Shown here: positions 1 to 64,000 of the stretch, piece by piece
Layout: each line of letters starts with the position of its first letter
Numbering within the stretch: position 1 is the first letter of the stretch
Source of the DNA: a virus
Lineage: Duplodnaviria > Caudoviricetes
Length of the DNA: 64,000 nt
IMG/VR virus record: IMGVR_UViG_3300028797_000100
Location: 64,001-128,000 of that record
Strand: one strand, 5' to 3'
Program-made: the position numbers and the translations under genes
Notes under the pieces: generated by a model
The model's input: only the letters and a program-made list of their open reading frames with translations
Database searches by the model: none
What the model was told of the DNA's origin: nothing

Positions 1-2757
1 GTTAAGCTCATTAACGAAAGCATTCTGTCTGATCATATTAATGATGTCTTCTGTTGTTAAACCATCAACTGTGATGTTTGCGATATTACCATTGTAATCC
101 AAATCAAGAATCTTTTCCTTGATAATATTGATTGCTTCCGTGGCTCTATCGGCTATAGAAGACATGTTGTATGTCGTCTTGTAGTTTGTCTGGAGTTCTG
201 ATATATAGTCATATATAGCATCCAGATATGTTGTAAGTAATCTACAGAATTCAACTGTATCTTTGTATGAAACAACTGATCCAGAGTACACTGTGATGTC
301 ACTATACTGAACATAGTATTCGTCATGAATACCGTCTGCATCAATAAGAGGGAACTTTATATCGGGATCATATACATTTAATACGAAACGATATGGATCG
401 TATAAATGCTGGATACCAGAGCCATTCATCAGTAATGGTAATCCATAATATGCAAGTGCACTACGTCCTGCTGGTAATGATGCATCTGTTGGGAATCTAG
501 CAGGTGAGATTGAATACTGAGAATACGAGATTGGATAACGCACGTTACTCAATGCAGATGAGATGTCAATGTCAGCATATCTATTCGAGAACTTTCTTTT
601 TGTAAGATCTCTATAGAAGTATGCTTGAAGTTTGTCTACATTGTTATTCAGCAATGACAGAGTATAGAACAAGAAGTTTATAGAAAAAGGTCCACGATCT
701 GAATCTTCAGTATACTCAATTACATTGTCTGAAGTTTTATTTGAATCTTCATAGTTTATGTCAGAAGGATATACGGATATGATTGATTCACCATCAATCT
801 TTCGCTTTAATATCTTTGACAATACATGAATGATAGTCTCATCACTGTAGTTTCTATAAAGCATCTTACTAATCTTAGCAAGTCTACTTTCGGCATCCCA
901 ATAACGAATACAACCATTATACTTGCACATCTCATCATAGAACAAATCAAAGTCTACAACAGTGTCAAGATCGAAATGTTCAATGAATGGATCCGCAGGA
1001 TCTTCTGTATCAGTATATAATACGAAGAACTTGAATATCTCATTACCGGTTAAACCTTCATTGATATAGAATGTGTTTCCTATACCATGGAAATGTCTGA
1101 TTTTCGGATAATCAAATATCCATGAATTATATTCCTGAGAATATTTCAATGTGATGAAAGACTGTTCTGCAATAGGACGATTGAATCTTGAAGCATCTTC
1201 CTTCTCATAGAAGTTTGTTTGGATGTTGATTGCTCTGGAGAATGGTAAAAGTTTATCATCCAAGAATGGTTCACATATTTCGGTCACAGTAATCTCGAAG
1301 TTGTTACCATACAATTCATCGAATGTATGTGTTTGTATATCTTCGGCATGTGTGACGTCATAATAGAATCTGGATATATTGTCAGCGAGCTTATTGAACT
1401 TATTGATCTTTGCGGTCGGTACAAGTGATGTTATTATAGCACCACGATAGTAGTCCTGAGTCATCTTTGACATATCAACAAACATCTCATACAACTTTGG
1501 TCTGATGTTATTTAAGTAATCAACCATATCTGGTGTAGAACCCATAGTGAATCTACCAATATTATTCATCAATGGCTTATACTTCATCAGATTCTTATAC
1601 AATGACAAGCAAGCTGTAATTGTATCGAATGTGTAAGATGTATCTCTATCGATGGTAATAGGAGGAGTACATATTTCAAGGTCATTCGTTGATGATGCGG
1701 TTGATTCTACTACTAATGACCCTTCAGGCGTTCTCAACTTCTCATACTTATCATCATATACCAACTTATTCTCCATGATGTCATAATAATTGACAGCTGG
1801 GAATATGTTAGGTACTTCATGGAAGTATTTGAGTAAGTAGATGTCAACATTGACAGTCTTCATGTTGCCATTCGTAATCATGTTCATTGTATGATCTTGA
1901 ACATCATTGATTACGAAACCTGATGCATTGAAATAACCGAAGTTTGGTACAGTGTTGATGCTCTTATCATATGAAGTGTTATGAATGTTCACGAGACACT
2001 TCATACCATTTACTTCTTCCTTCTTGATATCAATATCAGTATAAGGGATGAAGCCTTTGGTAATATAAGATGTATTAATGGAACGGGTATACATCTTACA
2101 TCTGTCAAGCTTATACACAATGAAGTCAACTTCGTAATTTGGTTTCCAACCTATCTTGAATTTGAAACCATGATCATCTATTGCAACATAAGCATCGTTA
2201 GAAATGAAACCATTTGCAGAGCATACGATACAGAAATCAAGCACATCAGCAATTCTTGAATTATTGAATTCACTAATGCTGAGATATTTGTCATTTTCTG
2301 TTATATGCATTTCATGAATTCTTTGACGAATGAATTCATCTCTATGACCGAAATGCAACTGATTGAACGGAGCATCGATAATCTTATAATGTGTAAAACT
2401 CTCAGTTGCAACGTTCTTTTTATCAGCTAATGTCGTATGGAATATAACAGCATGTGTGTTTACCAGGTTCCTCGACATTGTATTTCTTAAAGAAGTACGA
2501 TATGCTTCACTGAGTGATTTATCGAGATCTTCAAATGTATAATTAGATCTACCCATGAGATCCAATAACATATCAAAACCTTTATTGTTACCTTGAACAA
2601 TGTCTGGTTGTTCGGCAATCAATTCCGATTCCATATCAACGAGCTTCTTAAATCTTTCAGTGAGATTATAATTCTTCATATCAATGAAAGATTCTTCTCT
2701 TCCTCGTTTACCGGTACGATATTGGTGTTGCCTGAAGAACCAGTTATTGAAATTCAT
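1..2757 (-). CDS. Large hypothetical protein, 3'-truncated by the window edge (>919 aa), probably virion structural
   Basis: Not in the ORF track because it runs off the window. Read by hand as an open frame from ATG at 2757 (in-frame TTG at 2763, RBS GAAAGGA): MNFNNWFFRQHQYRTGKRG...NAFVNELN. The structural role is inferred from size and strand. Confidence 0.8.
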   Translation of the reverse strand, partial: MNFNNWFFRQHQYRTGKRGREESFIDMKNYNLTERFKKLVDMESELIAEQPDIVQGNNKGFDMLLDLMGRSNYTFEDLDKSLSEAYRTSLRNTMSRNLVNTHAVIFHTTLADKKNVATESFTHYKIIDAPFNQLHFGHRDEFIRQRIHEMHITENDKYLSISEFNNSRIADVLDFCIVCSANGFISNDAYVAIDDHGFKFKIGWKPNYEVDFIVYKLDRCKMYTRSINTSYITKGFIPYTDIDIKKEEVNGMKCLVNIHNTSYDKSINTVPNFGYFNASGFVINDVQDHTMNMITNGNMKTVNVDIYLLKYFHEVPNIFPAVNYYDIMENKLVYDDKYEKLRTPEGSLVVESTASSTNDLEICTPPITIDRDTSYTFDTITACLSLYKNLMKYKPLMNNIGRFTMGSTPDMVDYLNNIRPKLYEMFVDMSKMTQDYYRGAIITSLVPTAKINKFNKLADNISRFYYDVTHAEDIQTHTFDELYGNNFEITVTEICEPFLDDKLLPFSRAINIQTNFYEKEDASRFNRPIAEQSFITLKYSQEYNSWIFDYPKIRHFHGIGNTFYINEGLTGNEIFKFFVLYTDTEDPADPFIEHFDLDTVVDFDLFYDEMCKYNGCIRYWDAESRLAKISKMLYRNYSDETIIHVLSKILKRKIDGESIISVYPSDINYEDSNKTSDNVIEYTEDSDRGPFSINFLFYTLSLLNNNVDKLQAYFYRDLTKRKFSNRYADIDISSALSNVRYPISYSQYSISPARFPTDASLPAGRSALAYYGLPLLMNGSGIQHLYDPYRFVLNVYDPDIKFPLIDADGIHDEYYVQYSDITVYSGSVVSYKDTVEFCRLLTTYLDAIYDYISELQTNYKTTYNMSSIADRATEAINIIKEKILDLDYNGNIANITVDGLTTEDIINMIRQNAFVNELN

Positions 2758-2866
2758 TTTCAAAATTGATCATTCCTTTCTATAATATGATCATATTCAT
2801 CGTGAACACTTACCTTGGCGTTTTGTTTTTATACAAAAAACTATTTCTATTTTTCTTAATCCTGAG

Positions 2867-2884
2867 ATATATATTTTTATTATG
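2867..2884 (+). promoter_or_regulatory. Putative phage early promoter (ATATATATT[T/A]TTA.TA[T/C]G motif)
   Basis: The same AT-rich motif recurs upstream of about 10 transcription units in the window. This copy precedes the Cas7-like gene. Confidence 0.55.
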
Positions 2885-2942
2885 TTAAAGAGAATTTAAA
2901 ATCATTCACTTTAACAAAATTTAATCAAAGGAGGCCATAATC

Positions 2943-3839
2943 ATGGCACGTATTAAGAAAACTGCTGAGACAGAGGCAGGTAAAACAACACTGTCAGCAA
3001 CCGGAAAGAAGAACTCTTATGATGTAACAATGTGGTTTATTCAGCCACTCTTGGGTTCAGCTCCTTCTGACCCTAACATCTATAAAACCTTTATTGCGTC
3101 AAAGGCTCCTGATGCTCCTACCAGGGAAGAGGAACTTATGACGACAACGGTTGAAAACGTTGCTTCAAGAGGTACAAACGTTTTCCTCAGAAGAAGCAAA
3201 ACCGGTAATCCCACAATCGCTCAGCACGCTCTCAAGGGCTTCTTAAAAGAAAGAGGTACTCAGGAGAACAGAGTTATTGATGGTATATCGATTACCAATC
3301 ATAAGACAAAGATTGTTGGTAACGTTGTTATCAAGCCGACATTCATCGATCTTAACATCCCAGAGGAATTAATCAGAGATACAACTGAAGAGACCTTCAA
3401 GAAAGAAGGATTTGGTTATAGCTCTGCTATTAGATTCCCTGCAGAGCCTGGCAGCAGATTCAGAAGAATCATGCTCCCAACATGTGATCGTCCCCTTCAG
3501 GCAGAAACTCCTCAGGGAAAGATAACATCAATTGCATCTAGTGAGATTGCACCTGCAGGCACATCTATCAATTTCCAGATGGAAGTAGATCAGCTGGCTC
3601 CAACTAAGAAGGATCCTGGTCAGATTGATGAGAGATTAATATCACTCTTTATGACAGGACACCGTCATGGCACAGGTCAGTGGAGAGGCTCTGGAGAATA
3701 TGGAGCTTTCGTTACTGAAGTACGTGATGAAGAAGGAAAGCTCATTTATGAGAACACCACTGAAGTTCTCGGTTGTAATTCCGATGACGCAGACTTCTAT
3801 CAGAAGCTCTGCGACTATATCGATGACAATTGCCTCTAA
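2943..3839 (+). CDS. Stand-alone Cas7/RAMP-like RNA-binding protein
   Basis: RAMP-like layout: N-terminal strand ending PLLGS, helix motif AQHALKGFLKE, thumb-like CDRPLQAETPQG..SIASSEIAPAGTSINF, and a C-terminal glycine-rich loop GTGQWRGSGEYGAF. RBS AAAGGAGG. No other cas genes in the window. Confidence 0.75.
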   Translation: MARIKKTAETEAGKTTLSATGKKNSYDVTMWFIQPLLGSAPSDPNIYKTFIASKAPDAPTREEELMTTTVENVASRGTNVFLRRSKTGNPTIAQHALKGFLKERGTQENRVIDGISITNHKTKIVGNVVIKPTFIDLNIPEELIRDTTEETFKKEGFGYSSAIRFPAEPGSRFRRIMLPTCDRPLQAETPQGKITSIASSEIAPAGTSINFQMEVDQLAPTKKDPGQIDERLISLFMTGHRHGTGQWRGSGEYGAFVTEVRDEEGKLIYENTTEVLGCNSDDADFYQKLCDYIDDNCL

Positions 3840-3845
3840 TAATAT

Positions 3846-3880
3846 GGGCGGCCCAGTGCCGCCCTTTACTTTAATTTTTT
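3846..3880 (+). terminator. Intrinsic terminator/hairpin after the Cas7-like gene
   Basis: GGGCGGC-CCAGT-GCCGCCC followed by TTTACTTTAATTTTTT. Confidence 0.7.
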
Positions 3881-3898
3881 GATAGGAGGTAATTGAAG

Positions 3899-4366
3899 AT
3901 GAAAGATGATAGTAAATTTGGTATAGAATTCACTACCAAGGCAAATGAGAGTTTAGAAACAGCTATAGATATACTCTCAAATTTATCACAGTCCGCTATA
4001 ATGGATTTAAGAGATGAGAACCCCAGGTTCAATAAGAACGTTGAGGAACTCACTCAATTAATTTCCGGCAGTCCGGACAAGTTATGGGCACAACATCCGG
4101 AGTATTCATTCATCACATGTTCGAAGAATGGTGACATCAAGTTATCACCTAATGCGAATTGTGAGATAAGATACAATGACAATGTACCATTCTTGCATTA
4201 TCTGAGATCCCGCAAACCTGATGTGTTAGGAGCAATCATAATACTTCAGTGTTTTGTTGAATGCCCCGGCTCTTTAAGTGAATATACTGTTCACTATAAA
4301 GATGGTAATCCAACAAATTTAAAGTTTGCCAATCTTGGATGGGCAAGAAAGTACGTCGGAAGATAA
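3899..4366 (+). CDS. Hypothetical protein between the Cas7-like gene and the pentamer array
   Basis: ORF of about 155 aa, RBS ATAGGAGG, ATG at 3899. No recognisable motif. Confidence 0.75.
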   Translation: MKDDSKFGIEFTTKANESLETAIDILSNLSQSAIMDLRDENPRFNKNVEELTQLISGSPDKLWAQHPEYSFITCSKNGDIKLSPNANCEIRYNDNVPFLHYLRSRKPDVLGAIIILQCFVECPGSLSEYTVHYKDGNPTNLKFANLGWARKYVGR

Positions 4367-4427
4367 GCTCTCGTGGAGCTCTAAACCACGCGTTGTCTCC
4401 AACTTATAAAGTTGATGTGAGACATAA

Positions 4428-5450
4428 AGTTTAGTTTTGGTTTTGTCTGGTGAAGTTCAGGTAAGGTGGAGTCGTGTAAGATGCCGATTCGTGGCGGTCT
4501 TGTTTGGTTCTATGTGATTTAGGCTAGTGAGGGTTTCGTGATCTGTTACTTTGGATATTCTGTGAGGGTGCGGTGCGGTTACGTCGTGTCCGGTAGGGTT
4601 TGTTCCTGTTTCGTTTTGTGCTGGTGACGCGGGGAGATGTTTGGAAGTGTGACGTAGCGGTTTTGCATTATACCGAAGACGCAGTTATGAATATTAATGT
4701 GTAGGCATAGTTCTAGTAGGTCATGTAATGTGTAATAACGCTGAGGCAGTGTCTTGCAGGGGCCGGTCAGGTAAGGTAGCGTATCACAGTGTACTGGTGT
4801 AGTTTTGTGTGCTGGGATCTGGAATTGTGCTGGTTATGTATCGTGAAATGGAGCTGGGTTCTTTTAGGTTGCGTCATGGTCCGGCATCGTGCGGTGCGGA
4901 AGAGTACTGCGCAGTTTTGTGTGGTTGCGGTGGTGTTATCTCCGGTATGACGATGTTTGGTCTGGCCGGGTGGCGGTACAGCATTGTATTGTACGGGTCA
5001 GTGGTGGGCTGTGCCGAGCTGTGTAGGTTTGGTAAGGCTCGGATCGGCATGATGTCGTCATGGTACTGTATGGTTAGGTTTCAGCATTGTTTTGGTGCAG
5101 CACAGTACGGTGAGATGTAGTTTCGTCTAGGTTGAGTGAGGGATGGATGTGTAATGGCTCGTTGAGTATCGGTGCAGCTAGGTAACGTGTTGAACTGATG
5201 CGTATTGTTTAGTACGGGTTGGGCTAGGTCAGGATCAGAGAGGTCAGGTTAGGTTCTGGTGATGTGTCGTTTGGTATGGCAATGTTTCGCATAGCAACGG
5301 TGTTGCTCGGTACAGTACCGTCACATAGTGCCTGGTTCAGGTAAGGCGAAGTTGGGCTTTGAAGTGCGAAGTGTTGGTGGAGCCTGGTAGGGTCTAATCA
5401 TGTCAAGTGATGGTAGGGGCCGGTCAGGTAACATAGCGATCGCAGTGTAC
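4428..5450 (+). repeat. Non-coding degenerate pentamer array (NGY-NN / GGY-NN), about 200 units in about 25 blocks; candidate guide-RNA array
   Basis: Abrupt switch to G+T-rich sequence with G followed by T/C every 5 nt, e.g. 5026 GGTTT GGTAA GGCTC GGATC GGCAT GATGT CGTCA T. Bounded by a 5' hairpin (4394-4424) and a terminator (5457-5495). Confidence 0.85.
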
Positions 5451-5456
5451 CAAAAG

Positions 5457-5495
5457 AATATTCCGGGGCATAATGCCCCGGATATTTTTTTTTTA
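5457..5495. terminator. Terminator between the array and the convergent RNAP gene
   Basis: TCCGGGGCA-TAA-TGCCCCGGA followed by a long T run. Confidence 0.85.
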
Positions 5496-8400
5496 TTTTC
5501 CTTCCCAAATTTGACGCATCTTACGTTTAAGATTTACTAAAACCTTATTACCAGATGCGGTAACTACAAGTGAAGGTATCATACGTTTGAGGATACCTGA
5601 GTTAGATACAAATAATGATATCTCTTCATTAGGATCTGATTCAGCATATGGTTCAAGTCCTTCTGGAATAACTTCCGAAAGAACCTGTTTTGATGCACCA
5701 TACATTGCAAGCTTATCACCAACTGATGCTTCGTCTTCATGTTCGATGTATATTTCTATGAGTACATCACATGTTCTACCCTTGATAGTTGTACCCTTCA
5801 AAGGAGCAGTTGGTAATGTATATAATGTATCCAGTTTGTATACTGAATCTGTTTTGTCATACTTATCAAGAATCTTCTTTCTCTGTATATTCTTCTTGAA
5901 GTAATCATCGAGAAGTTTATACAATGATGGAGAAAGTTTATCCATGCTCTTGGTAGTGTACATTCTTACATCAAATACTCTACCAGGATTCTTTGCACGT
6001 ACAACTCTCTTCGCATTATCCAAAACAGAATTACTTTCTTTATTCTGGAATGCCTTAAGGAAGTTATCAACAGATTTATCACCAGTATCACCAATACCGA
6101 ATACGATTAATGGATCACCGATTTCAACTTCATCTCCAACCTTAACAACTGACTCGATATCATCAAGTGCTTCGATTGGAACTGATTGCATCATTGAAAG
6201 TGATGTACCAAGTTTCTTGGACATCTTATGTGTTATCAATCCAGCGTCTTCATATGTTGAGTAGATGTTTGCGAATACACATTTAGCCAGAGGACCAACG
6301 TTCATTCTTACAACACCATCGATACCCTTAGTGAAGAACTTTTCATGATATGCGATAACATCACCCTTCTTGAATTTGTCATTTACTTCAAGATTAGTAA
6401 CGAGATGGTTATCAACATAGAAACCAGAACCGGAGTTGAATGATGGTTTATGTGCAAGGTTTACAGCCTTCTTCTTTCCTGACTTGAATTGAAGAATCAT
6501 GTAATCTTCATTCTTGTCTATAACAGAACCATCCTCGGGAGCAACATAAGAGAATTCTTCAGTAAGGTTTGAAGAAACAATCTCATCAACACCATTTGAA
6601 ATCAATACAGGCTCGGCTGCAATAGTAGGAACGATATGAGATGTCTGAGATGTTGCAATAGCAGTTCTGATGGCATCGTCACGTGTAACTGTACCAGGAG
6701 TAAGCAACTCGGAGAACGATGCTAACTGAAGATCATTGAAGTCTGTTTCAGGACCAGCTGTGGATGTATAACCACGAACTGATTCTATCTTAGGATCTGC
6801 AACCAACTGACGATTGATACCTACATTCGCATTGTTTGGAGATGACAGAGCCATCTTACCAATCATTGTGTTTTCATAGTTACGTTTGTCAACTGTATAT
6901 GCACGATCATCGTTAACTCCTTTGAATCCTTTCTTGGTGATGTTTTCACGCATATGAAGTTCTACCATAGGATTCAATGCAGACATAGGTTCAACATTAG
7001 GAACTGCCAAGAGTTCATTGATAACTTCATTTGGATTGAATGCTATTGCATTTCCTCTAGCCTTAGAACCAACGTTGTTGTTGTATTTCGATATAGCAAA
7101 TGCCAATCTATAATGTATGATAGCAGGAATGATCTCAGATGATCTGATACGATATAAAGAAGCATTATTCTCTGATGTATGGTTATTGTCTGCCAACAGA
7201 TTTGATGCATATATCAGCATACCAGCAATGTCGTTTGGTATATGATAATGGTCACATACATCCGCTGTTATAGGATCAACAAAGAACTTGTAATATGTGA
7301 TGAATGTCGTAAGCTGTGAATACTGTTTGAAGAATAGATTATTGTATATATCAACATAGATGGAGTTCGAATTCATTATAGGAGTTTCAAACTCTGCAAA
7401 GTTGTAGTTCTTTGTGTTGATACGATAGAAACCATTGAACAGTAATTGGTTTGGAACATTGTTCTCAATTGCGAGGATCTTGTCCTTGAAAGGTAATGTG
7501 AAGAAATGACTATCGTCGAAGTTTGATGCCACGAACTTATACTGAACACCACTCTTCTTGATGAGGGATGATATACCTTCCCATGCCGCAATAGTAACAC
7601 CAAGTGGTACAAGTACACCGATCTTGATTTGTGTATACATTGCAAGCTTACCAGGTTTCTGTTTCTTGTATTCCTGTTGGAGTTCAGGTGGTAAACTCTC
7701 AAGAATCAAATCAGTAATAGTATGACCATCACGTGTTAAACCTGTTTCAGTATTAACAACGATTGGTACTTGGTCATGCATACCACAACAGAACTCATTC
7801 TGTTGTACAGTAACAAAACCAAACTTTTTCTGACACTGAACTCTGTTGAAGTTTATCTCAAGAGCATTGGCTCTGTTGTTGAAATAAACCCACTTGCGAG
7901 CATACTCATCATACTCGATCGTAGATACAAAACGTGAGTTAGTATTAGATGAGTTACCAACACGGACAAACTTATTCTTACCAGTCTCAGCATCAGTCAA
8001 CTTATTGATTATCTTGATAACCATTGACAAGTCTACCAATGAACGAGTATCATATCTTTGACATGTAATCTTGTTATAGTTACTGGTAAGCATAACAGTT
8101 TTCTTGTTTATCTTTAATATCGGAATAGGGAAGTCTTGTTTACCGATATTATACCAGATACCGTTGTTGTAGAATCTACCATTGACGATCTTTGGTATAC
8201 GGATATTAATGATAGACTGACGGTCATTGCTCTTGTTCTTCAATGTAACCTTCCAGTTATTTACCAAACTCAATGGAGTTGACGCATCAGTTACATCTAC
8301 ATTTGTAACATAGAATCCGTCTGGTAATTTGGAGAAGTTCATGAATGTTGCAACGATATCTCTATCCAACAACTTATCTTCATATTCCTTAGCTATACGA

Positions 8401-9773
8401 GTAAATCCAGTACCCTTCATAGCAGCAGTGGATGTTGTTGTTATATGAAGAGGCTGAAGCGGTGCAGGCTTGGGTACATCGGAGATAGATGTGATTGTAT
8501 TGAATGTAACATTATGAAGTTTAACCTGACCAAGTTTCTCACGTATCTGACGTTCGCGTTCACTGGTAGTTGTATTCATTACAGATACTTCATCAGATGC
8601 TTCAACCTGTTTAGACATTGTCTTTACAGTTGATTTCAGGATATGATCTTCAACAGTATCAGAATCCTTTGTTGTAATCTGAGATGAGAGCTTACTATAG
8701 CTATTGACAGTCTGAGTATCAGGAGTGATTCTTTCAATCAATTTAGCATTGATATCCATTGTTTTTACATTATAAAGATTATCCTTTTCCTCAGGCTCAG
8801 GTTTCTTTTCTTCTTCCTCTTCTGCAGCAGTATTCTCTTGAGGTTTGAGAGTTGTAGCAAGCTGATTGAGAGTATTCTTGATAGACGCAGTAGAGTTATC
8901 ATTGATATCATTGATTCTACGTACATCATCATCTACAGGACCAACATCTTCCTTCTCATCAGGTATAGCGGCAGGAAGTTCCTTATCAATGAAATCATCG
9001 ATTGATTCACCAGCTTCTTCATTTGTAGTAGCTGTGAGTTCTCCCATCGAACCTATCTCCTGCAGCATAGATTTTATGCGGTCGATGTCACGCTCTTCGA
9101 ACAGTTTAAAGTCGAACTTATAATCAGCATTCTCAGCTCTAAAAACTAAGATGGTATTCTGTCTGCGAATCTTTGGTGATGGAGACAAAACACACTTTGT
9201 CAACAAAGCATTGATTATATCAGAATTATAAGAAGCCTTATTGACAACTTTGAATATCTTGAGTTTGGTTGTATCAATAACAACAACTTTCTCTTTGTAG
9301 TTTGCACTCTCAGATTCCAACAGAGTTTCAAACATACTCAGAATATTTTCTTCTATGAATTCAGGAGTCATATTTCTGAGAAGAGCAGTAGACTTCTTCA
9401 AGATATCAGTGAATGCAATATACACTGATTCATGACCACTCTTGATATATGTAGTCAATGGCTGTACCGATGGAATGATTTTCTTACCACGTACATATTC
9501 ACTACGCCTACGGCTTTCAGAATCATTTAATGTATATTTAAGAGGAGCAGAGCCAAACATAAATGATACTCTATTTGGAATAACGACGGCTTTATAATTT
9601 ATTGCAGTAGACGGAGACATGTGTTTAATTAACTCTATATCATACTCAAACGAATTTGAAAGTAAAAACACTGATATATCATTCTTTTTGTCGGGGAGAT
9701 TATAACGTGTTTTCTGAGCTATAAAGTTCAGTCCTCGAGATAGATCTACAGAGGGTTCTCTTATAGGAAGCAT
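5493..9773 (-). CDS. Phage multisubunit RNA polymerase beta-like subunit (probably the virion RNAP)
   Basis: 1426 aa. C-terminal beta motifs SSPNNANVG, YEDAGLI, KVGDEVEIGD, VGDKLAMYGASKQV and NSGILKRM. Ends before the usual beta C-terminal clamp region, as in split jumbo-phage RNAPs. Confidence 0.88.
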   Translation of the reverse strand: MLPIREPSVDLSRGLNFIAQKTRYNLPDKKNDISVFLLSNSFEYDIELIKHMSPSTAINYKAVVIPNRVSFMFGSAPLKYTLNDSESRRRSEYVRGKKIIPSVQPLTTYIKSGHESVYIAFTDILKKSTALLRNMTPEFIEENILSMFETLLESESANYKEKVVVIDTTKLKIFKVVNKASYNSDIINALLTKCVLSPSPKIRRQNTILVFRAENADYKFDFKLFEERDIDRIKSMLQEIGSMGELTATTNEEAGESIDDFIDKELPAAIPDEKEDVGPVDDDVRRINDINDNSTASIKNTLNQLATTLKPQENTAAEEEEEKKPEPEEKDNLYNVKTMDINAKLIERITPDTQTVNSYSKLSSQITTKDSDTVEDHILKSTVKTMSKQVEASDEVSVMNTTTSERERQIREKLGQVKLHNVTFNTITSISDVPKPAPLQPLHITTTSTAAMKGTGFTRIAKEYEDKLLDRDIVATFMNFSKLPDGFYVTNVDVTDASTPLSLVNNWKVTLKNKSNDRQSIINIRIPKIVNGRFYNNGIWYNIGKQDFPIPILKINKKTVMLTSNYNKITCQRYDTRSLVDLSMVIKIINKLTDAETGKNKFVRVGNSSNTNSRFVSTIEYDEYARKWVYFNNRANALEINFNRVQCQKKFGFVTVQQNEFCCGMHDQVPIVVNTETGLTRDGHTITDLILESLPPELQQEYKKQKPGKLAMYTQIKIGVLVPLGVTIAAWEGISSLIKKSGVQYKFVASNFDDSHFFTLPFKDKILAIENNVPNQLLFNGFYRINTKNYNFAEFETPIMNSNSIYVDIYNNLFFKQYSQLTTFITYYKFFVDPITADVCDHYHIPNDIAGMLIYASNLLADNNHTSENNASLYRIRSSEIIPAIIHYRLAFAISKYNNNVGSKARGNAIAFNPNEVINELLAVPNVEPMSALNPMVELHMRENITKKGFKGVNDDRAYTVDKRNYENTMIGKMALSSPNNANVGINRQLVADPKIESVRGYTSTAGPETDFNDLQLASFSELLTPGTVTRDDAIRTAIATSQTSHIVPTIAAEPVLISNGVDEIVSSNLTEEFSYVAPEDGSVIDKNEDYMILQFKSGKKKAVNLAHKPSFNSGSGFYVDNHLVTNLEVNDKFKKGDVIAYHEKFFTKGIDGVVRMNVGPLAKCVFANIYSTYEDAGLITHKMSKKLGTSLSMMQSVPIEALDDIESVVKVGDEVEIGDPLIVFGIGDTGDKSVDNFLKAFQNKESNSVLDNAKRVVRAKNPGRVFDVRMYTTKSMDKLSPSLYKLLDDYFKKNIQRKKILDKYDKTDSVYKLDTLYTLPTAPLKGTTIKGRTCDVLIEIYIEHEDEASVGDKLAMYGASKQVLSEVIPEGLEPYAESDPNEEISLFVSNSGILKRMIPSLVVTASGNKVLVNLKRKMRQIWEGK

Positions 9774-9838
9774 AGCTTAATTCTCCTTTACATAAATTTT
9801 TGTCATTATGACAATTACAAATCAGTCCGAGGGGAGGT

Positions 9839-10114
9839 GTGAATAAAGTGTTCTTTAGGGATATGAATGGAACGTCATTTGTTTGTTTAGATGATATTAC
9901 AGGAGTTCCGGTAGATTTGAATAAGGTTATCTATAATCCAAATATAGATGATCCTACAATTGTACCGGTTAGGTTGTTCAACTGTGTGCAGGAATATTTT
10001 GGGGTCAATCTGTCACCATCAGAAGTACAACATTTAATTTCATATGATTCTAATCATCTGGACGAATTTGCGAATGATTTGCGTCAAATAGTAAAAAATA
10101 AAAGAGGGGCTTAA
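9839..10114 (+). CDS. Hypothetical protein
   Basis: 91-aa ORF with a GGGGAGG RBS, followed by a hairpin terminator. Confidence 0.65.
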   Translation: MNKVFFRDMNGTSFVCLDDITGVPVDLNKVIYNPNIDDPTIVPVRLFNCVQEYFGVNLSPSEVQHLISYDSNHLDEFANDLRQIVKNKRGA

Positions 10115-10128
10115 ATGCCCCTCTTTTT
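10100..10128. terminator. Bidirectional terminator
   Basis: AAAAGAGGGGC-TTAAAT-GCCCCTCTTTT between convergent genes. Confidence 0.8.
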
Positions 10129-10723
10129 AATCGTCTCTTTCAACGAATTCAGCGAATAGTAAATGATGTGACATATTCACCAATCTCGTTATAGTCGAGA
10201 TTGATATTGGTACAGCTTTACGTTCTTCTTCTGTTTTAAGAGTCTCATATTTACCCAATAACTGCGCGACGTTATTGACTATAGTCATCTTAAACATTTC
10301 CCCTAAACGTGAACGTATCAATGCCGGAGTAATTTCGAACTCACGTACGACGAATTCGAATATTCTATTGAAGTATACTTCCGGTCCAGTGAATACCCAT
10401 TCCTTCACATCCTCTTTGGCATCACTTGTCTTCAGCGTTATGACACATGTCATATTTGGCTGTGTCTGTCTGAGTATAGACAAGATCTTACCAACCTTAA
10501 CGGCTGAGAGTGTTGAAGTAGATGAATTCAGAAGTTTGATGATTGACTCGTTTAATGCTGCTTCCTTAATTTTACCATTAGTCACAGCCGTGCATAATGC
10601 GGCCATTATTATATCAGCATTGGCCTTATTGCTGATATTTACTTCTGGTCTAGGAGCTACAACGTTTTTCAATCTATCAATGTTCTCTTGTGATATCATT
10701 TTCTTAGCTTCTTCAACTGTCAT
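10127..10723 (-). CDS. Hypothetical protein
   Basis: ORF. Start moved to ATG at 10723, behind the RBS GAAAGGAGG. Confidence 0.75.
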   Translation of the reverse strand: MTVEEAKKMISQENIDRLKNVVAPRPEVNISNKANADIIMAALCTAVTNGKIKEAALNESIIKLLNSSTSTLSAVKVGKILSILRQTQPNMTCVITLKTSDAKEDVKEWVFTGPEVYFNRIFEFVVREFEITPALIRSRLGEMFKMTIVNNVAQLLGKYETLKTEEERKAVPISISTITRLVNMSHHLLFAEFVERDD

Positions 10724-10741
10724 GATATCTCCTCCTTTCAC

Positions 10742-10786
10742 CATAATAATATATTTTTTATTTTCATAAATATATTATTACTATGG
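10742..10786. promoter_or_regulatory. Back-to-back putative early promoters
   Basis: AAATATATTATTACTATG on + (10768-10785) and AAATATATTATTATG on - (10742-10756), between divergent genes. Confidence 0.55.
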
Positions 10787-10831
10787 ACAGGATAGACGTA
10801 TCCTGTACTTTATAAATCCTATAGGAGGTCC

Positions 10832-11143
10832 ATGAATATGGAATTATTTGACAACATCAAGAACTGCAACAAGAATGCAGCAGCACTCAAGAAGGCAAAG
10901 AAGCGTGAAAAGGTTGAAAGAAGCGTAATCGCTGTACTGGCAGGATCACTGGTTGGTCTCGGAATAAGACACTTCACAACCAAGAAAGAGGAAGCAAAAA
11001 TTATTGCTGAGAGACTTGGTAATGCTAAAGATGCTATCCTCGGTAAGGACAAGAAGACAATCGTTGATACAACTGCTACAGAGACATCAACAGACTTCAC
11101 AGAAGTTGAAGATGCATGTGAGGTAACTATTGATGGTGACTGA
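10832..11143 (+). CDS. Small membrane-anchored hypothetical protein
   Basis: RBS TAGGAGG. Hydrophobic Gly-rich segment VIAVLAGSLVGLGI. Confidence 0.7.
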   Translation: MNMELFDNIKNCNKNAAALKKAKKREKVERSVIAVLAGSLVGLGIRHFTTKKEEAKIIAERLGNAKDAILGKDKKTIVDTTATETSTDFTEVEDACEVTIDGD

Positions 11144-11519
11144 AAGCATAGTAGGAGCTGTAGTGCTCGCAGCTTCTGCCTTAAGTTCTGGAATTCATCT
11201 TGTTAATCACAAGAGACTTACTAAACTTGAGAAGAAAGAAAAGATCAGAAATATCGAAGTTTCCGTATTAGAGTATACTGTATTGACCGGCATTGGTGTA
11301 GGTATCATTAATAAGTATGCTGTAAAGAAGGAAGAGGAGATATTCAAACAGCAGATCGAAGCAAAGATTGCTGGCATGGAAGGTACCGTAGCTCGCATCG
11401 AAACTCGGGTTGCTGGAACCCAGATTGATACTGTTAAAGCACAGAACGATTTGCTCAATGAAAAGATTGATCATATCGTCAATGCGGTTGACATATCACT
11501 CGAAGATCAGACGAAATAA
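11130..11519 (+). CDS. Hypothetical membrane/coiled-coil protein
   Basis: ORF overlapping the previous gene. Two hydrophobic segments and a heptad-like C-terminus. Confidence 0.7.
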   Translation: MMVTESIVGAVVLAASALSSGIHLVNHKRLTKLEKKEKIRNIEVSVLEYTVLTGIGVGIINKYAVKKEEEIFKQQIEAKIAGMEGTVARIETRVAGTQIDTVKAQNDLLNEKIDHIVNAVDISLEDQTK

Positions 11520-11567
11520 ATAATGATGGTGGGGCTTCACGCCCCACCCTCTCATTATTTTTTTTGA

Positions 11568-12395
11568 TTAGAATTTATGACTCTGCCAGAAGGATGTCTT
11601 TGGCTTAGCTTTGAAGCACATGTCAAGCTCGTGGAGACAGTACTCAACTATTGCCTGATCCATACCTTCATCTGTTGATATAGGATCCTTTGCAATCGCA
11701 TGCTCTGTAACAATTGCACCAGTGAGACGCATGATAACTGATTCTTCTGTGATGTCTTCCTCAGCACCAGCTTCAGCCTTCTCCTGAACTTCACCCTTGT
11801 CTTTCTTCTCAAGTTCTTCATCAAGATCGTCGAATACAGGAGCATCGTTTCTCTTAGTAACAACGCCGTATACATCATCAACAACCTTCTTAGATACAGC
11901 ATTCTTGAGCTTATCACGGAATGTATCATAGTCTGTTACATCCTTAAGAAGAACCTGGATATTGATGTTACCAGCAAGAGTATCATCATCCTTATTCTCT
12001 TCAAGCTCTTCAGAAGTCTCTTCAGTTATGTCATCAACTTCCTGAACTACTCCAGCAAGTATTGGTGACTTAAGACGATCACGTGCAGCACAGAGGTAAC
12101 CATAGCAAGAACCATCGTAATTGTTATTGATATGATTCATGATTGACTTATCTACCATTTCATCCAGACCCTCAGTATCATCAGCCATCATTGCATCTAC
12201 GAGATCGTGAAGTACATAAAGACTTAACTTCTCCTTGAACTTTCCAGAATCGAAAGTCTGAGGATGGAAGTTGTTGCTTGTAACTGTAGCACCTACAGTA
12301 TTAGCTTTAAATGCAGGACCCTTAGCATCTTTCTGATATGAATTATCAGTATTATTGATAATAGAATCCAGCATGTCCTTTACATTGTTAGGCAT
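11568..12395 (-). CDS. Hypothetical protein, probable virion (head) protein
   Basis: Acidic 275-aa ORF, translationally coupled to the upstream 12395-15136 gene. Contains VQE/TEES motifs. Confidence 0.75.
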   Translation of the reverse strand: MPNNVKDMLDSIINNTDNSYQKDAKGPAFKANTVGATVTSNNFHPQTFDSGKFKEKLSLYVLHDLVDAMMADDTEGLDEMVDKSIMNHINNNYDGSCYGYLCAARDRLKSPILAGVVQEVDDITEETSEELEENKDDDTLAGNINIQVLLKDVTDYDTFRDKLKNAVSKKVVDDVYGVVTKRNDAPVFDDLDEELEKKDKGEVQEKAEAGAEEDITEESVIMRLTGAIVTEHAIAKDPISTDEGMDQAIVEYCLHELDMCFKAKPKTSFWQSHKF

Positions 12396-15136
12396 TATTC
12401 ATCTTCTCCTTCCTCATCTTTATCGTCATCATTGTCATCATCTTTGTCGTCGTCATCGTTGTCAGACTTTTCAGGTTCCTCAGCCTCAGGTTCTACTTCA
12501 ACCTCAGCCTCAGCCTCGTCATCTTCTATAGCGTCACCAGTCTCAGGATCTTCAGGAATATTTACATCTTCATCAAGACCCTCATCAGGAGTAGCATTCA
12601 TGAGATCTCCATCAGGCTCAGCATAACGACGTCTCTGGATAACCATTTCCGAACAGATGTTATTCAGCTGCTGGAGCATGTTACCTATCTTACCAGCAAG
12701 CTCACCGATCTTGTCAACAAGAACCTTGTTGTCTGATGCGCTTGTGTCATATATAAGTGACTCAACCATATCAACGAAATCATCCAGTGCATCCATGAGA
12801 TCAGAAATCAGATTCATGTCCTCATCAGTGAAAGCAGTCTGAATCTTAGGCTTTCTGATTATCTTGGAGATAGTTCTCTGAAGATCATTGATGTTCTCAC
12901 TCTGAGGAGTATTTACATCATACTCATAGTTCTGGCTTGTTGAATAACCTGTCTGACGACCATAGTCATTAGTGCCACCAGAATAGTATGTGTTTGTACC
13001 AGTCTTCTTGGTAGGCTTGTACATCTTAGCAAGCTTACCCTTTGTGAGAGCACCCATGTCAGCAAGCTTCTTGATTGTCATCATGTCAGAGTATACAGGA
13101 GGAAGCTTTCTGCCGAGACGCTTCTTAGCATTACCAGATGAGAGGAACAGACCTTCCTGTACAAAGCCTTCCTGCATAACTTCGCCTGTGTCACCAGTGC
13201 CCTTGTTGAGCTTATCGTCGATTATAGAACCAACTTTCTTAGCAGCCTTTGTGAAGTCGGCTATTTTGCCCTTAACCATAGAACCGTAGTTCTCAGTCTT
13301 CTTTCTCAGAACAAGAAGAAGCTGTGCAAGTGCTTCGTTGAGATCCTTGATAGCCTTGATCTCATCGGAAGAGTAAATCTTCTTCATACCAGCAGCCTTG
13401 GACAGAGCTCTGTTGAGGCTGTGACCTTCACTCTTGAACTTCTTCAGAATAGCATCTGCATTGTCCTTGTTATCATTGAGAATGCCAAGGCACTTTCTCA
13501 GCTTGATGTTGAGTTCCTTATTGATGTTCTTAGAAGTGTATATGAAAGCTTCCTGGATTTCCTCATCAGACTTATTAGCTATAAGATTCTTGAGGTCTCC
13601 AACTTTCATATCCTTGAGGGATTCTTTACCGAGTTCGAGAAGCTGATTAACTGACATGTCGTCTACATTATCAACATCAAGAGCTCCTTCTTCCTCTTCA
13701 CTGCCGTCGAGATCTTCACCAACAGCGTCTTCTGTATCTGATACAGTATCATCGAGTTCACTCAATGCAGCATCAGCATCATCAACAGCAGCGTCATCTC
13801 CCTCGATTCCAGCATCCTCACCTTCAACTGATGTTTCATCAACATCACCAGCGTCAGCAACACCAACGTTGTCTGTAGGATTAGTTTCATCGGAGAATGT
13901 GATTGTCTCATCTTCAGCCATTGCATCGCCCTGTGTGTCAGCAGCAACCTTGTCAGCTATTTCAGAAGAAACGTCATTAACTGCAGCTGTTTCCTTATCA
14001 CCACCAGAGGTTTCAACACTTGTTTCGTCTCCTTCAGCTGGTGCATCAGTAGCTGCTGGTTCCTCAGCAGGTGCATCTGCAGCAGGCTCTTCAGCGGGAG
14101 CATCGCTAACACCTTCGATAGCTTCCTGATAGAAACGTGAAGGACGAACTCTACGAGCTCTCATTGCTTCTTTAGTTGCTTCGAGTTCAGCCATTTCCTG
14201 AACAACGACGTCCTTGTTCTCATAGTGTGTTTCATTAACAAAAGACTCCATATTGAACTTTTCACAGGATTCCATTGTGATATTTTCGTCCTTGTCTGTA
14301 ACTGGTGCTGTCCATCCATAGTATTCATCCTTACCTGTGATTTCGTTTGTATACTCAACTACAACACAGAATGAATCACCATTACCCTTAGGAACGATTA
14401 TTGTCTTAGGTGTACATACATCCCAAACAGATGTTTCGGGATCCACATTGTATGTGCTTTCCATGTAAGCCTTAAGAGGTTCACCGATCTTCTTGAGAGC
14501 ACCCATCTTAACAAGAGAAACAGAATCAAGTTGCTTCTTTGTGATGTTGTGCTGATCGTCTGTAGCGAAGAATGTATTTACCTTAGTAACAAAGTTATCT
14601 GTAGAACCAGCGGACATAGGACCGAAGTTTACATTTATCTTGGAAGGAACACTTGCATCTGTGATATTGATCTTGTCAAAACCATACAAGCCACATTCCT
14701 TAGCTTCTTCACAGTATTCATTATATAATTTATCAGCGTATTCTGTAACACGTCTCTCATGAGAAGATTCTGACTCACGAGGAAGTTTCACAACGTGATC
14801 TACAGCCTCCTGATAGAATTCTTCATATGATTTTATGCCTGTATATGACTCTGTAACTGAAGCAACTGTAGCATCCTTATTGACATCTACATTGCCAGTG
14901 CCAAGATCAAACTCGATCTTCTCAATCTCAGCATCTTCATCATCTTTCAACAGAGGAATATCTGTACTGAGTTTTCTTGTCGCACCAGCTTCTGTGCCTT
15001 CAGCAGAAAGATCGCCGAGTTCCGGGATCTCTGAGGCATACTCAAGTATGGCTTCGGTCGAAACTGATTCAGGTGCATTATTTTTTGCAGTCTCATTCAT
15101 TCTTGACTGAATTTCCTGCTTAATAAAGTTTCGCAT
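12395..15136 (-). CDS. Large acidic protein, probable internal head protein
   Basis: About 913 aa from ATG at 15136 (RBS AAAAGGAG). Acidic low-complexity linkers and repeated FYQEA/IQEA/VQEG motifs. Confidence 0.8.
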   Translation of the reverse strand: MRNFIKQEIQSRMNETAKNNAPESVSTEAILEYASEIPELGDLSAEGTEAGATRKLSTDIPLLKDDEDAEIEKIEFDLGTGNVDVNKDATVASVTESYTGIKSYEEFYQEAVDHVVKLPRESESSHERRVTEYADKLYNEYCEEAKECGLYGFDKINITDASVPSKINVNFGPMSAGSTDNFVTKVNTFFATDDQHNITKKQLDSVSLVKMGALKKIGEPLKAYMESTYNVDPETSVWDVCTPKTIIVPKGNGDSFCVVVEYTNEITGKDEYYGWTAPVTDKDENITMESCEKFNMESFVNETHYENKDVVVQEMAELEATKEAMRARRVRPSRFYQEAIEGVSDAPAEEPAADAPAEEPAATDAPAEGDETSVETSGGDKETAAVNDVSSEIADKVAADTQGDAMAEDETITFSDETNPTDNVGVADAGDVDETSVEGEDAGIEGDDAAVDDADAALSELDDTVSDTEDAVGEDLDGSEEEEGALDVDNVDDMSVNQLLELGKESLKDMKVGDLKNLIANKSDEEIQEAFIYTSKNINKELNIKLRKCLGILNDNKDNADAILKKFKSEGHSLNRALSKAAGMKKIYSSDEIKAIKDLNEALAQLLLVLRKKTENYGSMVKGKIADFTKAAKKVGSIIDDKLNKGTGDTGEVMQEGFVQEGLFLSSGNAKKRLGRKLPPVYSDMMTIKKLADMGALTKGKLAKMYKPTKKTGTNTYYSGGTNDYGRQTGYSTSQNYEYDVNTPQSENINDLQRTISKIIRKPKIQTAFTDEDMNLISDLMDALDDFVDMVESLIYDTSASDNKVLVDKIGELAGKIGNMLQQLNNICSEMVIQRRRYAEPDGDLMNATPDEGLDEDVNIPEDPETGDAIEDDEAEAEVEVEPEAEEPEKSDNDDDDKDDDNDDDKDEEGEDE

Positions 15137-15239
15137 AACGTCATAACTCCTTTTCAAAAAATTTTTTCGATATAGAAATATATCGTTATTTTGATATGGG
15201 ACTTGTCAGTCCCATTCATCAATTTAAACAACAGAATAC

Positions 15240-15392
15240 TTATGATAACATATATCCAAATGTCTCCAACACGATTTCATTAACTTCTGCAGGAGTCATT
15301 TCAAGTATTCCAATATCGTTCAAGGTCAAGTTACCCTTAACCTCGACACCATTTATGGTTGGTAAATTTTCCAACTGATTATAATCATTCAT
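15240..15392 (-). CDS. Small protein with a phage tail-associated DYNQLENLPTINGVEVKGN-type motif
   Basis: 50 aa from ATG at 15392 (RBS GAGGGGAG). The motif resembles the Y..L.NKP.INGV.L.G segment common in phage tail proteins. Confidence 0.6.
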   Translation of the reverse strand: MNDYNQLENLPTINGVEVKGNLTLNDIGILEMTPAEVNEIVLETFGYMLS

Positions 15393-15428
15393 AAAAACAC
15401 TCCCCTCAATTTTAAATAAGGAAAGGAA

Positions 15429-17417
15429 TTGATCAAATTGAGTAATACCGTACTGGAGAGATATCAAGATAGAATCATTGATATGTACTGTAAAGCACAC
15501 CCAAATTTTGATCGGAGTATGGTTGCGTCTAAAGTTATAGAATTCACGAATGGACGAATGAAGAACATTCCATGTGAGTTACATAATAACATCACGCACG
15601 ACAGAGTACAGACAACCATGCTTGATACATTCGTTTGGATTGAGAATCGTCAGCCAATTATAACAGGAAATGGCACGTTCTTCAAACAACATGAAGAATA
15701 TCTTGCTCCTACTGTTAAAATGCTTGAAAAGTTACAAGCAAACAGAAAGAAGAAAAAGAAAGAAATGTATCAATTCCCAAAAGGTACTGTCGAATATAAC
15801 AATGCAAACGTAGGTCAGTTGTCTATCAAAGTCATCATGAATGCTGACTACGGTGGGTCTGGAACAACGTTGTCACCATTCTATTCATGCTACATTCCAC
15901 CTGCCACAACCGGCAGTGCGAAGAACATAACCACGAGCTTAATCTGCTGTTTGGAGTTCATTTCTGGTAATAATGATAACTGGGCAAGGCTCATGAATAT
16001 CAATGAATTATTCGACATGATATTCGCTGTATTAGGTGATGATAGAGTCGATAGAGACCTCATTAAAGATTCATATCCCATTGAAGAAGTATTGGCTTGG
16101 TTGTTGTCCAGAGTATCAAATATTCAGGGTAAAGATCGCAGATGTCTCAAGACATTCTTAATGACATTGACGAATGATGAATTGACCAAGCTCATGTTAG
16201 CATTCAATCCACGTCTTGTATTGAATAAGTATGTACGTGATAAGGTTATGGTCATCAGTGATTATCTTTGTAAGCATCATATTGATATTGATACATTCTC
16301 AACGGTTGACTTCCATAATGATGAACAGGTATCTCAGTTGAAGGATACAATTCATGTTTGTGGTTATGGCGTAAAAGCACCAGAAGAAATATCTGGATTG
16401 ATTGAAGAAGTATCCAAGGTTATTGTGGACAACTGTGTGTATCCGTTCGTACCAAATGACGCTGAATTAAGAGCGGCTAATATGGATAGAGAAATAGTAT
16501 GTGTAACTGATACTGATTCACTCATGGTTCAGTTTGCACATTATATTGATGACTTCCAGATTATGGATCAAACATTATCATTCAGAGATAAATGCCTTGT
16601 TGCATCTGCATTTGGAATGAGACTGTTCATTGAACATATCATACCAAGAATGGTTGAAGACATAGCAAACTTCTGTAACATCAAGGATGAATATTATCGT
16701 AGGAAGTTTGTATTCAAGAATGAGTTTGCATTCCTTGCAATGGCACTCATAGCAAAGAAGATGTATGCTTCAGCTATGTTTGTTCAAGAAGGTTCACCTC
16801 GTAACATTCATGAGATAGCTGTATCAGGTTTGTCATTTAAGAAGAGAGATGCTGCAGAGTTCTTGGAACCAATCATGGTAGACATATATGACAAATGTGT
16901 ATTGACTTGTGACAAGGTTTCATTGAGTGGTATACTTGATGCATATACCGAATTACGTCAGAAGCTTGTTAATGAGTTAGCAACGGACCCATCTTACTTT
17001 AAGACTCTATCTATTAAGAGTCCTGATGCATATGATCCAACCAAGGTACTTCCAGCTCAAATGCGTGGTGCTATCGTATGGAATAACATCATGTCTGATG
17101 AAGAGATGTTACCAATGGATCGAGTTAAGGTTATTCCATTATCATTCAAATTGCTTAGAGAACATGCAAATGAAGATCCAAGAACAAGTGAGATACTTCG
17201 CTTGTGCCTAATAGATAATGAGAAAGAGAAGGATGATCCTTATATATGTATCCCTGAACATTATCACGACATCCCACTCTGGATCAGTAAGGTAATAGAC
17301 ACTGACTATGCAGCGGATAAACTGTTAATGCCATTCCGGCAGTTACTTGATGCATTCAATGTCTATGTGGCTGATGTTCCTGGTGGATTCCGTCCGTCAA
17401 GGATGGCATATATTTAA
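15429..17417 (+). CDS. Family B DNA polymerase, polymerase-domain subunit (split jumbo-phage type)
   Basis: Motif B IKVIMNADYG, motif C VTDTDSL, KKMY and GLSFKKRD. No exonuclease domain or motif A seen. Confidence 0.88.
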   Translation: MIKLSNTVLERYQDRIIDMYCKAHPNFDRSMVASKVIEFTNGRMKNIPCELHNNITHDRVQTTMLDTFVWIENRQPIITGNGTFFKQHEEYLAPTVKMLEKLQANRKKKKKEMYQFPKGTVEYNNANVGQLSIKVIMNADYGGSGTTLSPFYSCYIPPATTGSAKNITTSLICCLEFISGNNDNWARLMNINELFDMIFAVLGDDRVDRDLIKDSYPIEEVLAWLLSRVSNIQGKDRRCLKTFLMTLTNDELTKLMLAFNPRLVLNKYVRDKVMVISDYLCKHHIDIDTFSTVDFHNDEQVSQLKDTIHVCGYGVKAPEEISGLIEEVSKVIVDNCVYPFVPNDAELRAANMDREIVCVTDTDSLMVQFAHYIDDFQIMDQTLSFRDKCLVASAFGMRLFIEHIIPRMVEDIANFCNIKDEYYRRKFVFKNEFAFLAMALIAKKMYASAMFVQEGSPRNIHEIAVSGLSFKKRDAAEFLEPIMVDIYDKCVLTCDKVSLSGILDAYTELRQKLVNELATDPSYFKTLSIKSPDAYDPTKVLPAQMRGAIVWNNIMSDEEMLPMDRVKVIPLSFKLLREHANEDPRTSEILRLCLIDNEKEKDDPYICIPEHYHDIPLWISKVIDTDYAADKLLMPFRQLLDAFNVYVADVPGGFRPSRMAYI

Positions 17418-17451
17418 TCCATTAGGACATATATAATTCCAACGAAAGGAG

Positions 17452-18021
17452 GTGGATTATATCATGTGGGAACAGATATACGATTTCTTCACAAGATACA
17501 CTGGTGTGTCATATGACTTTTATTCAGACATTCAGTCAATAAAAGACCATGTACCATATGTATCACCACGTATCTGGAAGATGCGCATTGAACTCATACT
17601 GAAGAATCTTAATGATGCTTTGGACTGTATTGAGGAATATGGAGATAATCTTACCGATGATATGCCATCAAAATCAGATCTGAAAAAGATCGTAGCGCAA
17701 TATGTGTTGGGGTCGCTTGTTAAGAATCTCAATGAGATTAAGGAAGCACTCCATATCGACAATACCGATTTGAGTAATCTTGAAGATTATGAAACTCAGG
17801 TAGAGTTGATGAGATCTCTGTTAGCTATGTTAGCAGAAAATTCTCTTGATGAAATCTTATCTCGTGACTTGTTCGAGTCTGAAGGTAGGGATGATGAAGA
17901 GGATGACAATCAGTTCATTGAAGTATTCGGTCTTCATAAAGACGATGTACCAAATCTCTCAATGACTGTACAGTCAATTCGTCAGGATTATTTTGAGTCG
18001 TTAGACGACGACAATGAATAA
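17452..18021 (+). CDS. Hypothetical protein
   Basis: Acidic 189-aa ORF with RBS AAAGGAGG. Confidence 0.75.
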   Translation: MDYIMWEQIYDFFTRYTGVSYDFYSDIQSIKDHVPYVSPRIWKMRIELILKNLNDALDCIEEYGDNLTDDMPSKSDLKKIVAQYVLGSLVKNLNEIKEALHIDNTDLSNLEDYETQVELMRSLLAMLAENSLDEILSRDLFESEGRDDEEDDNQFIEVFGLHKDDVPNLSMTVQSIRQDYFESLDDDNE

Positions 18022-18082
18022 TATAATGTTCTTATTTCGGAACTAAAATTTACCATTATTATCGAAAGGAGGAATTGTTGCT

Positions 18083-18673
18083 ATGGCTTTTAATAACAAC
18101 AACAATTTCAACAACTCCGTCAACAACCAGGGCGGAGACAAAAAGAAGACCAACTTCAAAATTGGTAAAATCTGGGGTGCAGATGGTGTACTTGAGGTAG
18201 CTGTATGGTGTGCTGACACTGGGGTACGCAGCATACTTTCAATCAAGGCTGCTGTTGGTAAAGATCCTTCAACAGGTAACAACGTTCTTGAGCAGAAGAT
18301 GCCTAATGAGCTTCCACGTTTCTTCATGGATGCTGCTCTGATGAATGCTTTCATCACTGGTGTAGCTCAGGTGTCAGATCTTGGTACTATGAACCTTGTT
18401 ATTGACAAGGGTAACAACAATAAGCTCACTGTCATGGGTCAGGGAAATCAGATTAAGATTACTATTGATCATCCTAAGTGTGGTTCAAGAACCATTACTC
18501 TTGATTCAGTATCAATCAATGGTAAGGCAATTCATGCAAACTTCAACATACTCATTGAGTATCTTAAGCTTGCATACAAGAAGGCTCTCGTAAACAAACT
18601 CGATCCGGAGGAGTTTGGTATGGTTACTGGTGGAGACAACAACGGGGAAGACGACGGCAACGTACCGTTCTAA
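18083..18673 (+). CDS. Putative single-stranded DNA-binding protein
   Basis: Beta-strand-like core and an acidic C-terminal tail ending EDDGNVPF, like bacterial SSB DDDIPF. Lies next to the DNA polymerase. Confidence 0.5.
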   Translation: MAFNNNNNFNNSVNNQGGDKKKTNFKIGKIWGADGVLEVAVWCADTGVRSILSIKAAVGKDPSTGNNVLEQKMPNELPRFFMDAALMNAFITGVAQVSDLGTMNLVIDKGNNNKLTVMGQGNQIKITIDHPKCGSRTITLDSVSINGKAIHANFNILIEYLKLAYKKALVNKLDPEEFGMVTGGDNNGEDDGNVPF

Positions 18674-19305
18674 TGGTTGACTTTAATGACATCGGTAAAG
18701 CTGGATTAATGATACAATATGAGGATACAATCTCAATGGTTGGATTTAACATTGCAAAACAATTTAAGTCCAACCATCTATCTGAGAAGCTTGACAGTAT
18801 GACCGTTCCGGAAGTACTGTCGAGTTATCTCAATAGAGAAGATGAAGATTATTCTGTTTGGTTGAAGAAAGAGTTTAATATAGACATTGATCCGAAAGCA
18901 ATGTTTTCAAGCTTTTTATCTATGCAACCGAATATGATGTATCCTTATAGAGTATTTCCGGCTTCTCATAATGAGCATCAAGATAATCTGTACATATATT
19001 CGGATATATATTCCCCTATAGCCGAACAGTCACTGCGGACATATGGCTGTGGTGGTGCTGTGCAATACATACATTCGGATTTGGAGAAGTTCCTTAAAGA
19101 ACATCCAAACATGACTTTCATTACATCATCTATCAAGAGCATTGATATGGTGAGAAACATGAATGTTCCAATATGTCTGGTTGTATGTGATGATTATCGT
19201 TACACGATTGACCACTTTGTGAAAAACAAAATAGAGAAAGAGATAACAAAGAAACACAACATAATCCTTCGGTATACAAGTATAATATCAGGAGGTATTA
19301 TTTAA
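18673..19305 (+). CDS. Hypothetical protein
   Basis: 210-aa ORF coupled to the upstream gene by TAATG. Confidence 0.8.
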   Translation: MVDFNDIGKAGLMIQYEDTISMVGFNIAKQFKSNHLSEKLDSMTVPEVLSSYLNREDEDYSVWLKKEFNIDIDPKAMFSSFLSMQPNMMYPYRVFPASHNEHQDNLYIYSDIYSPIAEQSLRTYGCGGAVQYIHSDLEKFLKEHPNMTFITSSIKSIDMVRNMNVPICLVVCDDYRYTIDHFVKNKIEKEITKKHNIILRYTSIISGGII

Positions 19306-19327
19306 AAGGAAAAGGGAGGTATATGGA

Positions 19328-20956
19328 ATGGCAAAGAAAGAACCGTCTTCCAAGACACTTCTTTATCTGTATGACCCAGATGAGACATACGAGTACAATG
19401 CTAAGCATGGTACGCAGTATCCTTACAATGGCTTTCCAACGGGTTTGAAGGGTAAGAAGTATAAGAAGACTAGATTCATTAACTGGGAACCTATACCTGA
19501 GGATATTATTATCCGTCACAACGGTTCTCAAATATTCGTCAACTTCAGTGCATTATTTCCCGATCTGATTGATCCTGCATTTGAAGTATTCCAGTTGCGT
19601 GCTAAGAGAAATGATTTGCAGAATTACATCTGTGAACAAATCAATTTCTTCACCGCATTGTATGACGATGATAATGATCTCATAACATCAATGATGATCG
19701 CCAAGTATATGACTGACTCGGAAACATATACTATCGACACATTTGATGAATATTACAAGCAGCTTTATGATACTCTATTTCCACCAAGGACGATGGAGAA
19801 AATCAAGAAGATGGTTGATGAGAATGATGTTGGAGATGATACGGTGGGATTATTCCCGTTAGATTTTCTCCGTGATATGTACATTGTCTCATTCATGATA
19901 AAGGTAATGCACATATTCATTGAACATTTCATCATAGCAACTGGTAACTCCCCAAAAGATTTATATGAACTCTTTGCACGTGCTTTCTCGCATGCAATGA
20001 ATCAGATAAATCCTCATATGTACATTCTGTTGTACAACTACGTCAACAAGAATGTCCTTCAGTCAATTTCATCCAATGCTAATATATACGACATGCAGGC
20101 AGTTGAGGGTGTTACAGCACCTACAACTACGCAGTTCGTTATGAGAAAGATATTACTCTGTGATGGATTGATTAAACTCACATTCGCATCTGCATGGGAT
20201 AAGATTAATAAGCGTCCAACATATTCTTGTGTAGGTCTTATTAAAGCCATCATCATGCAAGCTTCCTTCCTGACAAGAAAGAAACAGTTGAGGTATTCAC
20301 TGGTAAATGTCGATGATGTTTCTCAGTTGATGCCTGACAATGTTAACCAGAATTCACCAATATCAATGATACGTTCATTCAATCCTGGAGAGTATAGTTG
20401 TATGCTCAAGGATCTGAATATCATCATTGCGAACATTGCACTTGAGATAGATGTATCTCCTGTAGATTACTACATGGAGCATATGCCTCAGATGAATGAA
20501 TTGTCAAAGATATTGATAGATACAGTACTCTATAACAAATTCCATTCGTCTATTTCTACTAATACACTGAGTATGCGTCAGAAAGTTCTGCTACTGTTAT
20601 ATGTTCGCCATATGGTTATGGAGATATACGGAATCCAAGAAGAGGATACTAAAGACAATGCTCTCATAAATATCCTCATGGGTAAAACCGTTACAACAGC
20701 AACAAAGTCACTGACACAGAAAGATGTAAATAACATCAAGAAGTTTGTTAAGTTGAATCATCTGAAGGAATATCTTCTTTCGGAGAATAACGTAAACATC
20801 TTCGTTGAAAGTATCATGCATTGTGTACTGTCATCATATACGATCGTAAATCATAATGATCCTTCATTACTTGATACACCATTGATATATGAAACGGGAA
20901 ACATGACTATGGCTATATTGGATATGGTCGTTGAGATATTTGAGATGTTAAAGTAA
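19328..20956 (+). CDS. Hypothetical protein; candidate sigma-like/promoter-specificity subunit of the non-virion RNAP
   Basis: The ORF itself is secure (542 aa, RBS AAGGGAGG). The function is inferred only from size, helical character and adjacency to beta-prime-N. Confidence 0.4.
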   Translation: MAKKEPSSKTLLYLYDPDETYEYNAKHGTQYPYNGFPTGLKGKKYKKTRFINWEPIPEDIIIRHNGSQIFVNFSALFPDLIDPAFEVFQLRAKRNDLQNYICEQINFFTALYDDDNDLITSMMIAKYMTDSETYTIDTFDEYYKQLYDTLFPPRTMEKIKKMVDENDVGDDTVGLFPLDFLRDMYIVSFMIKVMHIFIEHFIIATGNSPKDLYELFARAFSHAMNQINPHMYILLYNYVNKNVLQSISSNANIYDMQAVEGVTAPTTTQFVMRKILLCDGLIKLTFASAWDKINKRPTYSCVGLIKAIIMQASFLTRKKQLRYSLVNVDDVSQLMPDNVNQNSPISMIRSFNPGEYSCMLKDLNIIIANIALEIDVSPVDYYMEHMPQMNELSKILIDTVLYNKFHSSISTNTLSMRQKVLLLLYVRHMVMEIYGIQEEDTKDNALINILMGKTVTTATKSLTQKDVNNIKKFVKLNHLKEYLLSENNVNIFVESIMHCVLSSYTIVNHNDPSLLDTPLIYETGNMTMAILDMVVEIFEMLK

Positions 20957-20969
20957 AGGGGGTATACGA

Positions 20970-22373
20970 ATGTCATCAGTCAGACTTGAGAGGATGAATC
21001 TCGAAAATGAGTACATCCTCGACATGATAACAAACAATGGATTTGTTATAAAGAATGAAGACCAATACGCACCAACAAATGTTGATCAGCTGGTAAACTC
21101 TCCAAAGTTCATGGATGTAGAATACCGTTGTGATTGTGGTGCTTTCACAGGACAAGACATCATAGGCCGTGTCTGCCCTCGTTGTAACACAGAGATTACT
21201 TTGAGATCTCTTAACTTTGGATATACTGGTTGGATTGATATTGCTCCTCATAAGGTAATAACACCAATCTACTATTCAATGTTGAAAAGAGTATTGACTC
21301 CTAATATGCTGAAATACATCTTAGGAGATTATAAGTCTGACTTATCTGTCCCTTACAATGAAAACGACACAAACTTCTTTGAGAATAAGAAGAATCGTAA
21401 AAAGGGTAGAGTTGCTCAGAATGATATCGAAGCTATCAAGAAGAAAGTTCCTAAGTCCAAGCATATCTATGAGGGACTTGGTCATGATGAATTCTATGAA
21501 AGATTCGAAGAAGTTCTGACAGCTTGTGCAAAGAACGGTGCTGAAGAATTACAAACACTCCTTGATGAAAAACACTCGGTATTCACATCAAAGATTCCTG
21601 TGTACTCAACAGCATTCCGTCCTGTATTGAAAACATCTGAAACAATGTTCTATGATAAGACCAACAAATGGTTCTCACAGATCGTTGCAATTCAGTGTAA
21701 ATTGAAGGATATGACTCTTCCATGTGAAACCATTCAAGCATTAAACTTCATTCAGAATTATTGGATAGACATGACTGAATATCTGATAACTGATGAGGTT
21801 TCAAAGAAAGATGGTTTCGTTCGTTCAGAGATTGTTGGAGGTACTTTCTCATTCTCTGCACGTGCTGTTATCACACTCGATATTTCTCTCAATATCGATG
21901 AAGTGGATCTTCCGCTTCCAATGTGTATAACCGCATTCCATTACAAGATTACACATATACTTGCGGTGAGATATAATCTTACATTGGAGCAAGCATACTT
22001 AACCGTCAGAGATTACAAGATACATCCTGAAGTTGTTGATATCCTCCAGGAGATAATCGATGAGGGTCAATGGATAATGATACTTCGTGAGCCGACAAAC
22101 AATATCGGTTCAATCGAGGTTGCTAGAATTCGTCGCTTCAAGAAGAATGATGATACTATATCACTTCCTCCAGAAGTTCTCTCCGGATTCAATGCAGACT
22201 TTGATGGAGATCAGTTGAATGTTTTGTTCCTTGGTTCATACAAGGATGGAATCGTTCAGCACTTCGAAGCATTCCATTATTCATGCATGACCAACTATAT
22301 CAATGAGAGAGTTAATATCGATCTCATGGATTGGTCAAACTACTGCTTAGGCATTATGTCTGAAGCAGAATAA
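20970..22373 (+). CDS. RNA polymerase beta-prime subunit, N-terminal half (probably the non-virion RNAP)
   Basis: Zn-ribbon CDCG...CPRC, FSFSARAVI, LREPT and catalytic FNADFDGDQ. The protein ends about 50 aa after the motif. Confidence 0.93.
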   Translation: MSSVRLERMNLENEYILDMITNNGFVIKNEDQYAPTNVDQLVNSPKFMDVEYRCDCGAFTGQDIIGRVCPRCNTEITLRSLNFGYTGWIDIAPHKVITPIYYSMLKRVLTPNMLKYILGDYKSDLSVPYNENDTNFFENKKNRKKGRVAQNDIEAIKKKVPKSKHIYEGLGHDEFYERFEEVLTACAKNGAEELQTLLDEKHSVFTSKIPVYSTAFRPVLKTSETMFYDKTNKWFSQIVAIQCKLKDMTLPCETIQALNFIQNYWIDMTEYLITDEVSKKDGFVRSEIVGGTFSFSARAVITLDISLNIDEVDLPLPMCITAFHYKITHILAVRYNLTLEQAYLTVRDYKIHPEVVDILQEIIDEGQWIMILREPTNNIGSIEVARIRRFKKNDDTISLPPEVLSGFNADFDGDQLNVLFLGSYKDGIVQHFEAFHYSCMTNYINERVNIDLMDWSNYCLGIMSEAE

Positions 22374-22385
22374 GAATGTTACAAC

Positions 22386-22420
22386 GGCGGGGTTTATCCC
22401 CCGCCAACTAACATTTTATT
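22386..22420 (+). terminator. Terminator-like hairpin
   Basis: GGCGGGG-TTTAT-CCCCGCC after the beta-prime gene. Confidence 0.6.
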
Positions 22421-22437
22421 TGAAAGGAATTTTGTTT

Positions 22438-23004
22438 ATGTATACATTAAGTAGACACAATGTTATTTGTAAAAATGATGTTAACGAGACTGAATATGAA
22501 TTTGAATTCGTTGAAATAGTGGGTGATCGTTTTAGATATAAATTTAAAGTATTCAATAGATATAAAGATACATTAGGTGGTGATCTTCGGTCACCATCTG
22601 CAGAATACGACATAATTGTCCGTAGCACTTCCGAGCTCAATAATTTGTACAATAATCCAGAATATGCACATGAGTTCATTAGCAAAGAAGCATACGGATG
22701 TACGTTCATATATTTTGAATTTCAGTTACCTGATGAGAAGCATAGCAAGCCAGGCATAGGCACACTGTATTCTTCCTTTGAAACATATGCTGATATCAGA
22801 AAGAGCTTTCCTACATTAGCTCGAAATGGAATTGTTATAACATCTATGGAGGAAGACTCCAATAAGTTTGACTTTGATAATAACAGACCTGTGTATATCG
22901 GATATTGTTTTATCAATGATGATGAAGACATATGGTGGAAATATGAAGAAACAATACTCAAACTAGCTAAAGATTTTTCAATAAATGATAAGGATGATGA
23001 ATAA
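22438..23004 (+). CDS. Hypothetical protein
   Basis: ORF with RBS GAAAGGA before ATG at 22438. Confidence 0.75.
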   Translation: MYTLSRHNVICKNDVNETEYEFEFVEIVGDRFRYKFKVFNRYKDTLGGDLRSPSAEYDIIVRSTSELNNLYNNPEYAHEFISKEAYGCTFIYFEFQLPDEKHSKPGIGTLYSSFETYADIRKSFPTLARNGIVITSMEEDSNKFDFDNNRPVYIGYCFINDDEDIWWKYEETILKLAKDFSINDKDDE

Positions 23005-23306
23005 TGTTCACTAAAACCTATATAGTACGCTGTAATGTCAATCTAATAACAGAAGTCAAAAGTACATACGCATTAGTCAATGCTGGTAATCGTAGAGGAG
23101 CTTTGACGAAGTTCCTCTTTCATGTAGATGAGATTAAAGGATTTCCTCACATAGATCCGCATGAATCTTTCTTAGCACATAAGTCAGACAATGATAAAAT
23201 TAAGGTGTATTATAATAATGCACATGATATTCGTATTACTGTCGAACAGATTAATCCCCACGGGGATGTTATAATTATAGGAGGATCAGATGATTTACAA
23301 GAATGA
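23004..23306 (+). CDS. Hypothetical protein
   Basis: TAATG-coupled ORF. Confidence 0.7.
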   Translation: MFTKTYIVRCNVNLITEVKSTYALVNAGNRRGALTKFLFHVDEIKGFPHIDPHESFLAHKSDNDKIKVYYNNAHDIRITVEQINPHGDVIIIGGSDDLQE

Positions 23307-23937
23307 TGATCTATTAATAAAGGAAGAACCGAGAGTTGTTATTAAGCATACAGGTCTTCTTCATATGATTGACGGCAGACGTTTCTATGTATACGTAAAT
23401 AACAAACCATGGGGCGGTTTTGATTCATTGAGTATATGGAATGATTCACTTAACTTCTATAGAGAAGACACATTGAAAGATCCAATGATTGATTGTGAAA
23501 TTAAAGAGCAGAGATCGGTACAGGTACCATTTGATCGGTGTATGGACATGGTTTTGGCTTGTGGTGATGATAATATTAAATTATCAGACTTCAGAGGTAT
23601 TGAAGAACAATGTAAGATCAATCAGGATATAATCCATGCTGGAGACTTTGTACGTTTAACTTACAGAAATAATGCCGCTGATATTGAATACAAGAGTACT
23701 GCAATAGTGTTTGAAGTGGATTCACGACGCATTATATTGTCGATTCCATGTGGTGATCATCTTAGACATGTTCACCTCACTACATATGACCTGTCGAATA
23801 AAGGTATTTCTGTTGAGATTGAGATACTTTTTAAAGCCGAGCGACCCAGACCAGAGCCACCCAGACCGTGGGAGGAAACCCCATCAAACGATGACGATGA
23901 TTCACCCAAGTATGATGTAATAGATGAGGAGAAATAA
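23290..23937 (+). CDS. Hypothetical protein
   Basis: ORF with RBS TAGGAGG. Confidence 0.75.
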   Translation: MIYKNDDLLIKEEPRVVIKHTGLLHMIDGRRFYVYVNNKPWGGFDSLSIWNDSLNFYREDTLKDPMIDCEIKEQRSVQVPFDRCMDMVLACGDDNIKLSDFRGIEEQCKINQDIIHAGDFVRLTYRNNAADIEYKSTAIVFEVDSRRIILSIPCGDHLRHVHLTTYDLSNKGISVEIEILFKAERPRPEPPRPWEETPSNDDDDSPKYDVIDEEK

Positions 23938-23941
23938 TAAT

Positions 23942-24385
23942 ATGGACGAAGATAAGATCACATCATTTAGAGGAGACTACTTCTTTCTATCAAACTTTTA
24001 TCCATGCGCTATATTGTTTAATGGATACTTATTTGGATCTGCAGAAGCAGCTTTCCAAGCACAAAAAGTAATCAATAGTAGAGACCAGGTAGCTTTCACA
24101 CAAATGTCACCTGGCCAAGCAAAGAAGTATGGTAAAACGGTTAAGCTTCGTAAAGATTGGGAGGATGTTAAACTTGGTATCATGGAGGCAATAATCCGTG
24201 AGAAGTTTATATATGATCCCGAGTTGATTAAAATGTTACTCGATACAGGAGACAAAGAACTGATTGAAGGTAACAATTGGAATGATACATTCTGGGGAAT
24301 GTGTCGTGGTAAAGGCGAAAACCATCTTGGAAAGATTCTTATGAAGCTCCGTGCAGAGCTTCGTATGAAGGAGGTAACCAAATGA
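23942..24385 (+). CDS. NADAR (YbiA-like) family protein
   Basis: FLSNFYPC, SAEAAFQAQK, AKKYG..V.LRKDWE, LLDTGDKELIEGNNWNDTFWG, GENHLGKILMKLR. Confidence 0.92.
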   Translation: MDEDKITSFRGDYFFLSNFYPCAILFNGYLFGSAEAAFQAQKVINSRDQVAFTQMSPGQAKKYGKTVKLRKDWEDVKLGIMEAIIREKFIYDPELIKMLLDTGDKELIEGNNWNDTFWGMCRGKGENHLGKILMKLRAELRMKEVTK

Positions 24386-24744
24386 GAAAGTTCTTTAGTA
24401 CAGTTGCAATGACCGTATGCGCTTTACTTGGAATATTCATGATGTTCGCCATAGGTGTATTGGCATTCAGAAATATCAAATTGCTTGTTGAAGGATTAAT
24501 AAACATATCATTGATACTTGAGATGGTTGGTGCTATTGTCATATTTGGATTTCTCATTGCAGTATTCAAGATTGTTGATGATAACAACTATGACCACCGA
24601 CCCACACCCTCCATTGAAGAATTGGAGAAGATGGAGTGTATTAAACCTAAACAACCACCAAATCCTTTCAGTACTAGTAAATTTGATGATGATACATATG
24701 ATACCGTATTAGAAAAACTCCGAAAAGGTGAAGACCTCCAATGA
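24382..24744 (+). CDS. Hypothetical membrane protein
   Basis: Two N-terminal hydrophobic helices. RBS AAGGAGG. Confidence 0.75.
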   Translation: MRKFFSTVAMTVCALLGIFMMFAIGVLAFRNIKLLVEGLINISLILEMVGAIVIFGFLIAVFKIVDDNNYDHRPTPSIEELEKMECIKPKQPPNPFSTSKFDDDTYDTVLEKLRKGEDLQ

Positions 24745-24804
24745 CCATGATGTAAATAATCTTCGGGGAGATTATATAAAGATTTATGGAAAGGAGGTAC
24801 GCAT

Positions 24805-24954
24805 GTGAGAGACTTTATTAATTTCATGAAATCATTCGTTTATGGAACCTTTGTTGTATTGGGTGTATTATTAACTATTGGAACATTCGTCATGGGGATA
24901 TTGATAAAGTCGGTTTGTGAAGATGAAAGTAAACGAAGAGACAAAGAAGAATAA
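24805..24954 (+). CDS. Small membrane protein (49 aa)
   Basis: Below the ORF-track cutoff. RBS GAAAGGAGG, GTG start, one hydrophobic helix, followed by a terminator hairpin. Confidence 0.6.
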   Translation: MRDFINFMKSFVYGTFVVLGVLLTIGTFVMGILIKSVCEDESKRRDKEE

Positions 24955-24990
24955 TATAGGGGGCATATAGCCCCCTATATTATTTTTTGT
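24953..24990 (+). terminator. Intrinsic terminator
   Basis: AATATAGGGGGC-ATATA-GCCCCCTATATT followed by a T tract. Confidence 0.8.
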
Positions 24991-25057
24991 TTTCACATGT
25001 ATATTATTATTACGATAATCTGAAAAGATTATTAATAAAACTTCGGAGGTTAAAATT

Positions 25058-26104
25058 ATGAGAAATGCAAACAAACTCGAGCAAATGCTCGACCCCAGGC
25101 ACGGAACGAGAATGATCACTCTGAGACCGGGAACATCCATCGGCAATTATGAACCAACACGTTTTCTGTTAATTGTTGATGATGACTTCAAGAAAATGTT
25201 TCCATCACAGGTAACTGAATTCACAATGATCAGCTCACTTGAGTACGACGTATTCAAAGATTATTTTCCTACAGTAACAGAGGATTCTGCAGGTGTAAAA
25301 TGTATAATGCCTGTTGAAGAGCAGCTCGCTAAAGGGGAGAAACTTCCACCTCGTGCATACGTTAATATGGTTTTCAACCATGATCCCGAACTTTTCAAGA
25401 AATATACTGAAGATACTGGTATAAGTATACTTGGTGCACAGTTCTGCCCTATCGATAAATCATATCGTGAGGAATTCGAAATGGGTAACATTGAGTTTAT
25501 TCCATTGGGTATGATGGATATAACATGTTCGTGGAAATATAATAAGAGACCATTCACAGTGTCTCAGTTTATATGCATGAGAAAGGATACTTGCTCATAT
25601 GAGTTCCGTTTAGTGTATAAAGTTGATATGATTTATCAAATCATGCTTGTACATCACGACCCTTTCTTTAATTCAAACAGCTCAGAATTCAATGATGATA
25701 TTTATCGATTATTTAAAAATATCATTCCATGCATTTCACGTGAATCGATGAGATTATGGGATGCTATCCAGTATATGTCATTACATCCTAAGCTCAAAGA
25801 GGTGTTCTTCTCAGAAGAAGCTCTGGCACCATCATATGCGAGAAAACCGCTCCGTTCAGGAATGGATCTCAGAAAGCAGACAGCTCGTAACAATGTGAAG
25901 TATGTTCATTTGGATGTATCCAAACATAATAGAACTATTGACGAGCAGGAAAAGAGAAAGTACACCAAACCATCAGAGCAAGTTCCTTACAAAGGACATT
26001 TCAGGAGAAAACCAGGTAGTGACGAAGAGATTTATATACAACCCGGAATAAGATATAAGAATAATCCCCCGATCAAGGAACCAAAAGAAGTAAAAATGGT
26101 ATAA
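25058..26104 (+). CDS. Hypothetical protein
   Basis: 348 aa with a basic C-terminus containing YKGHFR..IYIQPG. An early-type motif lies upstream (24996-25014). Confidence 0.8.
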   Translation: MRNANKLEQMLDPRHGTRMITLRPGTSIGNYEPTRFLLIVDDDFKKMFPSQVTEFTMISSLEYDVFKDYFPTVTEDSAGVKCIMPVEEQLAKGEKLPPRAYVNMVFNHDPELFKKYTEDTGISILGAQFCPIDKSYREEFEMGNIEFIPLGMMDITCSWKYNKRPFTVSQFICMRKDTCSYEFRLVYKVDMIYQIMLVHHDPFFNSNSSEFNDDIYRLFKNIIPCISRESMRLWDAIQYMSLHPKLKEVFFSEEALAPSYARKPLRSGMDLRKQTARNNVKYVHLDVSKHNRTIDEQEKRKYTKPSEQVPYKGHFRRKPGSDEEIYIQPGIRYKNNPPIKEPKEVKMV

Positions 26105-26164
26105 ATTAATGGGGAGAATATCTCCCCATTATAATATATAAAACAAGACGGAGGTAAAAAGAAA

Positions 26165-27610
26165 ATGATTGACAACTTATCAGGATTCTTAAACGAGTTA
26201 AAGATATATGTCGTTTGTGAATCAGGATACCTGACCATTGAAGAAATAATAGAGACGATGGTCAAAAAGAAAATGATATCGTTAGCAAGATATGATATCA
26301 GTCAAGTGAACTGTACGCTTATTCTGAATGATATCCAGGAACACATGCAGCGTTATACTGATGCGGAAGTAATGGCCTATTTCTTGAAATACATGTTTGA
26401 TTTCAAGAATGATAATATCTATAAACAGAAACTGTACAGCGTAGGCATAATCAATTGCGCAGATGTAAATATCAGACGTGTTGAGAGAATACATTTAAAT
26501 CTCAGACGTAGAATATTTGCACAACCAAAGTACACTAAAGAAACATTTGTTTTCATCAGTGATATCATTGGTAATGACAAATTCCGCGAAGCTGTCAAAG
26601 AATCTCAAACAGCACCAATGACAGTAAAAGAATTCATACATTATCATTTCAAGTGTTCATTATTAAATCATGATGGTACACTCGAAAAGATAAATAAGAT
26701 TAAAGATGTCATAACTGAAATCAAACCATTTGTGAAGTTCGTCAATACAGATGAATTCCCTTGGAATCTGTTGGTGGCTCTGAATAGAGATTATCACATC
26801 AATGTTTATCAGAAACTGTTGGATTTCTTGAGTGCAAATGGATTGACATTGAATGACATTATCGAAAAGCAAGATATAGCCACGGATGTATTCAAGTACA
26901 ATCTGTGTGCGTTTGTTCATATAAAGTCCAGAGTAGATGTTATCTCAGCAAAGTTCATTCACAATCTTCCTTTATCGGATATCAAAGTATCAAAGCTTAG
27001 TGATTCATCTATAAATGTATCCATCACAAGAATTAAACAGATATATGATGCAGCCATGAGATCAATGGTTGATGCTATAACTGACAACAGCAGATTCTTC
27101 TTTGATGGATTTGAGTTATTTGCAAAGAAACTCAAACCAGATGAGGTTGCAAATAGAATTATGCATGATACACTTCCTCCAAATATAATGGATATGTTGA
27201 TTGCTGTAATTCCTACAGCACCATATATGACATTGGAAGAATTGACATCCATAATTTACAATAACCCTCTCATACATCATGTTATTGTGTATGGATTTCT
27301 CAAGGGTGTTGTTGTTGCCAACCAGGAGCTTCGTGTCTCTCAGGGCATTAGTAGAACTCCTGTGATCCCTGAAGATGTGGCTGAACTGAACTTATCTCAG
27401 AGAGCAACAAATGCACTCATCAGAAGTGGTATACATAAAACTATAGATCTCATAACACTATCATACGATGACTTGCATAACGTAAGAAACATTGGTCAAA
27501 AGAGTTTCGATGAAATCATTGAGACATTAAAAATATATGGTGTTCACATCACCGACAAGGAGGATACTTCACATGAAAGTACGTTTAATTACACACACCC
27601 CAGATCCTGA
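26165..27610 (+). CDS. Protein with a C-terminal RNA polymerase alpha-CTD-like domain
   Basis: DVAELNLSQRATNALIRSGIHKTIDLITLSYDDLHNVRNIGQKSFDEIIETL matches the alpha-CTD pattern L.LS.R..N.L...GI....DL.......L....N.G.KS..EI. Confidence 0.8.
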   Translation: MIDNLSGFLNELKIYVVCESGYLTIEEIIETMVKKKMISLARYDISQVNCTLILNDIQEHMQRYTDAEVMAYFLKYMFDFKNDNIYKQKLYSVGIINCADVNIRRVERIHLNLRRRIFAQPKYTKETFVFISDIIGNDKFREAVKESQTAPMTVKEFIHYHFKCSLLNHDGTLEKINKIKDVITEIKPFVKFVNTDEFPWNLLVALNRDYHINVYQKLLDFLSANGLTLNDIIEKQDIATDVFKYNLCAFVHIKSRVDVISAKFIHNLPLSDIKVSKLSDSSINVSITRIKQIYDAAMRSMVDAITDNSRFFFDGFELFAKKLKPDEVANRIMHDTLPPNIMDMLIAVIPTAPYMTLEELTSIIYNNPLIHHVIVYGFLKGVVVANQELRVSQGISRTPVIPEDVAELNLSQRATNALIRSGIHKTIDLITLSYDDLHNVRNIGQKSFDEIIETLKIYGVHITDKEDTSHESTFNYTHPRS

Positions 27611-28346
27611 GCGAGTAATCGCAACAGCTGCAAAGCTGTGTTATTCTTCTTCGGATATCGAGTCTCTCCAAGAGGGACTCGATCCAGATAAGATTTACAA
27701 CTTTCTTTCAATGTTGACTGAGCTGGGACATGAAAGTCCGATGGAGCATGTTACATTCACCTTTGGAATCGAAGGTATCAGTAGAGCATGTAGTCATCAG
27801 TTAGTTCGTCATCGTATCGCTTCATACTCTCAGAAATCCCAGAGATATGTTAGCGAGAACCAGTTTGATTATGTCACACCACCAGACATCAAATTGGATG
27901 AAATGACAAAAGCTATATATGATGATACAATGGAACTTCTTCAGAGTCGTTATGAAATAATTCGTGATGCTCTCATCAAGAAACATGTTGAAGAAGGTAT
28001 GGAAAAGAAAGCTGCAGAAAAGAAAGCAAATGAAGATGCCAGAATGGTTCTTCCAAATGCTTGCGAGACTTCTATAATTGTGACAATGAACATTCGTTCA
28101 CTGTTCAATTTCTTTAAGCATCGTTGCTGCAATAGAGCTCAGTGGGAAATCCAGCAGCTTGCATTAGAGATGTATAAACTCTGTTTAGGTGTAGCTCCAA
28201 CTATCTTCCGCAATGCAGGTCCATCATGTGTTTCCAAGGGACAGTGTGGTGAAGGCCGCATGACTTGTGGTAAGGCAATGTTCATGAGAGGTATGTTTGC
28301 AGAAATGCATAAAGACGAATTATCGTTAAGAAGTGAAGAAGGGTGA
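27573..28346 (+). CDS. thyX: Flavin-dependent thymidylate synthase
   Basis: GHESPMEH, SRACSHQLVRHRIASYSQKSQRY, EDARMVLPN, RAQWEI. ATG at 27573 follows AAGGAGG. Confidence 0.96.
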   Translation: MKVRLITHTPDPERVIATAAKLCYSSSDIESLQEGLDPDKIYNFLSMLTELGHESPMEHVTFTFGIEGISRACSHQLVRHRIASYSQKSQRYVSENQFDYVTPPDIKLDEMTKAIYDDTMELLQSRYEIIRDALIKKHVEEGMEKKAAEKKANEDARMVLPNACETSIIVTMNIRSLFNFFKHRCCNRAQWEIQQLALEMYKLCLGVAPTIFRNAGPSCVSKGQCGEGRMTCGKAMFMRGMFAEMHKDELSLRSEEG

Positions 28347-28352
28347 TAAGTC

Positions 28353-29075
28353 ATGATACTTGGTAAAAGAGAATATCGTTCCTCAGAAGGAATCGTACAT
28401 GGTTCTTATAACATCACTGACATTTATAAGAAACCTGATGGTACTATAGAATCATATCAGGTTGAAGTAAGTATGACACCGGGAACGACATACCCGGTCA
28501 TTCTTACTGAAGATGAACTTATAGCTGTTGCAAATAACATACCTGCGGCATATCAGTATATAGATAATGAGACACGCGGAAGAAGATTGTTCTCATTTCT
28601 GATAGGTGGTGCTAATGAAAGATACCTCAATGAATATTGCCAACTTCGTGGAATAACATTAGCAACCGATTGCGGTAAATTCCATTTCAGAAATTTCAGA
28701 TACATTGACATTATCGAGTACTGTAACTGCATGTATCAGTATCCAGGTGGCTTTAACATTGGTCCAAGATTTGTTCAGTATGATCAATACTTTGATAAAT
28801 GGAGAGATGAGGTCTGGGGTGGTAAAATGGAACCAATTGAAGTATGTTCTCACGAACAGTACTTCATGGCTGTCAACGGGTTATTGTGGTTGGACGACAA
28901 TATGGCTGAGAAAAGAAATAGAATGAATGAAGATGACTTTGCACGTTTTCTCTTCAGAACATTTGAAGAAAGTTATATCAAAGCATATGAGGAAGCCCGT
29001 CCTAAATTTGAAGAAAGATTTGGAGCTTTCTTGGAAAGTTTAAACAAAGAGGATGATAAAGATGGAAAGAAATAA
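28353..29075 (+). CDS. Hypothetical protein
   Basis: 240-aa ORF in the operon. Confidence 0.75.
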   Translation: MILGKREYRSSEGIVHGSYNITDIYKKPDGTIESYQVEVSMTPGTTYPVILTEDELIAVANNIPAAYQYIDNETRGRRLFSFLIGGANERYLNEYCQLRGITLATDCGKFHFRNFRYIDIIEYCNCMYQYPGGFNIGPRFVQYDQYFDKWRDEVWGGKMEPIEVCSHEQYFMAVNGLLWLDDNMAEKRNRMNEDDFARFLFRTFEESYIKAYEEARPKFEERFGAFLESLNKEDDKDGKK

Positions 29076-30141
29076 CTACACAAAAGTGCCTTGGAACAAA
29101 TGTACACTATTCAGCAGACAGGTACTTTATACAGAACATCGTATCGACAGACGAGACATTCCTGAATTTCCTTATGTGTATGAGGTAAGGATGGAAGAGG
29201 ACGAGGAAGAATCATGTACATATATCTCCGAAATAGATATCTCTGTACCGGATGACAATGAGTTTGGTGGAACAATTCTGTCCACCATCCCATTTCCGGT
29301 TAATATGAAATATCATTCGGTATATGTCAATAAGGATAACTGTTATATCGAATTCCTTCCATATAGCGATTTTAATACATTGGCTAGATGGGTAAAGGAA
29401 GACGATTCAGCATTCATTGTTCCAGCAAATCAAATCATACACAAGGTCACAAAACTGTTCATCTCACAACCATTCACTGGTTATGATGAAAAACAGATAA
29501 AGAAACAGCGTAAGCTCCTCAGAGAGTTATATGCTATATACACTGAGAGACCAGTTGACTGTATAGAACTCATAAATCAACTGGATCCAGTTGATTACAA
29601 AGAGGAAGGATATAAGGCCATATCTGAAGATAGATGGGCTCAGTATACATTCTGCCGTTCAATTGGTCTTCTTGGTTCTGCTGATGTTGTGTTATTCTAT
29701 GAAGACTGGACTAAGTCTAGAGGTTGTAAGATTGAGCATAAGATATGTAAGGAATATCATATCCCAAGTATCGGTCAAAACGATCTCATCCAGTTCTGTA
29801 TGGATAACCCTAAATATGATGATGACTATTTCATGCCATTATGGAAGAAGCAGTTCTTTGATATGCATGACATAGCTGATGTCAATATCTTCAGGAACAA
29901 CAAAGACGGTGGCTTTAATGCTACTGCTGAGATTAATTGCAACAGATACTGTGGTTCAGGCGTCACACCTAATGATGCCTACATAGATTTGTATGTAAAG
30001 CTCGATGAAGCAATACATGAAATTGCGACCAAGCAGATTGATGAACTCGATAAGGTCGATGTTAAAGTTCTGCTCTGTGATGATGCTGAAAATATCACTG
30101 ATGAAGATATTGAAAATGCTTTAAACAATTTAGAGATATAA
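29062..30141 (+). CDS. Multidomain protein: LPD28-like N-terminus plus a DUF4406/nucleoside-deoxyribosyltransferase-like domain
   Basis: LYTEHRIDRRDIPE..YVYEVR..FGGTILS, then KLFISQPFTG...ADVVLFYEDWTKSRGCKIEH. Confidence 0.6.
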   Translation: MERNNYTKVPWNKCTLFSRQVLYTEHRIDRRDIPEFPYVYEVRMEEDEEESCTYISEIDISVPDDNEFGGTILSTIPFPVNMKYHSVYVNKDNCYIEFLPYSDFNTLARWVKEDDSAFIVPANQIIHKVTKLFISQPFTGYDEKQIKKQRKLLRELYAIYTERPVDCIELINQLDPVDYKEEGYKAISEDRWAQYTFCRSIGLLGSADVVLFYEDWTKSRGCKIEHKICKEYHIPSIGQNDLIQFCMDNPKYDDDYFMPLWKKQFFDMHDIADVNIFRNNKDGGFNATAEINCNRYCGSGVTPNDAYIDLYVKLDEAIHEIATKQIDELDKVDVKVLLCDDAENITDEDIENALNNLEI

Positions 30142-30160
30142 TAATTAGGAGGAAAAGTAT

Positions 30161-30862
30161 ATGTTTTTCGCAAAAGAAATGAATTATCTTTCGACTAGAA
30201 TGATGGTACTGTCAAAGGCATCTGCATTGGTTGATGCTATTTATGTTCTGCTCCCCAGAGTTTTTAACAACATTGGAGATTTAGATACGAAGCCAAATCA
30301 TGCTAAAGATTTCGATGATATGGAATTTAATTGGCATGTGCCAGATATTGAGGAGTTACTCGAATATTGTCGTAAGAAAATGGCAGCCGGAGAAAGCTTC
30401 TACGAGACAACGATAAGACTTGCTGTATCTCAAGAAACAGCTCGTTCTGAAGAAGTTGAGAATAGTCTCAATACAGCCGTTAGAGTGTTCGTCAGTCTTT
30501 CAACAATTGCGTTTGATTCTAATGAGGAACCTATTGAGATCGATGGTTCGCATCATGGACATGATATTGATATAGTAATAGAGGTTGATAAGAATGGTGC
30601 ACATATTAATGACCATCTCTCAAGTGTAGATATTGCATTAGATAAGTATAAGGATCTGATAAAAGATGAGCCTGCTGTTAGTAGAGAACAACTGGCAAAA
30701 TTCTTCGATGGTGTTCTGAAGGCTATTGACGATGTAAATGGTAACGATGGCGATGGATATATGCTTCGTCGTTATGACAAATACTATAATAAATATGGCG
30801 TTTCATTTGACGAAGATGATTACTATTATTTCGAAAGAATAATAGAAGAAGTTGAGGAATAA
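30161..30862 (+). CDS. Hypothetical protein
   Basis: 233-aa ORF with RBS TAGGAGG. Confidence 0.75.
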   Translation: MFFAKEMNYLSTRMMVLSKASALVDAIYVLLPRVFNNIGDLDTKPNHAKDFDDMEFNWHVPDIEELLEYCRKKMAAGESFYETTIRLAVSQETARSEEVENSLNTAVRVFVSLSTIAFDSNEEPIEIDGSHHGHDIDIVIEVDKNGAHINDHLSSVDIALDKYKDLIKDEPAVSREQLAKFFDGVLKAIDDVNGNDGDGYMLRRYDKYYNKYGVSFDEDDYYYFERIIEEVEE

Positions 30863-31252
30863 TAATTAATCAAAATCTGCTACTATAATTTACATCGATA
30901 ATGAGAGGATGAATAATTCTCTCTTTATCATAGATTCTGGAAACGGAGAAATGGATGTGTATGAGTTCGGGAGATTCTCTACATAGACCACCGGAGTACA
31001 GAGCGTTCGGAAATGGCACCTTATACGAAATGGTGATTTTCGGTCAACTTCGCCAAAATAGTTAGCCACAGTCCGGACGTCTACAAAAGCCCGCCCTTCC
31101 TTATCTTGGGCGGGATTGCTTTCAATTCGTTTTATGAACGTATCCTCCGATATATGATACTTGAGTGAAGGTTTCGGTCATTAGTCCTTCACATCATAAA
31201 ACGATTGAAATATAATTATCCCATATCAAGCGCACATAGATATGGGATATAT

Positions 31253-31338
31253 GCCGAAGTGATGGAATGGTAGACTTGGCAGACTCAAAATCTGCTGTGA
31301 GCAATCACGTGTGGGTTCGAGTCCCACCTTCGGCACCA
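31253..31338 (+). tRNA. tRNA-Leu(CAA)
   Basis: GCCGAAG/CTTCGGC acceptor, GCAGA-CT-CAA-AA-TCTGC, long variable arm, T loop TTCGAGT, encoded CCA. Confidence 0.92.
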
Positions 31339-31339
31339 A

Positions 31340-31463
31340 TGATATTCGATGGGTGGTCCAAGAGAACGGTCGGAATGATTGATTTCGTTTCGTGGCAACA
31401 ATGAATATTGGATTATTCATTGGACGGGTTCAAGTCCCGTACGATCCTTCGAATATCACACCA
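31340..31463 (+). ncRNA. tRNA-like RNA with a T arm and extended terminal stem, no anticodon arm
   Basis: ACGGG-TTCAAGT-CCCGT T arm. GGGTGGT/ACGATCC stem extended by TGATATTCGA/TCGAATATCA. Ends CACCA. Confidence 0.5.
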
Positions 31464-31607
31464 ATGATATAGTGTACCTGTACATATCGGTCATGTTTCT
31501 TTGCCTGGGCATGACAGCACTTGCTTTCTCGGCTTATACTGCACCCATCTCTTCAGCGTCTAGGGTGTTATTCATGTGAATTCATAACAGTACACTATAT
31601 CATACCA
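31464..31607 (+). ncRNA. Unknown structured RNA closed by a long terminal stem
   Basis: ATGATATAGTGTAC...GTACACTATATCAT (14-bp perfect) followed by ACCA. Confidence 0.5.
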
Positions 31608-31848
31608 CCGGAGTTCTGGTATATCATAAATACAAACTAGAGGTACCCTAGTCATTCGTATTAGTTAATCCCCTAATCGACTTAGTATTTGTGATGAAGA
31701 AGTGCTTTACGTATGACCCAGATAAGGCGCTCCGGACCAGATGCTACTTTCGTTCCCACTTTAGTAGCATTTACTCATATGCGTGGCAGGAGCTTCCTCA
31801 ATTACTCCTGCCACACCCCCTAAAATAAATGAAAAGGAGTATTTAAAA

Positions 31849-32178
31849 ATGGAAAATGAGACTAAAAAGAATGATGACGGAATGGTTGAAATTGAGCTTG
31901 AACTTACACCAGAAGAACTTGAAGATCTGGAGAAGCGTGCTAAAGAACATAATATGACATTGGATGAATATTGTGTAGCATGTTGTAAAGTACCAGCGCA
32001 GATAAAAGCTGCTAAAAATCTCACCAATACAATTGATGAAGCACTTCAGTCGGAGAATTTATCCGATGAAGCTCGTAAATCACTTACTAATGTTAAGGAC
32101 GCAACAATGGCACTTGAGAAATATCTCAGTGGTGATATGTCCGAAGAAGAATTCAAAAATGCTATCAATTCCCTTTAA
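31849..32178 (+). CDS. Small protein, possible ribbon-helix-helix DNA-binding domain
   Basis: RBS GAAAAGGAG, ATG at 31849. IELELTPEELEDLEKRAKEHNMTLDEY. Confidence 0.6.
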   Translation: MENETKKNDDGMVEIELELTPEELEDLEKRAKEHNMTLDEYCVACCKVPAQIKAAKNLTNTIDEALQSENLSDEARKSLTNVKDATMALEKYLSGDMSEEEFKNAINSL

Positions 32179-32771
32179 TCGATAATAATGCACAATGTGC
32201 GTTACTATACCAGATAGAACAGTAGGCAACGTCATCAGAGTCGTTGATCCAAGAGCGCTTGGCCTGGATAACTCATCACTATCCTTTATCTGTTCTATAG
32301 AGTTTCATCACTTGTGATCGCTATTGGGATCCATACGGGATGTCTTGAAATGATATATAGCATTCTAGTAGATTCCTCTTATTATAGTTAAGGCTCTACC
32401 GGCAATCACACTTAGGGAGAGAGCTAACCCGCATGGACGTAAGCGTTATGGTAGATTTCGTTTACAATGTTCATGGTTGAAACTTATGATGCCTATGTCG
32501 GAGGCGGTGCTCAGTGCTAGAACGTTAAACCGTCGACGTTATAAAAATCCGCGTCCACACAAACGCGAAGAGGAGGACCGAGGGATTCGTCACCCCGGAG
32601 ATTATACATAGGATCAATATACGAATACTGTTGGAGATGTGGCCTGGTCGTTAGCGCCATCTAATCAAAAGAGTGTGTAGTAGTTTAAGTAATCCCAGAA
32701 CGTCTCAGTCGTGCGTCACATGTGAGCCGTTGAGAACGTTAGGAATGTAAAAACACCGACAGTATGTATAT

Positions 32772-32848
32772 CGAGGCGTAACTCAGTTTGGTAGAGTGCT
32801 TGGTTTGGGACCAAGATGCCGCAGGTTCGAGTCCTGTCGCCTCGACCA
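32772..32848 (+). tRNA. tRNA-Pro(TGG)
   Basis: CGAGGCG/CGCCTCG, CTTGG-TT-TGG-GA-CCAAG, CCA. Confidence 0.95.
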
Positions 32849-33067
32849 GTAGGAGAGTATTCATGGTAACCAAGGAACGGTTACGACATATCAGGCCATT
32901 ACCGCGTACGAGGTAATGTATGTTGGGTGATCCCCGTGGATATTCTTCTATTCCAGAGAAGCACGGATGGCCATGGGAGCCGCTCTAAGAGAGCTTAATG
33001 CGGTGCTTGAAAAATAATATGGGCCAGCCAGGGTGTGGTAGCTCCCTTCATCATCCTGGGCCTAGGC

Positions 33068-33144
33068 GGCTGGTTAGCTTAGATGGCTAAAGCATCCGGT
33101 TCATACCCGGAAGACCGTCAGTTCGAGTCTGACACCAGCTACCA
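33068..33144 (+). tRNA. tRNA-Met(CAT), elongator-like
   Basis: GGCTGGT/ACCAGCT, TCCGG-TT-CAT-AC-CCGGA, CCA. Confidence 0.93.
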
Positions 33145-33260
33145 GAAACCACAAGTAGCCGTGCTGTAGGTGGCAGGCGTGCTAGTTAACCAAAGAGCCG
33201 TACGACAATCTTGGTTCTTGCTGCATCGGTTCGAGTCCGTTCGCGGTTGCTTGTGGTTTC
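33145..33260 (+). ncRNA. Unknown RNA with a 17-bp terminal stem and T-loop-like arm
   Basis: GAAACCACAAGTAGCCG...CGGTTGCTTGTGGTTTC, with internal CGG-TTCGAGT-CCG. Confidence 0.5.
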
Positions 33261-33287
33261 ACATCCTTTCTATTTTTTATAAATTTG

Positions 33288-33307
33288 AGATATATATTTT
33301 TACTATG
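33288..33307 (+). promoter_or_regulatory. Putative early promoter for the tRNA/Y-like RNA/Ro cluster
   Basis: TTTCTATTTTTT...GAGATATATATTTTTACTATG, nearly identical to the element at 2844-2884. Confidence 0.55.
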
Positions 33308-33561
33308 TGATGGAACACAATTTATATATGTTCTCTATGGGTTCAAAGGATTTCCCTGTAGAGAACCACTTGCTCAGATATATGACGATGTTCGGCCAGC
33401 ACATCGTCATGGGGTGTTCGACTCACAGATGTATGAATGATGGATTGTTATATATCTCAACAAATAAATCCTGGTGGCTAGACGGGATTTCAAGTTCCTA
33501 CGCATGAATACATTTGGATGCATGTATTTATGAAGCAACGCCTTACAATCATCATTCATAT

Positions 33562-33636
33562 GGCGCTATGGTCAAGAGGTCAAGACATCTCCCTTTCACG
33601 GAGGGGTCCCGAGTTCGATTCTCGGTAGCGTCACCA
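33562..33636 (+). tRNA. tRNA-Glu(TTC)
   Basis: GGCGCTA/TAGCGTC, TCTCC-CT-TTC-AC-GGAGG, CCA. Confidence 0.95.
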
Positions 33637-33723
33637 AGCATGGATTCTTAAACCCGATCCATGTACAAACATCCTTAACTCGGCAGCATCATTTAGTCTT
33701 CCCTTCGTGGTGCTGCCATATAT

Positions 33724-33862
33724 GCGGCGATTAGCTCAGTTGGTAGAGCGTGTACGTACTGGTATGGTATTCTCATACACTTTGTGCATGATGCAGTTAT
33801 ATCAGTTACTTCGAGCTAGTGGACTCCAAGGTCGTAGGTTCGAATCCTGCATCGCCGCCTCA
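33724..33862 (+). ncRNA. Y-RNA-like/tRNA chimera 1 (tRNA ends, Y-like helix inserted after the D arm)
   Basis: GCGGCGAT/ATCGCCGC acceptor, D arm GCTC-AGTTGGTA-GAGC, T arm GTAGG-TTCGAAT-CCTGC. The insert carries TTCTCAT...TGATGCAG...TTACTTCG. Confidence 0.75.
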
Positions 33863-33866
33863 ATTT

Positions 33867-33943
33867 GCCTGGTTAGCTCAGTTGGTAGTAGCGACGGACT
33901 GTTAATCCGTGTGTCGTAGGTTCAAGTCCTACACTAGGCGCCA
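33867..33943 (+). tRNA. tRNA-Asn(GTT)
   Basis: GCCTGGT/ACTAGGC, ACGGA-CT-GTT-AA-TCCGT, CCA. Confidence 0.95.
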
Positions 33944-33944
33944 A

Positions 33945-34096
33945 TTAAACATAAACGATGCAGTAGCGTTCGGTTACTTCGCTTAACCTGTCACGTTAAA
34001 AACGATCCAAGAGTTCGAATCTCTTCATAGTCCTACGGGCTGTGCTGGTCATTGGTGAGACCATAACCCGAATGCATTTTTCTCGTTTATGTTTAA
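33945..34096 (+). ncRNA. YrlA-like Y RNA 2 with an Asp(GTC) anticodon arm
   Basis: Terminal stem TTAAACATAAACGA/TCGTTTATGTTTAA, CGATGCAG..TTACTTCG, TTAAC-CT-GTC-AC-GTTAA, T arm AAGAG-TTCGAAT-CTCTT, looped acceptor stem, D arm GGTC-ATTGGTGA-GACC. Confidence 0.8.
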
Positions 34097-34098
34097 AT

Positions 34099-34174
34099 GG
34101 ATCTGTAGCTCAGTTGGTAGAGCAGTGGTCTGAAGAACCACGTGTCGGTTGTTCGATTCAACCCAGGTCCACCA
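34099..34174 (+). tRNA. tRNA-Phe(GAA)
   Basis: GGATCTG/CAGGTCC, GTGGT-CT-GAA-GA-ACCAC, CCA. Confidence 0.95.
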
Positions 34175-34184
34175 ATTTAAATAT

Positions 34185-34328
34185 GGGGGAGTATCCAAAT
34201 TGGTTAAAACCCGTTGTCAGTTTTCTCAGAGTAATCTGATGCAGTAGGTAACGGATACTTCGGAATTAGAATGTAAATCTAACGCTTTGCAAAAGCTATG
34301 CAGGTTCGAGTCCTGTCCTCCCCCACCA
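34185..34328 (+). ncRNA. tRNA-Tyr(GTA)-like RNA with a Y-like helix inserted in the D loop (chimera 3)
   Basis: GGGGGAG/CTCCCCC-A-CCA, D stem TCC/GGA, TTAGA-AT-GTA-AA-TCTAA, long variable arm, T arm. Insert CCGTTG..TTCTCAGA-GTAA-TCTGATGCAG..AACGG-ATACTTC. Confidence 0.78.
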
Positions 34329-34333
34329 AATAC

Positions 34334-34410
34334 GGTCCTGTAGTTCAAATGGTTAGAGCACCTGCCTGTCACGCAGGAAGTTGTCAGTTCAAGTCTGATC
34401 AGGATCGCCA
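34334..34410 (+). tRNA. tRNA-Asp(GTC)
   Basis: GGTCCTG/CAGGATC, CCTGC-CT-GTC-AC-GCAGG, CCA. Confidence 0.95.
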
Positions 34411-34412
34411 GA

Positions 34413-34580
34413 TAATACTATTAACGATGCAGTCGATGTGAGTTACTTCGAAAGTGACATCAAGCAGATATGGGAGTTCGAGTCTCTCTGCCGCATTCTT
34501 CATGGATACGGTATGGCGGAATTGGCAGACGCATTACCTAGAAATTAAAACTCACGTCAATATTCTCGTTAATAGTATTA
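34413..34580 (+). ncRNA. YrlA-like Y RNA 4
   Basis: Terminal stem TAATACTATTAACGA/TCGTTAATAGTATTA, CGATGCAG..TTACTTCG, T arm GGGAG-TTCGAGT-CTCTC, looped acceptor, Leu-type D arm GCG-GAATTGGCAGA-CGC. Confidence 0.8.
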
Positions 34581-34584
34581 ATAT

Positions 34585-34672
34585 GGATGAGTATGCCCAG
34601 TTGGCGAAGGCAGCGGACTGTAAATCCGTGACATTAGAAACAACGTAGGTTCGACTCCTACCTCATCCACCA
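34585..34672 (+). tRNA. tRNA-Tyr(GTA)
   Basis: GGATGAG/CTCATCC, GCGGA-CT-GTA-AA-TCCGT, long variable arm, CCA. Confidence 0.93.
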
Positions 34673-34811
34673 ATACGAATGAAGCAGCCGGTGTGAGTTA
34701 CTTCCAAAATGTTAAAAGTTCAAGTCTTTTGTTAGCCTTCTCTGCTAATTAGCTCAACTGGGTAGAGCGTTTGGCCCTATAGACTCCACCATTATTCTCA
34801 TTCGTATACCA
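34673..34811 (+). ncRNA. YrlA-like Y RNA 5
   Basis: Terminal stem ATACGAATGA/TCATTCGTAT plus ACCA, TGAAGCAG..TTACTTC, T arm AAAAG-TTCAAGT-CTTTT, looped acceptor GTTAGC/GCTAAT, D arm GCTC-AACTGGGTA-GAGC. Confidence 0.8.
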
Positions 34812-34813
34812 AT

Positions 34814-34952
34814 AAAGGACTGAAGCAGCCGATGCGGTTACTTCGATAGACAAGTGGTAAAGTCAATGATCTGCAACATCATCAACGTTGGTTCAAGTCC
34901 AACTCGATCCCTATGGGATATGCGACCGCATCAATATTCTCAGTCCTTTCCA
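34814..34952 (+). ncRNA. Y-like RNA 6 enclosing a tRNA-Cys(GCA) body
   Basis: Terminal stem AAAGGACTGA/TCAGTCCTTT plus CCA. TGAAGCAG..TTACTTCG is followed by D arm GAC-AAGTGGTAAA-GTC, ATGAT-CT-GCA-AC-ATCAT and T arm GTTGG-TTCAAGT-CCAAC. Confidence 0.8.
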
Positions 34953-34983
34953 TATTTATTTCAATCATAAGGAGGTAAATAAC

Positions 34984-36696
34984 ATGAGTCGTATTTCAGA
35001 TATGGCGAAGAAAATGACAGAAAATCAGAAACTTAAACCTGATGAAGTGGTTAAAAACTTCATGGGAGGAGATAGCTACAAGCTTAATCCTCTTGATACT
35101 TTAAAGATGATTGCTGCATCATCGATATTTGGTGAACCTTCGTACTATAGAAAGAACATCTCTGATGCTACTTTCGAAGTAGACGATTCAACCTTTGAAG
35201 ATGACGAGATTGTCACAAAGGATTACAACAACAAGAGCACAACCGAAATCTTCCAGGAAGCTATCGATAAAGCTCTTGACTATAACTTCTCTGCAACACT
35301 CAAGCTTGCAGTTGAGTTGAGACATGACTACTACATGAGGTTGAATCCTCAGGTAATCATGGTTAGAGCTGCCATCCATCCTAAGCGGAAGGAGTGGTCT
35401 GAGAAACATCCCGGTGAGTTCAACAAAATCAATGCGGAGGTTATGCTTCGTGCTGATGAACCTGCTGCTCAGTGTTCATATTATTTGTTTATAAACGGAG
35501 GAAAGAAGTCAGCAATGCCTTCTATTCTTAAACGTTCAATCGCTTCCAGGATTTCCAATCTTGGTCGTTATCAGGTAAACAAATATAAAAACTCAGATCT
35601 CGGAATGATCAATACAGTTCGTCTTACGCATGCTAATTCACCAATCGTGGATGAGCTTATGAAGACTGGTACTGTCGAGGTTAAAAACGAGGATGAGACA
35701 TGGGAGCAGAAACGTTCTGCTGGACTGTCTTGGAAAGAAATTCTTGCTACAACTAAGATGGGTCATATGGCTCTCCTTAGAAATATCAAGAATGTTTTCA
35801 CTGAGATTAATGACCTCGAATTCTGTAAAGCTTACATGGCTGACCTGAAGGATGGGGTTATTGATGGTAAACAGTTCCCATATCGTTATGAGGCTGCTTA
35901 CACCAGACTCAAGAACGAGAAAGGTGTACATCATCTTTCAACAATTCTCGACGGGCTTGAGGAGTGTATCGACATCTCTGTCGAGAATCTTCCTAAGCTC
36001 AAGGGTACAACTGTATGTCTTTCTGACAATAGTGGTTCCGCTTGGGGTGCTCTCACTTCAGAATATGGTTCTACAACAGTTGCTCATATCGATAACTTAT
36101 CATCTGTAATTGCTGCTCAGTGTAGTGATGAAGGATATGTTATCAAGTTCGGTGACAGATATGAGGAGTATCCTATTTCGCACAGAAATGGTGTCCTCAA
36201 ACAAGCATCCGAAATTGACAAAAATGGCTACGACATTGTCGGTGGACACACTGAAGGAGGAATCTGGAAGTGGTTCAAGAGAGCTATCAATGAGAGAATC
36301 AAGGTGGACAACATCTTCATCTTCTCTGATATGCAGGCAGGTTGTGGTGGTCTGTATGGTACCATCGAAGACATTAGAGAATACCGTGAAGCTTACGGCT
36401 ATCGGTATGGACAGATGAGTAGATGGAGACATCGTGGAAGCAGATGCAATCTGTATGATATGATAAACGTATACAAGCTTGTACTTGACTACAGAAAGAA
36501 AGTTAACCCCAAGGTTAACGTCTTCTGTGTTCAGACAGCAGGCTATGACAACGTTGTTATACCTCAGATGACATATAGATGTGCAATGCTCACAGGATGG
36601 ACTGGTAAGGAAATTCTGTTTGCGAAAGAGTATATAAAACAATGGGATGACATTGAGTGGAAGAACACTTCTCCTCATGAGTCTCCCAACAACTAA
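34984..36696 (+). CDS. rsr: Ro60/Rsr-like TROVE-domain ribonucleoprotein with a C-terminal vWA domain
   Basis: NFMGGDSYKLNP..GEPSYY, LAVELRHDYYMRLNPQV, MGHMALLRN, KQFPYRY, MIDAS-like SDNSGS..T..FSDMQ. ATG at 34984 follows AAGGAGG. Confidence 0.9.
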   Translation: MSRISDMAKKMTENQKLKPDEVVKNFMGGDSYKLNPLDTLKMIAASSIFGEPSYYRKNISDATFEVDDSTFEDDEIVTKDYNNKSTTEIFQEAIDKALDYNFSATLKLAVELRHDYYMRLNPQVIMVRAAIHPKRKEWSEKHPGEFNKINAEVMLRADEPAAQCSYYLFINGGKKSAMPSILKRSIASRISNLGRYQVNKYKNSDLGMINTVRLTHANSPIVDELMKTGTVEVKNEDETWEQKRSAGLSWKEILATTKMGHMALLRNIKNVFTEINDLEFCKAYMADLKDGVIDGKQFPYRYEAAYTRLKNEKGVHHLSTILDGLEECIDISVENLPKLKGTTVCLSDNSGSAWGALTSEYGSTTVAHIDNLSSVIAAQCSDEGYVIKFGDRYEEYPISHRNGVLKQASEIDKNGYDIVGGHTEGGIWKWFKRAINERIKVDNIFIFSDMQAGCGGLYGTIEDIREYREAYGYRYGQMSRWRHRGSRCNLYDMINVYKLVLDYRKKVNPKVNVFCVQTAGYDNVVIPQMTYRCAMLTGWTGKEILFAKEYIKQWDDIEWKNTSPHESPNN

Positions 36697-36703
36697 TTGA
36701 TAG

Positions 36704-36879
36704 AAACCGCCTATGATGCAGCGGTCAGTGTTACTTCTGAATTTTAAATTGATTATTTAAAACATTCATTCCCCGGTTGTAGTTAAACATTCAAGCCGAT
36801 GGTATACTTGTATATCGCGTTTAACACAGAGGCGCTGGGCAAACACATATACACTGATGAATATTCTCATAGGCGGTTT
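36704..36879 (+). ncRNA. Y-like RNA 7 with a non-tRNA internal domain
   Basis: Terminal stem AAACCGCCTATGA/TCATAGGCGGTTT, TGATGCAG..TCAGTGT-TACTTC and ACACTGA..ATTCTCA. Starts 8 nt after the Ro stop codon. Confidence 0.75.
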
Positions 36880-37037
36880 TATATGTGCTCTGAGAGGTAG
36901 TCCCCTCAAGGAGCGCTCCGAAGTTCTACAAATCAAAAAGTTTCATTTAACCTCTCGGGCCCTACTTGGGCCCATACTCTTTTTTTTTATTTTAAACAGC
37001 TCTGTAATTTATAACATTATAAAGGAGATGTTAAATT

Positions 37038-38765
37038 ATGAATATTACTAATGAGATTTTATTTGCTATAGATAATATATACGAGGAGCAGTACAGAGCA
37101 AACAGTAATGTTGCTGAATCATTGTTGAGTGTATATGACAAACAGCAAATGATTCTTGAAAGTTGTGAAGATATGATGGATCTTCCAGATATACCCATCA
37201 TGGAAGCTGATTATACATTCATGGCTGCAGACCTTGGTCAGAAAGAAAAGAAGTCAAATATCTTCCAGACTATATGGAATGCTATTAAGAATTTCTTCAA
37301 GATGTTAGCTGACAAGGTTAAATCGTTGATTGATAGAATTACTTCCAAAGGTGAGACTCCTGGGGGATATCAATCATGTAACAGTGTACTGTTGAAACTT
37401 TTATCCAAGTCCAAAGCTAACATACCTGATGATATTGATAGCTACAAAATTCCTACAGTAAACCCAAAGTATCTTCATAAAGACTTCGTTGAGGAATCGT
37501 ATATTGAAGAATATCATGACGTAATGACTGAAGATGACTTCATCATGGAATCTGGAGATACAACAAAATATATTACAGTACAAATTCCTGTTGGTAACGG
37601 TTCAACATTCTATCCAAAAACAATCAAAGTCCCTAACAATGATATTCTTGCCGTATTTGATAATGATGAAAAGTCTATCACATTCCATGTATCCGGTTTT
37701 GGTAAATGGACTGATATCAGTATCAACAGAACTGGTGATACTACTGGTTCTTCTGAAATCACTGGTACAAAGAAACCATGGTTTGGTGATGCAAAAATAC
37801 CATTGTATCTGATAACAAATCGTGAAGCTCTTGACAAGCTCATTGAGTTGTCTAATCTTGCCACAGCAATTCTTATTGAGAAGAAAGAAAAGCACGTAAA
37901 GTTATTCAACCATAGAATCAAGGGTATCATCGATGATATCGAGAAGAATGCTAAGAAGATTAAGATGAACAAGTATGCTGTTTCATTGAAAGATCTCACA
38001 TATTTCCAGAAGGCTTTGAACAAGATCAATTATAAATTGGATCAGTATGCAAACATCAATACAGATGTATCATCTTTAGATAAACATACTATAGAAAATC
38101 TTTCTTACTTAACAAGCAAGATGATTAGATACCAGATAGCATTCAATATGATTACATCATCTCTCAATGATAACTACATAGTGGATGCTAAATTCATTGG
38201 TTGTATTAGAAGCGTTGCTTTGCTTGACCAGTTTGTTGCAACATGTATAAAACAGGGTCTTCCTCCAAAATACATCGCATATAATACATGGCTTGTTGCT
38301 GATCAATGCATCAAGGGTTCAAAGAATGACTACAAACCTGTATGGGGTCAGACTAGATTCATCTTCTTCCCACCAGGAGGCCGTGTAGTTTATAAGATTG
38401 CCATGACAGGTTCTGGTATAACATCCAATAAAGCAGAAGATCGTACATCTGATCTGTTTGTTAAGATGGATAGAGTTGATCTGATTGCTCCTGTATGTAA
38501 GGTATGGCCTGCAAATGCAATTATTGCTATGGAGCGTGTAGACAATGAAGAGAAGCCGTCATATCCAGCATTGATGTCATATACAAAACGTGTCAATGAT
38601 GTTATTGAAGATTATGAAAGATCACACAATCTCCATCTCAACATTGACATATCCGACCAGCATAAAGACAATATCAAGTATGATAAGAAATATGGTTGCT
38701 ATAGATCTATCGACTATGGTATTGCGAACAGAGTTTATCGTAAACCTGAAAAGAAAAAGAAGTAA
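37038..38765 (+). CDS. Probable virion protein with a C-terminal protein-kinase-like domain
   Basis: WGQTRF, VVYKIA, SNKAE, IAMERV, SDQHKDNI, SIDYG. Paralog of 54650-56266. Confidence 0.65.
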   Translation: MNITNEILFAIDNIYEEQYRANSNVAESLLSVYDKQQMILESCEDMMDLPDIPIMEADYTFMAADLGQKEKKSNIFQTIWNAIKNFFKMLADKVKSLIDRITSKGETPGGYQSCNSVLLKLLSKSKANIPDDIDSYKIPTVNPKYLHKDFVEESYIEEYHDVMTEDDFIMESGDTTKYITVQIPVGNGSTFYPKTIKVPNNDILAVFDNDEKSITFHVSGFGKWTDISINRTGDTTGSSEITGTKKPWFGDAKIPLYLITNREALDKLIELSNLATAILIEKKEKHVKLFNHRIKGIIDDIEKNAKKIKMNKYAVSLKDLTYFQKALNKINYKLDQYANINTDVSSLDKHTIENLSYLTSKMIRYQIAFNMITSSLNDNYIVDAKFIGCIRSVALLDQFVATCIKQGLPPKYIAYNTWLVADQCIKGSKNDYKPVWGQTRFIFFPPGGRVVYKIAMTGSGITSNKAEDRTSDLFVKMDRVDLIAPVCKVWPANAIIAMERVDNEEKPSYPALMSYTKRVNDVIEDYERSHNLHLNIDISDQHKDNIKYDKKYGCYRSIDYGIANRVYRKPEKKKK

Positions 38766-38843
38766 TTATATGGGGGCTATATGCCCCCATATTTTTATTA
38801 TCTAAATATATATTATTATTACGGAGAACAAAGGAAATAATAT

Positions 38844-38918
38844 TGGGGCATAGCCAAGTGGTAAGGCACAGGACTTTGACTCCTGCACCCGTGGGTTCAA
38901 ATCCCGCTGCCCCAACCA
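38844..38918 (+). tRNA. tRNA-Gln(TTG)
   Basis: TGGGGCA/TGCCCCA, CAGGA-CT-TTG-AC-TCCTG, CCA. An early-type motif lies upstream (38804-38823). Confidence 0.95.
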
Positions 38919-39105
38919 TAGGGTTTGTCATATGGCAAGCCCATCATTTTCTTTTACATCCTATGGGGCGTAAGAGCCCCACATTATATCATTTCATTTT
39001 ATACAGCTATTCCGATCACCCGCTGTATCTGGGAGTTGTGGCAACTCCCTTCCCTTTTAAAATAATTCAATTTATATAGATATTTCATATGAAGGAGATG
39101 GTTAT

Positions 39106-39480
39106 ATGACACTTATGGAGTGTGCTAGCAAGGTCTGTTATCTATTGGGAATTGATGGCAATGATATCAACGAGATATACTTTGTTGAAAGGAAGGTCAT
39201 CAAAAAAGAAAATAGAATAAAAGGTGTTGTGATACGTACAACATTTCTAATTATAATTGTACCAGATCTAAATAACATGGAATACATTCTTCAGTATGAT
39301 TCAGAACAGACTGAGGATGATATAATCCATGACCTCGTTGACGTACATCAATTCGCACAACGAGACGTAGCACGAATTCTCCGATATTGTCAAGGTACGA
39401 TATCGAGAAAAATACATAAAAAGGAAGTAAAAGAAGATGAAAAAGGAGGAATTGATCTGCAAGATCAAAACATGCATTGA
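39106..39480 (+). CDS. Hypothetical protein with a C-terminal helix-turn-helix
   Basis: FAQRDVARILRYCQGTISRKI. Confidence 0.6.
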   Translation: MTLMECASKVCYLLGIDGNDINEIYFVERKVIKKENRIKGVVIRTTFLIIIVPDLNNMEYILQYDSEQTEDDIIHDLVDVHQFAQRDVARILRYCQGTISRKIHKKEVKEDEKGGIDLQDQNMH

Positions 39481-39967
39481 TGAAAATATCGATGCACAAA
39501 AAGCATACCGCGAGAAACACATAAAGAAAGCGGTGAATGAATTAAGCAAGTCGGTTGGAACAATCGATTCATGCTTAGTCATCAAGGACGTACTGGATGA
39601 CGAAAACACTTTAAGAAAAACACTAAATGATCGACATCATTGGGTAATGTCTATCGAGACAATTGTGAACAATGTAGAGAACACATTGGACCAGTGCCTG
39701 TATGATATCGAGTATGAATTGATCACGGCATACAAGATACGTGTGGTAATCAATGATGCAATAGCTCTCCATCTTGAGCATGAGAAATCTGCTTCATATG
39801 AGGGAGGATGTACAACTCCCAATTGCAGATTATATTGGGGAATAGCTCATCTTGAAAGAGAGCCTGAACCAACAAAGATGACACGCTGCAATGCTGGAGA
39901 TCCGGCAGCAATATTGAAACTGATGGATGCGGTTGAGCATGCGGCATATCCACACAGATATCAATGA
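39437..39967 (+). CDS. Hypothetical protein
   Basis: 176-aa ORF followed by the terminator TACGGGGC-TTCAC-GCCCCGTA and a T run. Confidence 0.7.
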   Translation: MKKEELICKIKTCIDENIDAQKAYREKHIKKAVNELSKSVGTIDSCLVIKDVLDDENTLRKTLNDRHHWVMSIETIVNNVENTLDQCLYDIEYELITAYKIRVVINDAIALHLEHEKSASYEGGCTTPNCRLYWGIAHLEREPEPTKMTRCNAGDPAAILKLMDAVEHAAYPHRYQ

Positions 39968-40072
39968 AAAGATTACGGGGCTTCACGCCCCGTATTTTTT
40001 TTTTCATTTATTCACATATATTATTGGCTTGAACACAACAGAAGAAATATATTCTTGAAAGGAGTTGATATT

Positions 40073-40126
40073 ATGGGAGAAATATTCATCCCAAGCACTT
40101 CTGGTTCTGAAGTATTCTGCGGTTAA
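40073..40126 (+). CDS. Possible 17-aa leader peptide MGEIFIPSTSGSEVFCG
   Basis: Strong RBS GAAAGGAG with normal spacing. Enclosed by an inverted repeat (40028-40045/40177-40193). Confidence 0.4.
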   Translation: MGEIFIPSTSGSEVFCG

Positions 40127-40214
40127 CCCTATAAATCGCAGTTTTGATTGATATCACACGCAACAAACCCTAATCATCTTCTGTTGTGTCAAGTTATATA
40201 GGAGGTATAAATAA

Positions 40215-41000
40215 ATGAATAAAAATTATAAATCAGAAATTCTCATAAACTTTGAAGTTCCACCGATGTGGGATTATTGTCCCAATGAAGAAATGATGTA
40301 TATAGATAACATATTCAAACCACCAGTTATCTCATTACAGGGTTCAGACCAGTACTCGGTTCTACCAATGGGTCCAACTATGGTGAGAACGATGATGGGT
40401 TCGGTAACATTCTACAAGTGTGAACTTTTTACAAACGAACTTGAGATTGTTCCTGTAGGACCTAAGCGTATAGGTTATCTAGATCCATCAAATCCAAAGC
40501 CAAGTGAAGGGTTTGAATATCAACATTATGACGGTAGAATCAAACCGGGTAAAAAACTATTTGTTTCACCAGGATTCTTATCAAGGTATTGTCTCCCCAG
40601 CATCAGATATGATCTTGATTCGGGTGACTATAACAAGATTAAATCCGTGCTATATCCAAAACATAAGAGTGAAGCTGATCTAAACCATATATCTGAATTG
40701 TTATCTGGATATGCAAACTCACATGAGTTATACTATATCAGATTGGATGATATGATGTATGCCTTAGAATCTGTTATACAACCATCTCTTCCCGATCAGA
40801 CACTATTCTTCCCAGAAATGGGACAACGTCGTCCATTGATACATAAAGAGCAAGTTCGTCTACATGACTTTCCGGTTGTGTTTACGAGACAAGATGCTGA
40901 AGTAAGGCATGTTGATGTTACAACATACGGCGTGACTGTTAATGAGGACGATTATCTGTGGGCAGTATGTTTGTTCTCAGAATTATATGATATGGCTTAA
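40215..41000 (+). CDS. Hypothetical protein
   Basis: 261 aa, RBS GGAGG. Confidence 0.8.
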   Translation: MNKNYKSEILINFEVPPMWDYCPNEEMMYIDNIFKPPVISLQGSDQYSVLPMGPTMVRTMMGSVTFYKCELFTNELEIVPVGPKRIGYLDPSNPKPSEGFEYQHYDGRIKPGKKLFVSPGFLSRYCLPSIRYDLDSGDYNKIKSVLYPKHKSEADLNHISELLSGYANSHELYYIRLDDMMYALESVIQPSLPDQTLFFPEMGQRRPLIHKEQVRLHDFPVVFTRQDAEVRHVDVTTYGVTVNEDDYLWAVCLFSELYDMA

Positions 41001-41029
41001 TATAGAAAATTAACAAAGGAATGATTTGA

Positions 41030-42088
41030 ATGTATGCCTTCATAGGAGACCTCCACTTAGGAGTTAAATTACCACAGATGGATTTCTTGAAATCTTTAGA
41101 TAAATTTCTTGGTTTAATAAAAGAGCATAAAGAAGAATGTCATTGTATCTTCGTAGCAGGGGATTTATTCGATCACAAATTATCAGTAGAGGAAGCAAAG
41201 TTCGCTGCAATATTCTTGGTTAATCTTGTATACAATAACTGTGGTAGAGATGGTAGACAGCATGTACCTGTTCATTTCATTCATGGTACATATACACATG
41301 ACAATGAACAATATGAGATGTTTATGCCATTATTGGAAAGACTCAGTAATGCGGAAGTATTCTATACAAAGCATGCGTGTAAGATTACTTTACACAATGG
41401 AGTCAGAGTTCTGTATATGCCACAAGAATATCGTGGTAGCATAGATTATTCGCAAGCTTTCAAAGAAAAATATGACTTGATTGTTGGTCATGGTCCCATT
41501 TCATCCAATGTGAAGGCACCATGTAAATCTACACAATATGAGATACTTCATTCTGCAGAGCAATTAGGCGATATATCCAAGTTGTGTGTATTCGGTCATT
41601 ATCATGGTTATACCGACTTTGGTAATGATGTATACTACACAGGTCCATGGTTACGTTGGAAGTATGGTGAAGATGAACCGAGAGTATTCTTCTTTGCAAA
41701 TGATGACTTCGAAGTTGAAACAGTACCTAATGAATTTGCAATGGAATTTGTTACTGTGCATGTTACTTCATGTGAGGAACTTCGTAGTTGGTTATCCAAA
41801 GATATAACATCGCCACATAGATTCATCATTCATTGCAAGAATGATGAATTGAATGAATACCATGGTATTATGAATGCTTATAAGAATAATCAATTTGTAA
41901 AGTATCAGATTATGTCTGAGCATGTTGAAGCTAAAGATATAACTATAAATGCAGATACAGTGAAGCCAATGGTTGAACCTGTACCTGCATTGATAGAATA
42001 TGTCAAAGACAAGTATGATATTGATGTAACCGAGGAGGTTAAAGAATATGAATCAAGAATCAACAGAGACGGCAAACCAGAACAATGA
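41030..42088 (+). CDS. SbcD/Mre11-like metallophosphoesterase nuclease subunit
   Basis: FIGDLHLG, VAGDLFD, IHGTYTHD, VGHG, FGHYH. Confidence 0.85.
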   Translation: MYAFIGDLHLGVKLPQMDFLKSLDKFLGLIKEHKEECHCIFVAGDLFDHKLSVEEAKFAAIFLVNLVYNNCGRDGRQHVPVHFIHGTYTHDNEQYEMFMPLLERLSNAEVFYTKHACKITLHNGVRVLYMPQEYRGSIDYSQAFKEKYDLIVGHGPISSNVKAPCKSTQYEILHSAEQLGDISKLCVFGHYHGYTDFGNDVYYTGPWLRWKYGEDEPRVFFFANDDFEVETVPNEFAMEFVTVHVTSCEELRSWLSKDITSPHRFIIHCKNDELNEYHGIMNAYKNNQFVKYQIMSEHVEAKDITINADTVKPMVEPVPALIEYVKDKYDIDVTEEVKEYESRINRDGKPEQ

Positions 42089-42162
42089 GTTTCTGGAATT
42101 TCTCAGCAGTTTAGATCTGTTTGAGTATCATGAATATCTTGTGAAAGGGAGGATTTGAATTT

Positions 42163-42522
42163 ATGAAACCACGTATCATAAGACGTTTAGCGGGAGTGAC
42201 TGAAAAGACTCTGATGGATGGCTTTAATAAAACGAAACTCAATCATCGTGTTTTGTGTATCAGTAGCGTCATTGTAACACCCGTGGCTAAACTACCAAAA
42301 GTATTGAAAACCAGAAGTTCTGTATCATATGAAATTGATGATGACAATAATGATGATGAGGAGTTATATCTGACAGAAAATGATATTGAATTGCTACAGG
42401 AAGCGTTTGAAGAATGGACTTCACATAATAAGAAACATCCACAGAAGAAAGACTTTGGTCCTATAAAGGAATATCTTCAATACATAAAGGATCAAATGGT
42501 TCATTATAGAAAGGCTGATTAA
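42163..42522 (+). CDS. Hypothetical protein
   Basis: ORF with RBS AAGGGAGG. Confidence 0.7.
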   Translation: MKPRIIRRLAGVTEKTLMDGFNKTKLNHRVLCISSVIVTPVAKLPKVLKTRSSVSYEIDDDNNDDEELYLTENDIELLQEAFEEWTSHNKKHPQKKDFGPIKEYLQYIKDQMVHYRKAD

Positions 42523-42523
42523 T

Positions 42524-43066
42524 ATGGAAGCATATAGATTTGATGAAAAGATGTATGTTGTTGGTGATGCATACATCTTGCATAGATTTGTACATGTTGA
42601 TGGTAAGGAAACCTCAAGAGAAGATAAGATAATGGGTATATTGACGAAATACTCGCCATCTTTATTAACATTTATGACCATCAATGGTACAATAACATTT
42701 GAAGCTACTGTACATCCTGACTTTGAAACATATAATCCAAAAACAAGGATTGGTATACTTGGTAACAAGTTTGACATTGTAATGAGTGGCTTAAAAGCAA
42801 ATCTGGATGTAATAGAACAAACTTTCAAACCAGGTCTCGCTTATTATATAAAGACACCTGTTGATTGGATTAACAGACCAAACTTTTATGGTATATATGC
42901 AGGATATAATGAAAAGGATCTCTGGGAATGGCCTGAACTTAAGTTCATGTCTGAGAAAGGTGAGGTTCGCATACACTTTATAGATATTCTCAGAGGAGTA
43001 GTTACAGTATCCAAATTCGATAAACCATCAGAAACAATTACATTTGATGACATAGGAGGAAAATAA
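42524..43066 (+). CDS. Hypothetical protein
   Basis: ORF in the operon. Confidence 0.75.
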   Translation: MEAYRFDEKMYVVGDAYILHRFVHVDGKETSREDKIMGILTKYSPSLLTFMTINGTITFEATVHPDFETYNPKTRIGILGNKFDIVMSGLKANLDVIEQTFKPGLAYYIKTPVDWINRPNFYGIYAGYNEKDLWEWPELKFMSEKGEVRIHFIDILRGVVTVSKFDKPSETITFDDIGGK

Positions 43067-43067
43067 A

Positions 43068-43184
43068 ATGACCGAAGAAAATCAGAATGCATTGGTTGAT
43101 GAGTTACATGCTCTCAACTTGAACATTCAAGAACTTATAAAGGTTCTCAAGGATAATAAAGAACCAAGCAAAGGAGGAAAATGA
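43068..43184 (+). CDS. Small hypothetical protein (38 aa)
   Basis: Below the track cutoff. RBS TAGGAGG. Fills the gap between the flanking genes exactly. Confidence 0.6.
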   Translation: MTEENQNALVDELHALNLNIQELIKVLKDNKEPSKGGK

Positions 43185-43185
43185 T

Positions 43186-43854
43186 ATGAGTGAACCAATG
43201 TTATCACTTGATGAAGTACGTGTCATAATGACAAAGTGGATCAAACCATTCATAGACAAATGGGAGAACGATGGGGATTCGTGGAGATTTGAAAGTTTTC
43301 CCGGTGAGTTCTATTGGTTCTGGTCATGTAAATCCTCAAACATTAACACGGGTGTTGGAGCAAAGCTTATCTGTCAAGGTTCATGTATCGCAATATGGTC
43401 CATAAATGATAACAATACAAATATTCTGGTAAAGGAAGATAAGGTTGTTATCGATAACGAATACTCAAACTTTGAACATTTCAATCATGATGAGATGCAT
43501 GATCTTTATTTAGCACTCATGTATCATGATACTGGGGATGAAGCTGAAGAGATTATGAATAACAATCTTGACAAAGAATCAAACCCTACAGGCATCAACA
43601 TTGATAGTCATTTACCTGGCATCATAGTCAAACAAAAGTTTGATCTTAATTACTTCGAACTGTATAATGCGTACGCTGTATATGATCAAGCGGGTGTATG
43701 TGCACATGGTATACTCATATCAGCAAACGAGAATGTTCTCACATTCTGTACATATGGAATTCGTGGTAGTGGTCGTACCGATCTTATAATTGACATTGAC
43801 GAATATACTGAAGGTAAATTCACTATTAAACCATTGATAGTCGGTGAACAGTAA
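43186..43854 (+). CDS. Hypothetical protein
   Basis: ORF with RBS AAGGAGG. Confidence 0.75.
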   Translation: MSEPMLSLDEVRVIMTKWIKPFIDKWENDGDSWRFESFPGEFYWFWSCKSSNINTGVGAKLICQGSCIAIWSINDNNTNILVKEDKVVIDNEYSNFEHFNHDEMHDLYLALMYHDTGDEAEEIMNNNLDKESNPTGINIDSHLPGIIVKQKFDLNYFELYNAYAVYDQAGVCAHGILISANENVLTFCTYGIRGSGRTDLIIDIDEYTEGKFTIKPLIVGEQ

Positions 43855-43889
43855 TTTACCAAAATCACATAAGGAAAGGAAGATGTACT

Positions 43890-45317
43890 TTGGCTACTAA
43901 GAAAGCCTCGGCTCTTGAAGCTGATCTTCAGAATCTCGATATTATGACAGTATTATCTGGAGGAGGAACTTCGAAAGTATTTGAGAAGAATACTCTTGTT
44001 GACTACTGTTATCCCACTGGTATATCTGTTATAGATTACTACCTTGGATACATTGTTAACGTCAGAGATGAATCTGGTCAGATAATCAAACAGCGTGAAT
44101 GTATCGGTCTTCAGGCAGGTTCATTCAATGTACTTACTGGTGCAACACAGTCATTCAAGACCACACTTGGTATGCAGATGGTTGCTAACATAGCATATCA
44201 GTACAATGGCAATGTTGTACATATCGATGCTGAAAACCGACTATCTCTTCAGAGAGTTAAGACGCTTACTAAACTTCCTGAGTCATGGTTCGATGCAGAG
44301 TTCCCACGTTATGCAATCAAGAACGGTGCAATCGGTTATGATACTCTTCAGGAATACATCACTGAAATCTATGAGAACAAGATGAAGTATGTAAATGTAT
44401 TGAGTAAGGATACTGGCGAAGTAGATGATCACAATCGTCCTATCAAGCTTATGCCTCCTACAGTTGTATTCCTTGATTCGTTGTCAGATGTAATCGCCAA
44501 GGAATATGATATGCGTGATAAGAAGGAATGGGATAAGCAGAAAGAGATGCGTTCTAATACTGATGGTATGCAGAATGCCAAAACACTTAAGGGTGTTCTC
44601 AATGATATACTTCCTATGCTTAAGGAAGCAAACATCATCCTTATTACAATTGCTCATGAGAATGCAAACGTTGCTATGACTGCATTTGCAGGACCAAAGA
44701 AGCAGTTCCAGTATGGTAATAAGGATGTCAAGATCAGTGGTGGTAGAAGTGTTGAATACAATGCATCTGCACTTATGACATTCACTGGCGAGATCAAGGA
44801 TGATTCACGTTATCATGAAGAGTCTGATGGTTTTGAAGGTAACACCGTTCTGTTTGAACCTACCAAGGTATCAACAAATGAATCTGGTAATGCAAAGACT
44901 GGATTAAGTGCTCGTATCATTATCGATAAGAGACGTAACGGTGCAGATAATCTCAGAACTCTTGTTAAGTTCCTTGAAGATAAAGGACGTATCAAGGGTG
45001 ATAAGCGTGGTTATAAGGTTCTCAATGACAAGGGTGAAGAAATCTCTGAGAAGTTCTCTTGGAAGAATATATACACAGACTTCGAAAAGGACAAGGCTAC
45101 TTTCAGAACATTCATGATTGTTGCTAAGGAAGAACTTACAAAGCTCTTGGCTAAAGCACCTGATGTTGCTGGACAGATTGATCCCTTCAATGTTAACAAC
45201 ATTCTCAACAATCTCGGTGATGACAAGATTGAGAGTGGTACAACTGATACACTCATTTGCAGATCTATGCGTGTTCGCATGGAACTCGACGATGAGTATG
45301 AATACTATAGCGCATAA
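43890..45317 (+). CDS. RecA/UvsX-like recombinase
   Basis: PTGISVIDY, Walker A GATQSFKTT, HIDAEN, Walker B VVFLDSL, ISGGRSVEY. Confidence 0.85.
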   Translation: MATKKASALEADLQNLDIMTVLSGGGTSKVFEKNTLVDYCYPTGISVIDYYLGYIVNVRDESGQIIKQRECIGLQAGSFNVLTGATQSFKTTLGMQMVANIAYQYNGNVVHIDAENRLSLQRVKTLTKLPESWFDAEFPRYAIKNGAIGYDTLQEYITEIYENKMKYVNVLSKDTGEVDDHNRPIKLMPPTVVFLDSLSDVIAKEYDMRDKKEWDKQKEMRSNTDGMQNAKTLKGVLNDILPMLKEANIILITIAHENANVAMTAFAGPKKQFQYGNKDVKISGGRSVEYNASALMTFTGEIKDDSRYHEESDGFEGNTVLFEPTKVSTNESGNAKTGLSARIIIDKRRNGADNLRTLVKFLEDKGRIKGDKRGYKVLNDKGEEISEKFSWKNIYTDFEKDKATFRTFMIVAKEELTKLLAKAPDVAGQIDPFNVNNILNNLGDDKIESGTTDTLICRSMRVRMELDDEYEYYSA

Positions 45318-45321
45318 CAAA

Positions 45322-45360
45322 CAAAAAAAAAGAACCCCCGCAATGGGGGTTCTTTTTTAT
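45322..45360. terminator. Bidirectional terminator
   Basis: AAAAAAGAACCCCC-GCAAT-GGGGGTTCTTTTTT between convergent genes. Confidence 0.85.
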
Positions 45361-46388
45361 AGTCCTATGTTCTCCCAGTTTAACTCGTCATCAGCCTTCT
45401 CGTCAGTAACAACGATTTTGGAGGTTCCTTTTGCAAGATTATTAAGTAAAGTATTCTTACGAAGATCTTCTTTGGTGGGAGTATACTTCTCAACCAGTTC
45501 GTCTAATTTGTCACATATTAAATTCTTATCACATGTTAAAGGATTCTCGCGATATTCTTTCATAACATCGATTATATCAATAACCAGTGTTCTTGGAAAA
45601 TCTCCTTCGATTATTTCTCTTACTGAGAACTTAACGAATGCTTCGCGTGACTCCTCGTCAAGAGACTCATCTAGAAGGATTTTCTTAGTACGTTCTACAG
45701 CCAGACCCATCATGGTAACATCTTCCACTGTTCGAATTTCTTGTTTCTGTGTCAGCAGAATTTCTTGTGACCGTAAGAACTGGAGACGTTTCTCAGCATC
45801 ATCAATACCGAACAGCTTTGTTGAAAGATCTTTCAGCCATTCAATATCAATGGCTTTGTTTCCGATCATATTATTGAGCTCAGTCATAGCATTGATTAAA
45901 GCACCTTTAGGATCATCAGCGGCCATGAAATCCTCATCTTGGATATATTGTCGAATGAATGATATGAATGTCAGCTTCAGTTCATTGTGCATCAGGGTTG
46001 TGAAAGCCCTACTTCCTAGCATACTACCGATACTGTCATAACCAGTGATTTTCATTTTGAACTGACGCAACCATTCGGATGCTTCATTCACCATATCTTG
46101 AGGGTTTCCTCCCTTTGGAATATACTTGGATATTACGCCGTAATATTCGTCAAAGTATTTTGTTAATGTTGTTTTGAGTTCTGGTTCAACGGTAATTTCG
46201 TTGATAACCTTTGTCTTTATTGAGTACTTGAAAGCCTCGAAAAAGGCCAATCGATGCATGCTGTCATGTTCAATTCTTAGTAAAGCATCATTTAAGCCGC
46301 TAATAAATACTTCATGTATTTTATCAATGCATGTAAGTATCTGTATATTCTTAATCTGTTCCTCATTCAGTTCATCTTTCATTCCCAT
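45357..46388 (-). CDS. Hypothetical protein
   Basis: Helical 343-aa ORF with RBS GAGGAGG. Confidence 0.8.
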   Translation of the reverse strand: MGMKDELNEEQIKNIQILTCIDKIHEVFISGLNDALLRIEHDSMHRLAFFEAFKYSIKTKVINEITVEPELKTTLTKYFDEYYGVISKYIPKGGNPQDMVNEASEWLRQFKMKITGYDSIGSMLGSRAFTTLMHNELKLTFISFIRQYIQDEDFMAADDPKGALINAMTELNNMIGNKAIDIEWLKDLSTKLFGIDDAEKRLQFLRSQEILLTQKQEIRTVEDVTMMGLAVERTKKILLDESLDEESREAFVKFSVREIIEGDFPRTLVIDIIDVMKEYRENPLTCDKNLICDKLDELVEKYTPTKEDLRKNTLLNNLAKGTSKIVVTDEKADDELNWENIGL

Positions 46389-46389
46389 A

Positions 46390-46869
46390 TTATTCGTCCT
46401 CCTCTTCGACAGTATCGTTTATCATATCCTCCATGGAATAATCGGCACGAAGAATGTACCAATTAACTCCGCAATTTCCTGACGGATGTACCCATCTTTT
46501 GGCATATTTAGCCGATGGTAAAACCGTCTCATACTCAAGTCCTCGGGTATCGCCATATGGAGGATATCCCCATTCCACACGGACAAGTATGTGTGGGGGT
46601 TTGTTAGTTTTTGGCTTGAACCATTTCAAGCCATTTTTCTCCCAGAACTTTCCTGGCATGATGTGGAGTTTTCCATCCACTATCATTGGGTTCAGTGGTC
46701 TTTCACTAAAGACTAAGTCTTTGTTCGAGTCATCTATCCAGAACAGTAAGTCCGGATCAGCTCCTCGCATCCTTGGGATAGCCCAATATGGTTCTCCTGT
46801 GAATTTACAGATACACGGATGTACCTTTCCTTTTTTGATCTCCGGCCATAAATCTTTGATTATATTCAT
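46390..46869 (-). CDS. Hypothetical protein
   Basis: 159 aa, RBS GAAAGGAG. An early-type motif lies upstream (46953-46972). Confidence 0.75.
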   Translation of the reverse strand: MNIIKDLWPEIKKGKVHPCICKFTGEPYWAIPRMRGADPDLLFWIDDSNKDLVFSERPLNPMIVDGKLHIMPGKFWEKNGLKWFKPKTNKPPHILVRVEWGYPPYGDTRGLEYETVLPSAKYAKRWVHPSGNCGVNWYILRADYSMEDMINDTVEEEDE

Positions 46870-47039
46870 AATGGCTCCTTTCCCTGGATTACTCCAGTGT
46901 CAATAAGTGAATAGTTTATAAAAAGGAAGCTATCGTTTTATTCTTCCTCTCTAAATAATAATATATATTTAGAAAACCAATATAATTTCGGGCCAGCATA
47001 GAAAATTTGGGGGCTTTTCGCCCCCAAAAATATCCATGC

Positions 47040-47762
47040 TTAATCTATGAAAGGATCATCAATGATAGTGGATTGCATAACTTCTTGGAAGAAGGGATTG
47101 AGATGCCCAGGATTGAATATATAATATCCCTCTTCGAAATGAGACTTATCTTCTTTAATTGTCTTTGAATAAGACTTCTGTGCACCGATGACTTTGTTTA
47201 ACTCAACAGGTTTAACTCTACCATCAAGCGCAGCAACATCAACTTGATTCGTATAAGGAATCCAGTATGTCTTATAGCCATGTATATGACCATGAACGTT
47301 AATATCATTATCGTTCTTAACTGGCATATGTGAGAATAATACATTATGCCAAACAAATGATTGTACAACATCTGTGAAACCACATGACTTGTAGAATGTT
47401 GCAGTGAATAAATCATTGTTTCCTCGAACAAGAATCTTCGTACCAGGTATTGTTTTAAGAATACTCTTGAGTTCATCTTTATCCTGGAACTCACCGTCAA
47501 CTAAGTCTCCAAGATATATGAGTATATCATCCTTAGTCATACTCTCATTTACGTTCTTGATTATCTCTTCAAAGTTCTTACACTTATGACATTCTGGTTT
47601 ACCTTTCTCTTTACGGACCCACAAATGCCAATCCGTTGCACAGTAAACTTTATGCCATCTTCTAAGACATTGATCTATCATTTTTGATAATCTACCAGAA
47701 TCTTTTTCTTCAGGTTCTTTTAAATCATCAACAAGTTTTTCTTCTTTTTCACGATTGTCCAT
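47040..47762 (-). CDS. Calcineurin-like metallophosphoesterase
   Basis: ATDWHL, YLGDL, RGNND, FSHMP, VHGHIH. Confidence 0.85.
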   Translation of the reverse strand: MDNREKEEKLVDDLKEPEEKDSGRLSKMIDQCLRRWHKVYCATDWHLWVRKEKGKPECHKCKNFEEIIKNVNESMTKDDILIYLGDLVDGEFQDKDELKSILKTIPGTKILVRGNNDLFTATFYKSCGFTDVVQSFVWHNVLFSHMPVKNDNDINVHGHIHGYKTYWIPYTNQVDVAALDGRVKPVELNKVIGAQKSYSKTIKEDKSHFEEGYYIFNPGHLNPFFQEVMQSTIIDDPFID

Positions 47763-47827
47763 TGTATCATCTCCTGTGAAAGTATTTTAATCAAGTGTGA
47801 AATAGAAAAGAAAAAGAATGGTGGATG

Positions 47828-49417
47828 TCAATTGACATCCACCATATTATTTTTTGTGAGTTTTATGTTAGCACCACTCTGGTAGAACTTGTGGTTCTCA
47901 ACTAATATGTGATTATCACAGAGCTTTTCTATTCCCTCATTATGACTAATGAAGATAACAGTCATATCTTCTGTGATAACTTCATTGAATAATTCTATAG
48001 CTGCGTATTTTGTTTTGTCATCTAAATTAGATGTTACTTCGTCTAATATAAATAACTTACGAGGATTATTCTTCATCTCAATAACAGCTCGGATTATATT
48101 AATCCTTTGCTTCTGTCCTGATGAAAGTTTGCATCCTCTTTCACCAATTTGTGTATCGAAACCATCCTCAAGATCTGTAAACCAATCATAGAGGTTGAGT
48201 TTCTTAAAGTATTCCTTAATCTCATCTTCTGACACATCATAAGGATTATCAAATATGATATTCCTGATCAATGTGTCATCCAGAGACTCTGTCTCTTGCC
48301 ATACATAGAAAACATCGAGTCTTGGTACGAAACCTGATTTAGGTTCAATACCTCCAGCTAGAAGATTAGCCAATGAGGATTTACCCTCACCACTTTCTCC
48401 TGTGATAAGAGTTTTAGAACCTTTCTTAAACCTAAGATGAGATATCTCAAACTTGACAGATTCCTCACCATAATCAAAGTTGATGTCATCTAAAACAATA
48501 TCATCTTTAACTAAACCTCTAGGTTCTGTATCATCACCCTTGAGATCCTTGATAATCTTTTCTGATGAATCGATCTCAAGTTTATACTCAAAGATTCCCA
48601 GAATGTTGTTTCTGAAATTAACAAGTGCGAAATCTGATACAACAATAAGAGCCATCATTTCTAACGATTGTCTACACAACCATACATTGATGATTAATGG
48701 CGCCATGTAGATTATATCTACAATTCTAAAGACACCTATTCTTGCTGGATTGATACTAGTATACCACGCATCGTTTTGTGCGGCAACAAGTCTTTTTCTG
48801 GCGAATGTTTTCTGACCCAAGTATTTCAATGTTCTAATATTTATAAAGTTATCAGAACATTTACCGTGAAGATCTTCCTTCTTTGCTTTCGCAATTTCTG
48901 AGAACTTCACCACTCGCTCTGCTATTAAAGCAAAAGCAATACCTAACGGTATTGATACCGTTGATATAATTGCTGCAGCTACACTGTAATTCCATTCTTT
49001 ATAGATTAATACCATTGCCGGTGCTACGCTATTCAGAAGTGTAACCATATACAGTTTCTGATCAGCTTTCATCGAAGCCAGATCTTTTGCTACATCAAAT
49101 ATCTTACCCGATGCAACATTGTTAATGTTTGCCATTTTTGAATCCAATACTCTGTCGAGGATTCTCAAATGCTCGGTATTGATCATTCTGGATTTTGCCG
49201 TACCACCGATGAAACGATCGATTGCTGTCATAATCAAGACTAACGAATATCCAACGATTATCATCATGAATATTCTAGTATCGAATCCCTGTGTAATTCT
49301 GGCCTCTTGCACATTAAGCATAGAGGTCACAATGCCGTGTGTAAACTGACTTACGATTATTATCGCAAACATTCCAGCCAGCGGGATTCTTCCCAACCAT
49401 TCTACAAACTTTTTCAT
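47828..49417 (-). CDS. ABC transporter, fused permease/ATPase (exporter type)
   Basis: N-terminal TM helices, Walker A GESGEGKS, signature LSSGQKQR, Walker B FILDE, ISH. ATG at 49417 follows GAAAAGGAG. Confidence 0.9.
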   Translation of the reverse strand: MKKFVEWLGRIPLAGMFAIIIVSQFTHGIVTSMLNVQEARITQGFDTRIFMMIIVGYSLVLIMTAIDRFIGGTAKSRMINTEHLRILDRVLDSKMANINNVASGKIFDVAKDLASMKADQKLYMVTLLNSVAPAMVLIYKEWNYSVAAAIISTVSIPLGIAFALIAERVVKFSEIAKAKKEDLHGKCSDNFINIRTLKYLGQKTFARKRLVAAQNDAWYTSINPARIGVFRIVDIIYMAPLIINVWLCRQSLEMMALIVVSDFALVNFRNNILGIFEYKLEIDSSEKIIKDLKGDDTEPRGLVKDDIVLDDINFDYGEESVKFEISHLRFKKGSKTLITGESGEGKSSLANLLAGGIEPKSGFVPRLDVFYVWQETESLDDTLIRNIIFDNPYDVSEDEIKEYFKKLNLYDWFTDLEDGFDTQIGERGCKLSSGQKQRINIIRAVIEMKNNPRKLFILDEVTSNLDDKTKYAAIELFNEVITEDMTVIFISHNEGIEKLCDNHILVENHKFYQSGANIKLTKNNMVDVN

Positions 49418-49636
49418 TCTTTTACTCCTTTTCTCCAACATACGTTGGTGTCAAAATTTAGAAGACCTTCTCTTTTTAGTCTTCATATTAATAATATATA
49501 TTTGAGTCCAAAAAATAACATATGGTAAGAATGGGACACGTGGACATGTCAATGCCTGGTCAGCATTGTTGTGTTCTATTCTTGTAGCGTGTGATGTAGG
49601 TAGGAGGGGCGAAATGCCCCTCCAAACCCTCCCATC

Positions 49637-51511
49637 TTATTTCAACGCTTCAAATGCTTCTTCAACTGTGTAGATTGGTATATTTGCTCGACGAGCTTTT
49701 GATACCTTACTTGAGACATATCCCTTGTTCGGTATAACCAATGCAATTGTCTTTGATGAGAAGTCTGATACTTCATATCCTCTAGCTGTTAGAACACTAA
49801 TCAGATTCTTATCACGTGTACCAGTGAGTGTAACTCTTCCCTTGGTTGGAATGTTTTCTGGTTTAGACAATACATAGAATGATATGAACTGTATAGCATC
49901 CCTGATTTCATCCCAATATAATGTCAATCCTTCTTTAATCATTGCATATGTATTAACAGAGAATCCATATACATAATCGGGGATACATTCCATCATGAAT
50001 GAATCGACAGTACCATTCTCGATATGATACTTATACTTATTTACAGCCATCATCTCATCGCCATGGAACTTTGCATTGATTACAAGCCTCCATGTCTTTG
50101 CAGATACATCCTTGATTGGCATTGCACCCATCCATTTATCCAAAGGAACATCTTTTGTTGATGATTGGATTGTGTTATATATGTTAACAGCACTCTTTTC
50201 CTTATAACCATCAAGAGTCATTATCCTATCAGGAGTCAATCTATAAAGATCTCCTATACACTGAATCAAATTGGCTTCAAACAATTTCGTTATCGTGTTC
50301 TTTGCTATACCCATCATCTTCATCTTCTCACAATAACGATGAATCATTCCAACTTTCAATCCAGAACACTGTGGGTTAGTACATCTAACAGTCTTCAATG
50401 TCTTGAAGTTGAGATCTGCACCACATATAGGACACTTGGTTGGAATGGGTATAAGTTGGAAACCATCATGATATGTATCAATGAGATATGGCACGATGTT
50501 ATATACTATTCTAACAGTATCATTGAATCTGAGTTCCATCGATTTAACACGAGATAGATTTGCCAAACCAACATGATCAACTGTCACATTATCAAACATA
50601 ACCGGTTCCAGTATACCAACTGGAGTTATCTTTCCGGTCTTTCCATACTGATAGTCAATTCTGATTAATTTAGTTTCCTTGATATTGTTAAGGATCTTGA
50701 TTGCTACCTCATTGGTTATTGATGTATCATACATGTTAACCAATGACACGACCACTCCATCAATAGCATAGGTTGCATCATTAAGTTTAATGGTTGCTCC
50801 ATCTTCAAGTATGTTGTTTACAAACTCATTTATCGCTTCATTATTACCTGCATCTGTTATGATTGATAATTCTGAAGTTGTATAAGATACAAACAATTTC
50901 GAATCATGATAATCTCTCAATGGTACAAGAGTGATATACTTTGCCATATCAATATTCTGTGATGTAAGTGTTGCAGATACAACATCACGAGGACGTTTAT
51001 ACCTTTGATTGAAACCCATTTCTTTATATACTTCATTCGCCATAATGGCTTCACACTTTACAGTCTGAACTTGATCCGGATGATATATTCCTGGATGTGA
51101 ATCAGTCTCACCAAAATATCCCCTGAAAAGTGCAGTTACATTCATCGACTCTCCATTGTCATAATCACCGCGTGTGAAATACTGATTCGTCAATACATCA
51201 TATGCTACAGAGCATCCATCAAACTTAGGCTGTACAACTATTTTTCCAGCCAAAGGAATCTGCTTTGCTTTTAACCAATCATCATATGACTTCTGGTTCT
51301 CTCGTGGAGACAGATATACTTTTGGAAGAGTACCAACAACATCGTTGACATTCGATGATTGCTGCTGTCTAAGATACGGTCTATTGGATTCACCATGTTC
51401 TGCAAGATATTCTTCCAATAGTTTATCATATTCTTCATCAGATATAAGAGGATTACCTCTGTTATATGCTTCAAGATATCTGTCCAGTTCTTCTTTTGTT
51501 ATCATCTTCAA
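49637..51511 (-). CDS. ligA: NAD-dependent DNA ligase
   Basis: AYNRGNPLISDEEYD, QPKFDG (KxDG), TRGD, IDGVVV, GKTGKITPV, Zn finger CPIC..C....C, HhH and BRCT-like C-terminus. Confidence 0.94.
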   Translation of the reverse strand: MKMITKEELDRYLEAYNRGNPLISDEEYDKLLEEYLAEHGESNRPYLRQQQSSNVNDVVGTLPKVYLSPRENQKSYDDWLKAKQIPLAGKIVVQPKFDGCSVAYDVLTNQYFTRGDYDNGESMNVTALFRGYFGETDSHPGIYHPDQVQTVKCEAIMANEVYKEMGFNQRYKRPRDVVSATLTSQNIDMAKYITLVPLRDYHDSKLFVSYTTSELSIITDAGNNEAINEFVNNILEDGATIKLNDATYAIDGVVVSLVNMYDTSITNEVAIKILNNIKETKLIRIDYQYGKTGKITPVGILEPVMFDNVTVDHVGLANLSRVKSMELRFNDTVRIVYNIVPYLIDTYHDGFQLIPIPTKCPICGADLNFKTLKTVRCTNPQCSGLKVGMIHRYCEKMKMMGIAKNTITKLFEANLIQCIGDLYRLTPDRIMTLDGYKEKSAVNIYNTIQSSTKDVPLDKWMGAMPIKDVSAKTWRLVINAKFHGDEMMAVNKYKYHIENGTVDSFMMECIPDYVYGFSVNTYAMIKEGLTLYWDEIRDAIQFISFYVLSKPENIPTKGRVTLTGTRDKNLISVLTARGYEVSDFSSKTIALVIPNKGYVSSKVSKARRANIPIYTVEEAFEALK

Positions 51512-51569
51512 TTACCTCCTTACAAAAATAATATACTATAGGGTCCCCGAAGGGACCCGATAATATATT

Positions 51570-51812
51570 TTAATATTGCTTCCAAGGTCCTGATGATTGA
51601 GGACCATTCTGAAACCAGGGTACTTCATTATTACCCATATCATTAGGCCAATCAACAGGAAAGTTTTCACCAGTTCCACAACGTATCTCACCACGTGCAA
51701 CACATTCCAGAATGGTTTCCATGTCAGCTGCTGCATACTTGGCACCTGGAGTAGTGTTTAAAGGTAAACCATCATCTCCAACCATCGTATCAGTATAAAT
51801 TATTTGTGGCAT
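51570..51812 (-). CDS. Hypothetical protein
   Basis: ORF with a likely ATG at 51812 behind GAAAGGTG. Hairpin GGGTCCC-CGAA-GGGACCC downstream. Confidence 0.65.
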   Translation of the reverse strand: MPQIIYTDTMVGDDGLPLNTTPGAKYAAADMETILECVARGEIRCGTGENFPVDWPNDMGNNEVPWFQNGPQSSGPWKQY

Positions 51813-51866
51813 AATCGTCACACCTTTCATATTATTTATTCATTAAAATAATATGTGTGTGAAATA

Positions 51867-54644
51867 TCACTTTTTAGTCTTAGCGTATTGCTTGTTAGCA
51901 CGATTATTACCAAGAGCACCGGATGTTCTACGATCCTCTGCACCTTCAGGAAGCTTGTTACCAGCATCACGAGAAGCTGTAACATCCTTTACACCTTCCT
52001 TATCAAGAGAAAGCATCTCTGTCAAGTCAGATGTGGCTGCCTTAGTGATTGACATATATGTCTTAACGATTGTCTCCATGTATCCAACATACTTGTTGTA
52101 TGCATTTCTATCCTTATAATAGATACTATTCATATTACCCTGGAGACCCTGCATTACTTCAAGGATCTGATCAGTAACCTGAGAATACTTGCCAGTGATC
52201 ATTGCAAAACACATGAGCTTGTTGTAAACGTTGTTTGATTCGTATATAGCTCTATTAGCTTCTTCGTTCCAAACCTTAACGTTTATCTTCTTATCAGAAT
52301 AACCAAAGAATTCGTTGATGAGAGCATCCTTGTTCTTATCAGTTACAATAACCTTGGTCTTTGTCATGTTAAGACTCCTGATCTTAGCCATACCATCTTC
52401 AATGCTACCATACTTGATAGGATTCTTGATAGTACCATGGTAACCTTGTTCTGTAACTGTAACACCACACTTCTTACCGATATCAACTGACAGTCTATAG
52501 AGGAGGTCTACATACTGCACAGGAATAACCATGTTAAATGCAGCATCAGTATCATTGTAGAAGTAGAAGTATTTTCCTGATTTGAACAAACCGGTTATAC
52601 CATTCTTCTTGATCCACTCCATTCTAGCATGACGATTGATACGATTTCTTTCACTGCTTTCTCTGATGTTAGCTGTGAGAGTAGAAAGTGCTTTAAGAGC
52701 TGCCTTGAATCCTTTAAGTAGTAATGCAAATGGATTAGGTGTACCCTTGAGTTCCTGAGGAGCTCTAGCTGTGTTGACAACCTCTTCCTGGAAGTAAGCT
52801 TCGAGTATAATTCCATACTGTTTAGCAGTATTATCAGCACGGTGATAGTATGCATACATAGATGCTTCCAGAATAATCTCTGCCTGATGAAGCATTGTAA
52901 GAGAGTTGTTTGCAGCATATTCGAGTATCTCGAAATCCATTTCATCAACAGAATCAGATGATGTTTCCATCGATCTCTTGTCAATGGCTGTCTGCATTGC
53001 AGTATGATCATCCATACCGAGCTGGAGAAGTTCCTCATATTCCTTCTTGACTTCAGGATCACGAGGCTCATACTTTTCACCGGTGAATTGAGACTTCTGG
53101 AACATAAGCTGTTCCATGTGGAATCTTTCTTCTCTACCGATATCAGAATACAGACGACGTGCATTTGAATCATGTGAATCCTTGGAGGCATCGAAGTAAT
53201 CATTAATAGCTTCAGCTTCTGCAGCTATGAGCTTATTGAGTATTTCGATTTCCTTAGGATCATAGTCGTTCTGTACATCAGAAGTATCTGTACCGAAGTC
53301 CTTGAGGTCATCTCCTTCAGGAGTTGTTGATCCTTCAAGAGCATCATCAGAAGATGGAGCATCAAGGTCAAGAGAGAAATCAAAATCACCAGATGTGGCA
53401 ATGCTACCGGTATCAGCTGTTTCGTTCTCAGCTTCTATGGCCTCACCAACTGTCTGCTCGTCGGAAACCTCACCATCTTCTTGAACAAATGCCTCATTGA
53501 CGTTCTTTTCACGCCTCTCCATGAGTTTCTTTTTCATTTCTTCAAGTTTAGCCATGCTGTCATCCCTCATTGCCTTTGTTTGAGAATCCAGCAACTCATC
53601 GAAATATTTCTTCGCATGTAGTGATAAAGCTATCTCGGGGCGATCCTTTATCTGATTCCAGACACGCTCACGATTTTCCTTAAGCTCAGCTTCTGTTGGG
53701 TTAACCCATGAACCACATAACTCTTTGAACTGTTTGTCGATACTATCAGCTATAGCCTGACGTACCTCAGGTCTCTGTATCATTTTAGCAGCTTCAGATT
53801 TCATATCAAAAGCTTCCTGAACATAAGATTCCTGACCAAGCTCATGTTTAAGTTTACTATAGAACTCATTTACTTCATCCGGTGATAATTTATCATCAAC
53901 TTCTGTATCATCCGCTGTAACCTCTTCGTTACCGTCTCCAACCTCCTCTGTGTTGTCCTCGGTAGGTTCAGCATCAAGATCAAGATCCCCAGCATCATCA
54001 GCTGTTGGCTCTTCTTCAGTAGCAGGTTCCTCTGGTGCAGGTTCTTCCGTAGGTGTTGCATCTTTTTCGATGACCTGGTGTTTGGACCAATATTCATAAC
54101 TGGCCATGAGATCCTCTACATTTCTAGCGTACATACATAAGTCGACTACCGGGCCTGTTTGTAATGTGCCATATTGGTATTTTTTCTGGAATTCATAAAG
54201 AACGATATAATCGTTCATTTCCCCATTCTCATCACAATCAGCTGTTGCAACAGGAATTACTTTTACAATGAATCCATCAGGTGACTTGATATCCTTTATG
54301 TTATCATTCACTTTCTTGTATTCAGCCGGTATTTCATCAAGACTAAAAAATCTACCGATCTTTGTCATACCAACTTCGTCACCAACTGAAAGACCTTTGA
54401 ATTTTTCAGCTTCACCAGATTCTATGAATTCTTTATGGAATTCCGGTATCTCTGGCATAGCATCAGCAGATGAACCAGCATTATCTGTTGAAGGTTCTTC
54501 TACTGCGGGTTCTTCAACCTCGACGTTTTCATCTGCTTCTTGAACGACTTCATCGTCATCATAGAACATCAATGGATCTCTTACTGAACCTTCCTGAACG
54601 ATAGGTTCGTCAAGATCCATATCGAAAAATTTGTTATCATTCAT
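51867..54644 (-). CDS. Large acidic probable internal virion protein with a ferritin-like segment
   Basis: 925 aa with repeated VQE/FQE motifs. LIAAEAEAINDY...LYSDIGREERFHMEQL. Confidence 0.7.
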   Translation of the reverse strand: MNDNKFFDMDLDEPIVQEGSVRDPLMFYDDDEVVQEADENVEVEEPAVEEPSTDNAGSSADAMPEIPEFHKEFIESGEAEKFKGLSVGDEVGMTKIGRFFSLDEIPAEYKKVNDNIKDIKSPDGFIVKVIPVATADCDENGEMNDYIVLYEFQKKYQYGTLQTGPVVDLCMYARNVEDLMASYEYWSKHQVIEKDATPTEEPAPEEPATEEEPTADDAGDLDLDAEPTEDNTEEVGDGNEEVTADDTEVDDKLSPDEVNEFYSKLKHELGQESYVQEAFDMKSEAAKMIQRPEVRQAIADSIDKQFKELCGSWVNPTEAELKENRERVWNQIKDRPEIALSLHAKKYFDELLDSQTKAMRDDSMAKLEEMKKKLMERREKNVNEAFVQEDGEVSDEQTVGEAIEAENETADTGSIATSGDFDFSLDLDAPSSDDALEGSTTPEGDDLKDFGTDTSDVQNDYDPKEIEILNKLIAAEAEAINDYFDASKDSHDSNARRLYSDIGREERFHMEQLMFQKSQFTGEKYEPRDPEVKKEYEELLQLGMDDHTAMQTAIDKRSMETSSDSVDEMDFEILEYAANNSLTMLHQAEIILEASMYAYYHRADNTAKQYGIILEAYFQEEVVNTARAPQELKGTPNPFALLLKGFKAALKALSTLTANIRESSERNRINRHARMEWIKKNGITGLFKSGKYFYFYNDTDAAFNMVIPVQYVDLLYRLSVDIGKKCGVTVTEQGYHGTIKNPIKYGSIEDGMAKIRSLNMTKTKVIVTDKNKDALINEFFGYSDKKINVKVWNEEANRAIYESNNVYNKLMCFAMITGKYSQVTDQILEVMQGLQGNMNSIYYKDRNAYNKYVGYMETIVKTYMSITKAATSDLTEMLSLDKEGVKDVTASRDAGNKLPEGAEDRRTSGALGNNRANKQYAKTKK

Positions 54645-54649
54645 CTCAA

Positions 54650-56266
54650 TTACTCCTTTTCTCTATAATGTACACCGTAATCTATAGAGCGATATACCTT
54701 ATACTTATTATCATATGCAACGTTACCAATGTGCTGTGAACCAACTTTGATATTGAGACTACCATGTTTTTTCTGATAGTCAGAGAAAACATCATTAACC
54801 TTCTTAGAATATTCTTTCAGCGTCTTGCTAGAAAGATCAAAGTTGCCATGTACACGTTCCATTGCAACTATTGCGTTATTCTTAAAGTCTTTTATAACCG
54901 GAGCAATTAAATCTATTCTATCCATGTCGGTGAATATCTTTGTAAAACGAGATTCAGTTTCATTGGATGTTGTTCCCAGACCGGATAATGCTATCTTAAG
55001 AACTATCGTGTCATTAGGTGGGAAGATAGTTGCACGAGCATGACCAAATATAGGTTTATATTGACCCGTACCACGAATACATTCGTCGGATATCAACCAT
55101 GCATTGTATGCAATATACTTTGGAGGAATGCCAGCCTTAATACAACGACCAACGAATTCATCGAGTAATGCAATAGACTTAATTGACTTATACATTGATG
55201 CATCAATAATGCTCATGTTCTTGAATGCTGACGAGATGTAATTGAGAGATATCTGGATTCTCATCAAAAGACGAACAACCATATTCAGAGAATGGATTGT
55301 CTTTCCATCAATACCTGTTATGTCAACATCAGTACTTGTAAACGCTTCCATATCTGTCAATAACTTTGACGCCCATGCCTGGATTTCCGTAAGTTTTGAC
55401 ATAGGTATCTCATAGAAATGAGATTCTGGTTTAAGGAATATCTTAACGATCCTTGACATTTTGTCAGACTTATTAAGTTCCTTCATATCTTCGGGCTTAC
55501 GATCTTTAACAACCTTCAACGCAAGAGACACAAGTTCTGTTATCTTATCACGAGTTGAATCATGAGTCATGATATGAAGAGCAACCTTTGGTGATGAATA
55601 CCATTCTTTATCCTGACCAGGTATTTCAATCTCTTCACCATCAGCCTTTACATTTGTCTTAGAGAATCTTCCGAATCCGATGTATGATATTTTCAAAGTC
55701 TTTTTATCATCAGAGAAAGATACATCTACATTACGACGTTTCAATGTTATGGTTGTACCTTTTATTTCTGATCTTGAGTCGGCAGGTATTGTTACCGTAA
55801 CACCATCTTCAGTTTCCTGATCTGGCGTAACTTCCTCCTGAACGAAGGATTCTTTTACAACCGCATCAGGTCCTTCTGGTACAATGTATTTTGGATTAAC
55901 CTTTGGAACAGGCCATGCAGCAATATCGTCAGGAACATTGTTCTTTGACTTCAATACTTCTGCAGCTATAGAAGTCACAGATGCAGTTGAACCTTTACCA
56001 GTAATTTCACCTTTGTGATTTGTTATACTTGCTATGAAATTCTTTATACCTTGAACGATGTTATGGATAAAACGTTTTATGGCATTAATTATCTTTTTGA
56101 TTATGCCGTCACTATTTTTAGTAGCGGCGGCATACTCAGCTTCTTCCATAATAATGCACTGTTTATCAATATAATCGACAAGAGATTCCATAACAGAAAT
56201 TTCGGATTCCTGACACAATGTATTCATTGAATCAATAGAATCCAATATAGCAATTTCTGTATTCAT
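54650..56266 (-). CDS. Probable virion protein with a kinase-like C-terminal domain (possible pseudokinase)
   Basis: Paralog of 37038-38765. IVLKIA, SNETE, VAMERV, GSQHIGNV, SIDYG. Confidence 0.65.
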   Translation of the reverse strand: MNTEIAILDSIDSMNTLCQESEISVMESLVDYIDKQCIIMEEAEYAAATKNSDGIIKKIINAIKRFIHNIVQGIKNFIASITNHKGEITGKGSTASVTSIAAEVLKSKNNVPDDIAAWPVPKVNPKYIVPEGPDAVVKESFVQEEVTPDQETEDGVTVTIPADSRSEIKGTTITLKRRNVDVSFSDDKKTLKISYIGFGRFSKTNVKADGEEIEIPGQDKEWYSSPKVALHIMTHDSTRDKITELVSLALKVVKDRKPEDMKELNKSDKMSRIVKIFLKPESHFYEIPMSKLTEIQAWASKLLTDMEAFTSTDVDITGIDGKTIHSLNMVVRLLMRIQISLNYISSAFKNMSIIDASMYKSIKSIALLDEFVGRCIKAGIPPKYIAYNAWLISDECIRGTGQYKPIFGHARATIFPPNDTIVLKIALSGLGTTSNETESRFTKIFTDMDRIDLIAPVIKDFKNNAIVAMERVHGNFDLSSKTLKEYSKKVNDVFSDYQKKHGSLNIKVGSQHIGNVAYDNKYKVYRSIDYGVHYREKE

Positions 56267-56282
56267 TCATTAGTCACTCTCC

Positions 56283-57080
56283 TTAATCTTTATTGGCATT
56301 ATTCAAGGACTTCCATCCTTCAGTATCTATACCGAACTTATGAGCACGACGTAAGATCTTTCCAGCAACTTCCTTGCGGTACTTGTTAGGTACACCACGA
56401 GGAAACATTCTTGCTGCGGCCTTAACATGTGCTTCATCATTTATAGGATACTTGCGTATCTTTTCACCAGAAGCATCCTTATATACTAATGCAAAATCAG
56501 AATCATCCAATTCTTTTCTAGTCTTAGCTTTCATTTTAGCTTCTTGGAAGAAATGATCAAATTCTGATAATGGTTCATATGATTCGTTCATTTGTTTCAC
56601 ATCCTTATCCCAATCTTCAATATATGACTTGTAGAAGTCATTACTCAAAAGGAGGTCTTTCATAGTTTTGAAATCACCTCCACAAAGACGATTGCATATA
56701 GCCAACAATTTTGGATTTTCATTAAATCCTGAATTGATATAACGTTCGATTTGTCCGTTCTCTTTTATCATGAAATTTATTTCATGATCATCAAGATTGA
56801 TGTATTCATTCCAATAAGTATCCTGAATATGATCCGTGATGTATTTCTCCCATATAGAAGCTTTATCAGAATTAAATCTAACCTTGTAGTCACCATCATC
56901 TTCAGTGATTTCAAAACCATCTTTTTTCAAATCATATATGGAATCATCAACTCCCATTGCATATGATATGCAATTGAGATCTTTATCGGTTGCTGATTCA
57001 CAATAGCAATCATCAGGATCCTTATCTTCAAAGTCGTCAACTTCTGCGGTACCAGTTGTATTGTCTTTAGTCGGTTCCAT
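56283..57080 (-). CDS. Probable virion protein with a C-terminal DUF6582-like domain
   Basis: TRKELDDSDFAL...RKYPINDEAHVKAAARMF...ILRRAHKFGID. Start at 57080 behind GGAGG (57095 is an alternative). Confidence 0.65.
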   Translation of the reverse strand: MEPTKDNTTGTAEVDDFEDKDPDDCYCESATDKDLNCISYAMGVDDSIYDLKKDGFEITEDDGDYKVRFNSDKASIWEKYITDHIQDTYWNEYINLDDHEINFMIKENGQIERYINSGFNENPKLLAICNRLCGGDFKTMKDLLLSNDFYKSYIEDWDKDVKQMNESYEPLSEFDHFFQEAKMKAKTRKELDDSDFALVYKDASGEKIRKYPINDEAHVKAAARMFPRGVPNKYRKEVAGKILRRAHKFGIDTEGWKSLNNANKD

Positions 57081-57084
57081 ATGG

Positions 57085-58551
57085 TTAACCTCCAAGATTC
57101 ATAATATTTGCAAACCTACCACTTCTACCAGGATTGAGCATTCTAGCAAGACCCATCATTCCCATAGATGTTGCACCAGGTAAGAATTCTTCAAAAGGTT
57201 TATGGAAGAATATCATTGCTACTAGCATAACAGTAACAGTGATAGGTCCACCAGCAATCATTGCACTAATGTCACCATTATAAGCCTTTGCATTGAAAGG
57301 ACAATCTTCCCAACGGTATGTCTCTTCCTTGATGTTATCAAGAACAGCAGTACGTGTTAATGCCATAGTCTTGTTCAACTTAACACCATATTCTTTACGG
57401 AGTACAGTATCCTGATCAGAGAACTTATCAAACTCAGCATCAAGTACATCCATTTCTTTACCAAAATCCTCGATATCTCTTATAATCGCTTTTGGATTGA
57501 AGTTCACAATACCGGTGACTGCTCTAACAAGAAGATTGAATACAGTTGATACAGTAAACAAACCAATTGTTGCAGGAATAGTGATGAACTTTTCAGATCC
57601 ATATATAACCGCCTTAAGATTATCAGCAGATAAGTAATCTCTACCAGAGAGAAGATTATAACCTTTACCGAAAGTCTCAGCAAATTTCTCCAAGAGATCA
57701 ATATCCATTTCAGCCTTAATAGTATTATTACTATCGATCTTTTGTTGTGCTCGTTCTCTTGTGTAATTATCAATAGACTTAGTCTTCTTGATAGCCTTTG
57801 CATCACCAAAAGACTTACCAGTTGTAGCAATAAGACCTATCGTACTTACAGCATTCTTATCGATACCCTGGAAGTTATCATTCTTAGTGATATCATTTAC
57901 AGCATCCCGTAATTTACGTAACTCATCCTTTGATGCACCTATACATGTTACCTTAACAATGTTCTCTACATCTGTCTTACTAAGCATACGTGTGAACTTA
58001 TCATCAGCGAATACTTTACGACGAAGCTGTTTAACGAAATCCTGTACAGCTTTATCATTTGCTTTGACATTTTCGTTCAATTCCTTTTCACGAACAACTT
58101 GTCCCTTCATGTATTCCTCTTCTTCTTTTTCTTGTTCAGACTTTCTATCGAACAAACCTTCTTGGAATACTTCGGCAGATATCTGATCTTCCATGTATTC
58201 TTTGAATATATTAGAAGAGAACATTTTGTTGAGTTCATCAACAATGAGAAGAGCATTGTAGGATTGTATGTACTTTGTCTTATTGACAGTAACACATCTC
58301 AGGAACAATCCTTTTATCTTAGCGCACACATTTTTGAAGAACAATATTACCTTTTTGAATAATGCCTTTATTGAAAAACCATTCTCACCATCCTCCATGT
58401 ATATAGAGAATGATTCTTGAATTATGTCTTCACTATAATCTTCATTAGATATTATAGCTAAAGCTTTCTCATAGCTTTCACATACAGCAATCAAGACATC
58501 TATTTCGGATCTAAATGTAACTTCATCAATGTAGTTCAATATGTCATTCAT
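57085..58551 (-). CDS. Probable internal virion protein
   Basis: N-terminus resembles the kinase-like paralogs (ILNYIDE..SEIDV..ESYEK..QES..FKKVILFFKN). Hydrophobic C-terminal segments. Confidence 0.7.
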   Translation of the reverse strand: MNDILNYIDEVTFRSEIDVLIAVCESYEKALAIISNEDYSEDIIQESFSIYMEDGENGFSIKALFKKVILFFKNVCAKIKGLFLRCVTVNKTKYIQSYNALLIVDELNKMFSSNIFKEYMEDQISAEVFQEGLFDRKSEQEKEEEEYMKGQVVREKELNENVKANDKAVQDFVKQLRRKVFADDKFTRMLSKTDVENIVKVTCIGASKDELRKLRDAVNDITKNDNFQGIDKNAVSTIGLIATTGKSFGDAKAIKKTKSIDNYTRERAQQKIDSNNTIKAEMDIDLLEKFAETFGKGYNLLSGRDYLSADNLKAVIYGSEKFITIPATIGLFTVSTVFNLLVRAVTGIVNFNPKAIIRDIEDFGKEMDVLDAEFDKFSDQDTVLRKEYGVKLNKTMALTRTAVLDNIKEETYRWEDCPFNAKAYNGDISAMIAGGPITVTVMLVAMIFFHKPFEEFLPGATSMGMMGLARMLNPGRSGRFANIMNLGG

Positions 58552-58682
58552 TTATGTTTCACTTCCTTAATAGATTTAGATTACAATGGCGTTCATAAAC
58601 AAAAAGAAAAGAGAGGGAATTGTGGGGGCCGAAGCCCCCGTTCCCGATGAGTATTAGTATATAATTCAGGAAGATCTCTGAA

Positions 58683-58961
58683 TTAGTCGAAGAATCTGCC
58701 AGGACGAGCAGGCTCGAGAGGCTTGTCATTCTTCTTGTAGCCGAGAGCGATGTCAGGTGTCTCCTCAACTTCCATTGAGAACATGCCGCTCTTGAGCTTG
58801 TTGTTTCCACCAGATACGATAGCTTCAGGATTGAATGAAGTGAACTTCTCCTGGAACAGATCTGAGAAACCTGAATTGTTAGCGTTATAGCTTTCCTGAG
58901 TAACCTCAGCGTTGTCTTCGAAGTTGAAGCCGAGGTCATCAATTATTCTGTTATCAGCCAT
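58683..58961 (-). CDS. Small hypothetical virion-associated protein
   Basis: RBS AAAAGGAG. VTQESY and LFQE motifs. Confidence 0.7.
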   Translation of the reverse strand: MADNRIIDDLGFNFEDNAEVTQESYNANNSGFSDLFQEKFTSFNPEAIVSGGNNKLKSGMFSMEVEETPDIALGYKKNDKPLEPARPGRFFD

Positions 58962-58978
58962 TGTTAAAGACTCCTTTT

Positions 58979-60349
58979 CTATAGATTTGATTTACCATAC
59001 ATATCAGCAAGCAACTGATTTGCATACAGCTTGTTCATCGCAATGATGAGACGATATGTATGAGCATAGTTGATGTTTGTGAATACCAACATACGACGTT
59101 TCCAGTCGACGTAGTAACCATCATCTATTAAACATTTGTTTTCACGCAGCTTTACCGATAGGAATACACCTACATCGATATTGTTCTCCAAGTGATGGTC
59201 TATTAGCTGATTTATTTCGTCGCTAAAGATAGCTCCGATGTATACTTCCTTTTCTCCCCAATCCAATTGTATGATCGGTCTACCTATGACTTTCCAGCCA
59301 TACAGTAATGGGAAGTCCTTTTCATTCCAAACGTCCGAGAATATTGGAATAGCAATGGATCCCGGCAATGGATCTTTACGAACAAATGGACCAGGGTTAG
59401 GAACACATAAATCATATAAACCAATTGTGTTGAACTCGCATCGCATTGTGAAAGTTATGGGATAGTCAGATTCGACTAAGTTGCTTGACTTTGTGCCATT
59501 CGAATAGCTCAAATCACCTATGTTGCAAAGTATAGGTGAAGAATAGTGCATGTAAAATGCATCCTTATGACGTCCAGATGAGAATCTGTACGAAACAGGA
59601 AACTCACTATTCATATTTAGGTAATCAACAAACTTTGCCACACTACCATTTTCGTCCTTAACAGGTATACCTGCATGATGTGCAGTCTCCTCAAGGAATC
59701 CATCAGGTATTGCCAATTCCAAAGCAGTATCAATATCAAAAAATCCACCGTCGGTTGGGATTGTATTTATTAGGTATGAACTCCAGTTCAGCTGTTCAGC
59801 ATAACTTCTGAAAGCTAAGACAAAGTCTAACATTACAACAACTCTGTTGACCTTACCACGCCATACTATTTTCTTCTGAGGGTCGACTAATAATTCCGGC
59901 ATCTCAGAGCGATTCTGAAAACGGTTTGATGTAGAAGACCACGTCGTCGTTGCAAAGGAACCAGCAGCCAACCTATTATCCAGACCAGATAAAGATACTC
60001 TTGGATTCACAACACACAATGGATATGCTTGTTGTCGAACTTGTTGAGGTGTATGTCTCAGTTGTCGATGTGCAATCCTTGTGGATGGAAGGACTGTTTT
60101 GAAGGTTTCGTCAGGAAACCTATCAACAATGAATTGCAACGCTATGGCTGCAACATTGCCTATGGAGTGCATCATATCTGTACCACTTCGACATGCCAAT
60201 GATAATGAGTATCCATGCTCATTACCTCGTGGAGAGAGACCATTGTATTGATACAACAATCTTCTTTCTCGGATATCATGATCTCCTAAACCCTCATTAA
60301 AATTATTGATATTACCCTTGTTTGGGTGGGTATCAGAATAATTACTCAC
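58979..60349 (-). CDS. Probable virion structural protein
   Basis: 456-aa ORF coupled to the LysM-like gene. Function inferred from context only. Confidence 0.6.
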   Translation of the reverse strand: MSNYSDTHPNKGNINNFNEGLGDHDIRERRLLYQYNGLSPRGNEHGYSLSLACRSGTDMMHSIGNVAAIALQFIVDRFPDETFKTVLPSTRIAHRQLRHTPQQVRQQAYPLCVVNPRVSLSGLDNRLAAGSFATTTWSSTSNRFQNRSEMPELLVDPQKKIVWRGKVNRVVVMLDFVLAFRSYAEQLNWSSYLINTIPTDGGFFDIDTALELAIPDGFLEETAHHAGIPVKDENGSVAKFVDYLNMNSEFPVSYRFSSGRHKDAFYMHYSSPILCNIGDLSYSNGTKSSNLVESDYPITFTMRCEFNTIGLYDLCVPNPGPFVRKDPLPGSIAIPIFSDVWNEKDFPLLYGWKVIGRPIIQLDWGEKEVYIGAIFSDEINQLIDHHLENNIDVGVFLSVKLRENKCLIDDGYYVDWKRRMLVFTNINYAHTYRLIIAMNKLYANQLLADMYGKSNL

Positions 60350-60761
60350 TTTGAACCCTCGATATCAATACAGATAATATGTTGGTAAACTTTTCGATGT
60401 TGTATTGCTTAATGTACTTGAAGTTGAAATCCATTATTGATGGACATTTATTCAAGATCATAATAGGACGCCACATGTTAGTGGTACCATATTTATCATA
60501 AGCATACTTCTTGGGATTACGTACATATTTCAAATCGAAATTCTCCACAGAAGAAATATCATCAATACTATTAATGATATCGAAGAACTTCAACGGAAGC
60601 TGAGATATGACTACATCCCATTTCGAAAGATCGTTGCCTTCTATATCAGGCTCATCTGCTACCAACGTTACTGAAGAAGAGATGTTATTGAAAGTGAATA
60701 AATCTGAATTTATGTATTTTATTAATGAGGGTACTAACGTTTTTTGATCAGATGTCATCAC
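60342..60761 (-). CDS. LysM-like baseplate wedge-type protein
   Basis: YVRNPKKYAYDKYGTTNMWRPIMILN resembles the P..lA...YG....W..I...N motif of T4 gp53/LysM-like baseplate proteins. Confidence 0.6.
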   Translation of the reverse strand: MMTSDQKTLVPSLIKYINSDLFTFNNISSSVTLVADEPDIEGNDLSKWDVVISQLPLKFFDIINSIDDISSVENFDLKYVRNPKKYAYDKYGTTNMWRPIMILNKCPSIMDFNFKYIKQYNIEKFTNILSVLISRVQSE

Positions 60762-60783
60762 AACGCATCATCTCCTTTCACAT

Positions 60784-61062
60784 TCATTGTATGCGAACAT
60801 ACATATTGAATATGTCATTATCATCACAGACCAAAGTTGCTTTCAAGTTCCCGTCACTAACAACAGGATCACTTGAAAGGACTCGTGCAGTAACATTGAA
60901 TCTATCTCCAATATCCACTGCACGAGAAGTGTACCTTGTAGATGAGAAAATAACAGAAGATATCTCTACGATATCACCATTATTAATTACGCCTTCTGTA
61001 TGAATAATACAAGTTGATGTATGCGGTATAGTGAAATCATCTCCACTGATTGACAGTAACAT
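60784..61062 (-). CDS. Hypothetical protein
   Basis: 92-aa ORF filling the gap in the minus-strand operon. Confidence 0.65.
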   Translation of the reverse strand: MLLSISGDDFTIPHTSTCIIHTEGVINNGDIVEISSVIFSSTRYTSRAVDIGDRFNVTARVLSSDPVVSDGNLKATLVCDDNDIFNMYVRIQ

Positions 61063-61085
61063 ATTCTTTTATCACCTTGCGATGA

Positions 61086-62057
61086 TTACTTACCTACTGC
61101 TGAGATGAGGCTGAGGAAAGCATCGCCGAATGCACCGATGAGTGTCTTGCAAGCAGCCTGGAGCTTCTTATTAACTTCAGGACACTTCTTGTTGCACTCT
61201 TCTGCAGCACCAGAAACCTTCTTCTTATCCTGTTCCTTTACAGCAGCAGAGATCTGCTTCTCTGACTTAACGCCGCCGCTCTTCTTGATGCCATCAGCTA
61301 CAGCATATACTGCGAACCAAGCACACATTACCATTGCGATGTCGTTAACTGAAGCACTGTCTGTCTTCTTGAGTTTGTTATCTGCATTAACAAGAGCATC
61401 AGCAGCATTGCCGAGATTACCAGACATATAGCTCAGTGAACGCTTACCATCCTCACTCTTTGTCTTAGCAAGAGCAGGAACGATTGCCTTTACTGAATCA
61501 TTCTCATAGAATGAATCTGGTACGCTTATGCAGCAACCTTCTGCGAGGTTTGCAAAAGCCTTGATAACTGTAGCAGCTGCAGCCTTAGCTGAAGCTCCTG
61601 TAACGAATCTTTCACCTTCGAGCTGAACTGATGACTTGCCACCTGTAACAGCCTTAGCAAATGTCTTTGCATATTCCAGTGAAGGATTGATTGTAACTTT
61701 AGCGCCGCACTTCTTTGCGAGCATATTGAGAGCCTTGTTAGGAGATGTTGCCTTTTCAGCGTATTCAACAAATATACAAGCTTCCTGATAAAGGTGACGG
61801 CATGTACCGATCAACTCTCTTTCAACGGCTTCATACATGAGTTCGATAGCTTTTTCTCTATCTGTAGGAAGACCAGCATTTGTAGCTGCTTCCTGGATAA
61901 CTTCTGTCATTTCAGAAGGTTCGAGAGAAGCTATATTCTTAGCTGCATCATAGATAGCTGCAGAAACATTTACCTGACCCATTGCTTCCTGGACATACGC
62001 ATCGTGAACTGAAGCGTCACCAGTCTCAAGGTCCAACATAATATCTGATACCTTCAT
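61086..62057 (-). CDS. Probable abundant virion protein
   Basis: 323 aa, Ala/Lys-rich, YVQEA/IQEA/YQEA motifs, RBS GAAAGGA. Confidence 0.7.
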   Translation of the reverse strand: MKVSDIMLDLETGDASVHDAYVQEAMGQVNVSAAIYDAAKNIASLEPSEMTEVIQEAATNAGLPTDREKAIELMYEAVERELIGTCRHLYQEACIFVEYAEKATSPNKALNMLAKKCGAKVTINPSLEYAKTFAKAVTGGKSSVQLEGERFVTGASAKAAAATVIKAFANLAEGCCISVPDSFYENDSVKAIVPALAKTKSEDGKRSLSYMSGNLGNAADALVNADNKLKKTDSASVNDIAMVMCAWFAVYAVADGIKKSGGVKSEKQISAAVKEQDKKKVSGAAEECNKKCPEVNKKLQAACKTLIGAFGDAFLSLISAVGK

Positions 62058-62167
62058 GAGTTGAATATCGTCCTTTCAAATTATAGATTTTTACAATATA
62101 CCAAGCCTGGGAGCCCCTCCAGAATTAGTTATGTTGTAAATTACAAAGTTGTGGTTGTATAAAGTAA

Positions 62168-62485
62168 TTATACAGTTGGTGTATCCTTATATTTCTGAAT
62201 CAATTGTTGAGCTTGCACTTTGTACTTCTCAACAAGATCAGCTTTGAGTGAACGATGATCCAAACCCAAACGAACGAGTTGTTTGAATTGTGGATCGTCT
62301 GCATTCTGTGCAAGTAACAAAGATGTTATTGCAACTGCAGTATTGTCTTTATTGGTCGGATTGAGTCTTAATGTGCTTTTAACATCAAGGCCATTCCTTT
62401 CAGTCAGATCCTGGAGTTCCTGATCTTTGTCAAGCTTCTCCATAAGAGTTTTAACTCTATTGAAGATTTGTTCTTCAGTCATCAT
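62168..62485 (-). CDS. Hypothetical protein
   Basis: ORF with RBS AAGGAGG. Confidence 0.75.
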   Translation of the reverse strand: MMTEEQIFNRVKTLMEKLDKDQELQDLTERNGLDVKSTLRLNPTNKDNTAVAITSLLLAQNADDPQFKQLVRLGLDHRSLKADLVEKYKVQAQQLIQKYKDTPTV

Positions 62486-62597
62486 AGAGCATGTCCTCCT
62501 TCCTTCGAGAGTTTATTATTACGTCCGAATTACAGGAAAACGAAAAAAAAGAACCCGCGTGATTGCGGGTCCTCTTTATGTGATGCGTACAGTCCGC

Positions 62598-62912
62598 TTA
62601 TGCGGCAGGATTCTGAGCTCCCTCAGGAGCGGGTGCAGGAGCAGGAGCTGTTTCCTTCTTGCCGGGAAGGATGCCCTTGATCTTGCCGAAGATGGACTTC
62701 TTAGGAGCGGGATCATTATCCTGTGCAGGAGTGATCTGTGCCTCGATGTCCTTGATCTTCTTGTTGATGTAAATCTTACCTGCGATGCCTCCGGCTACGG
62801 GAACTACCTTGAGAGCGAGAGCTGCTGCCGGATTCTTCTTCTCCCACTTAGTCACTTTCTTGTTAATCTTCTTAGCTGACTTGTTTACCTTTTTGATCAT
62901 CTTGTTTGCCAT
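62598..62912 (-). CDS. Small basic protein with a hydrophobic segment and Pro/Ala tail
   Basis: RBS TAAGGAGG. An early-type motif lies upstream (63023-63043) and a terminator downstream (62547-62578). Confidence 0.75.
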   Translation of the reverse strand: MANKMIKKVNKSAKKINKKVTKWEKKNPAAALALKVVPVAGGIAGKIYINKKIKDIEAQITPAQDNDPAPKKSIFGKIKGILPGKKETAPAPAPAPEGAQNPAA

Positions 62913-63100
62913 AAATAGGCCTCCTTATATTCTCCTATAGATACGCTATAGGTCGTCCCTTATCAGGGTGACAATGATTGGTTTTCGAATGATGAAGGAG
63001 ACAGGATTATCTCCTTCTTCTTCATAATAATAATATATATTTAGAAACTTGAAATTCTAGCTCTGTAGCATACACTTTTCGGCAGCATAGATAAATTTCA

Positions 63101-63382
63101 TTAGTATGGATAGTAATCTGGTAAGTATGAAGTATCATCATTATCTGTAAAATCAATCATTATATCCGGATTATTAACGAGGAGGTCATATCTCCCTTGA
63201 TTTAATAAACTGGATATCTTTTTCAGTTGTTCAAATGCCTCCACCTCTTCCTGGGTGACTAATAAAATGTCCTTTTCATAAAATGATAAAAATATTGATA
63301 ATTCTTGTGCTAAAAACTTCAAAGATCTTAATGATATCTTTTTATAGTCATCTGGGTCTATCATATTTTCATATAACAGCAT
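63101..63382 (-). CDS. Hypothetical protein
   Basis: ORF with RBS GAAAGGAG. Confidence 0.7.
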   Translation of the reverse strand: MLLYENMIDPDDYKKISLRSLKFLAQELSIFLSFYEKDILLVTQEEVEAFEQLKKISSLLNQGRYDLLVNNPDIMIDFTDNDDTSYLPDYYPY

Positions 63383-63474
63383 TATGATTTACTCCTTTCA
63401 TTGAACAATTCTGAAACGATGTTTTCATCGTTGTATTCATATTAATAAAGTATATTTTATAAAGGAGAATTTTT

Positions 63475-63915
63475 ATGTTTAACTTAGACGATACTAAAAC
63501 AATCATGAGCATTATCAATCAGAGGGATACTGATGTGATGTTATTCCCTGTCTGTGTTAAGATAGATCAGAATTATTACTATATTCCATCATTAGATAAA
63601 TCCGATGTAGTCGGTTCTAATATTAAAATAGTATTTGGCTCATCTATCAATGTATTCACCAAGAAGAAATTTCCAAAGAATCTGTTACTGTTGTTTGACA
63701 ATGTCAAGATGTTTAATTACTTTGACGAAGAGAAACAGGTAGCAACAGAGTATTTCTATTTCGAATCAGGATATGTAGAAGCTGCTGGTAGTGATCCTAT
63801 TAATGTAGCAGAAGAAATCAATGGTTGGTGTGATATCTTGATTCCTTATGTAAAGAACATTATTGACAGGAATAGAAAAGAGAAAATCAAGAAGATGATG
63901 GAAGAACAATCTTGA
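63475..63915 (+). CDS. Hypothetical protein
   Basis: ORF with RBS AAAGGAG. Confidence 0.75.
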   Translation: MFNLDDTKTIMSIINQRDTDVMLFPVCVKIDQNYYYIPSLDKSDVVGSNIKIVFGSSINVFTKKKFPKNLLLLFDNVKMFNYFDEEKQVATEYFYFESGYVEAAGSDPINVAEEINGWCDILIPYVKNIIDRNRKEKIKKMMEEQS

Positions 63916-64000
63916 TTTCTATTTTTCTTATTTTAGAAAATATATATACTTAATATGACGGAGTCATATTATATATAATAAAATAAGAAAGAAGATGTAA

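Follow-up and report, generated by a model that had tools for sequence, protein, structure and literature searches.

Single-base register shifts partition a phage pentamer array into probable guides of a staggered VIPR system

Introduction

VIPR, first described in 2026, is a CRISPR-related, phage-borne system for the targeting of DNA (10.64898/2026.04.26.720920, 10.64898/2026.04.26.720927). Its parts are a lone ancestral RAMP protein (Vipr), an accessory vap gene and vrRNAs composed of GGY/NN pentamers, in which NN pairs with DNA and every third target base, usually at a codon wobble position, is skipped (10.64898/2026.04.26.720920). Each Vipr protomer grips a single pentamer at the G–Y anchor and displays the two variable bases (10.64898/2026.04.26.720920, 10.64898/2026.04.26.720927); according to the structural preprint, G1 and G2 are read by one protomer and Y3 by the next. 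Alternative repeat types include YNNNG, which is NGYNN in another register (10.64898/2026.04.26.720920).

Amongst the VIPR architectures listed are staggered arrays, for which we draw on the legend to fig. S18 of the discovery preprint: consecutive vrRNAs are offset by one nucleotide (a ‘1-nt overlap’), with the end of one marking the start of the next, and the legend speaks of ‘processed vrRNAs’ (10.64898/2026.04.26.720920). Small-RNA sequencing confirmed only the ribozyme-interspersed and single-vrRNA architectures, not the staggered one (10.64898/2026.04.26.720920).

Here we describe a pentamer array in a 163.7-kb record of a tailed phage (IMGVR_UViG_3300028797_000100). The window analysed is the 64,000-nucleotide stretch from 64001 to 128000 of that record, and coordinates refer to the window unless stated otherwise; blocks and guides are named by their first position. 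The locus resembles the published systems in several respects. The RAMP gene stands alone, with neither a CRISPR array nor other cas genes, its neighbours being an HNH_3-like gene, which by its position is a candidate vap, and the gene for RNA polymerase beta. The pentamers carry a G–Y anchor and two hypervariable bases (the YNNNG type), guides 4878 and 4929 follow the NNx rule with wobble positions skipped on one ORF, and 26 +1 junctions divide the array into contiguous blocks with no Rfam ribozyme match between them. The locus has no repeat–spacer array and no multi-subunit effector with Cas5 and a large subunit, the features that define class 1 CRISPR-Cas; a single RAMP gene is present. By its cassette, array grammar and target rule, we place the feature as the staggered-array form of VIPR.

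Organisation of the cassette

The vipr-like gene (2943–3839, + strand) encodes a lone Cas7-like RAMP protein of 298 amino acids. A consensus scan finds a weak sigma-70-like promoter candidate upstream of it (2757–2786, +; 10 of 12 matches), and such sites are no more numerous in the region than in shuffled sequences. The vap candidate follows (3893–4366, +), encoding a 157-aa NUMOD4/HNH_3-like protein that matches the HNH endonuclease family phrog_959 (E 1e-6). In four loci the RAMP gene is followed immediately by a gene for a protein of 142–157 amino acids, and the vap candidate is kept beside the RAMP gene in the related loci L007, L008 and L009. The putative catalytic histidine of its HNH_3-like ‘HYKDGN’ motif is not kept in L008 or L009, and we regard nuclease activity of the protein as doubtful. 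Between the two genes lies a GC-rich hairpin with a weak T tract (3846–3864), which may act as an attenuator or as an RNA-processing element within the operon.

A structured 5′ leader (4367–4438, +) begins one nucleotide past the stop codon of the 157-aa gene. It contains a hairpin, P1 (4372–4376 paired with 4386–4390), and a stem, P2 (4394–4399 paired with 4419–4424), that encloses a variable hairpin. The same leader is found before all three arrays of the genome and before the arrays of L007, L008 and L009; P1 and the inner hairpin both show compensatory changes. The sole IMG/VR match to the leader pattern (L001) lies in GC-rich coding DNA and was rejected as chance.

The array itself (4439–5450, +) consists, by HMM phasing with simulation controls, of about 26 blocks of 5n+1 nucleotides. 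It closes with a conserved 3′-terminal module (5412–5450, +) that shares 97% identity with the end of the L007 array. A blastn self-comparison reveals an internal copy of this module (4758–4794, +; 89% identical to 5415–5450) at the end of block 4745: the array may have arisen by fusion of two earlier arrays, or the module may serve a separate function. A terminator scan places an intrinsic terminator with a 9-bp GC-rich stem and a T run at 5462–5495 (+). This terminator is common to the array and the convergent RNA polymerase beta gene and is conserved in L007 and L008. Given the order vipr, vap, leader, array and terminator, transcription of the array most likely proceeds on the + strand and yields a single long precursor.

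Register shifts in the pentamer tract

The tract from 4428 to 5450 is non-coding and rich in G and T (36 and 33%, respectively). Its autocorrelation peaks at lags of 5 and 10 and then splits, to 15/16, 20/21 and 26; the drift of these peaks and a spectral scan agree on a mean period of about 5.1–5.15, slightly above 5. The sequence-only reading of this DNA had reported that the pentamer register slips repeatedly by +1, and had proposed segmentation with a cyclic HMM as the check. We used a five-state cyclic HMM in which insertions and deletions had the same prior. The model yields the unit NGYNN, with G at position 2 in 88% of units, Y at position 3 in 91%, and positions 4 and 5 near background. 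Between 4428 and 5450 it counts 170 pentamer, 26 hexamer and 3 tetramer spacings between successive G–Y cores; from 4439 to 5412, there are thus 26 slips of +1 against 3 of −1. The same-direction slips are therefore real under a model symmetric in sign, and their spacing is regular.

As regards the positions of the borders, the HMM places 22 of the 25 proposed block starts exactly where the sequence-only reading had them, moves 4522, 4567 and 5217 to 4537, 4572 and 5222, and adds a start at 5083; the three that moved are ambiguous in register by 5 or 15 nt. The count of 21 intervals of 5n+1 out of 24 is recovered from the original list of starts, and the decoding of the variable bases of block 5258–5298 (GA GT TT AT AA TT AT AA) is correct.

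The same pattern holds when six arrays, three from this genome and three from relatives, are pooled. Hexamer spacings outnumber tetramer spacings by 221 to 20, and 195 of the 215 intervals between +1 slips are of length 5n+1, most commonly 31, 36 or 41 nt, with a coefficient of variation (CV) of 0.34. After a slip, the base preceding the core is G in 88% of cases. When arrays were simulated with insertions placed at random and passed through the same pipeline, the corresponding values were a CV of 0.89 and a G frequency of 38%, and the earlier argument that random microsatellite decay would look different thus holds.

The slips are also marked in sequence. It had been noticed that the unit after a slip is nearly always a perfect GGT or GGC, and G does occupy position 1 in 92% of the first units of blocks, compared with 25–36% at every other unit index. 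The full GGY is confined to the first unit of a block; internal units are NGYNN. The extra base is T in 101 cases, C in 70, A in 46 and G in only 4 (n = 221), in other words ‘not G’, so that a junction reads H|GGY and a block has the form GGYNN(NGYNN)n-1 plus one non-G base. Successive block lengths are not negatively correlated, and permuted arrays accumulate no more phase error than the observed ones; the slips are therefore discrete events marked in sequence, not the rounding of a non-integer period. No sign of global RNA structure emerged from the folding of array segments, whose z-scores were inconsistent (+0.6, −3.7 and −0.65), and an Rfam scan of 4200–5600 at E ≤ 10 returned noise only, with no ribozyme or known RNA.

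Evolution by blocks

For comparison with a related array we used L007, the RAMP protein of which is 75% identical. Local homology between the two arrays coincides with a single block in one case (4878) and with precisely two neighbouring blocks in the other (5299 and 5340), and the high-scoring segments end within about 3 nt of the junctions. Blocks 5299 and 5340 are placed elsewhere in the L007 array, so the order of blocks has changed. The comparison of related phages that the sequence-only reading had called for thus finds homology that starts and stops at block borders.

Within the shared blocks, substitutions affect 6 of 107 NN positions and 22 of 111 at positions 1 and 3; relative to the latter, the variable dinucleotides are conserved about 3.5 times better. 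In block 4878 the NN bases are identical to those of the orthologous L007 block in spite of five substitutions at positions 1 and 3. As judged from these alignments, the blocks are the units of both conservation and reshuffling between related phages.

Targets of individual guides

Targets were decoded by the published NNx rule, in which two bases are read and one is skipped. The block of 10 units at 4878–4928 (+) matches an IMG/VR contig (G001, 4120–4148, − strand) at 20 of 20 positions, its single exact match in IMG/VR. In the metagenome collection there are seven exact matches, five of them in homologues of the same small ORF. The match is kept in the diverged homologues L049 and L052 (about 50% amino acid identity), and the L052 site, when checked against G001, differs at skipped wobble bases only. 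The next block, with nine units (4929–4974, +), matches at 16 of 18 positions on the opposite strand (G001, 4087–4112, +), only 8 nt from the 4878 site. A gapped search against shuffled controls had been suggested at the outset; within the 330-nt ORF, at most 1 in 20,000 shuffled guides does as well as guide 4929 (p about 5e-5).

For both guides the skipped bases are codon position 3 of the ORF L010:3952-4274. Every unit of each block is matched and the match stops at the junction. On the target the two guides lie tail-to-tail, with the 3′ end of one about 33 bp from the 5′ end of the next, and because of this distance they would act as separate particles.

The target ORF, on IMG/VR contig IMGVR_UViG_3300029251_000270, encodes a 106-aa glycine-rich protein that is probably a membrane protein. 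Three metagenome contigs carry identical copies of the ORF that preserve a TAG within its frame, which suggests that the target phage decodes this codon as an amino acid. The neighbouring genes encode a UvrD helicase, an SbcC-like ATPase, an ABC-3C CTD6 protein and a family A DNA polymerase. Guide 4878 has no match amongst the genome contigs searched, and hence gives no clue to the host.

Convincing targets were found for only these two of the roughly 26 guides. Guide 4460 matches at 12 of 14 positions within 110 nt of the 4878 target, but with correction for multiple testing p is only about 0.1. For guides 4572 and 4832 and for guide 155590 (array C, genome coordinates), exact NNx scans returned no matches. 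Weighing database redundancy and GC bias, we judged the matches of two further guides to be at chance level: for guide 4975, the single IMG/VR match, in an Acetobacter prophage, lies off the wobble register without support from neighbouring guides, and five others fall in unrelated GC-rich bacteria; for guide 5299 (eight units), 29 matches reduce to about 10 unrelated gene clusters (RecA, primase–polymerase, methyltransferase and others). Matches of guides to their own genome under the NNx rule are not significant: p ≤ 0.05 is reached by 5 of 60 guides, against an expectation of 3 (0–1 at other skip lengths). The five self-matching guides come from arrays A and C and none from array 4439–5450; two of them match at 14 of 14 positions.

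Other arrays and related cassettes

A spectral scan of the 163.7-kb record detects three tracts with a period of 5.10–5.15, all G-rich on the + strand, at about 17.2–18.0 kb, 68.4–69.45 kb (the array under study) and 155.3–156.5 kb of the genome. The other two, array A (genome 17143–18070; L002:7143-8070) and array C (genome 155270–156510; L003:7270-8510), lie outside the window and have the same structured leader, without an adjacent RAMP gene. Array A is preceded by the gene for an HNH endonuclease and by a 166-aa ORF; array C lies behind a terminator and an AT-rich upstream region of its own. A search for paralogues amongst the ORFs near the three arrays found none, and the record, which is estimated to be 61% complete, contains one RAMP match only. 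One vipr gene appears to serve three dispersed arrays.

The arrangement of RAMP gene, gene for about 150 amino acids, leader, array of 0.9–2.3 kb and terminator recurs in L007, L008 and L009, in differing genomic contexts. It is absent from the same site in the related phage L005/L006 (RNA polymerase beta 68% identical). There, at L005:12654-12800 and L006:14254-14400, a short intergenic region with terminators occupies the place where the 2.6-kb vipr–vap–array cassette would sit. Since it is absent from this site, the cassette behaves as an accessory module and is probably mobile.

More distantly, RAMP homologues of human-gut phages (about 30% identity) have 5n+1 staggered arrays of N-G-[C/A]-N-N units directly downstream. 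In the human faecal phages MT835520.1 and MT835513.1 the arrays (L045:5575-6130 and L046:5668-5950) follow shorter RAMP homologues, and in many of their blocks GCAA or GCTA and one further base stand before the next GG. These endings, which are not seen in array 4439–5450, may be a signal in the terminal unit. The RAMP homologues found are unnamed metagenomic proteins, and neither blastn nor megablast gave a match amongst the INPHARED phages.

Proposed mechanism and alternatives

We consider it probable that 4439–5450 is a VIPR guide region of some 26 independent guides, the precursor of which is separated into guide ribonucleoproteins (RNPs) that bind genes of a competing phage. The array is a head-to-tail tiling of about 26 independent guides with 5–11 units each, every one opening with a full GGY, and the +1 base resets the register so that one filament cannot run on into the next guide. 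A closing N–G anchor would be needed after the last NN of each guide, and the junction H-G|G-Y would then bring together the final anchor of a guide and the initial anchor of its successor. A block can also be parsed as GYNN-(NGYNN)n-1-NG, which puts an anchor on both sides of every NN and gives a length of 5n+1 with no ‘extra’ base, the GG of a junction being then one closing and one opening anchor G; alternatively, the junction G could be shared by both guides, as the preprint’s ‘1-nt overlap’. In both cases the break in register would keep a filament from reading through. With regard to the proposal of the sequence-only reading that the extra base marks the boundary, the borders are real, but that base need not be special. 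Separation into RNPs might proceed by cleavage or by independent assembly of filaments, and the RNPs would then bind their target genes.

The original suggestion that the slips separate individual guides, most with 14–22 variable nucleotides, gains support from the target matches, the block-wise homology and the conservation of the grammar across distant RAMP homologues, and the blocks accordingly behave in sequence comparisons as separate guides. More tentatively, and in our estimation with the balance against it, the borders could be set by the single base rather than by a repeat, tail or ribozyme, the leader being the sole handle for assembly or nucleation, with filaments that themselves measure and release the guides because the register break at H|GG ends one filament and leaves the junction exposed to cleavage.

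Separate guides could also function on an RNA that is never cut, the kilobase transcript forming a string of mini-filaments with the +1 base as a hinge. Each array has one structured leader and neither a per-guide tail nor a ribozyme, as such a string would have it, and staggered arrays are not amongst the architectures confirmed by small-RNA sequencing (10.64898/2026.04.26.720920). Nevertheless, a linker of one base could not span the roughly 33 bp between guides 4878 and 4929, should both be bound on one DNA molecule, and the legend to fig. S18, as far as it goes, refers to ‘processed vrRNAs’; we think uncut RNA unlikely. Highly improbable is a continuous RNP or nucleic-acid structure with a physical period of about 5.14 nt and no discrete units, in which the +1 steps would be integer rounding. 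The spectral peak at 5.10–5.15 in all arrays is what it would produce, but rounding accounts neither for the sequence specificity of the slips (G1 in 92% of first units against about 30% elsewhere, and G almost excluded from the extra base) nor for block lengths without negative autocorrelation and a phase error no smaller than that of permutations, and targets and homology both respect the block borders.

Two further explanations retain hardly any credibility. The view that the slips were left behind by mutation in a decaying pentanucleotide microsatellite is favoured by the existence of imperfect units and by nothing more; insertions are in 11:1 excess, the simulation control refutes random placement (interval CV 0.34 against 0.89), and the junction motif and architecture are conserved across RAMP homologues of only 30% identity. 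The tract has a repeated short G-containing motif with spacers of 2–3 nt and in this formally resembles TRAP sites, as if it were a sponge or decoy RNA titrating an RNA-binding protein in the manner of TRAP or CsrB rather than a set of DNA guides. A sponge, however, predicts neither that the variable dinucleotides should be the best-conserved positions of orthologous blocks nor that they should spell a conserved phage gene in codon register, and a Cas7-like gene adjoins the tract. Sponges of the TRAP/CsrA type, along with G-quadruplex and DNA-level readings, were dropped given the RAMP gene, the codon-register targets and the conservation of NN.

Target matches and block-wise evolution provide sequence-level support for independent guides in an architecture that the VIPR discovery preprint lists and that awaited experimental confirmation there. 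The precise grammar (GGY in the first anchor alone, an extra base that is almost never G, lengths of 5n+1) permits automatic guide calling in kilobase arrays. Correct calling is a precondition for predicting what such phages silence, and tools built on very compact multi-guide arrays would depend on it too. If borders are indeed set by single bases and filaments measure and release each guide themselves, no multi-guide array known would be more compact, with an overhead of about 1 nt per guide, and its biogenesis would follow a route unlike those of both CRISPR and SUSP1-type VIPR.

Comparison with known systems

The closest described system is staggered VIPR, which we compare on the basis of the legend to fig. 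S18. The two share a lone RAMP with a small accessory gene, pentamers with two variable bases, the one-nucleotide offset, and an NNx code on wobble positions, carried by one phage and aimed at another; the identity of the grammar is drawn from the figure legend. Compared with what the legend gives, the arrays described here are 0.8–2.3 kb long with 24–68 +1 junctions each, one vipr gene appears to serve three dispersed arrays, the RAMP protein has about 300 amino acids, and each array has a conserved structured 5′ leader.

Type II VIPR, known from Escherichia phage SUSP1 and a Pseudomonas fulva prophage, likewise has G-G-Y anchors, NN display and one skipped base, and there, as here, several guides converge on one competing element. 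The SUSP1 vrRNAs are units of about 100 nt with 9–16 GGYNN repeats, each with an invariant 3′ pseudoknot tail, whereas the guides of the present array have 5–11 NGYNN units, of which only the first has a full GGY anchor, lack individual tails and are separated by a single base. The conserved structured element stands 5′ of the whole array rather than as a 3′ tail on each guide. Characterised Viprs are of about 20 kDa; the RAMP protein here has 298 amino acids.

The differences from class 1 CRISPR-Cas systems (type III with Csm3, type VII with Cas7) are greater. The locus has no CRISPR repeats and no genes for Cas6, Cas10, Cas5 or adaptation, and in the window Tandem Repeats Finder reports no tandem array longer than 57 nt and no period above 28. 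Class 1 guides have a 6-nt period and pair contiguously; the period here is 5 nt and the code is gapped. Finally, the border of a class 1 guide is a repeat of 25–40 nt, whereas in the array described here it is one base.

What the first reader, a model, noticed from the sequence alone, without database searches (positions are those of the whole stretch)
33724..34952. The Y-like helix is inserted at different positions of the tRNA scaffold: a natural circular-permutation series
Seen: RNA1 (33724-33862) has tRNA-type ends with the helix after the D arm. RNA2 (33945-34096) has its ends in the helix and the order anticodon(GTC, Asp)-T-looped acceptor-D. RNA3 has the helix in the D loop. RNA4 and RNA5 are classical YrlA-like with the anticodon arm replaced. 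RNA6 (34814-34952) has the helix interrupting the 5' acceptor strand, leaving D, anticodon (GCA, Cys) and T arms intact. Three keep perfect 5-bp/7-nt anticodon arms, which suggests selection on the anticodon face. Inference: these are repeated independent tRNA-to-Y-RNA conversions, each exposing a different tRNA surface as bait for host tRNA-targeting proteins.
Basis: partly seen in the sequence, partly recalled or inferred. Interest (0 to 1): 0.78.

Follow-up and report, generated by a model that had tools for sequence, protein, structure and literature searches.

The report
Ro60 handle grafted onto tRNA bodies
A large gut or rumen phage encodes, next to its Ro60 gene, seven small RNAs that all carry one conserved docking module joined to tRNA-shaped bodies at five different positions; this extends the known Ro60/Y-RNA system and gives testable clues to what its tRNA mimics do.

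Summary
Between 33724 and 34952 (+), six RNAs alternate with five ordinary tRNA genes. A seventh RNA follows the downstream gene, whose predicted fold matches Ro60.

All seven share one module: helix A, an internal loop (5' GA-WGCRG, 3' UAUUC-UC), helix B and a UUACUUC tail.

The module joins a tRNA body at different points:
- RNA1: after the D arm, with tRNA-type ends.
- RNA2: between the D and anticodon arms, with the acceptor looped.
- RNA3: in the D loop, with tRNA ends and CCA.
- RNA4 and RNA5: on the anticodon stem, the classical YrlA order.
- RNA6: in the 5' acceptor strand.

Orthologues from 9-22 related phages support the RNA1, 2, 3, 5 and 6 folds by compensatory changes. RNA4 has no orthologue. 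Anticodon loops (Asp, Tyr, Cys) are more conserved than their stems.

New here:
- RNA1 has tRNA-His architecture, an 8-bp acceptor stem usually followed by CCA.
- The same module occurs in cultured Bacillus phage G.

The "independent conversions" reading is plausible. The "bait for host defence" reading is untested.

This is a new variant of a known kind. YrlA and phage Ro60 are published; I found no paper on the multi-topology arrays. Earlier notes of this scan describe similar arrays on other genomes.

The parts
33562..33636 (+). tRNA-Glu(UUC), first canonical tRNA of the interleaved stretch
   Evidence: ARAGORN; Rfam tRNA 60.8 bits
33724..33862 (+). RNA1, a tRNA-His-like body with tRNA-type ends. 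Acceptor 33724-33731/33851-33858 (8 bp). D arm 33734-33749. Capped module: helix B 33759-33767/33797-33805, helix A 33773-33780/33784-33791. UUACUUC 33806-33812. 3-bp hairpin 33813-33826. T arm 33834-33850. The tail is CUCA.
   Evidence: The 22-sequence family A5 has 98.9% paired cells and 20/28 pairs compensatory. Covariance model R1 scores 120 bits.
33867..33943 (+). tRNA-Asn(GUU), CCA encoded
33945..34096 (+). RNA2, with its ends in helix A (33947-33958/34083-34094). Helix B 33965-33973/34068-34076. Anticodon arm 33983-33999 (loop CUGUCAC, Asp). T arm 34009-34025. Looped 8-bp acceptor 34026-34044. D arm 34047-34062.
   Evidence: The 11-sequence family A3 has 95.9% paired cells and 18/38 pairs compensatory. 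ARAGORN miscalls part of it as tRNA-Asp 33954-34033.
34099..34174 (+). tRNA-Phe(GAA)
34185..34328 (+). RNA3, a tRNA-Tyr-like body with tRNA ends. Acceptor 34185-34191/34318-34324. D stem 34194-34196/34262-34264. The capped module lies inside the D loop (helix B 34211-34218/34247-34254, helix A 34226-34230/34235-34239, GUAA cap). Anticodon arm 34266-34282 (AUGUAAA). Variable arm 34284-34296. T arm 34300-34316. A73 and CCA 34325-34328.
   Evidence: The 9-sequence family A7 has 94.6% paired cells and 11/36 pairs compensatory. All 14 relatives in A4 end in ACCA or GCCA.
34334..34410 (+). tRNA-Asp(GUC)
34414..34582 (+). RNA4, with its ends in a 14-bp helix A (34414-34427/34566-34579). Helix B 34434-34442/34551-34559. 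T arm 34472-34488. Looped acceptor 34489-34513 (7 bp, one mismatch). Leu-type D arm 34516-34532. YrlA order.
   Evidence: Read from this single sequence only. The D region matches a phage tRNA-Leu 22/22 nt. It has no orthologue and is absent from the 95%-identical relatives L047/L048.
34585..34672 (+). tRNA-Tyr(GUA), canonical
34676..34812 (+). RNA5, classical YrlA order. Helix A 34676-34682/34798-34804. Helix B 34690-34698/34783-34790. 5-bp anticodon stem 34704-34708/34770-34774. T arm 34714-34730. Looped acceptor 34731-34749. D arm 34752-34768.
   Evidence: The 9-sequence family A6 has 14/35 pairs compensatory. Rfam YrlA scores 29.6 bits on 34706-34772, below the gathering score of 69.
34814..34952 (+). 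RNA6. Helix A 34814-34823/34940-34949. Helix B 34831-34839/34924-34932. Acceptor nt 4-7 34843-34846 pair with 34904-34907. D arm 34849-34864. Anticodon arm 34866-34882 (CUGCAAC, Cys). T arm 34887-34903. Closed hairpin 34907-34919 in the place of acceptor nt 1-3.
   Evidence: The 12-sequence family A2 has 99.2% paired cells and 18/32 pairs compensatory, with all 5 anticodon-stem pairs compensatory. Rfam tRNA scores 47.2 bits.
34984..36696 (+). Ro60 (TROVE plus vWA) gene, 570 aa, with a ribosome-binding site (AGGAGG) at 34970-34975
   Evidence: PHROG 850, E 2.3e-41. The profile hits phage phiLo Ro60 (9KOP/9L5Y), E 3.8e-12. The AlphaFold2 model has pLDDT 79, and the top 13 Foldseek hits are all Ro60 structures. 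MIDAS motif DNSGS at aa 348-352. Pfam TROVE scores only 21.3 bits, below the cut-off of 23.
36704..36879 (+). RNA7: the same module enclosing about 110 nt of non-tRNA cargo, starting 8 nt after the Ro60 stop codon
   Evidence: The motif and its partner are. Orthologues at 78-95% identity occur in L038/39, L047/48, L036/37 and L168.
36957..36973 (+). Terminator-like hairpin that probably ends the array-Ro60-RNA7 transcription unit
   Evidence: Consensus scan. No + strand promoter-like site lies between 33285 and 35093.

Best explanation
The stretch is part of a single transcription unit made of tRNAs, Y RNAs, the Ro60 gene and one more Y RNA.

Each Y RNA consists of one homologous docking module joined to a cargo. 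The module is helix A, a conserved 7x7-type internal loop that begins with YGAW on the 5' strand, helix B and a single-stranded UUACUUC tail. It is most likely the binding site of the phage Ro60 ring.

In six of the seven RNAs the cargo is a tRNA-derived body whose D/T elbow is intact. The module is attached at five different peripheral points of that body. As a result, different faces stay free:
- RNA1 and RNA3: a free acceptor end with His- or Tyr-type identity marks.
- RNA2, RNA3 and RNA6: a complete anticodon arm.
- RNA4 and RNA5: neither.

I infer that the RNAs are released by the host's tRNA-processing enzymes. I also infer that they act as adaptors which dock Ro60, and whatever nuclease it recruits, onto proteins that recognise tRNA, or which hold such proteins. 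The attachment point would then select which class of tRNA reader can bind.

Shown here: the folds, their conservation, the common module, the Ro60 fold of the neighbouring protein and the linkage of module and gene.

Inferred: Ro60 binding, processing, and the adaptor function.

The family most likely arose by repeated fusion or recombination of the module with different tRNA genes of the array.
For: Module:
- All 7 copies in the 163.7-kb record lie in this array on the + strand.
- In 126 loci fetched through relatives of this Ro60 protein, plus this window, 376 of 489 5' motifs have a correctly placed partner under a strict rule. Random positions pass that rule 1.9% of the time.
- Helices A and B are 6.7/7 and 6.3/7 paired, against 4.1 and 3.1 with shuffled partners. 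The 3' loop consensus (A/U)UAUUC emerged without being imposed.

Ro60:
- Searches support the Ro60 identity of the neighbouring protein.
- The 5' YGAW at a stem-loop-stem junction resembles the published Ro60 contact motifs GNCGAAN0-1G and CGAA (PMC4201824, PMC12135203). Mutating CGAA weakens phage Ro60 binding 3-4 fold (PMC12135203).

Folds.

Conserved faces:
- Anticodon loops are more conserved than their stems.
- In RNA1 relatives the 8-bp acceptor stem is followed directly by CCA in 17 of 28 members.
- RNA3 relatives all end in A/G-CCA.
- The elbow motifs (GG in the D loop, UUCRANY in the T loop) are present in all six RNAs.

One transcription unit:
- Gaps between genes are 1-12 nt from tRNA-Asn to RNA6; 87 nt separate tRNA-Glu from RNA1.
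- No promoter-like site lies inside the array, and a terminator-like hairpin follows RNA7.

Mosaic origin: the module is the same throughout, while the bodies are His-, Asp-, Tyr-, Leu- and Cys-like.

Precedent:
- The Y RNA of D. radiodurans tethers Ro60 to PNPase (PMC4201824).
- The YrlA elbow is proposed as the effector site (10.1101/312249).
- Phage phiLo Ro60 and its Yrl RNAs bind host PNPase (PMC12135203).
Against:
- None of the seven window copies has an exact CGAA.
- Rfam YrlA scores at most 29.6 bits against a gathering score of 69.
- RNA4 rests on one sequence, and its cloverleaf model is 12.7 kcal/mol worse than the minimum free energy.
- More than half of the module RNAs in relatives (151 of 283) have no T arm, so a tRNA body is not needed for whatever the module itself does.
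- No RNA-repair or PNPase-type partner was identified in the 61%-complete record.
- The partner proteins remain unknown.
Confidence: 0.7

Rival explanations
1. Decoy reading. The RNAs are baits that soak up host tRNA-targeting defence proteins such as anticodon nucleases. Ro60 stabilises the cut decoys or marks them.
For: - Anticodon loops are conserved more than their stems.
- Among 54 Y RNAs of the earlier, looser census that keep an anticodon arm next to a T arm, Asp, Cys, Tyr, Asn and Lys dominate. From my own knowledge, Tyr/His/Asn/Asp are the targets of colicin E5 and Lys is the target of PrrC.
- Closed acceptor stems would make non-chargeable mimics.
- Phages are known to counter tRNA cleavage.
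Against: - No test here bears on it.
- No nuclease, ligase, kinase-phosphatase or queuosine genes were found in the record.
- RNA1, RNA4 and RNA5 present no anticodon loop.
- RNA1 and RNA3 keep acceptor identity marks and CCA, which a pure anticodon decoy would not need.
- 4 of 9 RNA3 orthologues have A instead of U33.
Confidence: 0.2
2. Chassis reading. The tRNA bodies are only processing and stability scaffolds. They let RNase P, RNase Z and the CCA enzyme cut the module RNAs out of the tRNA operon and protect them. The module alone is the functional part.
For: - The RNAs are tightly interleaved with tRNAs.
- RNA1 looks like the engineered 'tRNA scaffold', in which an insert replaces the anticodon arm (my own knowledge).
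- 151 of 283 module RNAs in relatives work without any T arm.
- The elbow, which the processing enzymes read, is the invariant part.
Against: - A chassis does not need a conserved anticodon loop sequence, yet the loops are as conserved as T loops.
- It does not need His-type G-1:C73 or Tyr-type A73 with a long variable arm either.
- Closed-acceptor forms (RNA2, 4, 5, 6) are poor RNase P substrates according to 10.1101/312249.
Confidence: 0.2
3. Real or precursor tRNAs. RNA1 and RNA3 would be decoding tRNAs with an insertion. RNA2 and RNA6 would be permuted pre-tRNAs matured by excision of the module, as in the permuted tRNA genes of Cyanidioschyzon.
For: - RNA3 has every arm, A73 and CCA.
- Rfam tRNA scores 47 bits inside RNA6.
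Against: - RNA1 has no anticodon.
- RNA3 has an extra nucleotide between the T stem and the acceptor stem.
- U33 is lost in 4 of 9 RNA3 orthologues, and the D-loop GG and the T-loop consensus are lost together in L042 and L176.
- A canonical tRNA-Tyr and a canonical tRNA-Asp lie in the same array.
- The inserted module is the same conserved element as in RNAs with no tRNA part.
- No bacterial enzyme is known to splice such sites.
Confidence: 0.05
4. Decaying tRNA genes hit by a small selfish repeat, or chance similarity.
For: RNA4 is present in this phage but absent from the 95%-identical relatives, so the array gains or loses units quickly.
Against: - Compensatory changes keep every helix across phages whose Ro60 identity falls to about 53%.
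- All copies lie on the Ro60 strand and beside the Ro60 gene.
- Random positions pass the strict partner rule only 1.9% of the time.
Confidence: 0.02

Closest known systems
YrlA Y RNAs of bacterial and phage Ro60/Rsr (Chen et al. 2014, PMC4201824; structure by Wang et al. 2018, 10.1101/312249; Rfam RF02553)
   Same: - Encoded beside Ro60 on the same strand.
- A terminal stem with a Ro60 motif, joined to a tRNA-like body with a D/T elbow.
- RNA5, and probably RNA4, have exactly the V-T-AS-D order with a looped acceptor, already described as a 'circularly permuted tRNA'.
   Different: - The Rfam model scores at most 29.6 bits against a gathering score of 69.
- The handle is GAWGCRG/UAUUCUC plus UUACUUC, not GNCGAAN0-1G.
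- There are up to 7-10 copies per phage, interleaved with tRNAs.
- Four further wirings are not described for YrlA: tRNA-type ends with a capped module (RNA1, RNA3), and complete anticodon arms (RNA2, RNA3, RNA6).
Thermus phage phiLo Ro60 with Yrl1/Yrl2 (PMC12135203; PDB 9KOP, 9L5Y)
   Same: - The closest solved relative of the protein (profile E 3.8e-12; Foldseek target-normalised TM-score 0.75).
- A phage Ro60 with Y-like RNAs upstream of its gene.
- A stem-bulge-stem RNA with a 5'-strand motif that contributes to binding.
   Different: - phiLo has two simple stem-bulge-stem RNAs. The parts of that paper I read do not describe a tRNA-like body for them.
- About 18-19% sequence identity.
- Host PNPase binding was shown there and has not been tested here.
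Deinococcus radiodurans Yrn1
   Same: Chen et al. already noted that Yrn1 and YrlA place the T and D arms in a different order relative to the RNA ends, and inferred independent origins from tRNA. That is a two-member precedent for the series seen here.
   Different: Yrn1 and YrlA come from different organisms. Here at least five wirings coexist in one operon and share one module.
Bacillus phage G gp540 region (NC_023719, 401-415 kb)
   Same: - Ro60 is 50.7% identical over 99% of its length.
- Seven copies of the same module (GA-WGCGG ... CAGUUACUUC / AAUAAUCUC) lie nearby, one of them in YrlA order.
- It is a cultured phage.
   Different: No RNA1-type (tRNA-ended) member was found within 6 kb of gp540. 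Most of the cargos are not tRNA-like.
Circularly permuted tRNA genes of Cyanidioschyzon merolae, and two-piece permuted tmRNA genes. The former are cited in 10.1101/312249; the latter is from my own knowledge.
   Same: A tRNA-shaped RNA written in rotated gene order with a closed acceptor stem.
   Different: Those are matured into working tRNA or tmRNA. Here the permuting element is a conserved protein-docking module, and nothing indicates that it is excised.

Membership tests
Ro60 / TROVE protein (the neighbouring gene, 34984-36696) | HEAT-repeat ring of the TROVE fold | tested here: met
   The AlphaFold2 model has pLDDT 79.2. The top 13 Foldseek hits are all Ro60 structures (9KOP, 9L5Y, 2NVO, 1YVP, 9NEN), with E 4e-16 to 1.5e-9. 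The profile against the PDB gives E 3.8e-12. PHROG 850 gives E 2.3e-41. Pfam TROVE itself scores only 21.3 bits, below its cut-off of 23.
Ro60 / TROVE protein | C-terminal vWA domain with a MIDAS motif (DxSxS...T...D) | tested here: met
   DNSGS lies at aa 348-352, is invariant in 19 homologues, and is followed by conserved T423 and D449. The lower Foldseek hits are vWA domains.
Y RNA (defined by function: bound by Ro60) | Physical association with Ro60 | not testable with these tools
   Needs an EMSA or RIP experiment. Only linkage is shown: 109 of 127 Ro60-linked loci carry at least one module under the looser pairing rule.
Y RNA | Stem, bulge or internal loop, then stem, with a conserved 5'-strand motif (GGUCCGA, GNCGAAN0-1G or CGAA) | tested here: inconclusive
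   The stem-loop-stem architecture is met and covaries. The motif here is YGAW-GCRG. The seven window copies read CGAU (2), UGAA (2) and UGAU (3); none is an exact CGAA.
YrlA (Rfam RF02553) | Score at or above the family gathering threshold (69 bits) | tested here: not met
   The best score is 29.6 bits on RNA5. Two further matches, 20.6 and 18.4 bits, straddle the boundaries between a Y RNA and the next tRNA. The phage G homologue scores 36.2 bits.
YrlA | Order V-T-looped acceptor-D, carried on an anticodon-stem equivalent that continues into the Ro60 stem | tested here: met
   Met for RNA5 (A6) and, on a single sequence, for RNA4. Not met for RNA1, RNA2, RNA3 or RNA6, which have other wirings.
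YrlA | tRNA elbow nucleotides (GG in the D loop, UUCRANY in the T loop) | tested here: met
   Present in all six RNAs. T-loop column identity is 0.77-0.91.
tRNA (RF00005), functional decoder | Contiguous cloverleaf with a free 7-bp acceptor stem, a discriminator base and a 3' CCA | tested here: not met
   - RNA2, 4, 5 and 6 have closed acceptor stems.
- RNA1 has no anticodon arm.
- RNA3 has every arm and CCA, but a roughly 50-nt insert in the D loop and an extra nucleotide at the 65/66 junction. Neither ARAGORN nor Rfam calls it a tRNA.
- The ARAGORN calls at 33954-34033 and 34840-34911 are internal fragments of Y RNAs.
tRNA-His architecture (as the origin of RNA1) | An extra G-1 paired with C73, giving an 8-bp acceptor stem directly followed by CCA | tested here: met
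   There are 8 paired positions, 7 of them varying (6 by compensatory changes); the terminal pair is G:C in 21 of 22 sequences. CCA follows directly in 17 of 28 distinct members. The window copy has CUCA. That G-1:C73 defines His identity is from my own knowledge. Charging was not tested.

The most novel reading that the evidence does not exclude
The phage builds Ro60-docked versions of particular tRNAs so that specific identity readers are captured on, or policed by, a Ro60 particle. RNA1 (G-1:C73 plus CCA) and RNA3 (A73, long variable arm, GUA, CCA) would be recognised, and perhaps charged, by HisRS and TyrRS. RNA2, RNA3 and RNA6 would present Asp, Tyr and Cys anticodon loops to anticodon-specific enzymes or nucleases. 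The array would then be a counter-measure against, or a sensor of, host attack on tRNAs. It would also be the first case in which the effector side of a bacterial-type Y RNA can be read directly from its sequence.
Probability: 0.2. Interest if true: 0.85.

Novelty: new variant of a known kind. Interest (0 to 1): 0.68.

Why it matters
What the tRNA-like domain of bacterial Y RNAs binds has been an open question since 2014.

This array is a natural experiment on that question. One docking module sits on tRNA bodies that differ in which face is free: the acceptor end with His or Tyr marks, an intact Asp, Tyr or Cys anticodon loop, or neither. That turns the question into a set of direct pull-down, charging and cleavage assays.

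It also bears on how Y RNAs arose. The published model is a dimeric tRNA transcript. It cannot give the tRNA-ended, capped forms, which look like a module inserted into a tRNA gene.

There are practical points too:
- Gene callers mislabel pieces of these RNAs as tRNA-Asp and tRNA-Cys.
- The family is common in large gut and rumen phages.
- The module is present in cultured Bacillus phage G, which offers a laboratory entry point.

Tried and rejected
- **Pattern scan.** A 14-base module pattern run over IMG/VR gave single chance hits only. Loci L049-L128 were discarded.
- **First partner rule.** A score of 12 or more out of 14 anywhere within reach is met by 39% of random positions. I replaced it with a stricter rule that random positions pass 1.9% of the time and recounted the classes. 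The class counts and the anticodon tally are therefore approximate.
- **Short BLAST of the tRNA-like pieces against 634 phage tRNAs.** Uninformative, except for the Leu-type D arm of RNA4. The Cys hit was the RNA6 orthologue itself.
- **Gene searches in the own record.** RtcB, Rnl2, Rnl1, the CCA enzyme, TGT and QueC all came back negative. The record is only 61% complete, and the Rnl1 control rang nowhere.
- **ABC-type gene next to Ro60 in relatives.** I suspected a tRNA-related ABC-F or PrrC-like ATPase. It is a membrane half-transporter.
- **megablast of the region against GenBank phages.** It found only a 56-nt tRNA-like match.
- **Supplement of Chen et al..** It lists phage YrlA coordinates but is not held.
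- **Group-2 Tyr-like relatives.** Here the module sits between an intact D arm and the anticodon arm. There are only five close sequences with little covariation, so that extra wiring is seen but weakly supported.
- **A resemblance I recalled** between the module's 5' strand and the vertebrate Y RNA stem was not tested and is not used.


Full report
**What is in the sequence**

The window is part of a 163.7-kb virus record estimated to be 61% complete. From 33562 to 34952 on the + strand, five ordinary tRNA genes alternate with six longer RNAs. The tRNAs are Glu, Asn, Phe, Asp and Tyr (ARAGORN and Rfam).

From tRNA-Asn to RNA6 the spacing between genes is 1-12 nt; 87 nt separate tRNA-Glu from RNA1. 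No promoter-like site lies on the + strand between 33285 and 35093. A terminator-like hairpin lies at 36957-36973. A 570-codon gene with a strong ribosome-binding site starts at 34984. A seventh RNA of the same kind (36704-36879) begins 8 nt after its stop codon.

**The neighbouring protein is a Ro60**

- Pfam TROVE is only a sub-threshold hit (21.3 bits against a cut-off of 23).
- PHROG 850, 'RNA-binding protein', matches end to end (E 2.3e-41).
- A profile of 19 homologues finds the Ro60 of Thermus phage phiLo in the PDB (9KOP/9L5Y, E 3.8e-12).
- An AlphaFold2 model has pLDDT 79 and pTM 0.78. Its 13 best Foldseek matches are all Ro60 structures, from phage, Deinococcus, Xenopus and human.
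- The vWA MIDAS motif DNSGS is invariant.
- The protein has more than 3000 homologues, many of them on contigs of about 160-385 kb; the metagenome loci come largely from rumen and gut samples.
- The closest cultured relative is gp540 of Bacillus phage G, 50.7% identical over 99% of its length.

**The shared module**

All seven RNAs contain the following parts, in order:
- On the 5' strand: helix A ending in YGA, then WGCRG-N, then helix B, then (G)UUACUUC.
- On the 3' strand: helix B, then N(A/U)UAUUC, then UC and the rest of helix A.

In the own record the 5' motif with a correctly placed partner occurs only at these seven sites on the + strand.

I collected 126 loci around homologous Ro60 genes and analysed them together with this window. 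Under a strict partner rule, 376 of 489 5' motifs have a partner, while random positions pass the rule 1.9% of the time. A first, looser rule was passed by 39% of random positions, so I dropped it. Even under the loose rule the 3' loop consensus appeared without being imposed. Helices A and B were 6.7/7 and 6.3/7 paired, against 4.1 and 3.1 with shuffled partners, and almost every position used all six standard pair types.

The module is therefore a real, conserved, structured element linked to Ro60 genes. Its 5' YGAW, at a stem-loop-stem junction, resembles the published Ro60 contact motifs: GNCGAAN0-1G in YrlA (PMC4201824) and CGAA in phage phiLo Yrl RNAs. In phiLo each CGAA base contributes 3-4 fold to binding (PMC12135203). 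Binding here is inferred, not shown. Bacillus phage G carries seven copies of the same module near gp540.

**The wirings** (coordinates)

- **RNA1** has tRNA-type ends. It consists of an 8-bp acceptor stem, a canonical D arm, an A-rich linker, the module with its strands in swapped order and helix A closed by a loop, UUACUUC, a 3-bp hairpin with a 7-8-nt loop, and a T arm.
- **RNA2** has its ends in helix A. Helix B opens onto a five-way junction that carries a complete anticodon arm (loop CUGUCAC), a T arm, an 8-bp acceptor closed by a triloop, and a D arm. The module enters where position 26 of a tRNA would be.
- **RNA3** is a tRNA-Tyr look-alike. It has the acceptor, U8-A9, a 3-bp D stem, a GUA anticodon arm, a long variable arm, a T arm, A73 and CCA. 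The module is capped by GUAA and sits in the 3' part of the D loop.
- **RNA5** has the classical YrlA order on a 5-bp anticodon stem (CCAAA/UUUGG).
- **RNA4** reads the same way, with a Leu-type D arm that matches a phage tRNA-Leu 22/22 nt.
- **RNA6** contains a cloverleaf that Rfam scores as tRNA (47.2 bits). Its acceptor stem is 4 bp formed with the upstream strand plus a 5-bp hairpin closed by UAU. The module therefore interrupts the 5' acceptor strand between nucleotides 3 and 4.

RNA1 keeps a vestigial hairpin at the anticodon position. RNA5 lacks only the anticodon loop, not the stem.

**Evidence that the folds are real**

BLAST found orthologues of RNA1, 2, 3, 5, 6 and 7 in related phages, and none of RNA4. 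RNA4 is missing from the 95%-identical relatives L047 and L048, where tRNA-Asp is followed directly by tRNA-Tyr. RNAalifold recovered the proposed helices unaided.

Counting pairs on the alignments gave:

| Family | Sequences | Cells paired | Pairs with change on both sides |
|---|---|---|---|
| RNA6 | 12 | 99.2% | 18 of 32 |
| RNA1 | 22 | 98.9% | 20 of 28 |
| RNA2 | 11 | 95.9% | 18 of 38 |
| RNA3 | 9 | 94.6% | 11 of 36 |

In each family 0 of 500 shuffles reached the observed percentage paired or covariation score. Sliding the 3' partners by 1-3 columns dropped pairing to 27-51%. In the RNA6 family all five anticodon-stem pairs show compensatory changes.

A covariance model of the RNA1 family found 31 full-length members at 75 bits or more, in about 22 loci. 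These reach down to Ro60 identities of about 53-55%. Plain tRNAs score 51 bits or less with that model.

A strict census of 283 non-identical module RNAs gave:
- 151 without a T arm
- 45 in YrlA order
- 24 of the RNA2 type
- 22 of the RNA6 type
- 21 capped
- 20 other

Relatives also hold a further wiring, a Tyr-like tRNA with the capped module between an intact D arm and the anticodon arm. Only five close sequences support it.

RNA4 is the weak point. It rests on one sequence, and its cloverleaf model is 12.7 kcal/mol above the minimum free energy.

**Selection on the faces**

The anticodon loops are conserved:
- CUGCAAC in 10 of 12 RNA6 relatives.
- CUGUCAC in 7 of 11 RNA2 relatives; 9 of 11 keep the GUC anticodon.
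- Y-W-GUAAA in all RNA3 relatives.

Mean pairwise column identity is 0.82-0.90 for the loops, 0.59-0.83 for their stems and 0.21-0.60 for linkers. Switches of identity do occur: Cys to Asn or Lys, and Asp to Glu by a single G34U change.

In the RNA3 family 4 of 9 members have A at position 33. Two members have lost the D-loop GG and the T-loop consensus together. Both facts argue against a decoding role.

On the acceptor side, the RNA1 family has an 8-bp stem whose terminal pair is G:C in 21 of 22 sequences. In 17 of 28 distinct members CCA follows directly. The window copy has CUCA. An 8-bp stem made by G-1:C73 and followed by CCA is the hallmark of tRNA-His (my own knowledge). None of the array's 11 ARAGORN calls is a tRNA-His. 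RNA3 relatives all keep A/G73 and CCA.

The D/T elbow motifs are present in all six RNAs.

**Interpretation**

Shown:
- One homologous module is linked to a Ro60 gene and joined to tRNA bodies at five peripheral sites.
- The elbow is invariant, and selected anticodon or acceptor faces are conserved.

Inferred:
- Ro60 binds the module.
- The RNAs are cut out of a polycistronic transcript by tRNA-processing enzymes.
- They act as adaptors between Ro60 and proteins that read tRNAs. The precedents are the Y-RNA tether to PNPase in Deinococcus (PMC4201824) and the proposal that the YrlA elbow is an effector site (10.1101/312249).

The bodies carry marks of different tRNAs (His, Asp, Tyr, Leu, Cys), so repeated fusion or recombination of the module with array tRNA genes is the simplest history. 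The published 'dimeric tRNA' origin model (10.1101/312249) can give the T-AS-D order. It cannot give the tRNA-ended, capped forms.

It is one of several readings of the same conserved faces.

**Comparison with what is known**

Already published:
- Phage Ro60 genes with Y-like RNAs, and YrlA as a permuted tRNA mimic (PMC4201824; 10.1101/312249; PMC12135203).
- The remark that Yrn1 and YrlA differ in orientation and probably arose independently (PMC4201824).

I found no paper describing arrays with several wirings, tRNA-ended Y RNAs, or Y RNAs with intact conserved anticodon arms.

Earlier notes of this scan report the same kind of array on other genomes: e1-5401139, e1-5730447, e1-5684590, e1-5369457 and e1-272486. 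I did not test those genomes.

Verdict: a real feature and a new variant of a known kind. The function is unresolved, but the sequence now points to specific experiments.

Noticed in passing
window 36704-36879: A seventh RNA with the same module starts 8 nt after the Ro60 stop codon. It encloses about 110 nt with no T or D arm and is conserved at 78-95% identity in five relatives. It may be a different adaptor, or a Ro60 site on the rsr transcript.
   Followed up: partly
window 33954-34033 and 34840-34911: ARAGORN calls a tRNA-Asp and a tRNA-Cys here. Both are internal pieces of Y RNAs (RNA2 and RNA6) with no free acceptor end. Automatic annotation will overcount tRNAs in such phages.
   Followed up: yes
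window 34414-34582 versus L047:1406-1411 and L048:2063-2068: RNA4 is absent from the two relatives whose Ro60 is 95% identical; there tRNA-Asp is followed directly by tRNA-Tyr. The array therefore gains or loses whole units on a short time scale.
   Followed up: partly
window 33724-33862 and 27 relatives: The RNA1 family has tRNA-His architecture: an 8-bp acceptor stem with a terminal G:C pair, followed by CCA in 17 of 28 members. No canonical tRNA-His is present in this record, and ARAGORN called only 4 among the 634 tRNAs in the 127 loci scanned (this window included).
   Followed up: partly
L042:1769-1905, L176:1757-1890 (alignment A7): Two RNA3 relatives have lost the D-loop GG and changed the T loop (UGAGAAU, UGAAAAC) at the same time, as expected if the two loops contact each other. 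Four of nine RNA3 relatives have A instead of U at position 33.
   Followed up: no
L037:708-860, L171:779-930 (alignment A3): In two RNA2 relatives the anticodon is UUC (Glu) instead of GUC (Asp), through a single G34U change, with the rest of the loop kept.
   Followed up: no
window 30870-33560, e.g. 33430-33560: Upstream of the array, between tRNA-Leu, Pro, Met and Glu, lie further units of about 100-150 nt closed by long terminal stems (for example AUGAAUGAUG... pairing with ...CAUCAUUCAU). They lack the Ro60 module, and I could not assign them to a family.
   Followed up: no
L248 (Bacillus phage G, NC_023719 401414-415057), module starts at 3787, 5264, 5464, 5571, 5695, 5800 and 11369: Cultured phage G has seven copies of the same module around gp540. 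One has YrlA order (Rfam YrlA 36.2 bits) and six have non-tRNA cargo. A tmRNA gene and a tRNA with anticodon UUA lie in the same cluster.
   Followed up: partly
L040:6836-8407, L044:6585-8207 and the equivalent genes in L041-L043: In several relatives the gene after Ro60 encodes a 520-540-aa ABC half-transporter (transmembrane region plus ABC ATPase). In the window that place is taken by a 575-aa protein with no family match (37038-38765).
   Followed up: partly
window 27537-28346 and 29053-30141: ThyX (flavin-dependent thymidylate synthase; Pfam E 1.4e-71) and a protein with LPD28 and nucleoside 2-deoxyribosyltransferase-like matches lie just upstream of the RNA region.
   Followed up: no

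What the first reader, a model, noticed from the sequence alone, without database searches (positions are those of the whole stretch)
34185..34328. tRNA-Tyr with a putative Ro-binding helix grafted into its D loop
Seen: a complete cloverleaf (acceptor GGGGGAG/CTCCCCC, discriminator A, CCA, GTA anticodon arm, long variable arm, T arm). About 55 nt containing the Y-like module in permuted order (TTCTCAGA-GTAA-TCTGATGCAG...TACTTC) lies between GGTTAA and the 3' D-stem strand. The anticodon loop has an unusual A at position 32. A normal tRNA-Tyr lies about 260 nt downstream. YrlA RNAs normally have their ends in the Ro helix and a closed acceptor stem, whereas this RNA could be aminoacylated. Inference: a Ro-tethered chargeable tRNA, or a decoy for Tyr-specific anticodon nucleases or TyrRS.
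Basis: partly seen in the sequence, partly recalled or inferred. Interest (0 to 1): 0.8.

Follow-up and report, generated by a model that had tools for sequence, protein, structure and literature searches.

The report
tRNA-Tyr-shaped Y RNA beside phage Ro60
A large phage of gut or rumen bacteria carries, in its tRNA array next to a Ro60 gene, a conserved RNA gene built as a complete tyrosine tRNA with a CCA end. A hairpin copy of the phage's Y-RNA docking motif sticks out of its D-arm side, a layout I did not find in print.

Summary
Window 34185-34328 (+) encodes a tRNA-Tyr(GUA) cloverleaf: 7-bp acceptor, A73, encoded CCA, long variable arm and T arm. A 51-nt hairpin (34211-34261) interrupts it between the D loop and the 3' D-stem strand. 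That hairpin is the same module (8-bp stem, 7x7 internal loop, lower stem, then UACUUC) found in six other RNAs around the phage's Ro60/TROVE gene. Here a GUAA loop closes it, whereas most sister RNAs have their ends in it.

ARAGORN and Rfam miss the intact gene. With the module deleted in silico, ARAGORN calls tRNA-Tyr.

Nine further distinct versions lie in related metagenomic phage contigs, and compensatory changes occur in most helices. All ten keep GUA, A73, CCA and an odd extra C after the T stem. A32 is specific to this phage.

My best reading is a YrlA-type Y RNA in tRNA topology, matured like a tRNA and docking phage Ro60. Ro binding, charging and a decoy role are untested.

A second permuted class, with a tRNA-His-like acceptor, lies at 33724-33862. 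Earlier notes of this scan reported tRNA-shaped Y RNAs on other DNA with the anticodon replaced. This one keeps its anticodon arm.

The parts
34185..34328 (+). The whole RNA gene: a tRNA-Tyr(GUA)-shaped Y RNA, 144 nt including the encoded CCA
   Evidence: Sequence. It lies 10 nt after tRNA-Phe and 5 nt before tRNA-Asp. Nine further distinct versions exist.
34185..34191 (+). Acceptor stem, 5' strand (pairs with 34318-34324)
   Evidence: 7 of 7 pairs in 10 of 10 versions. Pairs 3 and 4 show G-C to A-U double changes.
34194..34210 (+). D-stem 5' strand UCC plus a D loop with G18 G19
   Evidence: UCC pairs with GGA at 34262-34264 in all 4 versions of this sub-type, with no variation. N15:N48 is A:U in this sub-type and G:C in the other.
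34211..34261 (+). Hairpin-closed Y-type module: 8-bp upper stem, 7x7 internal loop (AGUUUUC / UGCAGUA), 5-bp lower stem with GUAA loop, then AUACUUC
   Evidence: The same module occurs 7 times near the Ro gene. The consensus comes from 91 copies in 13 loci. The lower stem is 4-8 bp with different sequences and loops in nine of the ten versions (3 bp, then a C-A mismatch, in L135).
34262..34264 (+). D-stem 3' strand GGA
   Evidence: Complementary to 34194-34196. The base at 10:25 is U-A here and G-C in the other sub-type.
34266..34282 (+). Anticodon arm with a 7-nt loop AUGUAAA (anticodon GUA at 34273-34275, A32)
   Evidence: The stem has compensatory changes at 3 of 5 pairs within the sub-type. 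GUA is invariant in 10 of 10 and C32 occurs in the other nine.
34284..34296 (+). Long variable arm (5-bp stem, loop GCA)
   Evidence: Sequence. A variable arm is present in all versions but differs in sequence and length.
34300..34316 (+). T arm with loop UUCGAGU
   Evidence: 5 of 5 pairs in 10 of 10 versions, with double changes at pairs 2 and 3.
34317..34317 (+). Extra unpaired C between the T stem and the acceptor 3' strand
   Evidence: Present in 10 of 10 versions. Absent from the phage's normal tRNA-Tyr.
34318..34328 (+). Acceptor 3' strand, A73 and encoded CCA
   Evidence: Invariant ACCA tail in 10 of 10 versions.
34975..36696 (+). Phage Ro60/Rsr (TROVE plus a DxSxS motif), the presumed protein partner
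   Evidence: Pfam TROVE E 1.8e-4. A family profile hits Thermus phage phiLo Ro60 (9KOP/9L5Y) at E 2.5e-12. Thousands of metagenomic homologues exist.
34585..34672 (+). Ordinary tRNA-Tyr(GUA) of the same phage
   Evidence: ARAGORN and Rfam tRNA, 52.1 bits.
33724..33862 (+). Second tRNA-topology Y RNA: G-1 plus 7-bp acceptor plus C73, a normal D arm, and a hairpin-closed module where the anticodon arm would be
   Evidence: Sixteen copies occur in related loci.
33945..34096 (+). Ordinary-topology Y RNA (ends in the module) with a looped acceptor and an anticodon-type loop CUGUCAC identical to that of tRNA-Asp
   Evidence: ARAGORN mis-calls part of it as tRNA-Asp.
34416..34575 (+). Ordinary-topology Y-like RNA
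34676..34810 (+). Ordinary YrlA-like RNA (T arm, looped acceptor, D arm)
   Evidence: Weak Rfam YrlA match, 29.6 bits against a gathering score of 69.
34815..34950 (+). Ordinary-topology Y RNA that encloses a tRNA-Cys-like body
   Evidence: Rfam tRNA 47.2 bits and an ARAGORN 'tRNA-Cys' call inside it.
36704..36879 (+). Seventh module-bearing RNA, just after the Ro stop codon and followed by a terminator-like hairpin at 36957-36973

Best explanation
**What it is**
This is a Y RNA of the YrlA kind written in tRNA topology. It is a single 144-nt chain whose 5' and 3' ends lie in a tRNA-Tyr acceptor stem. The helix that carries the phage's conserved Y-RNA motif is closed into a hairpin and projects from the junction of the D arm and the anticodon stem.

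**Shown**
- The cloverleaf and the module are present.
- Both are conserved and covary in ten phage lineages.
- The gene sits in register within a tRNA array beside a Ro60 gene.

**Inferred, in order of decreasing confidence**
1. It is transcribed with the array and cut out like its tRNA neighbours: RNase P at the 5' end and trimming to the encoded CCA.
2. The module stays in the mature RNA and is the docking site of the phage Ro60.
3. The particle couples Ro60 to a tRNA-Tyr look-alike with a free CCA end and a true anticodon loop. Factors that read tRNA-Tyr can therefore engage it. Candidates are TyrRS, anticodon-loop modification enzymes and tRNA-Tyr-cleaving defence nucleases.
4. The conserved bulged C beside a G49-U65 pair may keep it out of normal translation.

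I rank a role as Ro-bound tRNA-Tyr mimic, adaptor or decoy above a role as a decoding tRNA.
For: **Anatomy**
- Read directly from the sequence.
- In silico deletion of the module gives ARAGORN tRNA-Tyr(gta) in 5 of 5 versions, and the intact sequence gives no call.

**Conservation**
- Ten distinct versions come from separate metagenomes whose Ro proteins are 70-95% identical where a Ro gene was looked up.
- Under the proposed structure, 100% and 96% of cells pair, against 37-53% in slid controls.
- Five and six pairs carry double changes, against 0-2 in slid controls.
- Lower stems have different lengths and loops (GUAA, GAUA, UUCG and others).
- The tertiary 15:48 pair is A:U in one sub-type and G:C in the other.

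**tRNA-like placement**
- Spacers to the flanking tRNAs are 10 nt and 5 nt.
- CCA is encoded, as in its neighbours.

**Link to Ro**
- All seven modules of the 163.7-kb record lie within 1.2 kb upstream and 0.2 kb downstream of the TROVE gene, on its strand.
- Thirteen related Ro loci hold 91 modules.
- Three of three records found by the RNA pattern alone encode a Ro homologue.

**Precedent**
- M. smegmatis YrlA is opened by RNase P in its acceptor loop and receives CCA in vivo (PMC4201824).
- A phage Ro60 binds phage Y-like RNAs and host PNPase in vitro (PMC12135203).
Against: - No expression, end-mapping, Ro-binding or charging data exist.
- The module does not carry the published YrlA motif GNCGAAN0-1G.
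- Rfam YrlA does not match it. The only overlapping match, 18.4 bits against a gathering score of 69 at 34299-34359, covers the T arm and runs into the next tRNA.
- The Ro assignment therefore rests on neighbourhood and architecture only.
- The D stem of this sub-type is 3 bp and never varies within the sub-type.
- The single-sequence fold is only modestly better than shuffles, z = -2.05.
- Four of the sampled Ro-gene neighbourhoods, and two further related loci, showed no such gene within the DNA fetched.
Confidence: 0.6

Rival explanations
1. It is a working tRNA-Tyr used in translation. The module is a tolerated appendage, for example one that lets Ro60 shield the phage's tRNA-Tyr from host nucleases.
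For: The TyrRS identity features as I recall them (A73, G1-C72, G34 and U35, long variable arm) are invariant in 10 of 10 versions, together with the encoded CCA. One relative (L135) shows no ordinary tRNA-Tyr in the region fetched. Phage tRNA-Tyr is known to rescue infection from a tRNA-Tyr-cleaving retron system (PMC11555353).
Against: Most phages that carry it also keep an ordinary tRNA-Tyr nearby. There is a conserved extra C at the acceptor/T junction beside a G49-U65 pair. A helix of 50-70 nt sits at the D/anticodon junction. In the second sub-type the first anticodon-stem pair is a G-G mismatch.
Confidence: 0.12
2. The conserved module is not a Ro60 site. It binds another protein or is a processing signal shared by all RNAs of the array, and its closeness to the Ro gene is only linkage.
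For: The module lacks the GNCGAAN0-1G motif and is not matched by Rfam YrlA. The Ro protein is itself divergent, below the Pfam cut-off. Nothing here tests binding.
Against: The modules flank the Ro gene on both sides, one starting 8 nt after its stop codon. Three of three records found by RNA pattern alone have Ro. The overall design is that of YrlA: a long stem with a conserved internal loop plus a tRNA-like domain (10.1101/312249).
Confidence: 0.12
3. The module is removed or cut after transcription. It would then be an intron-like insert that yields a normal tRNA-Tyr, or cleavage in the GUAA loop would give a two-piece RNA.
For: Deleting the insert in silico gives a sequence that ARAGORN accepts as tRNA-Tyr. 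Wang et al. raised the idea that some YrlA RNAs might be processed towards canonical tRNAs (10.1101/312249). M. smegmatis YrlA exists as two pieces.
Against: The internal-loop sequence is conserved as strictly as in the six sister RNAs, which cannot be introns. I saw no bulge-helix-bulge or group I features in the insert. No RtcB was found in the 61%-complete record. The extra C would remain in the product.
Confidence: 0.08
4. It is an accident: a tRNA-Tyr gene disrupted by a duplicated Y module, now decaying.
For: None beyond the fact that tRNA detectors miss it.
Against: Ten lineages keep every helix through compensatory changes, and all keep GUA, A73 and CCA.
Confidence: 0.02

Closest known systems
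YrlA (Y RNA-like A; Rfam RF02553; Chen et al. 2014, PMC4201824; structure in Wang et al. 2018, 10.1101/312249)
   Same: A small RNA encoded next to, and on the same strand as, a Ro60/Rsr gene. [quoted passage not shown]
   Different: In YrlA the 5' and 3' ends lie in the Ro helix, the acceptor is a closed loop, and there is no anticodon loop and no CCA. Here the ends are in the acceptor with A73 and CCA, a real GUA anticodon arm and a long variable arm are present, and a tetraloop closes the helix. The motif is YGAWGCAGU...GWUACUUC, not GNCGAAN0-1G.
Mycobacterium smegmatis YrlA after processing (PMC4201824)
   Same: It is a Ro-bound Y RNA whose acceptor stem is open and ends in CCA. Those authors raised possible aminoacylation.
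   Different: That RNA becomes two pieces through RNase P cleavage of a closed loop, and it has no anticodon arm. The RNA here is one chain, encoded in tRNA order.
tRNA-shaped Y RNAs noted earlier in this scan on other phage DNA (notes e1-5762250 and e1-5753165), and the second class in this window (33724-33862)
   Same: They have tRNA ends and a hairpin-closed Ro-type helix, and they lie beside a phage Ro60 gene.
   Different: In those RNAs the helix replaces the anticodon arm. In this one the anticodon arm is kept and the helix leaves from the D-arm side.
Chargeable tRNA mimics: tmRNA and the TYMV 3' tRNA-like structure
   Same: They have a tRNA-like L-shape with a free CCA end, joined to a non-tRNA module.
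   Different: Those have no Ro partner. tmRNA lacks an anticodon arm. Charging is proven for them and untested here.
Phage tRNA-Tyr as counter-defence (T5 tRNA-Tyr against Retron-Eco7 PtuAB, PMC11555353)
   Same: It is a phage-encoded tRNA-Tyr species additional to the host's.
   Different: That one is an ordinary tRNA that replaces cleaved host tRNA. No defence test exists for the RNA here.
Circularly permuted tRNA genes of red algae and one archaeon (cited in 10.1101/312249)
   Same: They show a permutation relationship between two gene orders of one tRNA fold.
   Different: Those are precursors that are re-joined into normal tRNAs. Here both orders coexist in one array as apparently final products.

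Membership tests
YrlA (RF02553) | Reaches the Rfam gathering score (69 bits) | tested here: not met
   No YrlA match covers the element. The only overlapping match is 18.4 bits at 34299-34359, on the T arm and running into the next tRNA.
YrlA (RF02553) | GNCGAAN0-1G motif on the 5' strand of the Ro helix | tested here: not met
   The motif is absent from all seven modules of the window. Its three matches in 31000-37000 lie in two tRNAs and the Ro ORF. The motif here is YGAWGCAGU.
YrlA (RF02553) | 5' and 3' ends pair to form the Ro-binding stem, and the acceptor-like stem is a closed loop | tested here: not met
   The stem is closed by a GUAA loop, and the ends lie in the acceptor with ACCA.
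YrlA (RF02553) | Domain with tRNA-type D and T arms and tertiary-contact nucleotides | tested here: met
   U8, G18 G19, a UUCGA T loop and 15:48 covariation are present.
YrlA (RF02553) | Encoded within about 4 kb of the Ro60 gene on the same strand | tested here: met
   It ends 646 nt upstream of the Ro start codon, on the same strand.
Y RNA (functional definition) | Bound by Ro60 in vivo | not testable with these tools
   There is only co-location. Three of three pattern-found records encode Ro.
tRNA-Tyr | Recognised as a tRNA by standard detectors | tested here: not met
   ARAGORN and Rfam tRNA do not call the intact sequence. ARAGORN calls tRNA-Tyr(gta) only after the module is deleted in silico.
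tRNA-Tyr | 7-bp acceptor, A73, CCA, 7-nt anticodon loop with U33 and GUA, and a long variable arm (bacterial type II) | tested here: met
   All are present and invariant or covarying in 10 of 10 versions.
tRNA-Tyr | Acceptor and T stems directly abut (no nucleotide between positions 65 and 66) | tested here: not met
   An extra C is present in 10 of 10 versions.
tRNA-Tyr | Aminoacylated by TyrRS and used by the ribosome | not testable with these tools
No TyrRS or CCA-adding enzyme gene was found in the record.

The most novel reading that the evidence does not exclude
These phages make aminoacylatable Y RNAs. The site where the Ro-docking helix is placed would be chosen to spare the synthetase identity set.
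- In the Tyr type the anticodon arm, the long variable arm and A73 are all kept, and the helix leaves from the D-arm side.
- In the sister class the acceptor has G-1:C73, the tRNA-His identity mark as I recall it, so the anticodon arm can be given up to the helix.

Ro60 would then carry charged, or deliberately uncharged, tRNA look-alikes with free CCA ends that are kept off the ribosome by the bulged C. Possible uses are titrating tRNA-cleaving defence nucleases, or manipulating host sensors of tRNA charging such as T-box leaders in a Firmicute host.
Probability: 0.25. Interest if true: 0.85.

Novelty: new variant of a known kind. Interest (0 to 1): 0.7.

Why it matters
- YrlA-type Y RNAs are described as tRNA mimics that lack exactly the two features that let a tRNA act: a free CCA end and an anticodon loop. 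This gene has both, in a conserved family sitting next to ordinary-topology sisters in one array.
- That gives a natural permutation series bearing on the proposal that YrlA arose from tRNAs (10.1101/312249).
- It also makes a long-open question directly testable with one RNA: which tRNA-binding factors does the tRNA-like domain of a Y RNA talk to?
- If the RNA is charged, or is recognised by tRNA-Tyr-specific nucleases, Ro60 particles would be linked to the phage-host conflict over tRNAs.
- tRNA finders miss such genes, so phage tRNA arrays may hold many more.

Tried and rejected
**Searches that added no relatives**
- GenBank phage collection, blastn: only ordinary tRNA matches and no relative of the chimera.
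- IMG/VR pattern scans specific for the Tyr type: no further copy.
Only L073 was real.

**A misleading result**
- The same idea in species-representative bacterial genomes gave 59 hits.
- About 30 of them (29 by my count) were one conserved stretch, probably coding, mostly in Lachnospiraceae.
- Only two hits (L160 and L181) showed a hairpin-closed module with a tRNA-like flank, both on MAG contigs. Both genome records encode Ro.

**Methods that did not help**
- RNAalifold on the mixed ten-sequence MAFFT alignment gave a poor consensus, because the two sub-types are misaligned around the module. I therefore parsed the helices by anchors and counted pairs per sub-type.
- RNAalifold suggested pairing of GCAG, or of GGAUAC, with the anticodon loop. 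I reject this, because the same motifs are invariant in modules attached to other anticodons.

**Ideas dropped or not settled**
- An 8-bp acceptor to absorb the extra C fails, because the partner would be U8.
- RtcB, a CCA-adding enzyme and TyrRS were not found in the record. The record is only about 61% complete, so absence is weak evidence.

Full report
**Setting**

The window is bases 64001-128000 of a 163.7-kb viral record, estimated to be about 61% complete. Bases 31253-38918 (+) hold a dense array of tRNA genes. The array surrounds an ORF at 34975-36696.

- The ORF's product gives a borderline Pfam TROVE match, E 1.8e-4.
- A profile of its family hits the solved Ro60 of Thermus phage phiLo (9KOP/9L5Y) at E 2.5e-12.
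- It has thousands of metagenomic homologues, several on contigs of 160-285 kb.
- Record names of the relatives, one homologue named from a Ruminococcus MAG, and a module-bearing contig binned as Ruminococcus point to rumen or gut Firmicutes as hosts. This is inference.

**The observation**

- The acceptor is GGGGGAG/CTCCCCC, followed by A73 and CCA.
- U8 A9 and the D-stem strand UCC follow the acceptor. The D loop carries GG.
- The anticodon arm is TTAGA-ATGTAAA-TCTAA, with a 5-bp variable arm and a T arm.

Between the D loop and GGA, the 3' D-stem strand, lies a 51-nt element at 34211-34261.

- It has an 8-bp stem, CCGTTGTC/GGTAACGG.
- It has a symmetric 7x7 internal loop, AGTTTTC/TGCAGTA.
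- It has a 5-bp stem closed by GTAA, followed by ATACTTC.

The motif pair GCAG...TACTTC occurs 9 times in the window against 2.1 expected, and none of 100 shuffles reach 9. Seven of these lie on the + strand between 33793 and 36737. They are the only such cluster in the whole record.

[quoted passage not shown] In two, the strands follow each other in the order 3' strand, loop, 5' strand. These two are the finding and 33724-33862. 'Permuted order' is therefore accurate.

There are three corrections.

- One extra C (34317) separates the T stem from the acceptor 3' strand.
- A32 is not a family feature.
- The insertion point is inside the D loop only in this sub-type.

**Is it a tRNA shape?**

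ARAGORN and the Rfam tRNA model do not call the intact sequence. I deleted the module in silico over a grid of boundaries. ARAGORN then called tRNA-Tyr(gta) in the window and in four relatives. For the three versions of the window's sub-type, no other identity was called.

The gene sits in the array exactly as a tRNA gene does. It starts 10 nt after the CCA of tRNA-Phe and ends 5 nt before tRNA-Asp, and it has an encoded CCA like its neighbours. A promoter-like site with 11 of 12 matches precedes the array at 31188-31216. A terminator-like hairpin follows the last module at 36957-36973. These are consensus matches only.

**Conservation**

I fetched the DNA around close Ro homologues and ran one metagenome pattern scan. 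This gave nine further distinct versions. There are two sub-types.

- **B1** (window, L132, L135, L152): the D stem UCC...GGA is split by the module.
- **B2** (L141, L148, L157, L155, L144, L145): the D arm GCC...GGC is closed. It closely resembles the D arm of bacterial tRNA-Tyr as I recall it. The module follows after a short spacer.

All ten keep a 7-bp acceptor, A73, CCA, GUA in a 7-nt loop, a variable arm, the T arm and the extra C.

Helix by helix:

- Acceptor pairs 3 and 4 switch from G-C to A-U.
- T-stem pairs 2 and 3 switch.
- Anticodon-stem pairs 1-4 vary with pairing kept. The exception is a G-G at pair 1 in four B2 versions.
- Upper-stem pairs 6 and 7 vary.
- The lower stem is 4-8 bp of unrelated sequence, closed by GUAA, GAUA, UUCG and other loops. 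L135 has one C-A mismatch.

On the tool's counts, 100% (B1) and 96% (B2) of cells pair, against 37-53% when partners are slid. Five and six pairs have changes on both sides, against 0-2 in the slid controls. The covariation score exceeds all or all but one of 500 shuffles.

With four and six related sequences these numbers are indicative, not a formal test. The D stem of B1 never varies, so within B1 it is supported only by complementarity. Between sub-types, pair 10:25 is U-A versus G-C. The tertiary 15:48 pair is A:U in B1 and G:C in B2, as expected for an L-shaped tRNA fold.

It is therefore answered in favour of the finding.

**Is the module a Ro site?**

This is inferred, not shown.

For:
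- All modules of the record flank the Ro gene on its strand.
- Thirteen related loci hold 91 modules with the consensus Y-G-A-W-GCAG-U...G-W-UACUUC.
- Three of three records found by the RNA pattern alone encode a Ro homologue, 58-64% identical.
- The design is that of YrlA: a long helix with a conserved internal loop plus a tRNA-like domain.
- A phage Ro60 has been shown to bind phage Y-like RNAs (PMC12135203).

Against:
- The published motif GNCGAAN0-1G is absent.
- Rfam YrlA matches only the tRNA-like part of one sister RNA, at 29.6 bits.

**Comparison with the literature**

Chen et al. 2014 and Wang et al. 2018 describe YrlA as a tRNA mimic with its ends in the Ro helix, a looped acceptor, no anticodon loop and no CCA. 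They note that it resembles a circularly permuted tRNA. They also report that M. smegmatis YrlA is opened by RNase P and receives CCA.

The RNA here is the one-chain counterpart of that processed form, and it adds a complete anticodon arm. My full-text searches found no description of Y RNAs in tRNA topology. The library does not hold subscription-only papers.

Earlier notes of this scan (e1-5762250, e1-5753165) reported tRNA-shaped Y RNAs beside phage Ro60 on other DNA, with the anticodon loop replaced by the hairpin. I see that class here too, at 33724-33862, with 16 copies in relatives. It has a G before the 7-bp acceptor in 15 of 16 copies, C73 in 15 of 16, and CCA in 10 of 16. G-1:C73 is the tRNA-His acceptor signature as I recall it. 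The Tyr type differs from that class in keeping its anticodon arm.

**Mechanism**

My best-supported account, at about 0.6, is this. The RNA is made with the array and matured like a tRNA. It folds as an L-shaped tRNA-Tyr body and keeps the module, which docks the phage Ro60.

Whether it is charged is open.

- In favour of charging: the TyrRS identity features as I recall them are invariant.
- Against an ordinary decoding role: the conserved bulged C next to a G49-U65 pair, the large helix at the hinge, and the presence of an ordinary tRNA-Tyr in most of these phages.

The sister RNAs carry conserved anticodon-type loops. CUGUCAC is identical to the phage's tRNA-Asp loop, and CUGCAA(C/A) is a Cys-type loop. 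This suggests that anticodon-reading factors are among the targets of this RNA family.

That fits a decoy or adaptor role in the conflict over tRNAs. Known examples of that conflict are tRNA-Tyr cleavage by Retron-Eco7 and anticodon-loop variation in phage tRNAs. Nothing here tests such a role.

The record encodes no RtcB, CCA-adding enzyme or TyrRS that I could find. Any such steps would therefore use host enzymes.

**Verdict**

- This is a new variant of a known kind (YrlA-type Y RNA).
- It is of clear interest to RNA and phage biologists, because it puts a free CCA end and a true anticodon on a Ro-associated RNA.

Noticed in passing
window 33724-33862, and 16 copies in L011, L073, L132, L135, L138, L141, L142, L144, L146, L148, L150 and L152: A second class of tRNA-topology Y RNA. 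It has a normal D arm, a hairpin-closed module where the anticodon arm would be, and a T arm. A G precedes the 7-bp acceptor in 15 of 16 copies, the discriminator is C in 15 of 16, and CCA follows in 10 of 16. This is the G-1:C73 pattern of tRNA-His. ARAGORN finds no ordinary tRNA-His in the window.
   Followed up: partly
window 33945-34096 and 34815-34950: Two ordinary-topology Y-like RNAs carry anticodon-type stem-loops that are conserved in relatives. One is CUGUCAC, identical to the phage's tRNA-Asp loop. The other is CUGCAAC, a Cys-type loop. One relative (L135) has CUUUCAC instead, which is a Glu-type loop. ARAGORN's 'tRNA-Asp' at 33954-34033, its 'tRNA-Cys' at 34840-34911, and the Rfam tRNA hit at 34843-34907 all lie inside these RNAs, so they are probably not free-standing tRNAs.
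   Followed up: partly
window 33945-34096, compared with 34185-34328: The Asp-type RNA has the same order of parts as the Tyr-type gene once it is read from its looped acceptor. That includes a C directly after the T stem, which there pairs as an eighth acceptor pair. The two look like circular permutations of one design.
   Followed up: no
L011:2574-2710 (related 258-kb phage record): An ordinary-topology Y-like RNA with its ends in the module. It contains a D arm and an anticodon arm with the same unusual AUGUAAA loop (A32, GUA) as the window's chimera.
   Followed up: no
window 36704-36879: A seventh module-bearing RNA starts 8 nt after the Ro stop codon. It encloses about 110 nt without obvious tRNA arms and is followed by a terminator-like hairpin at 36957-36973.
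   Followed up: no
window 26165-27607 and 27537-28343: Upstream genes include a protein with an RNA polymerase alpha C-terminal domain (E 1.5e-16) and a ThyX thymidylate synthase (E 1.4e-71).
   Followed up: no
L158, L165, L174, L176, L185, L187 and about 25 other loci from bacterial genomes, mostly Lachnospiraceae: A 54-nt stretch, apparently in one conserved gene, matches the loose module pattern by coincidence (ATTCTCCAT...GATGCAGTT...ATTACTTC). It is a trap for pattern-based searches for these RNAs.
   Followed up: partly
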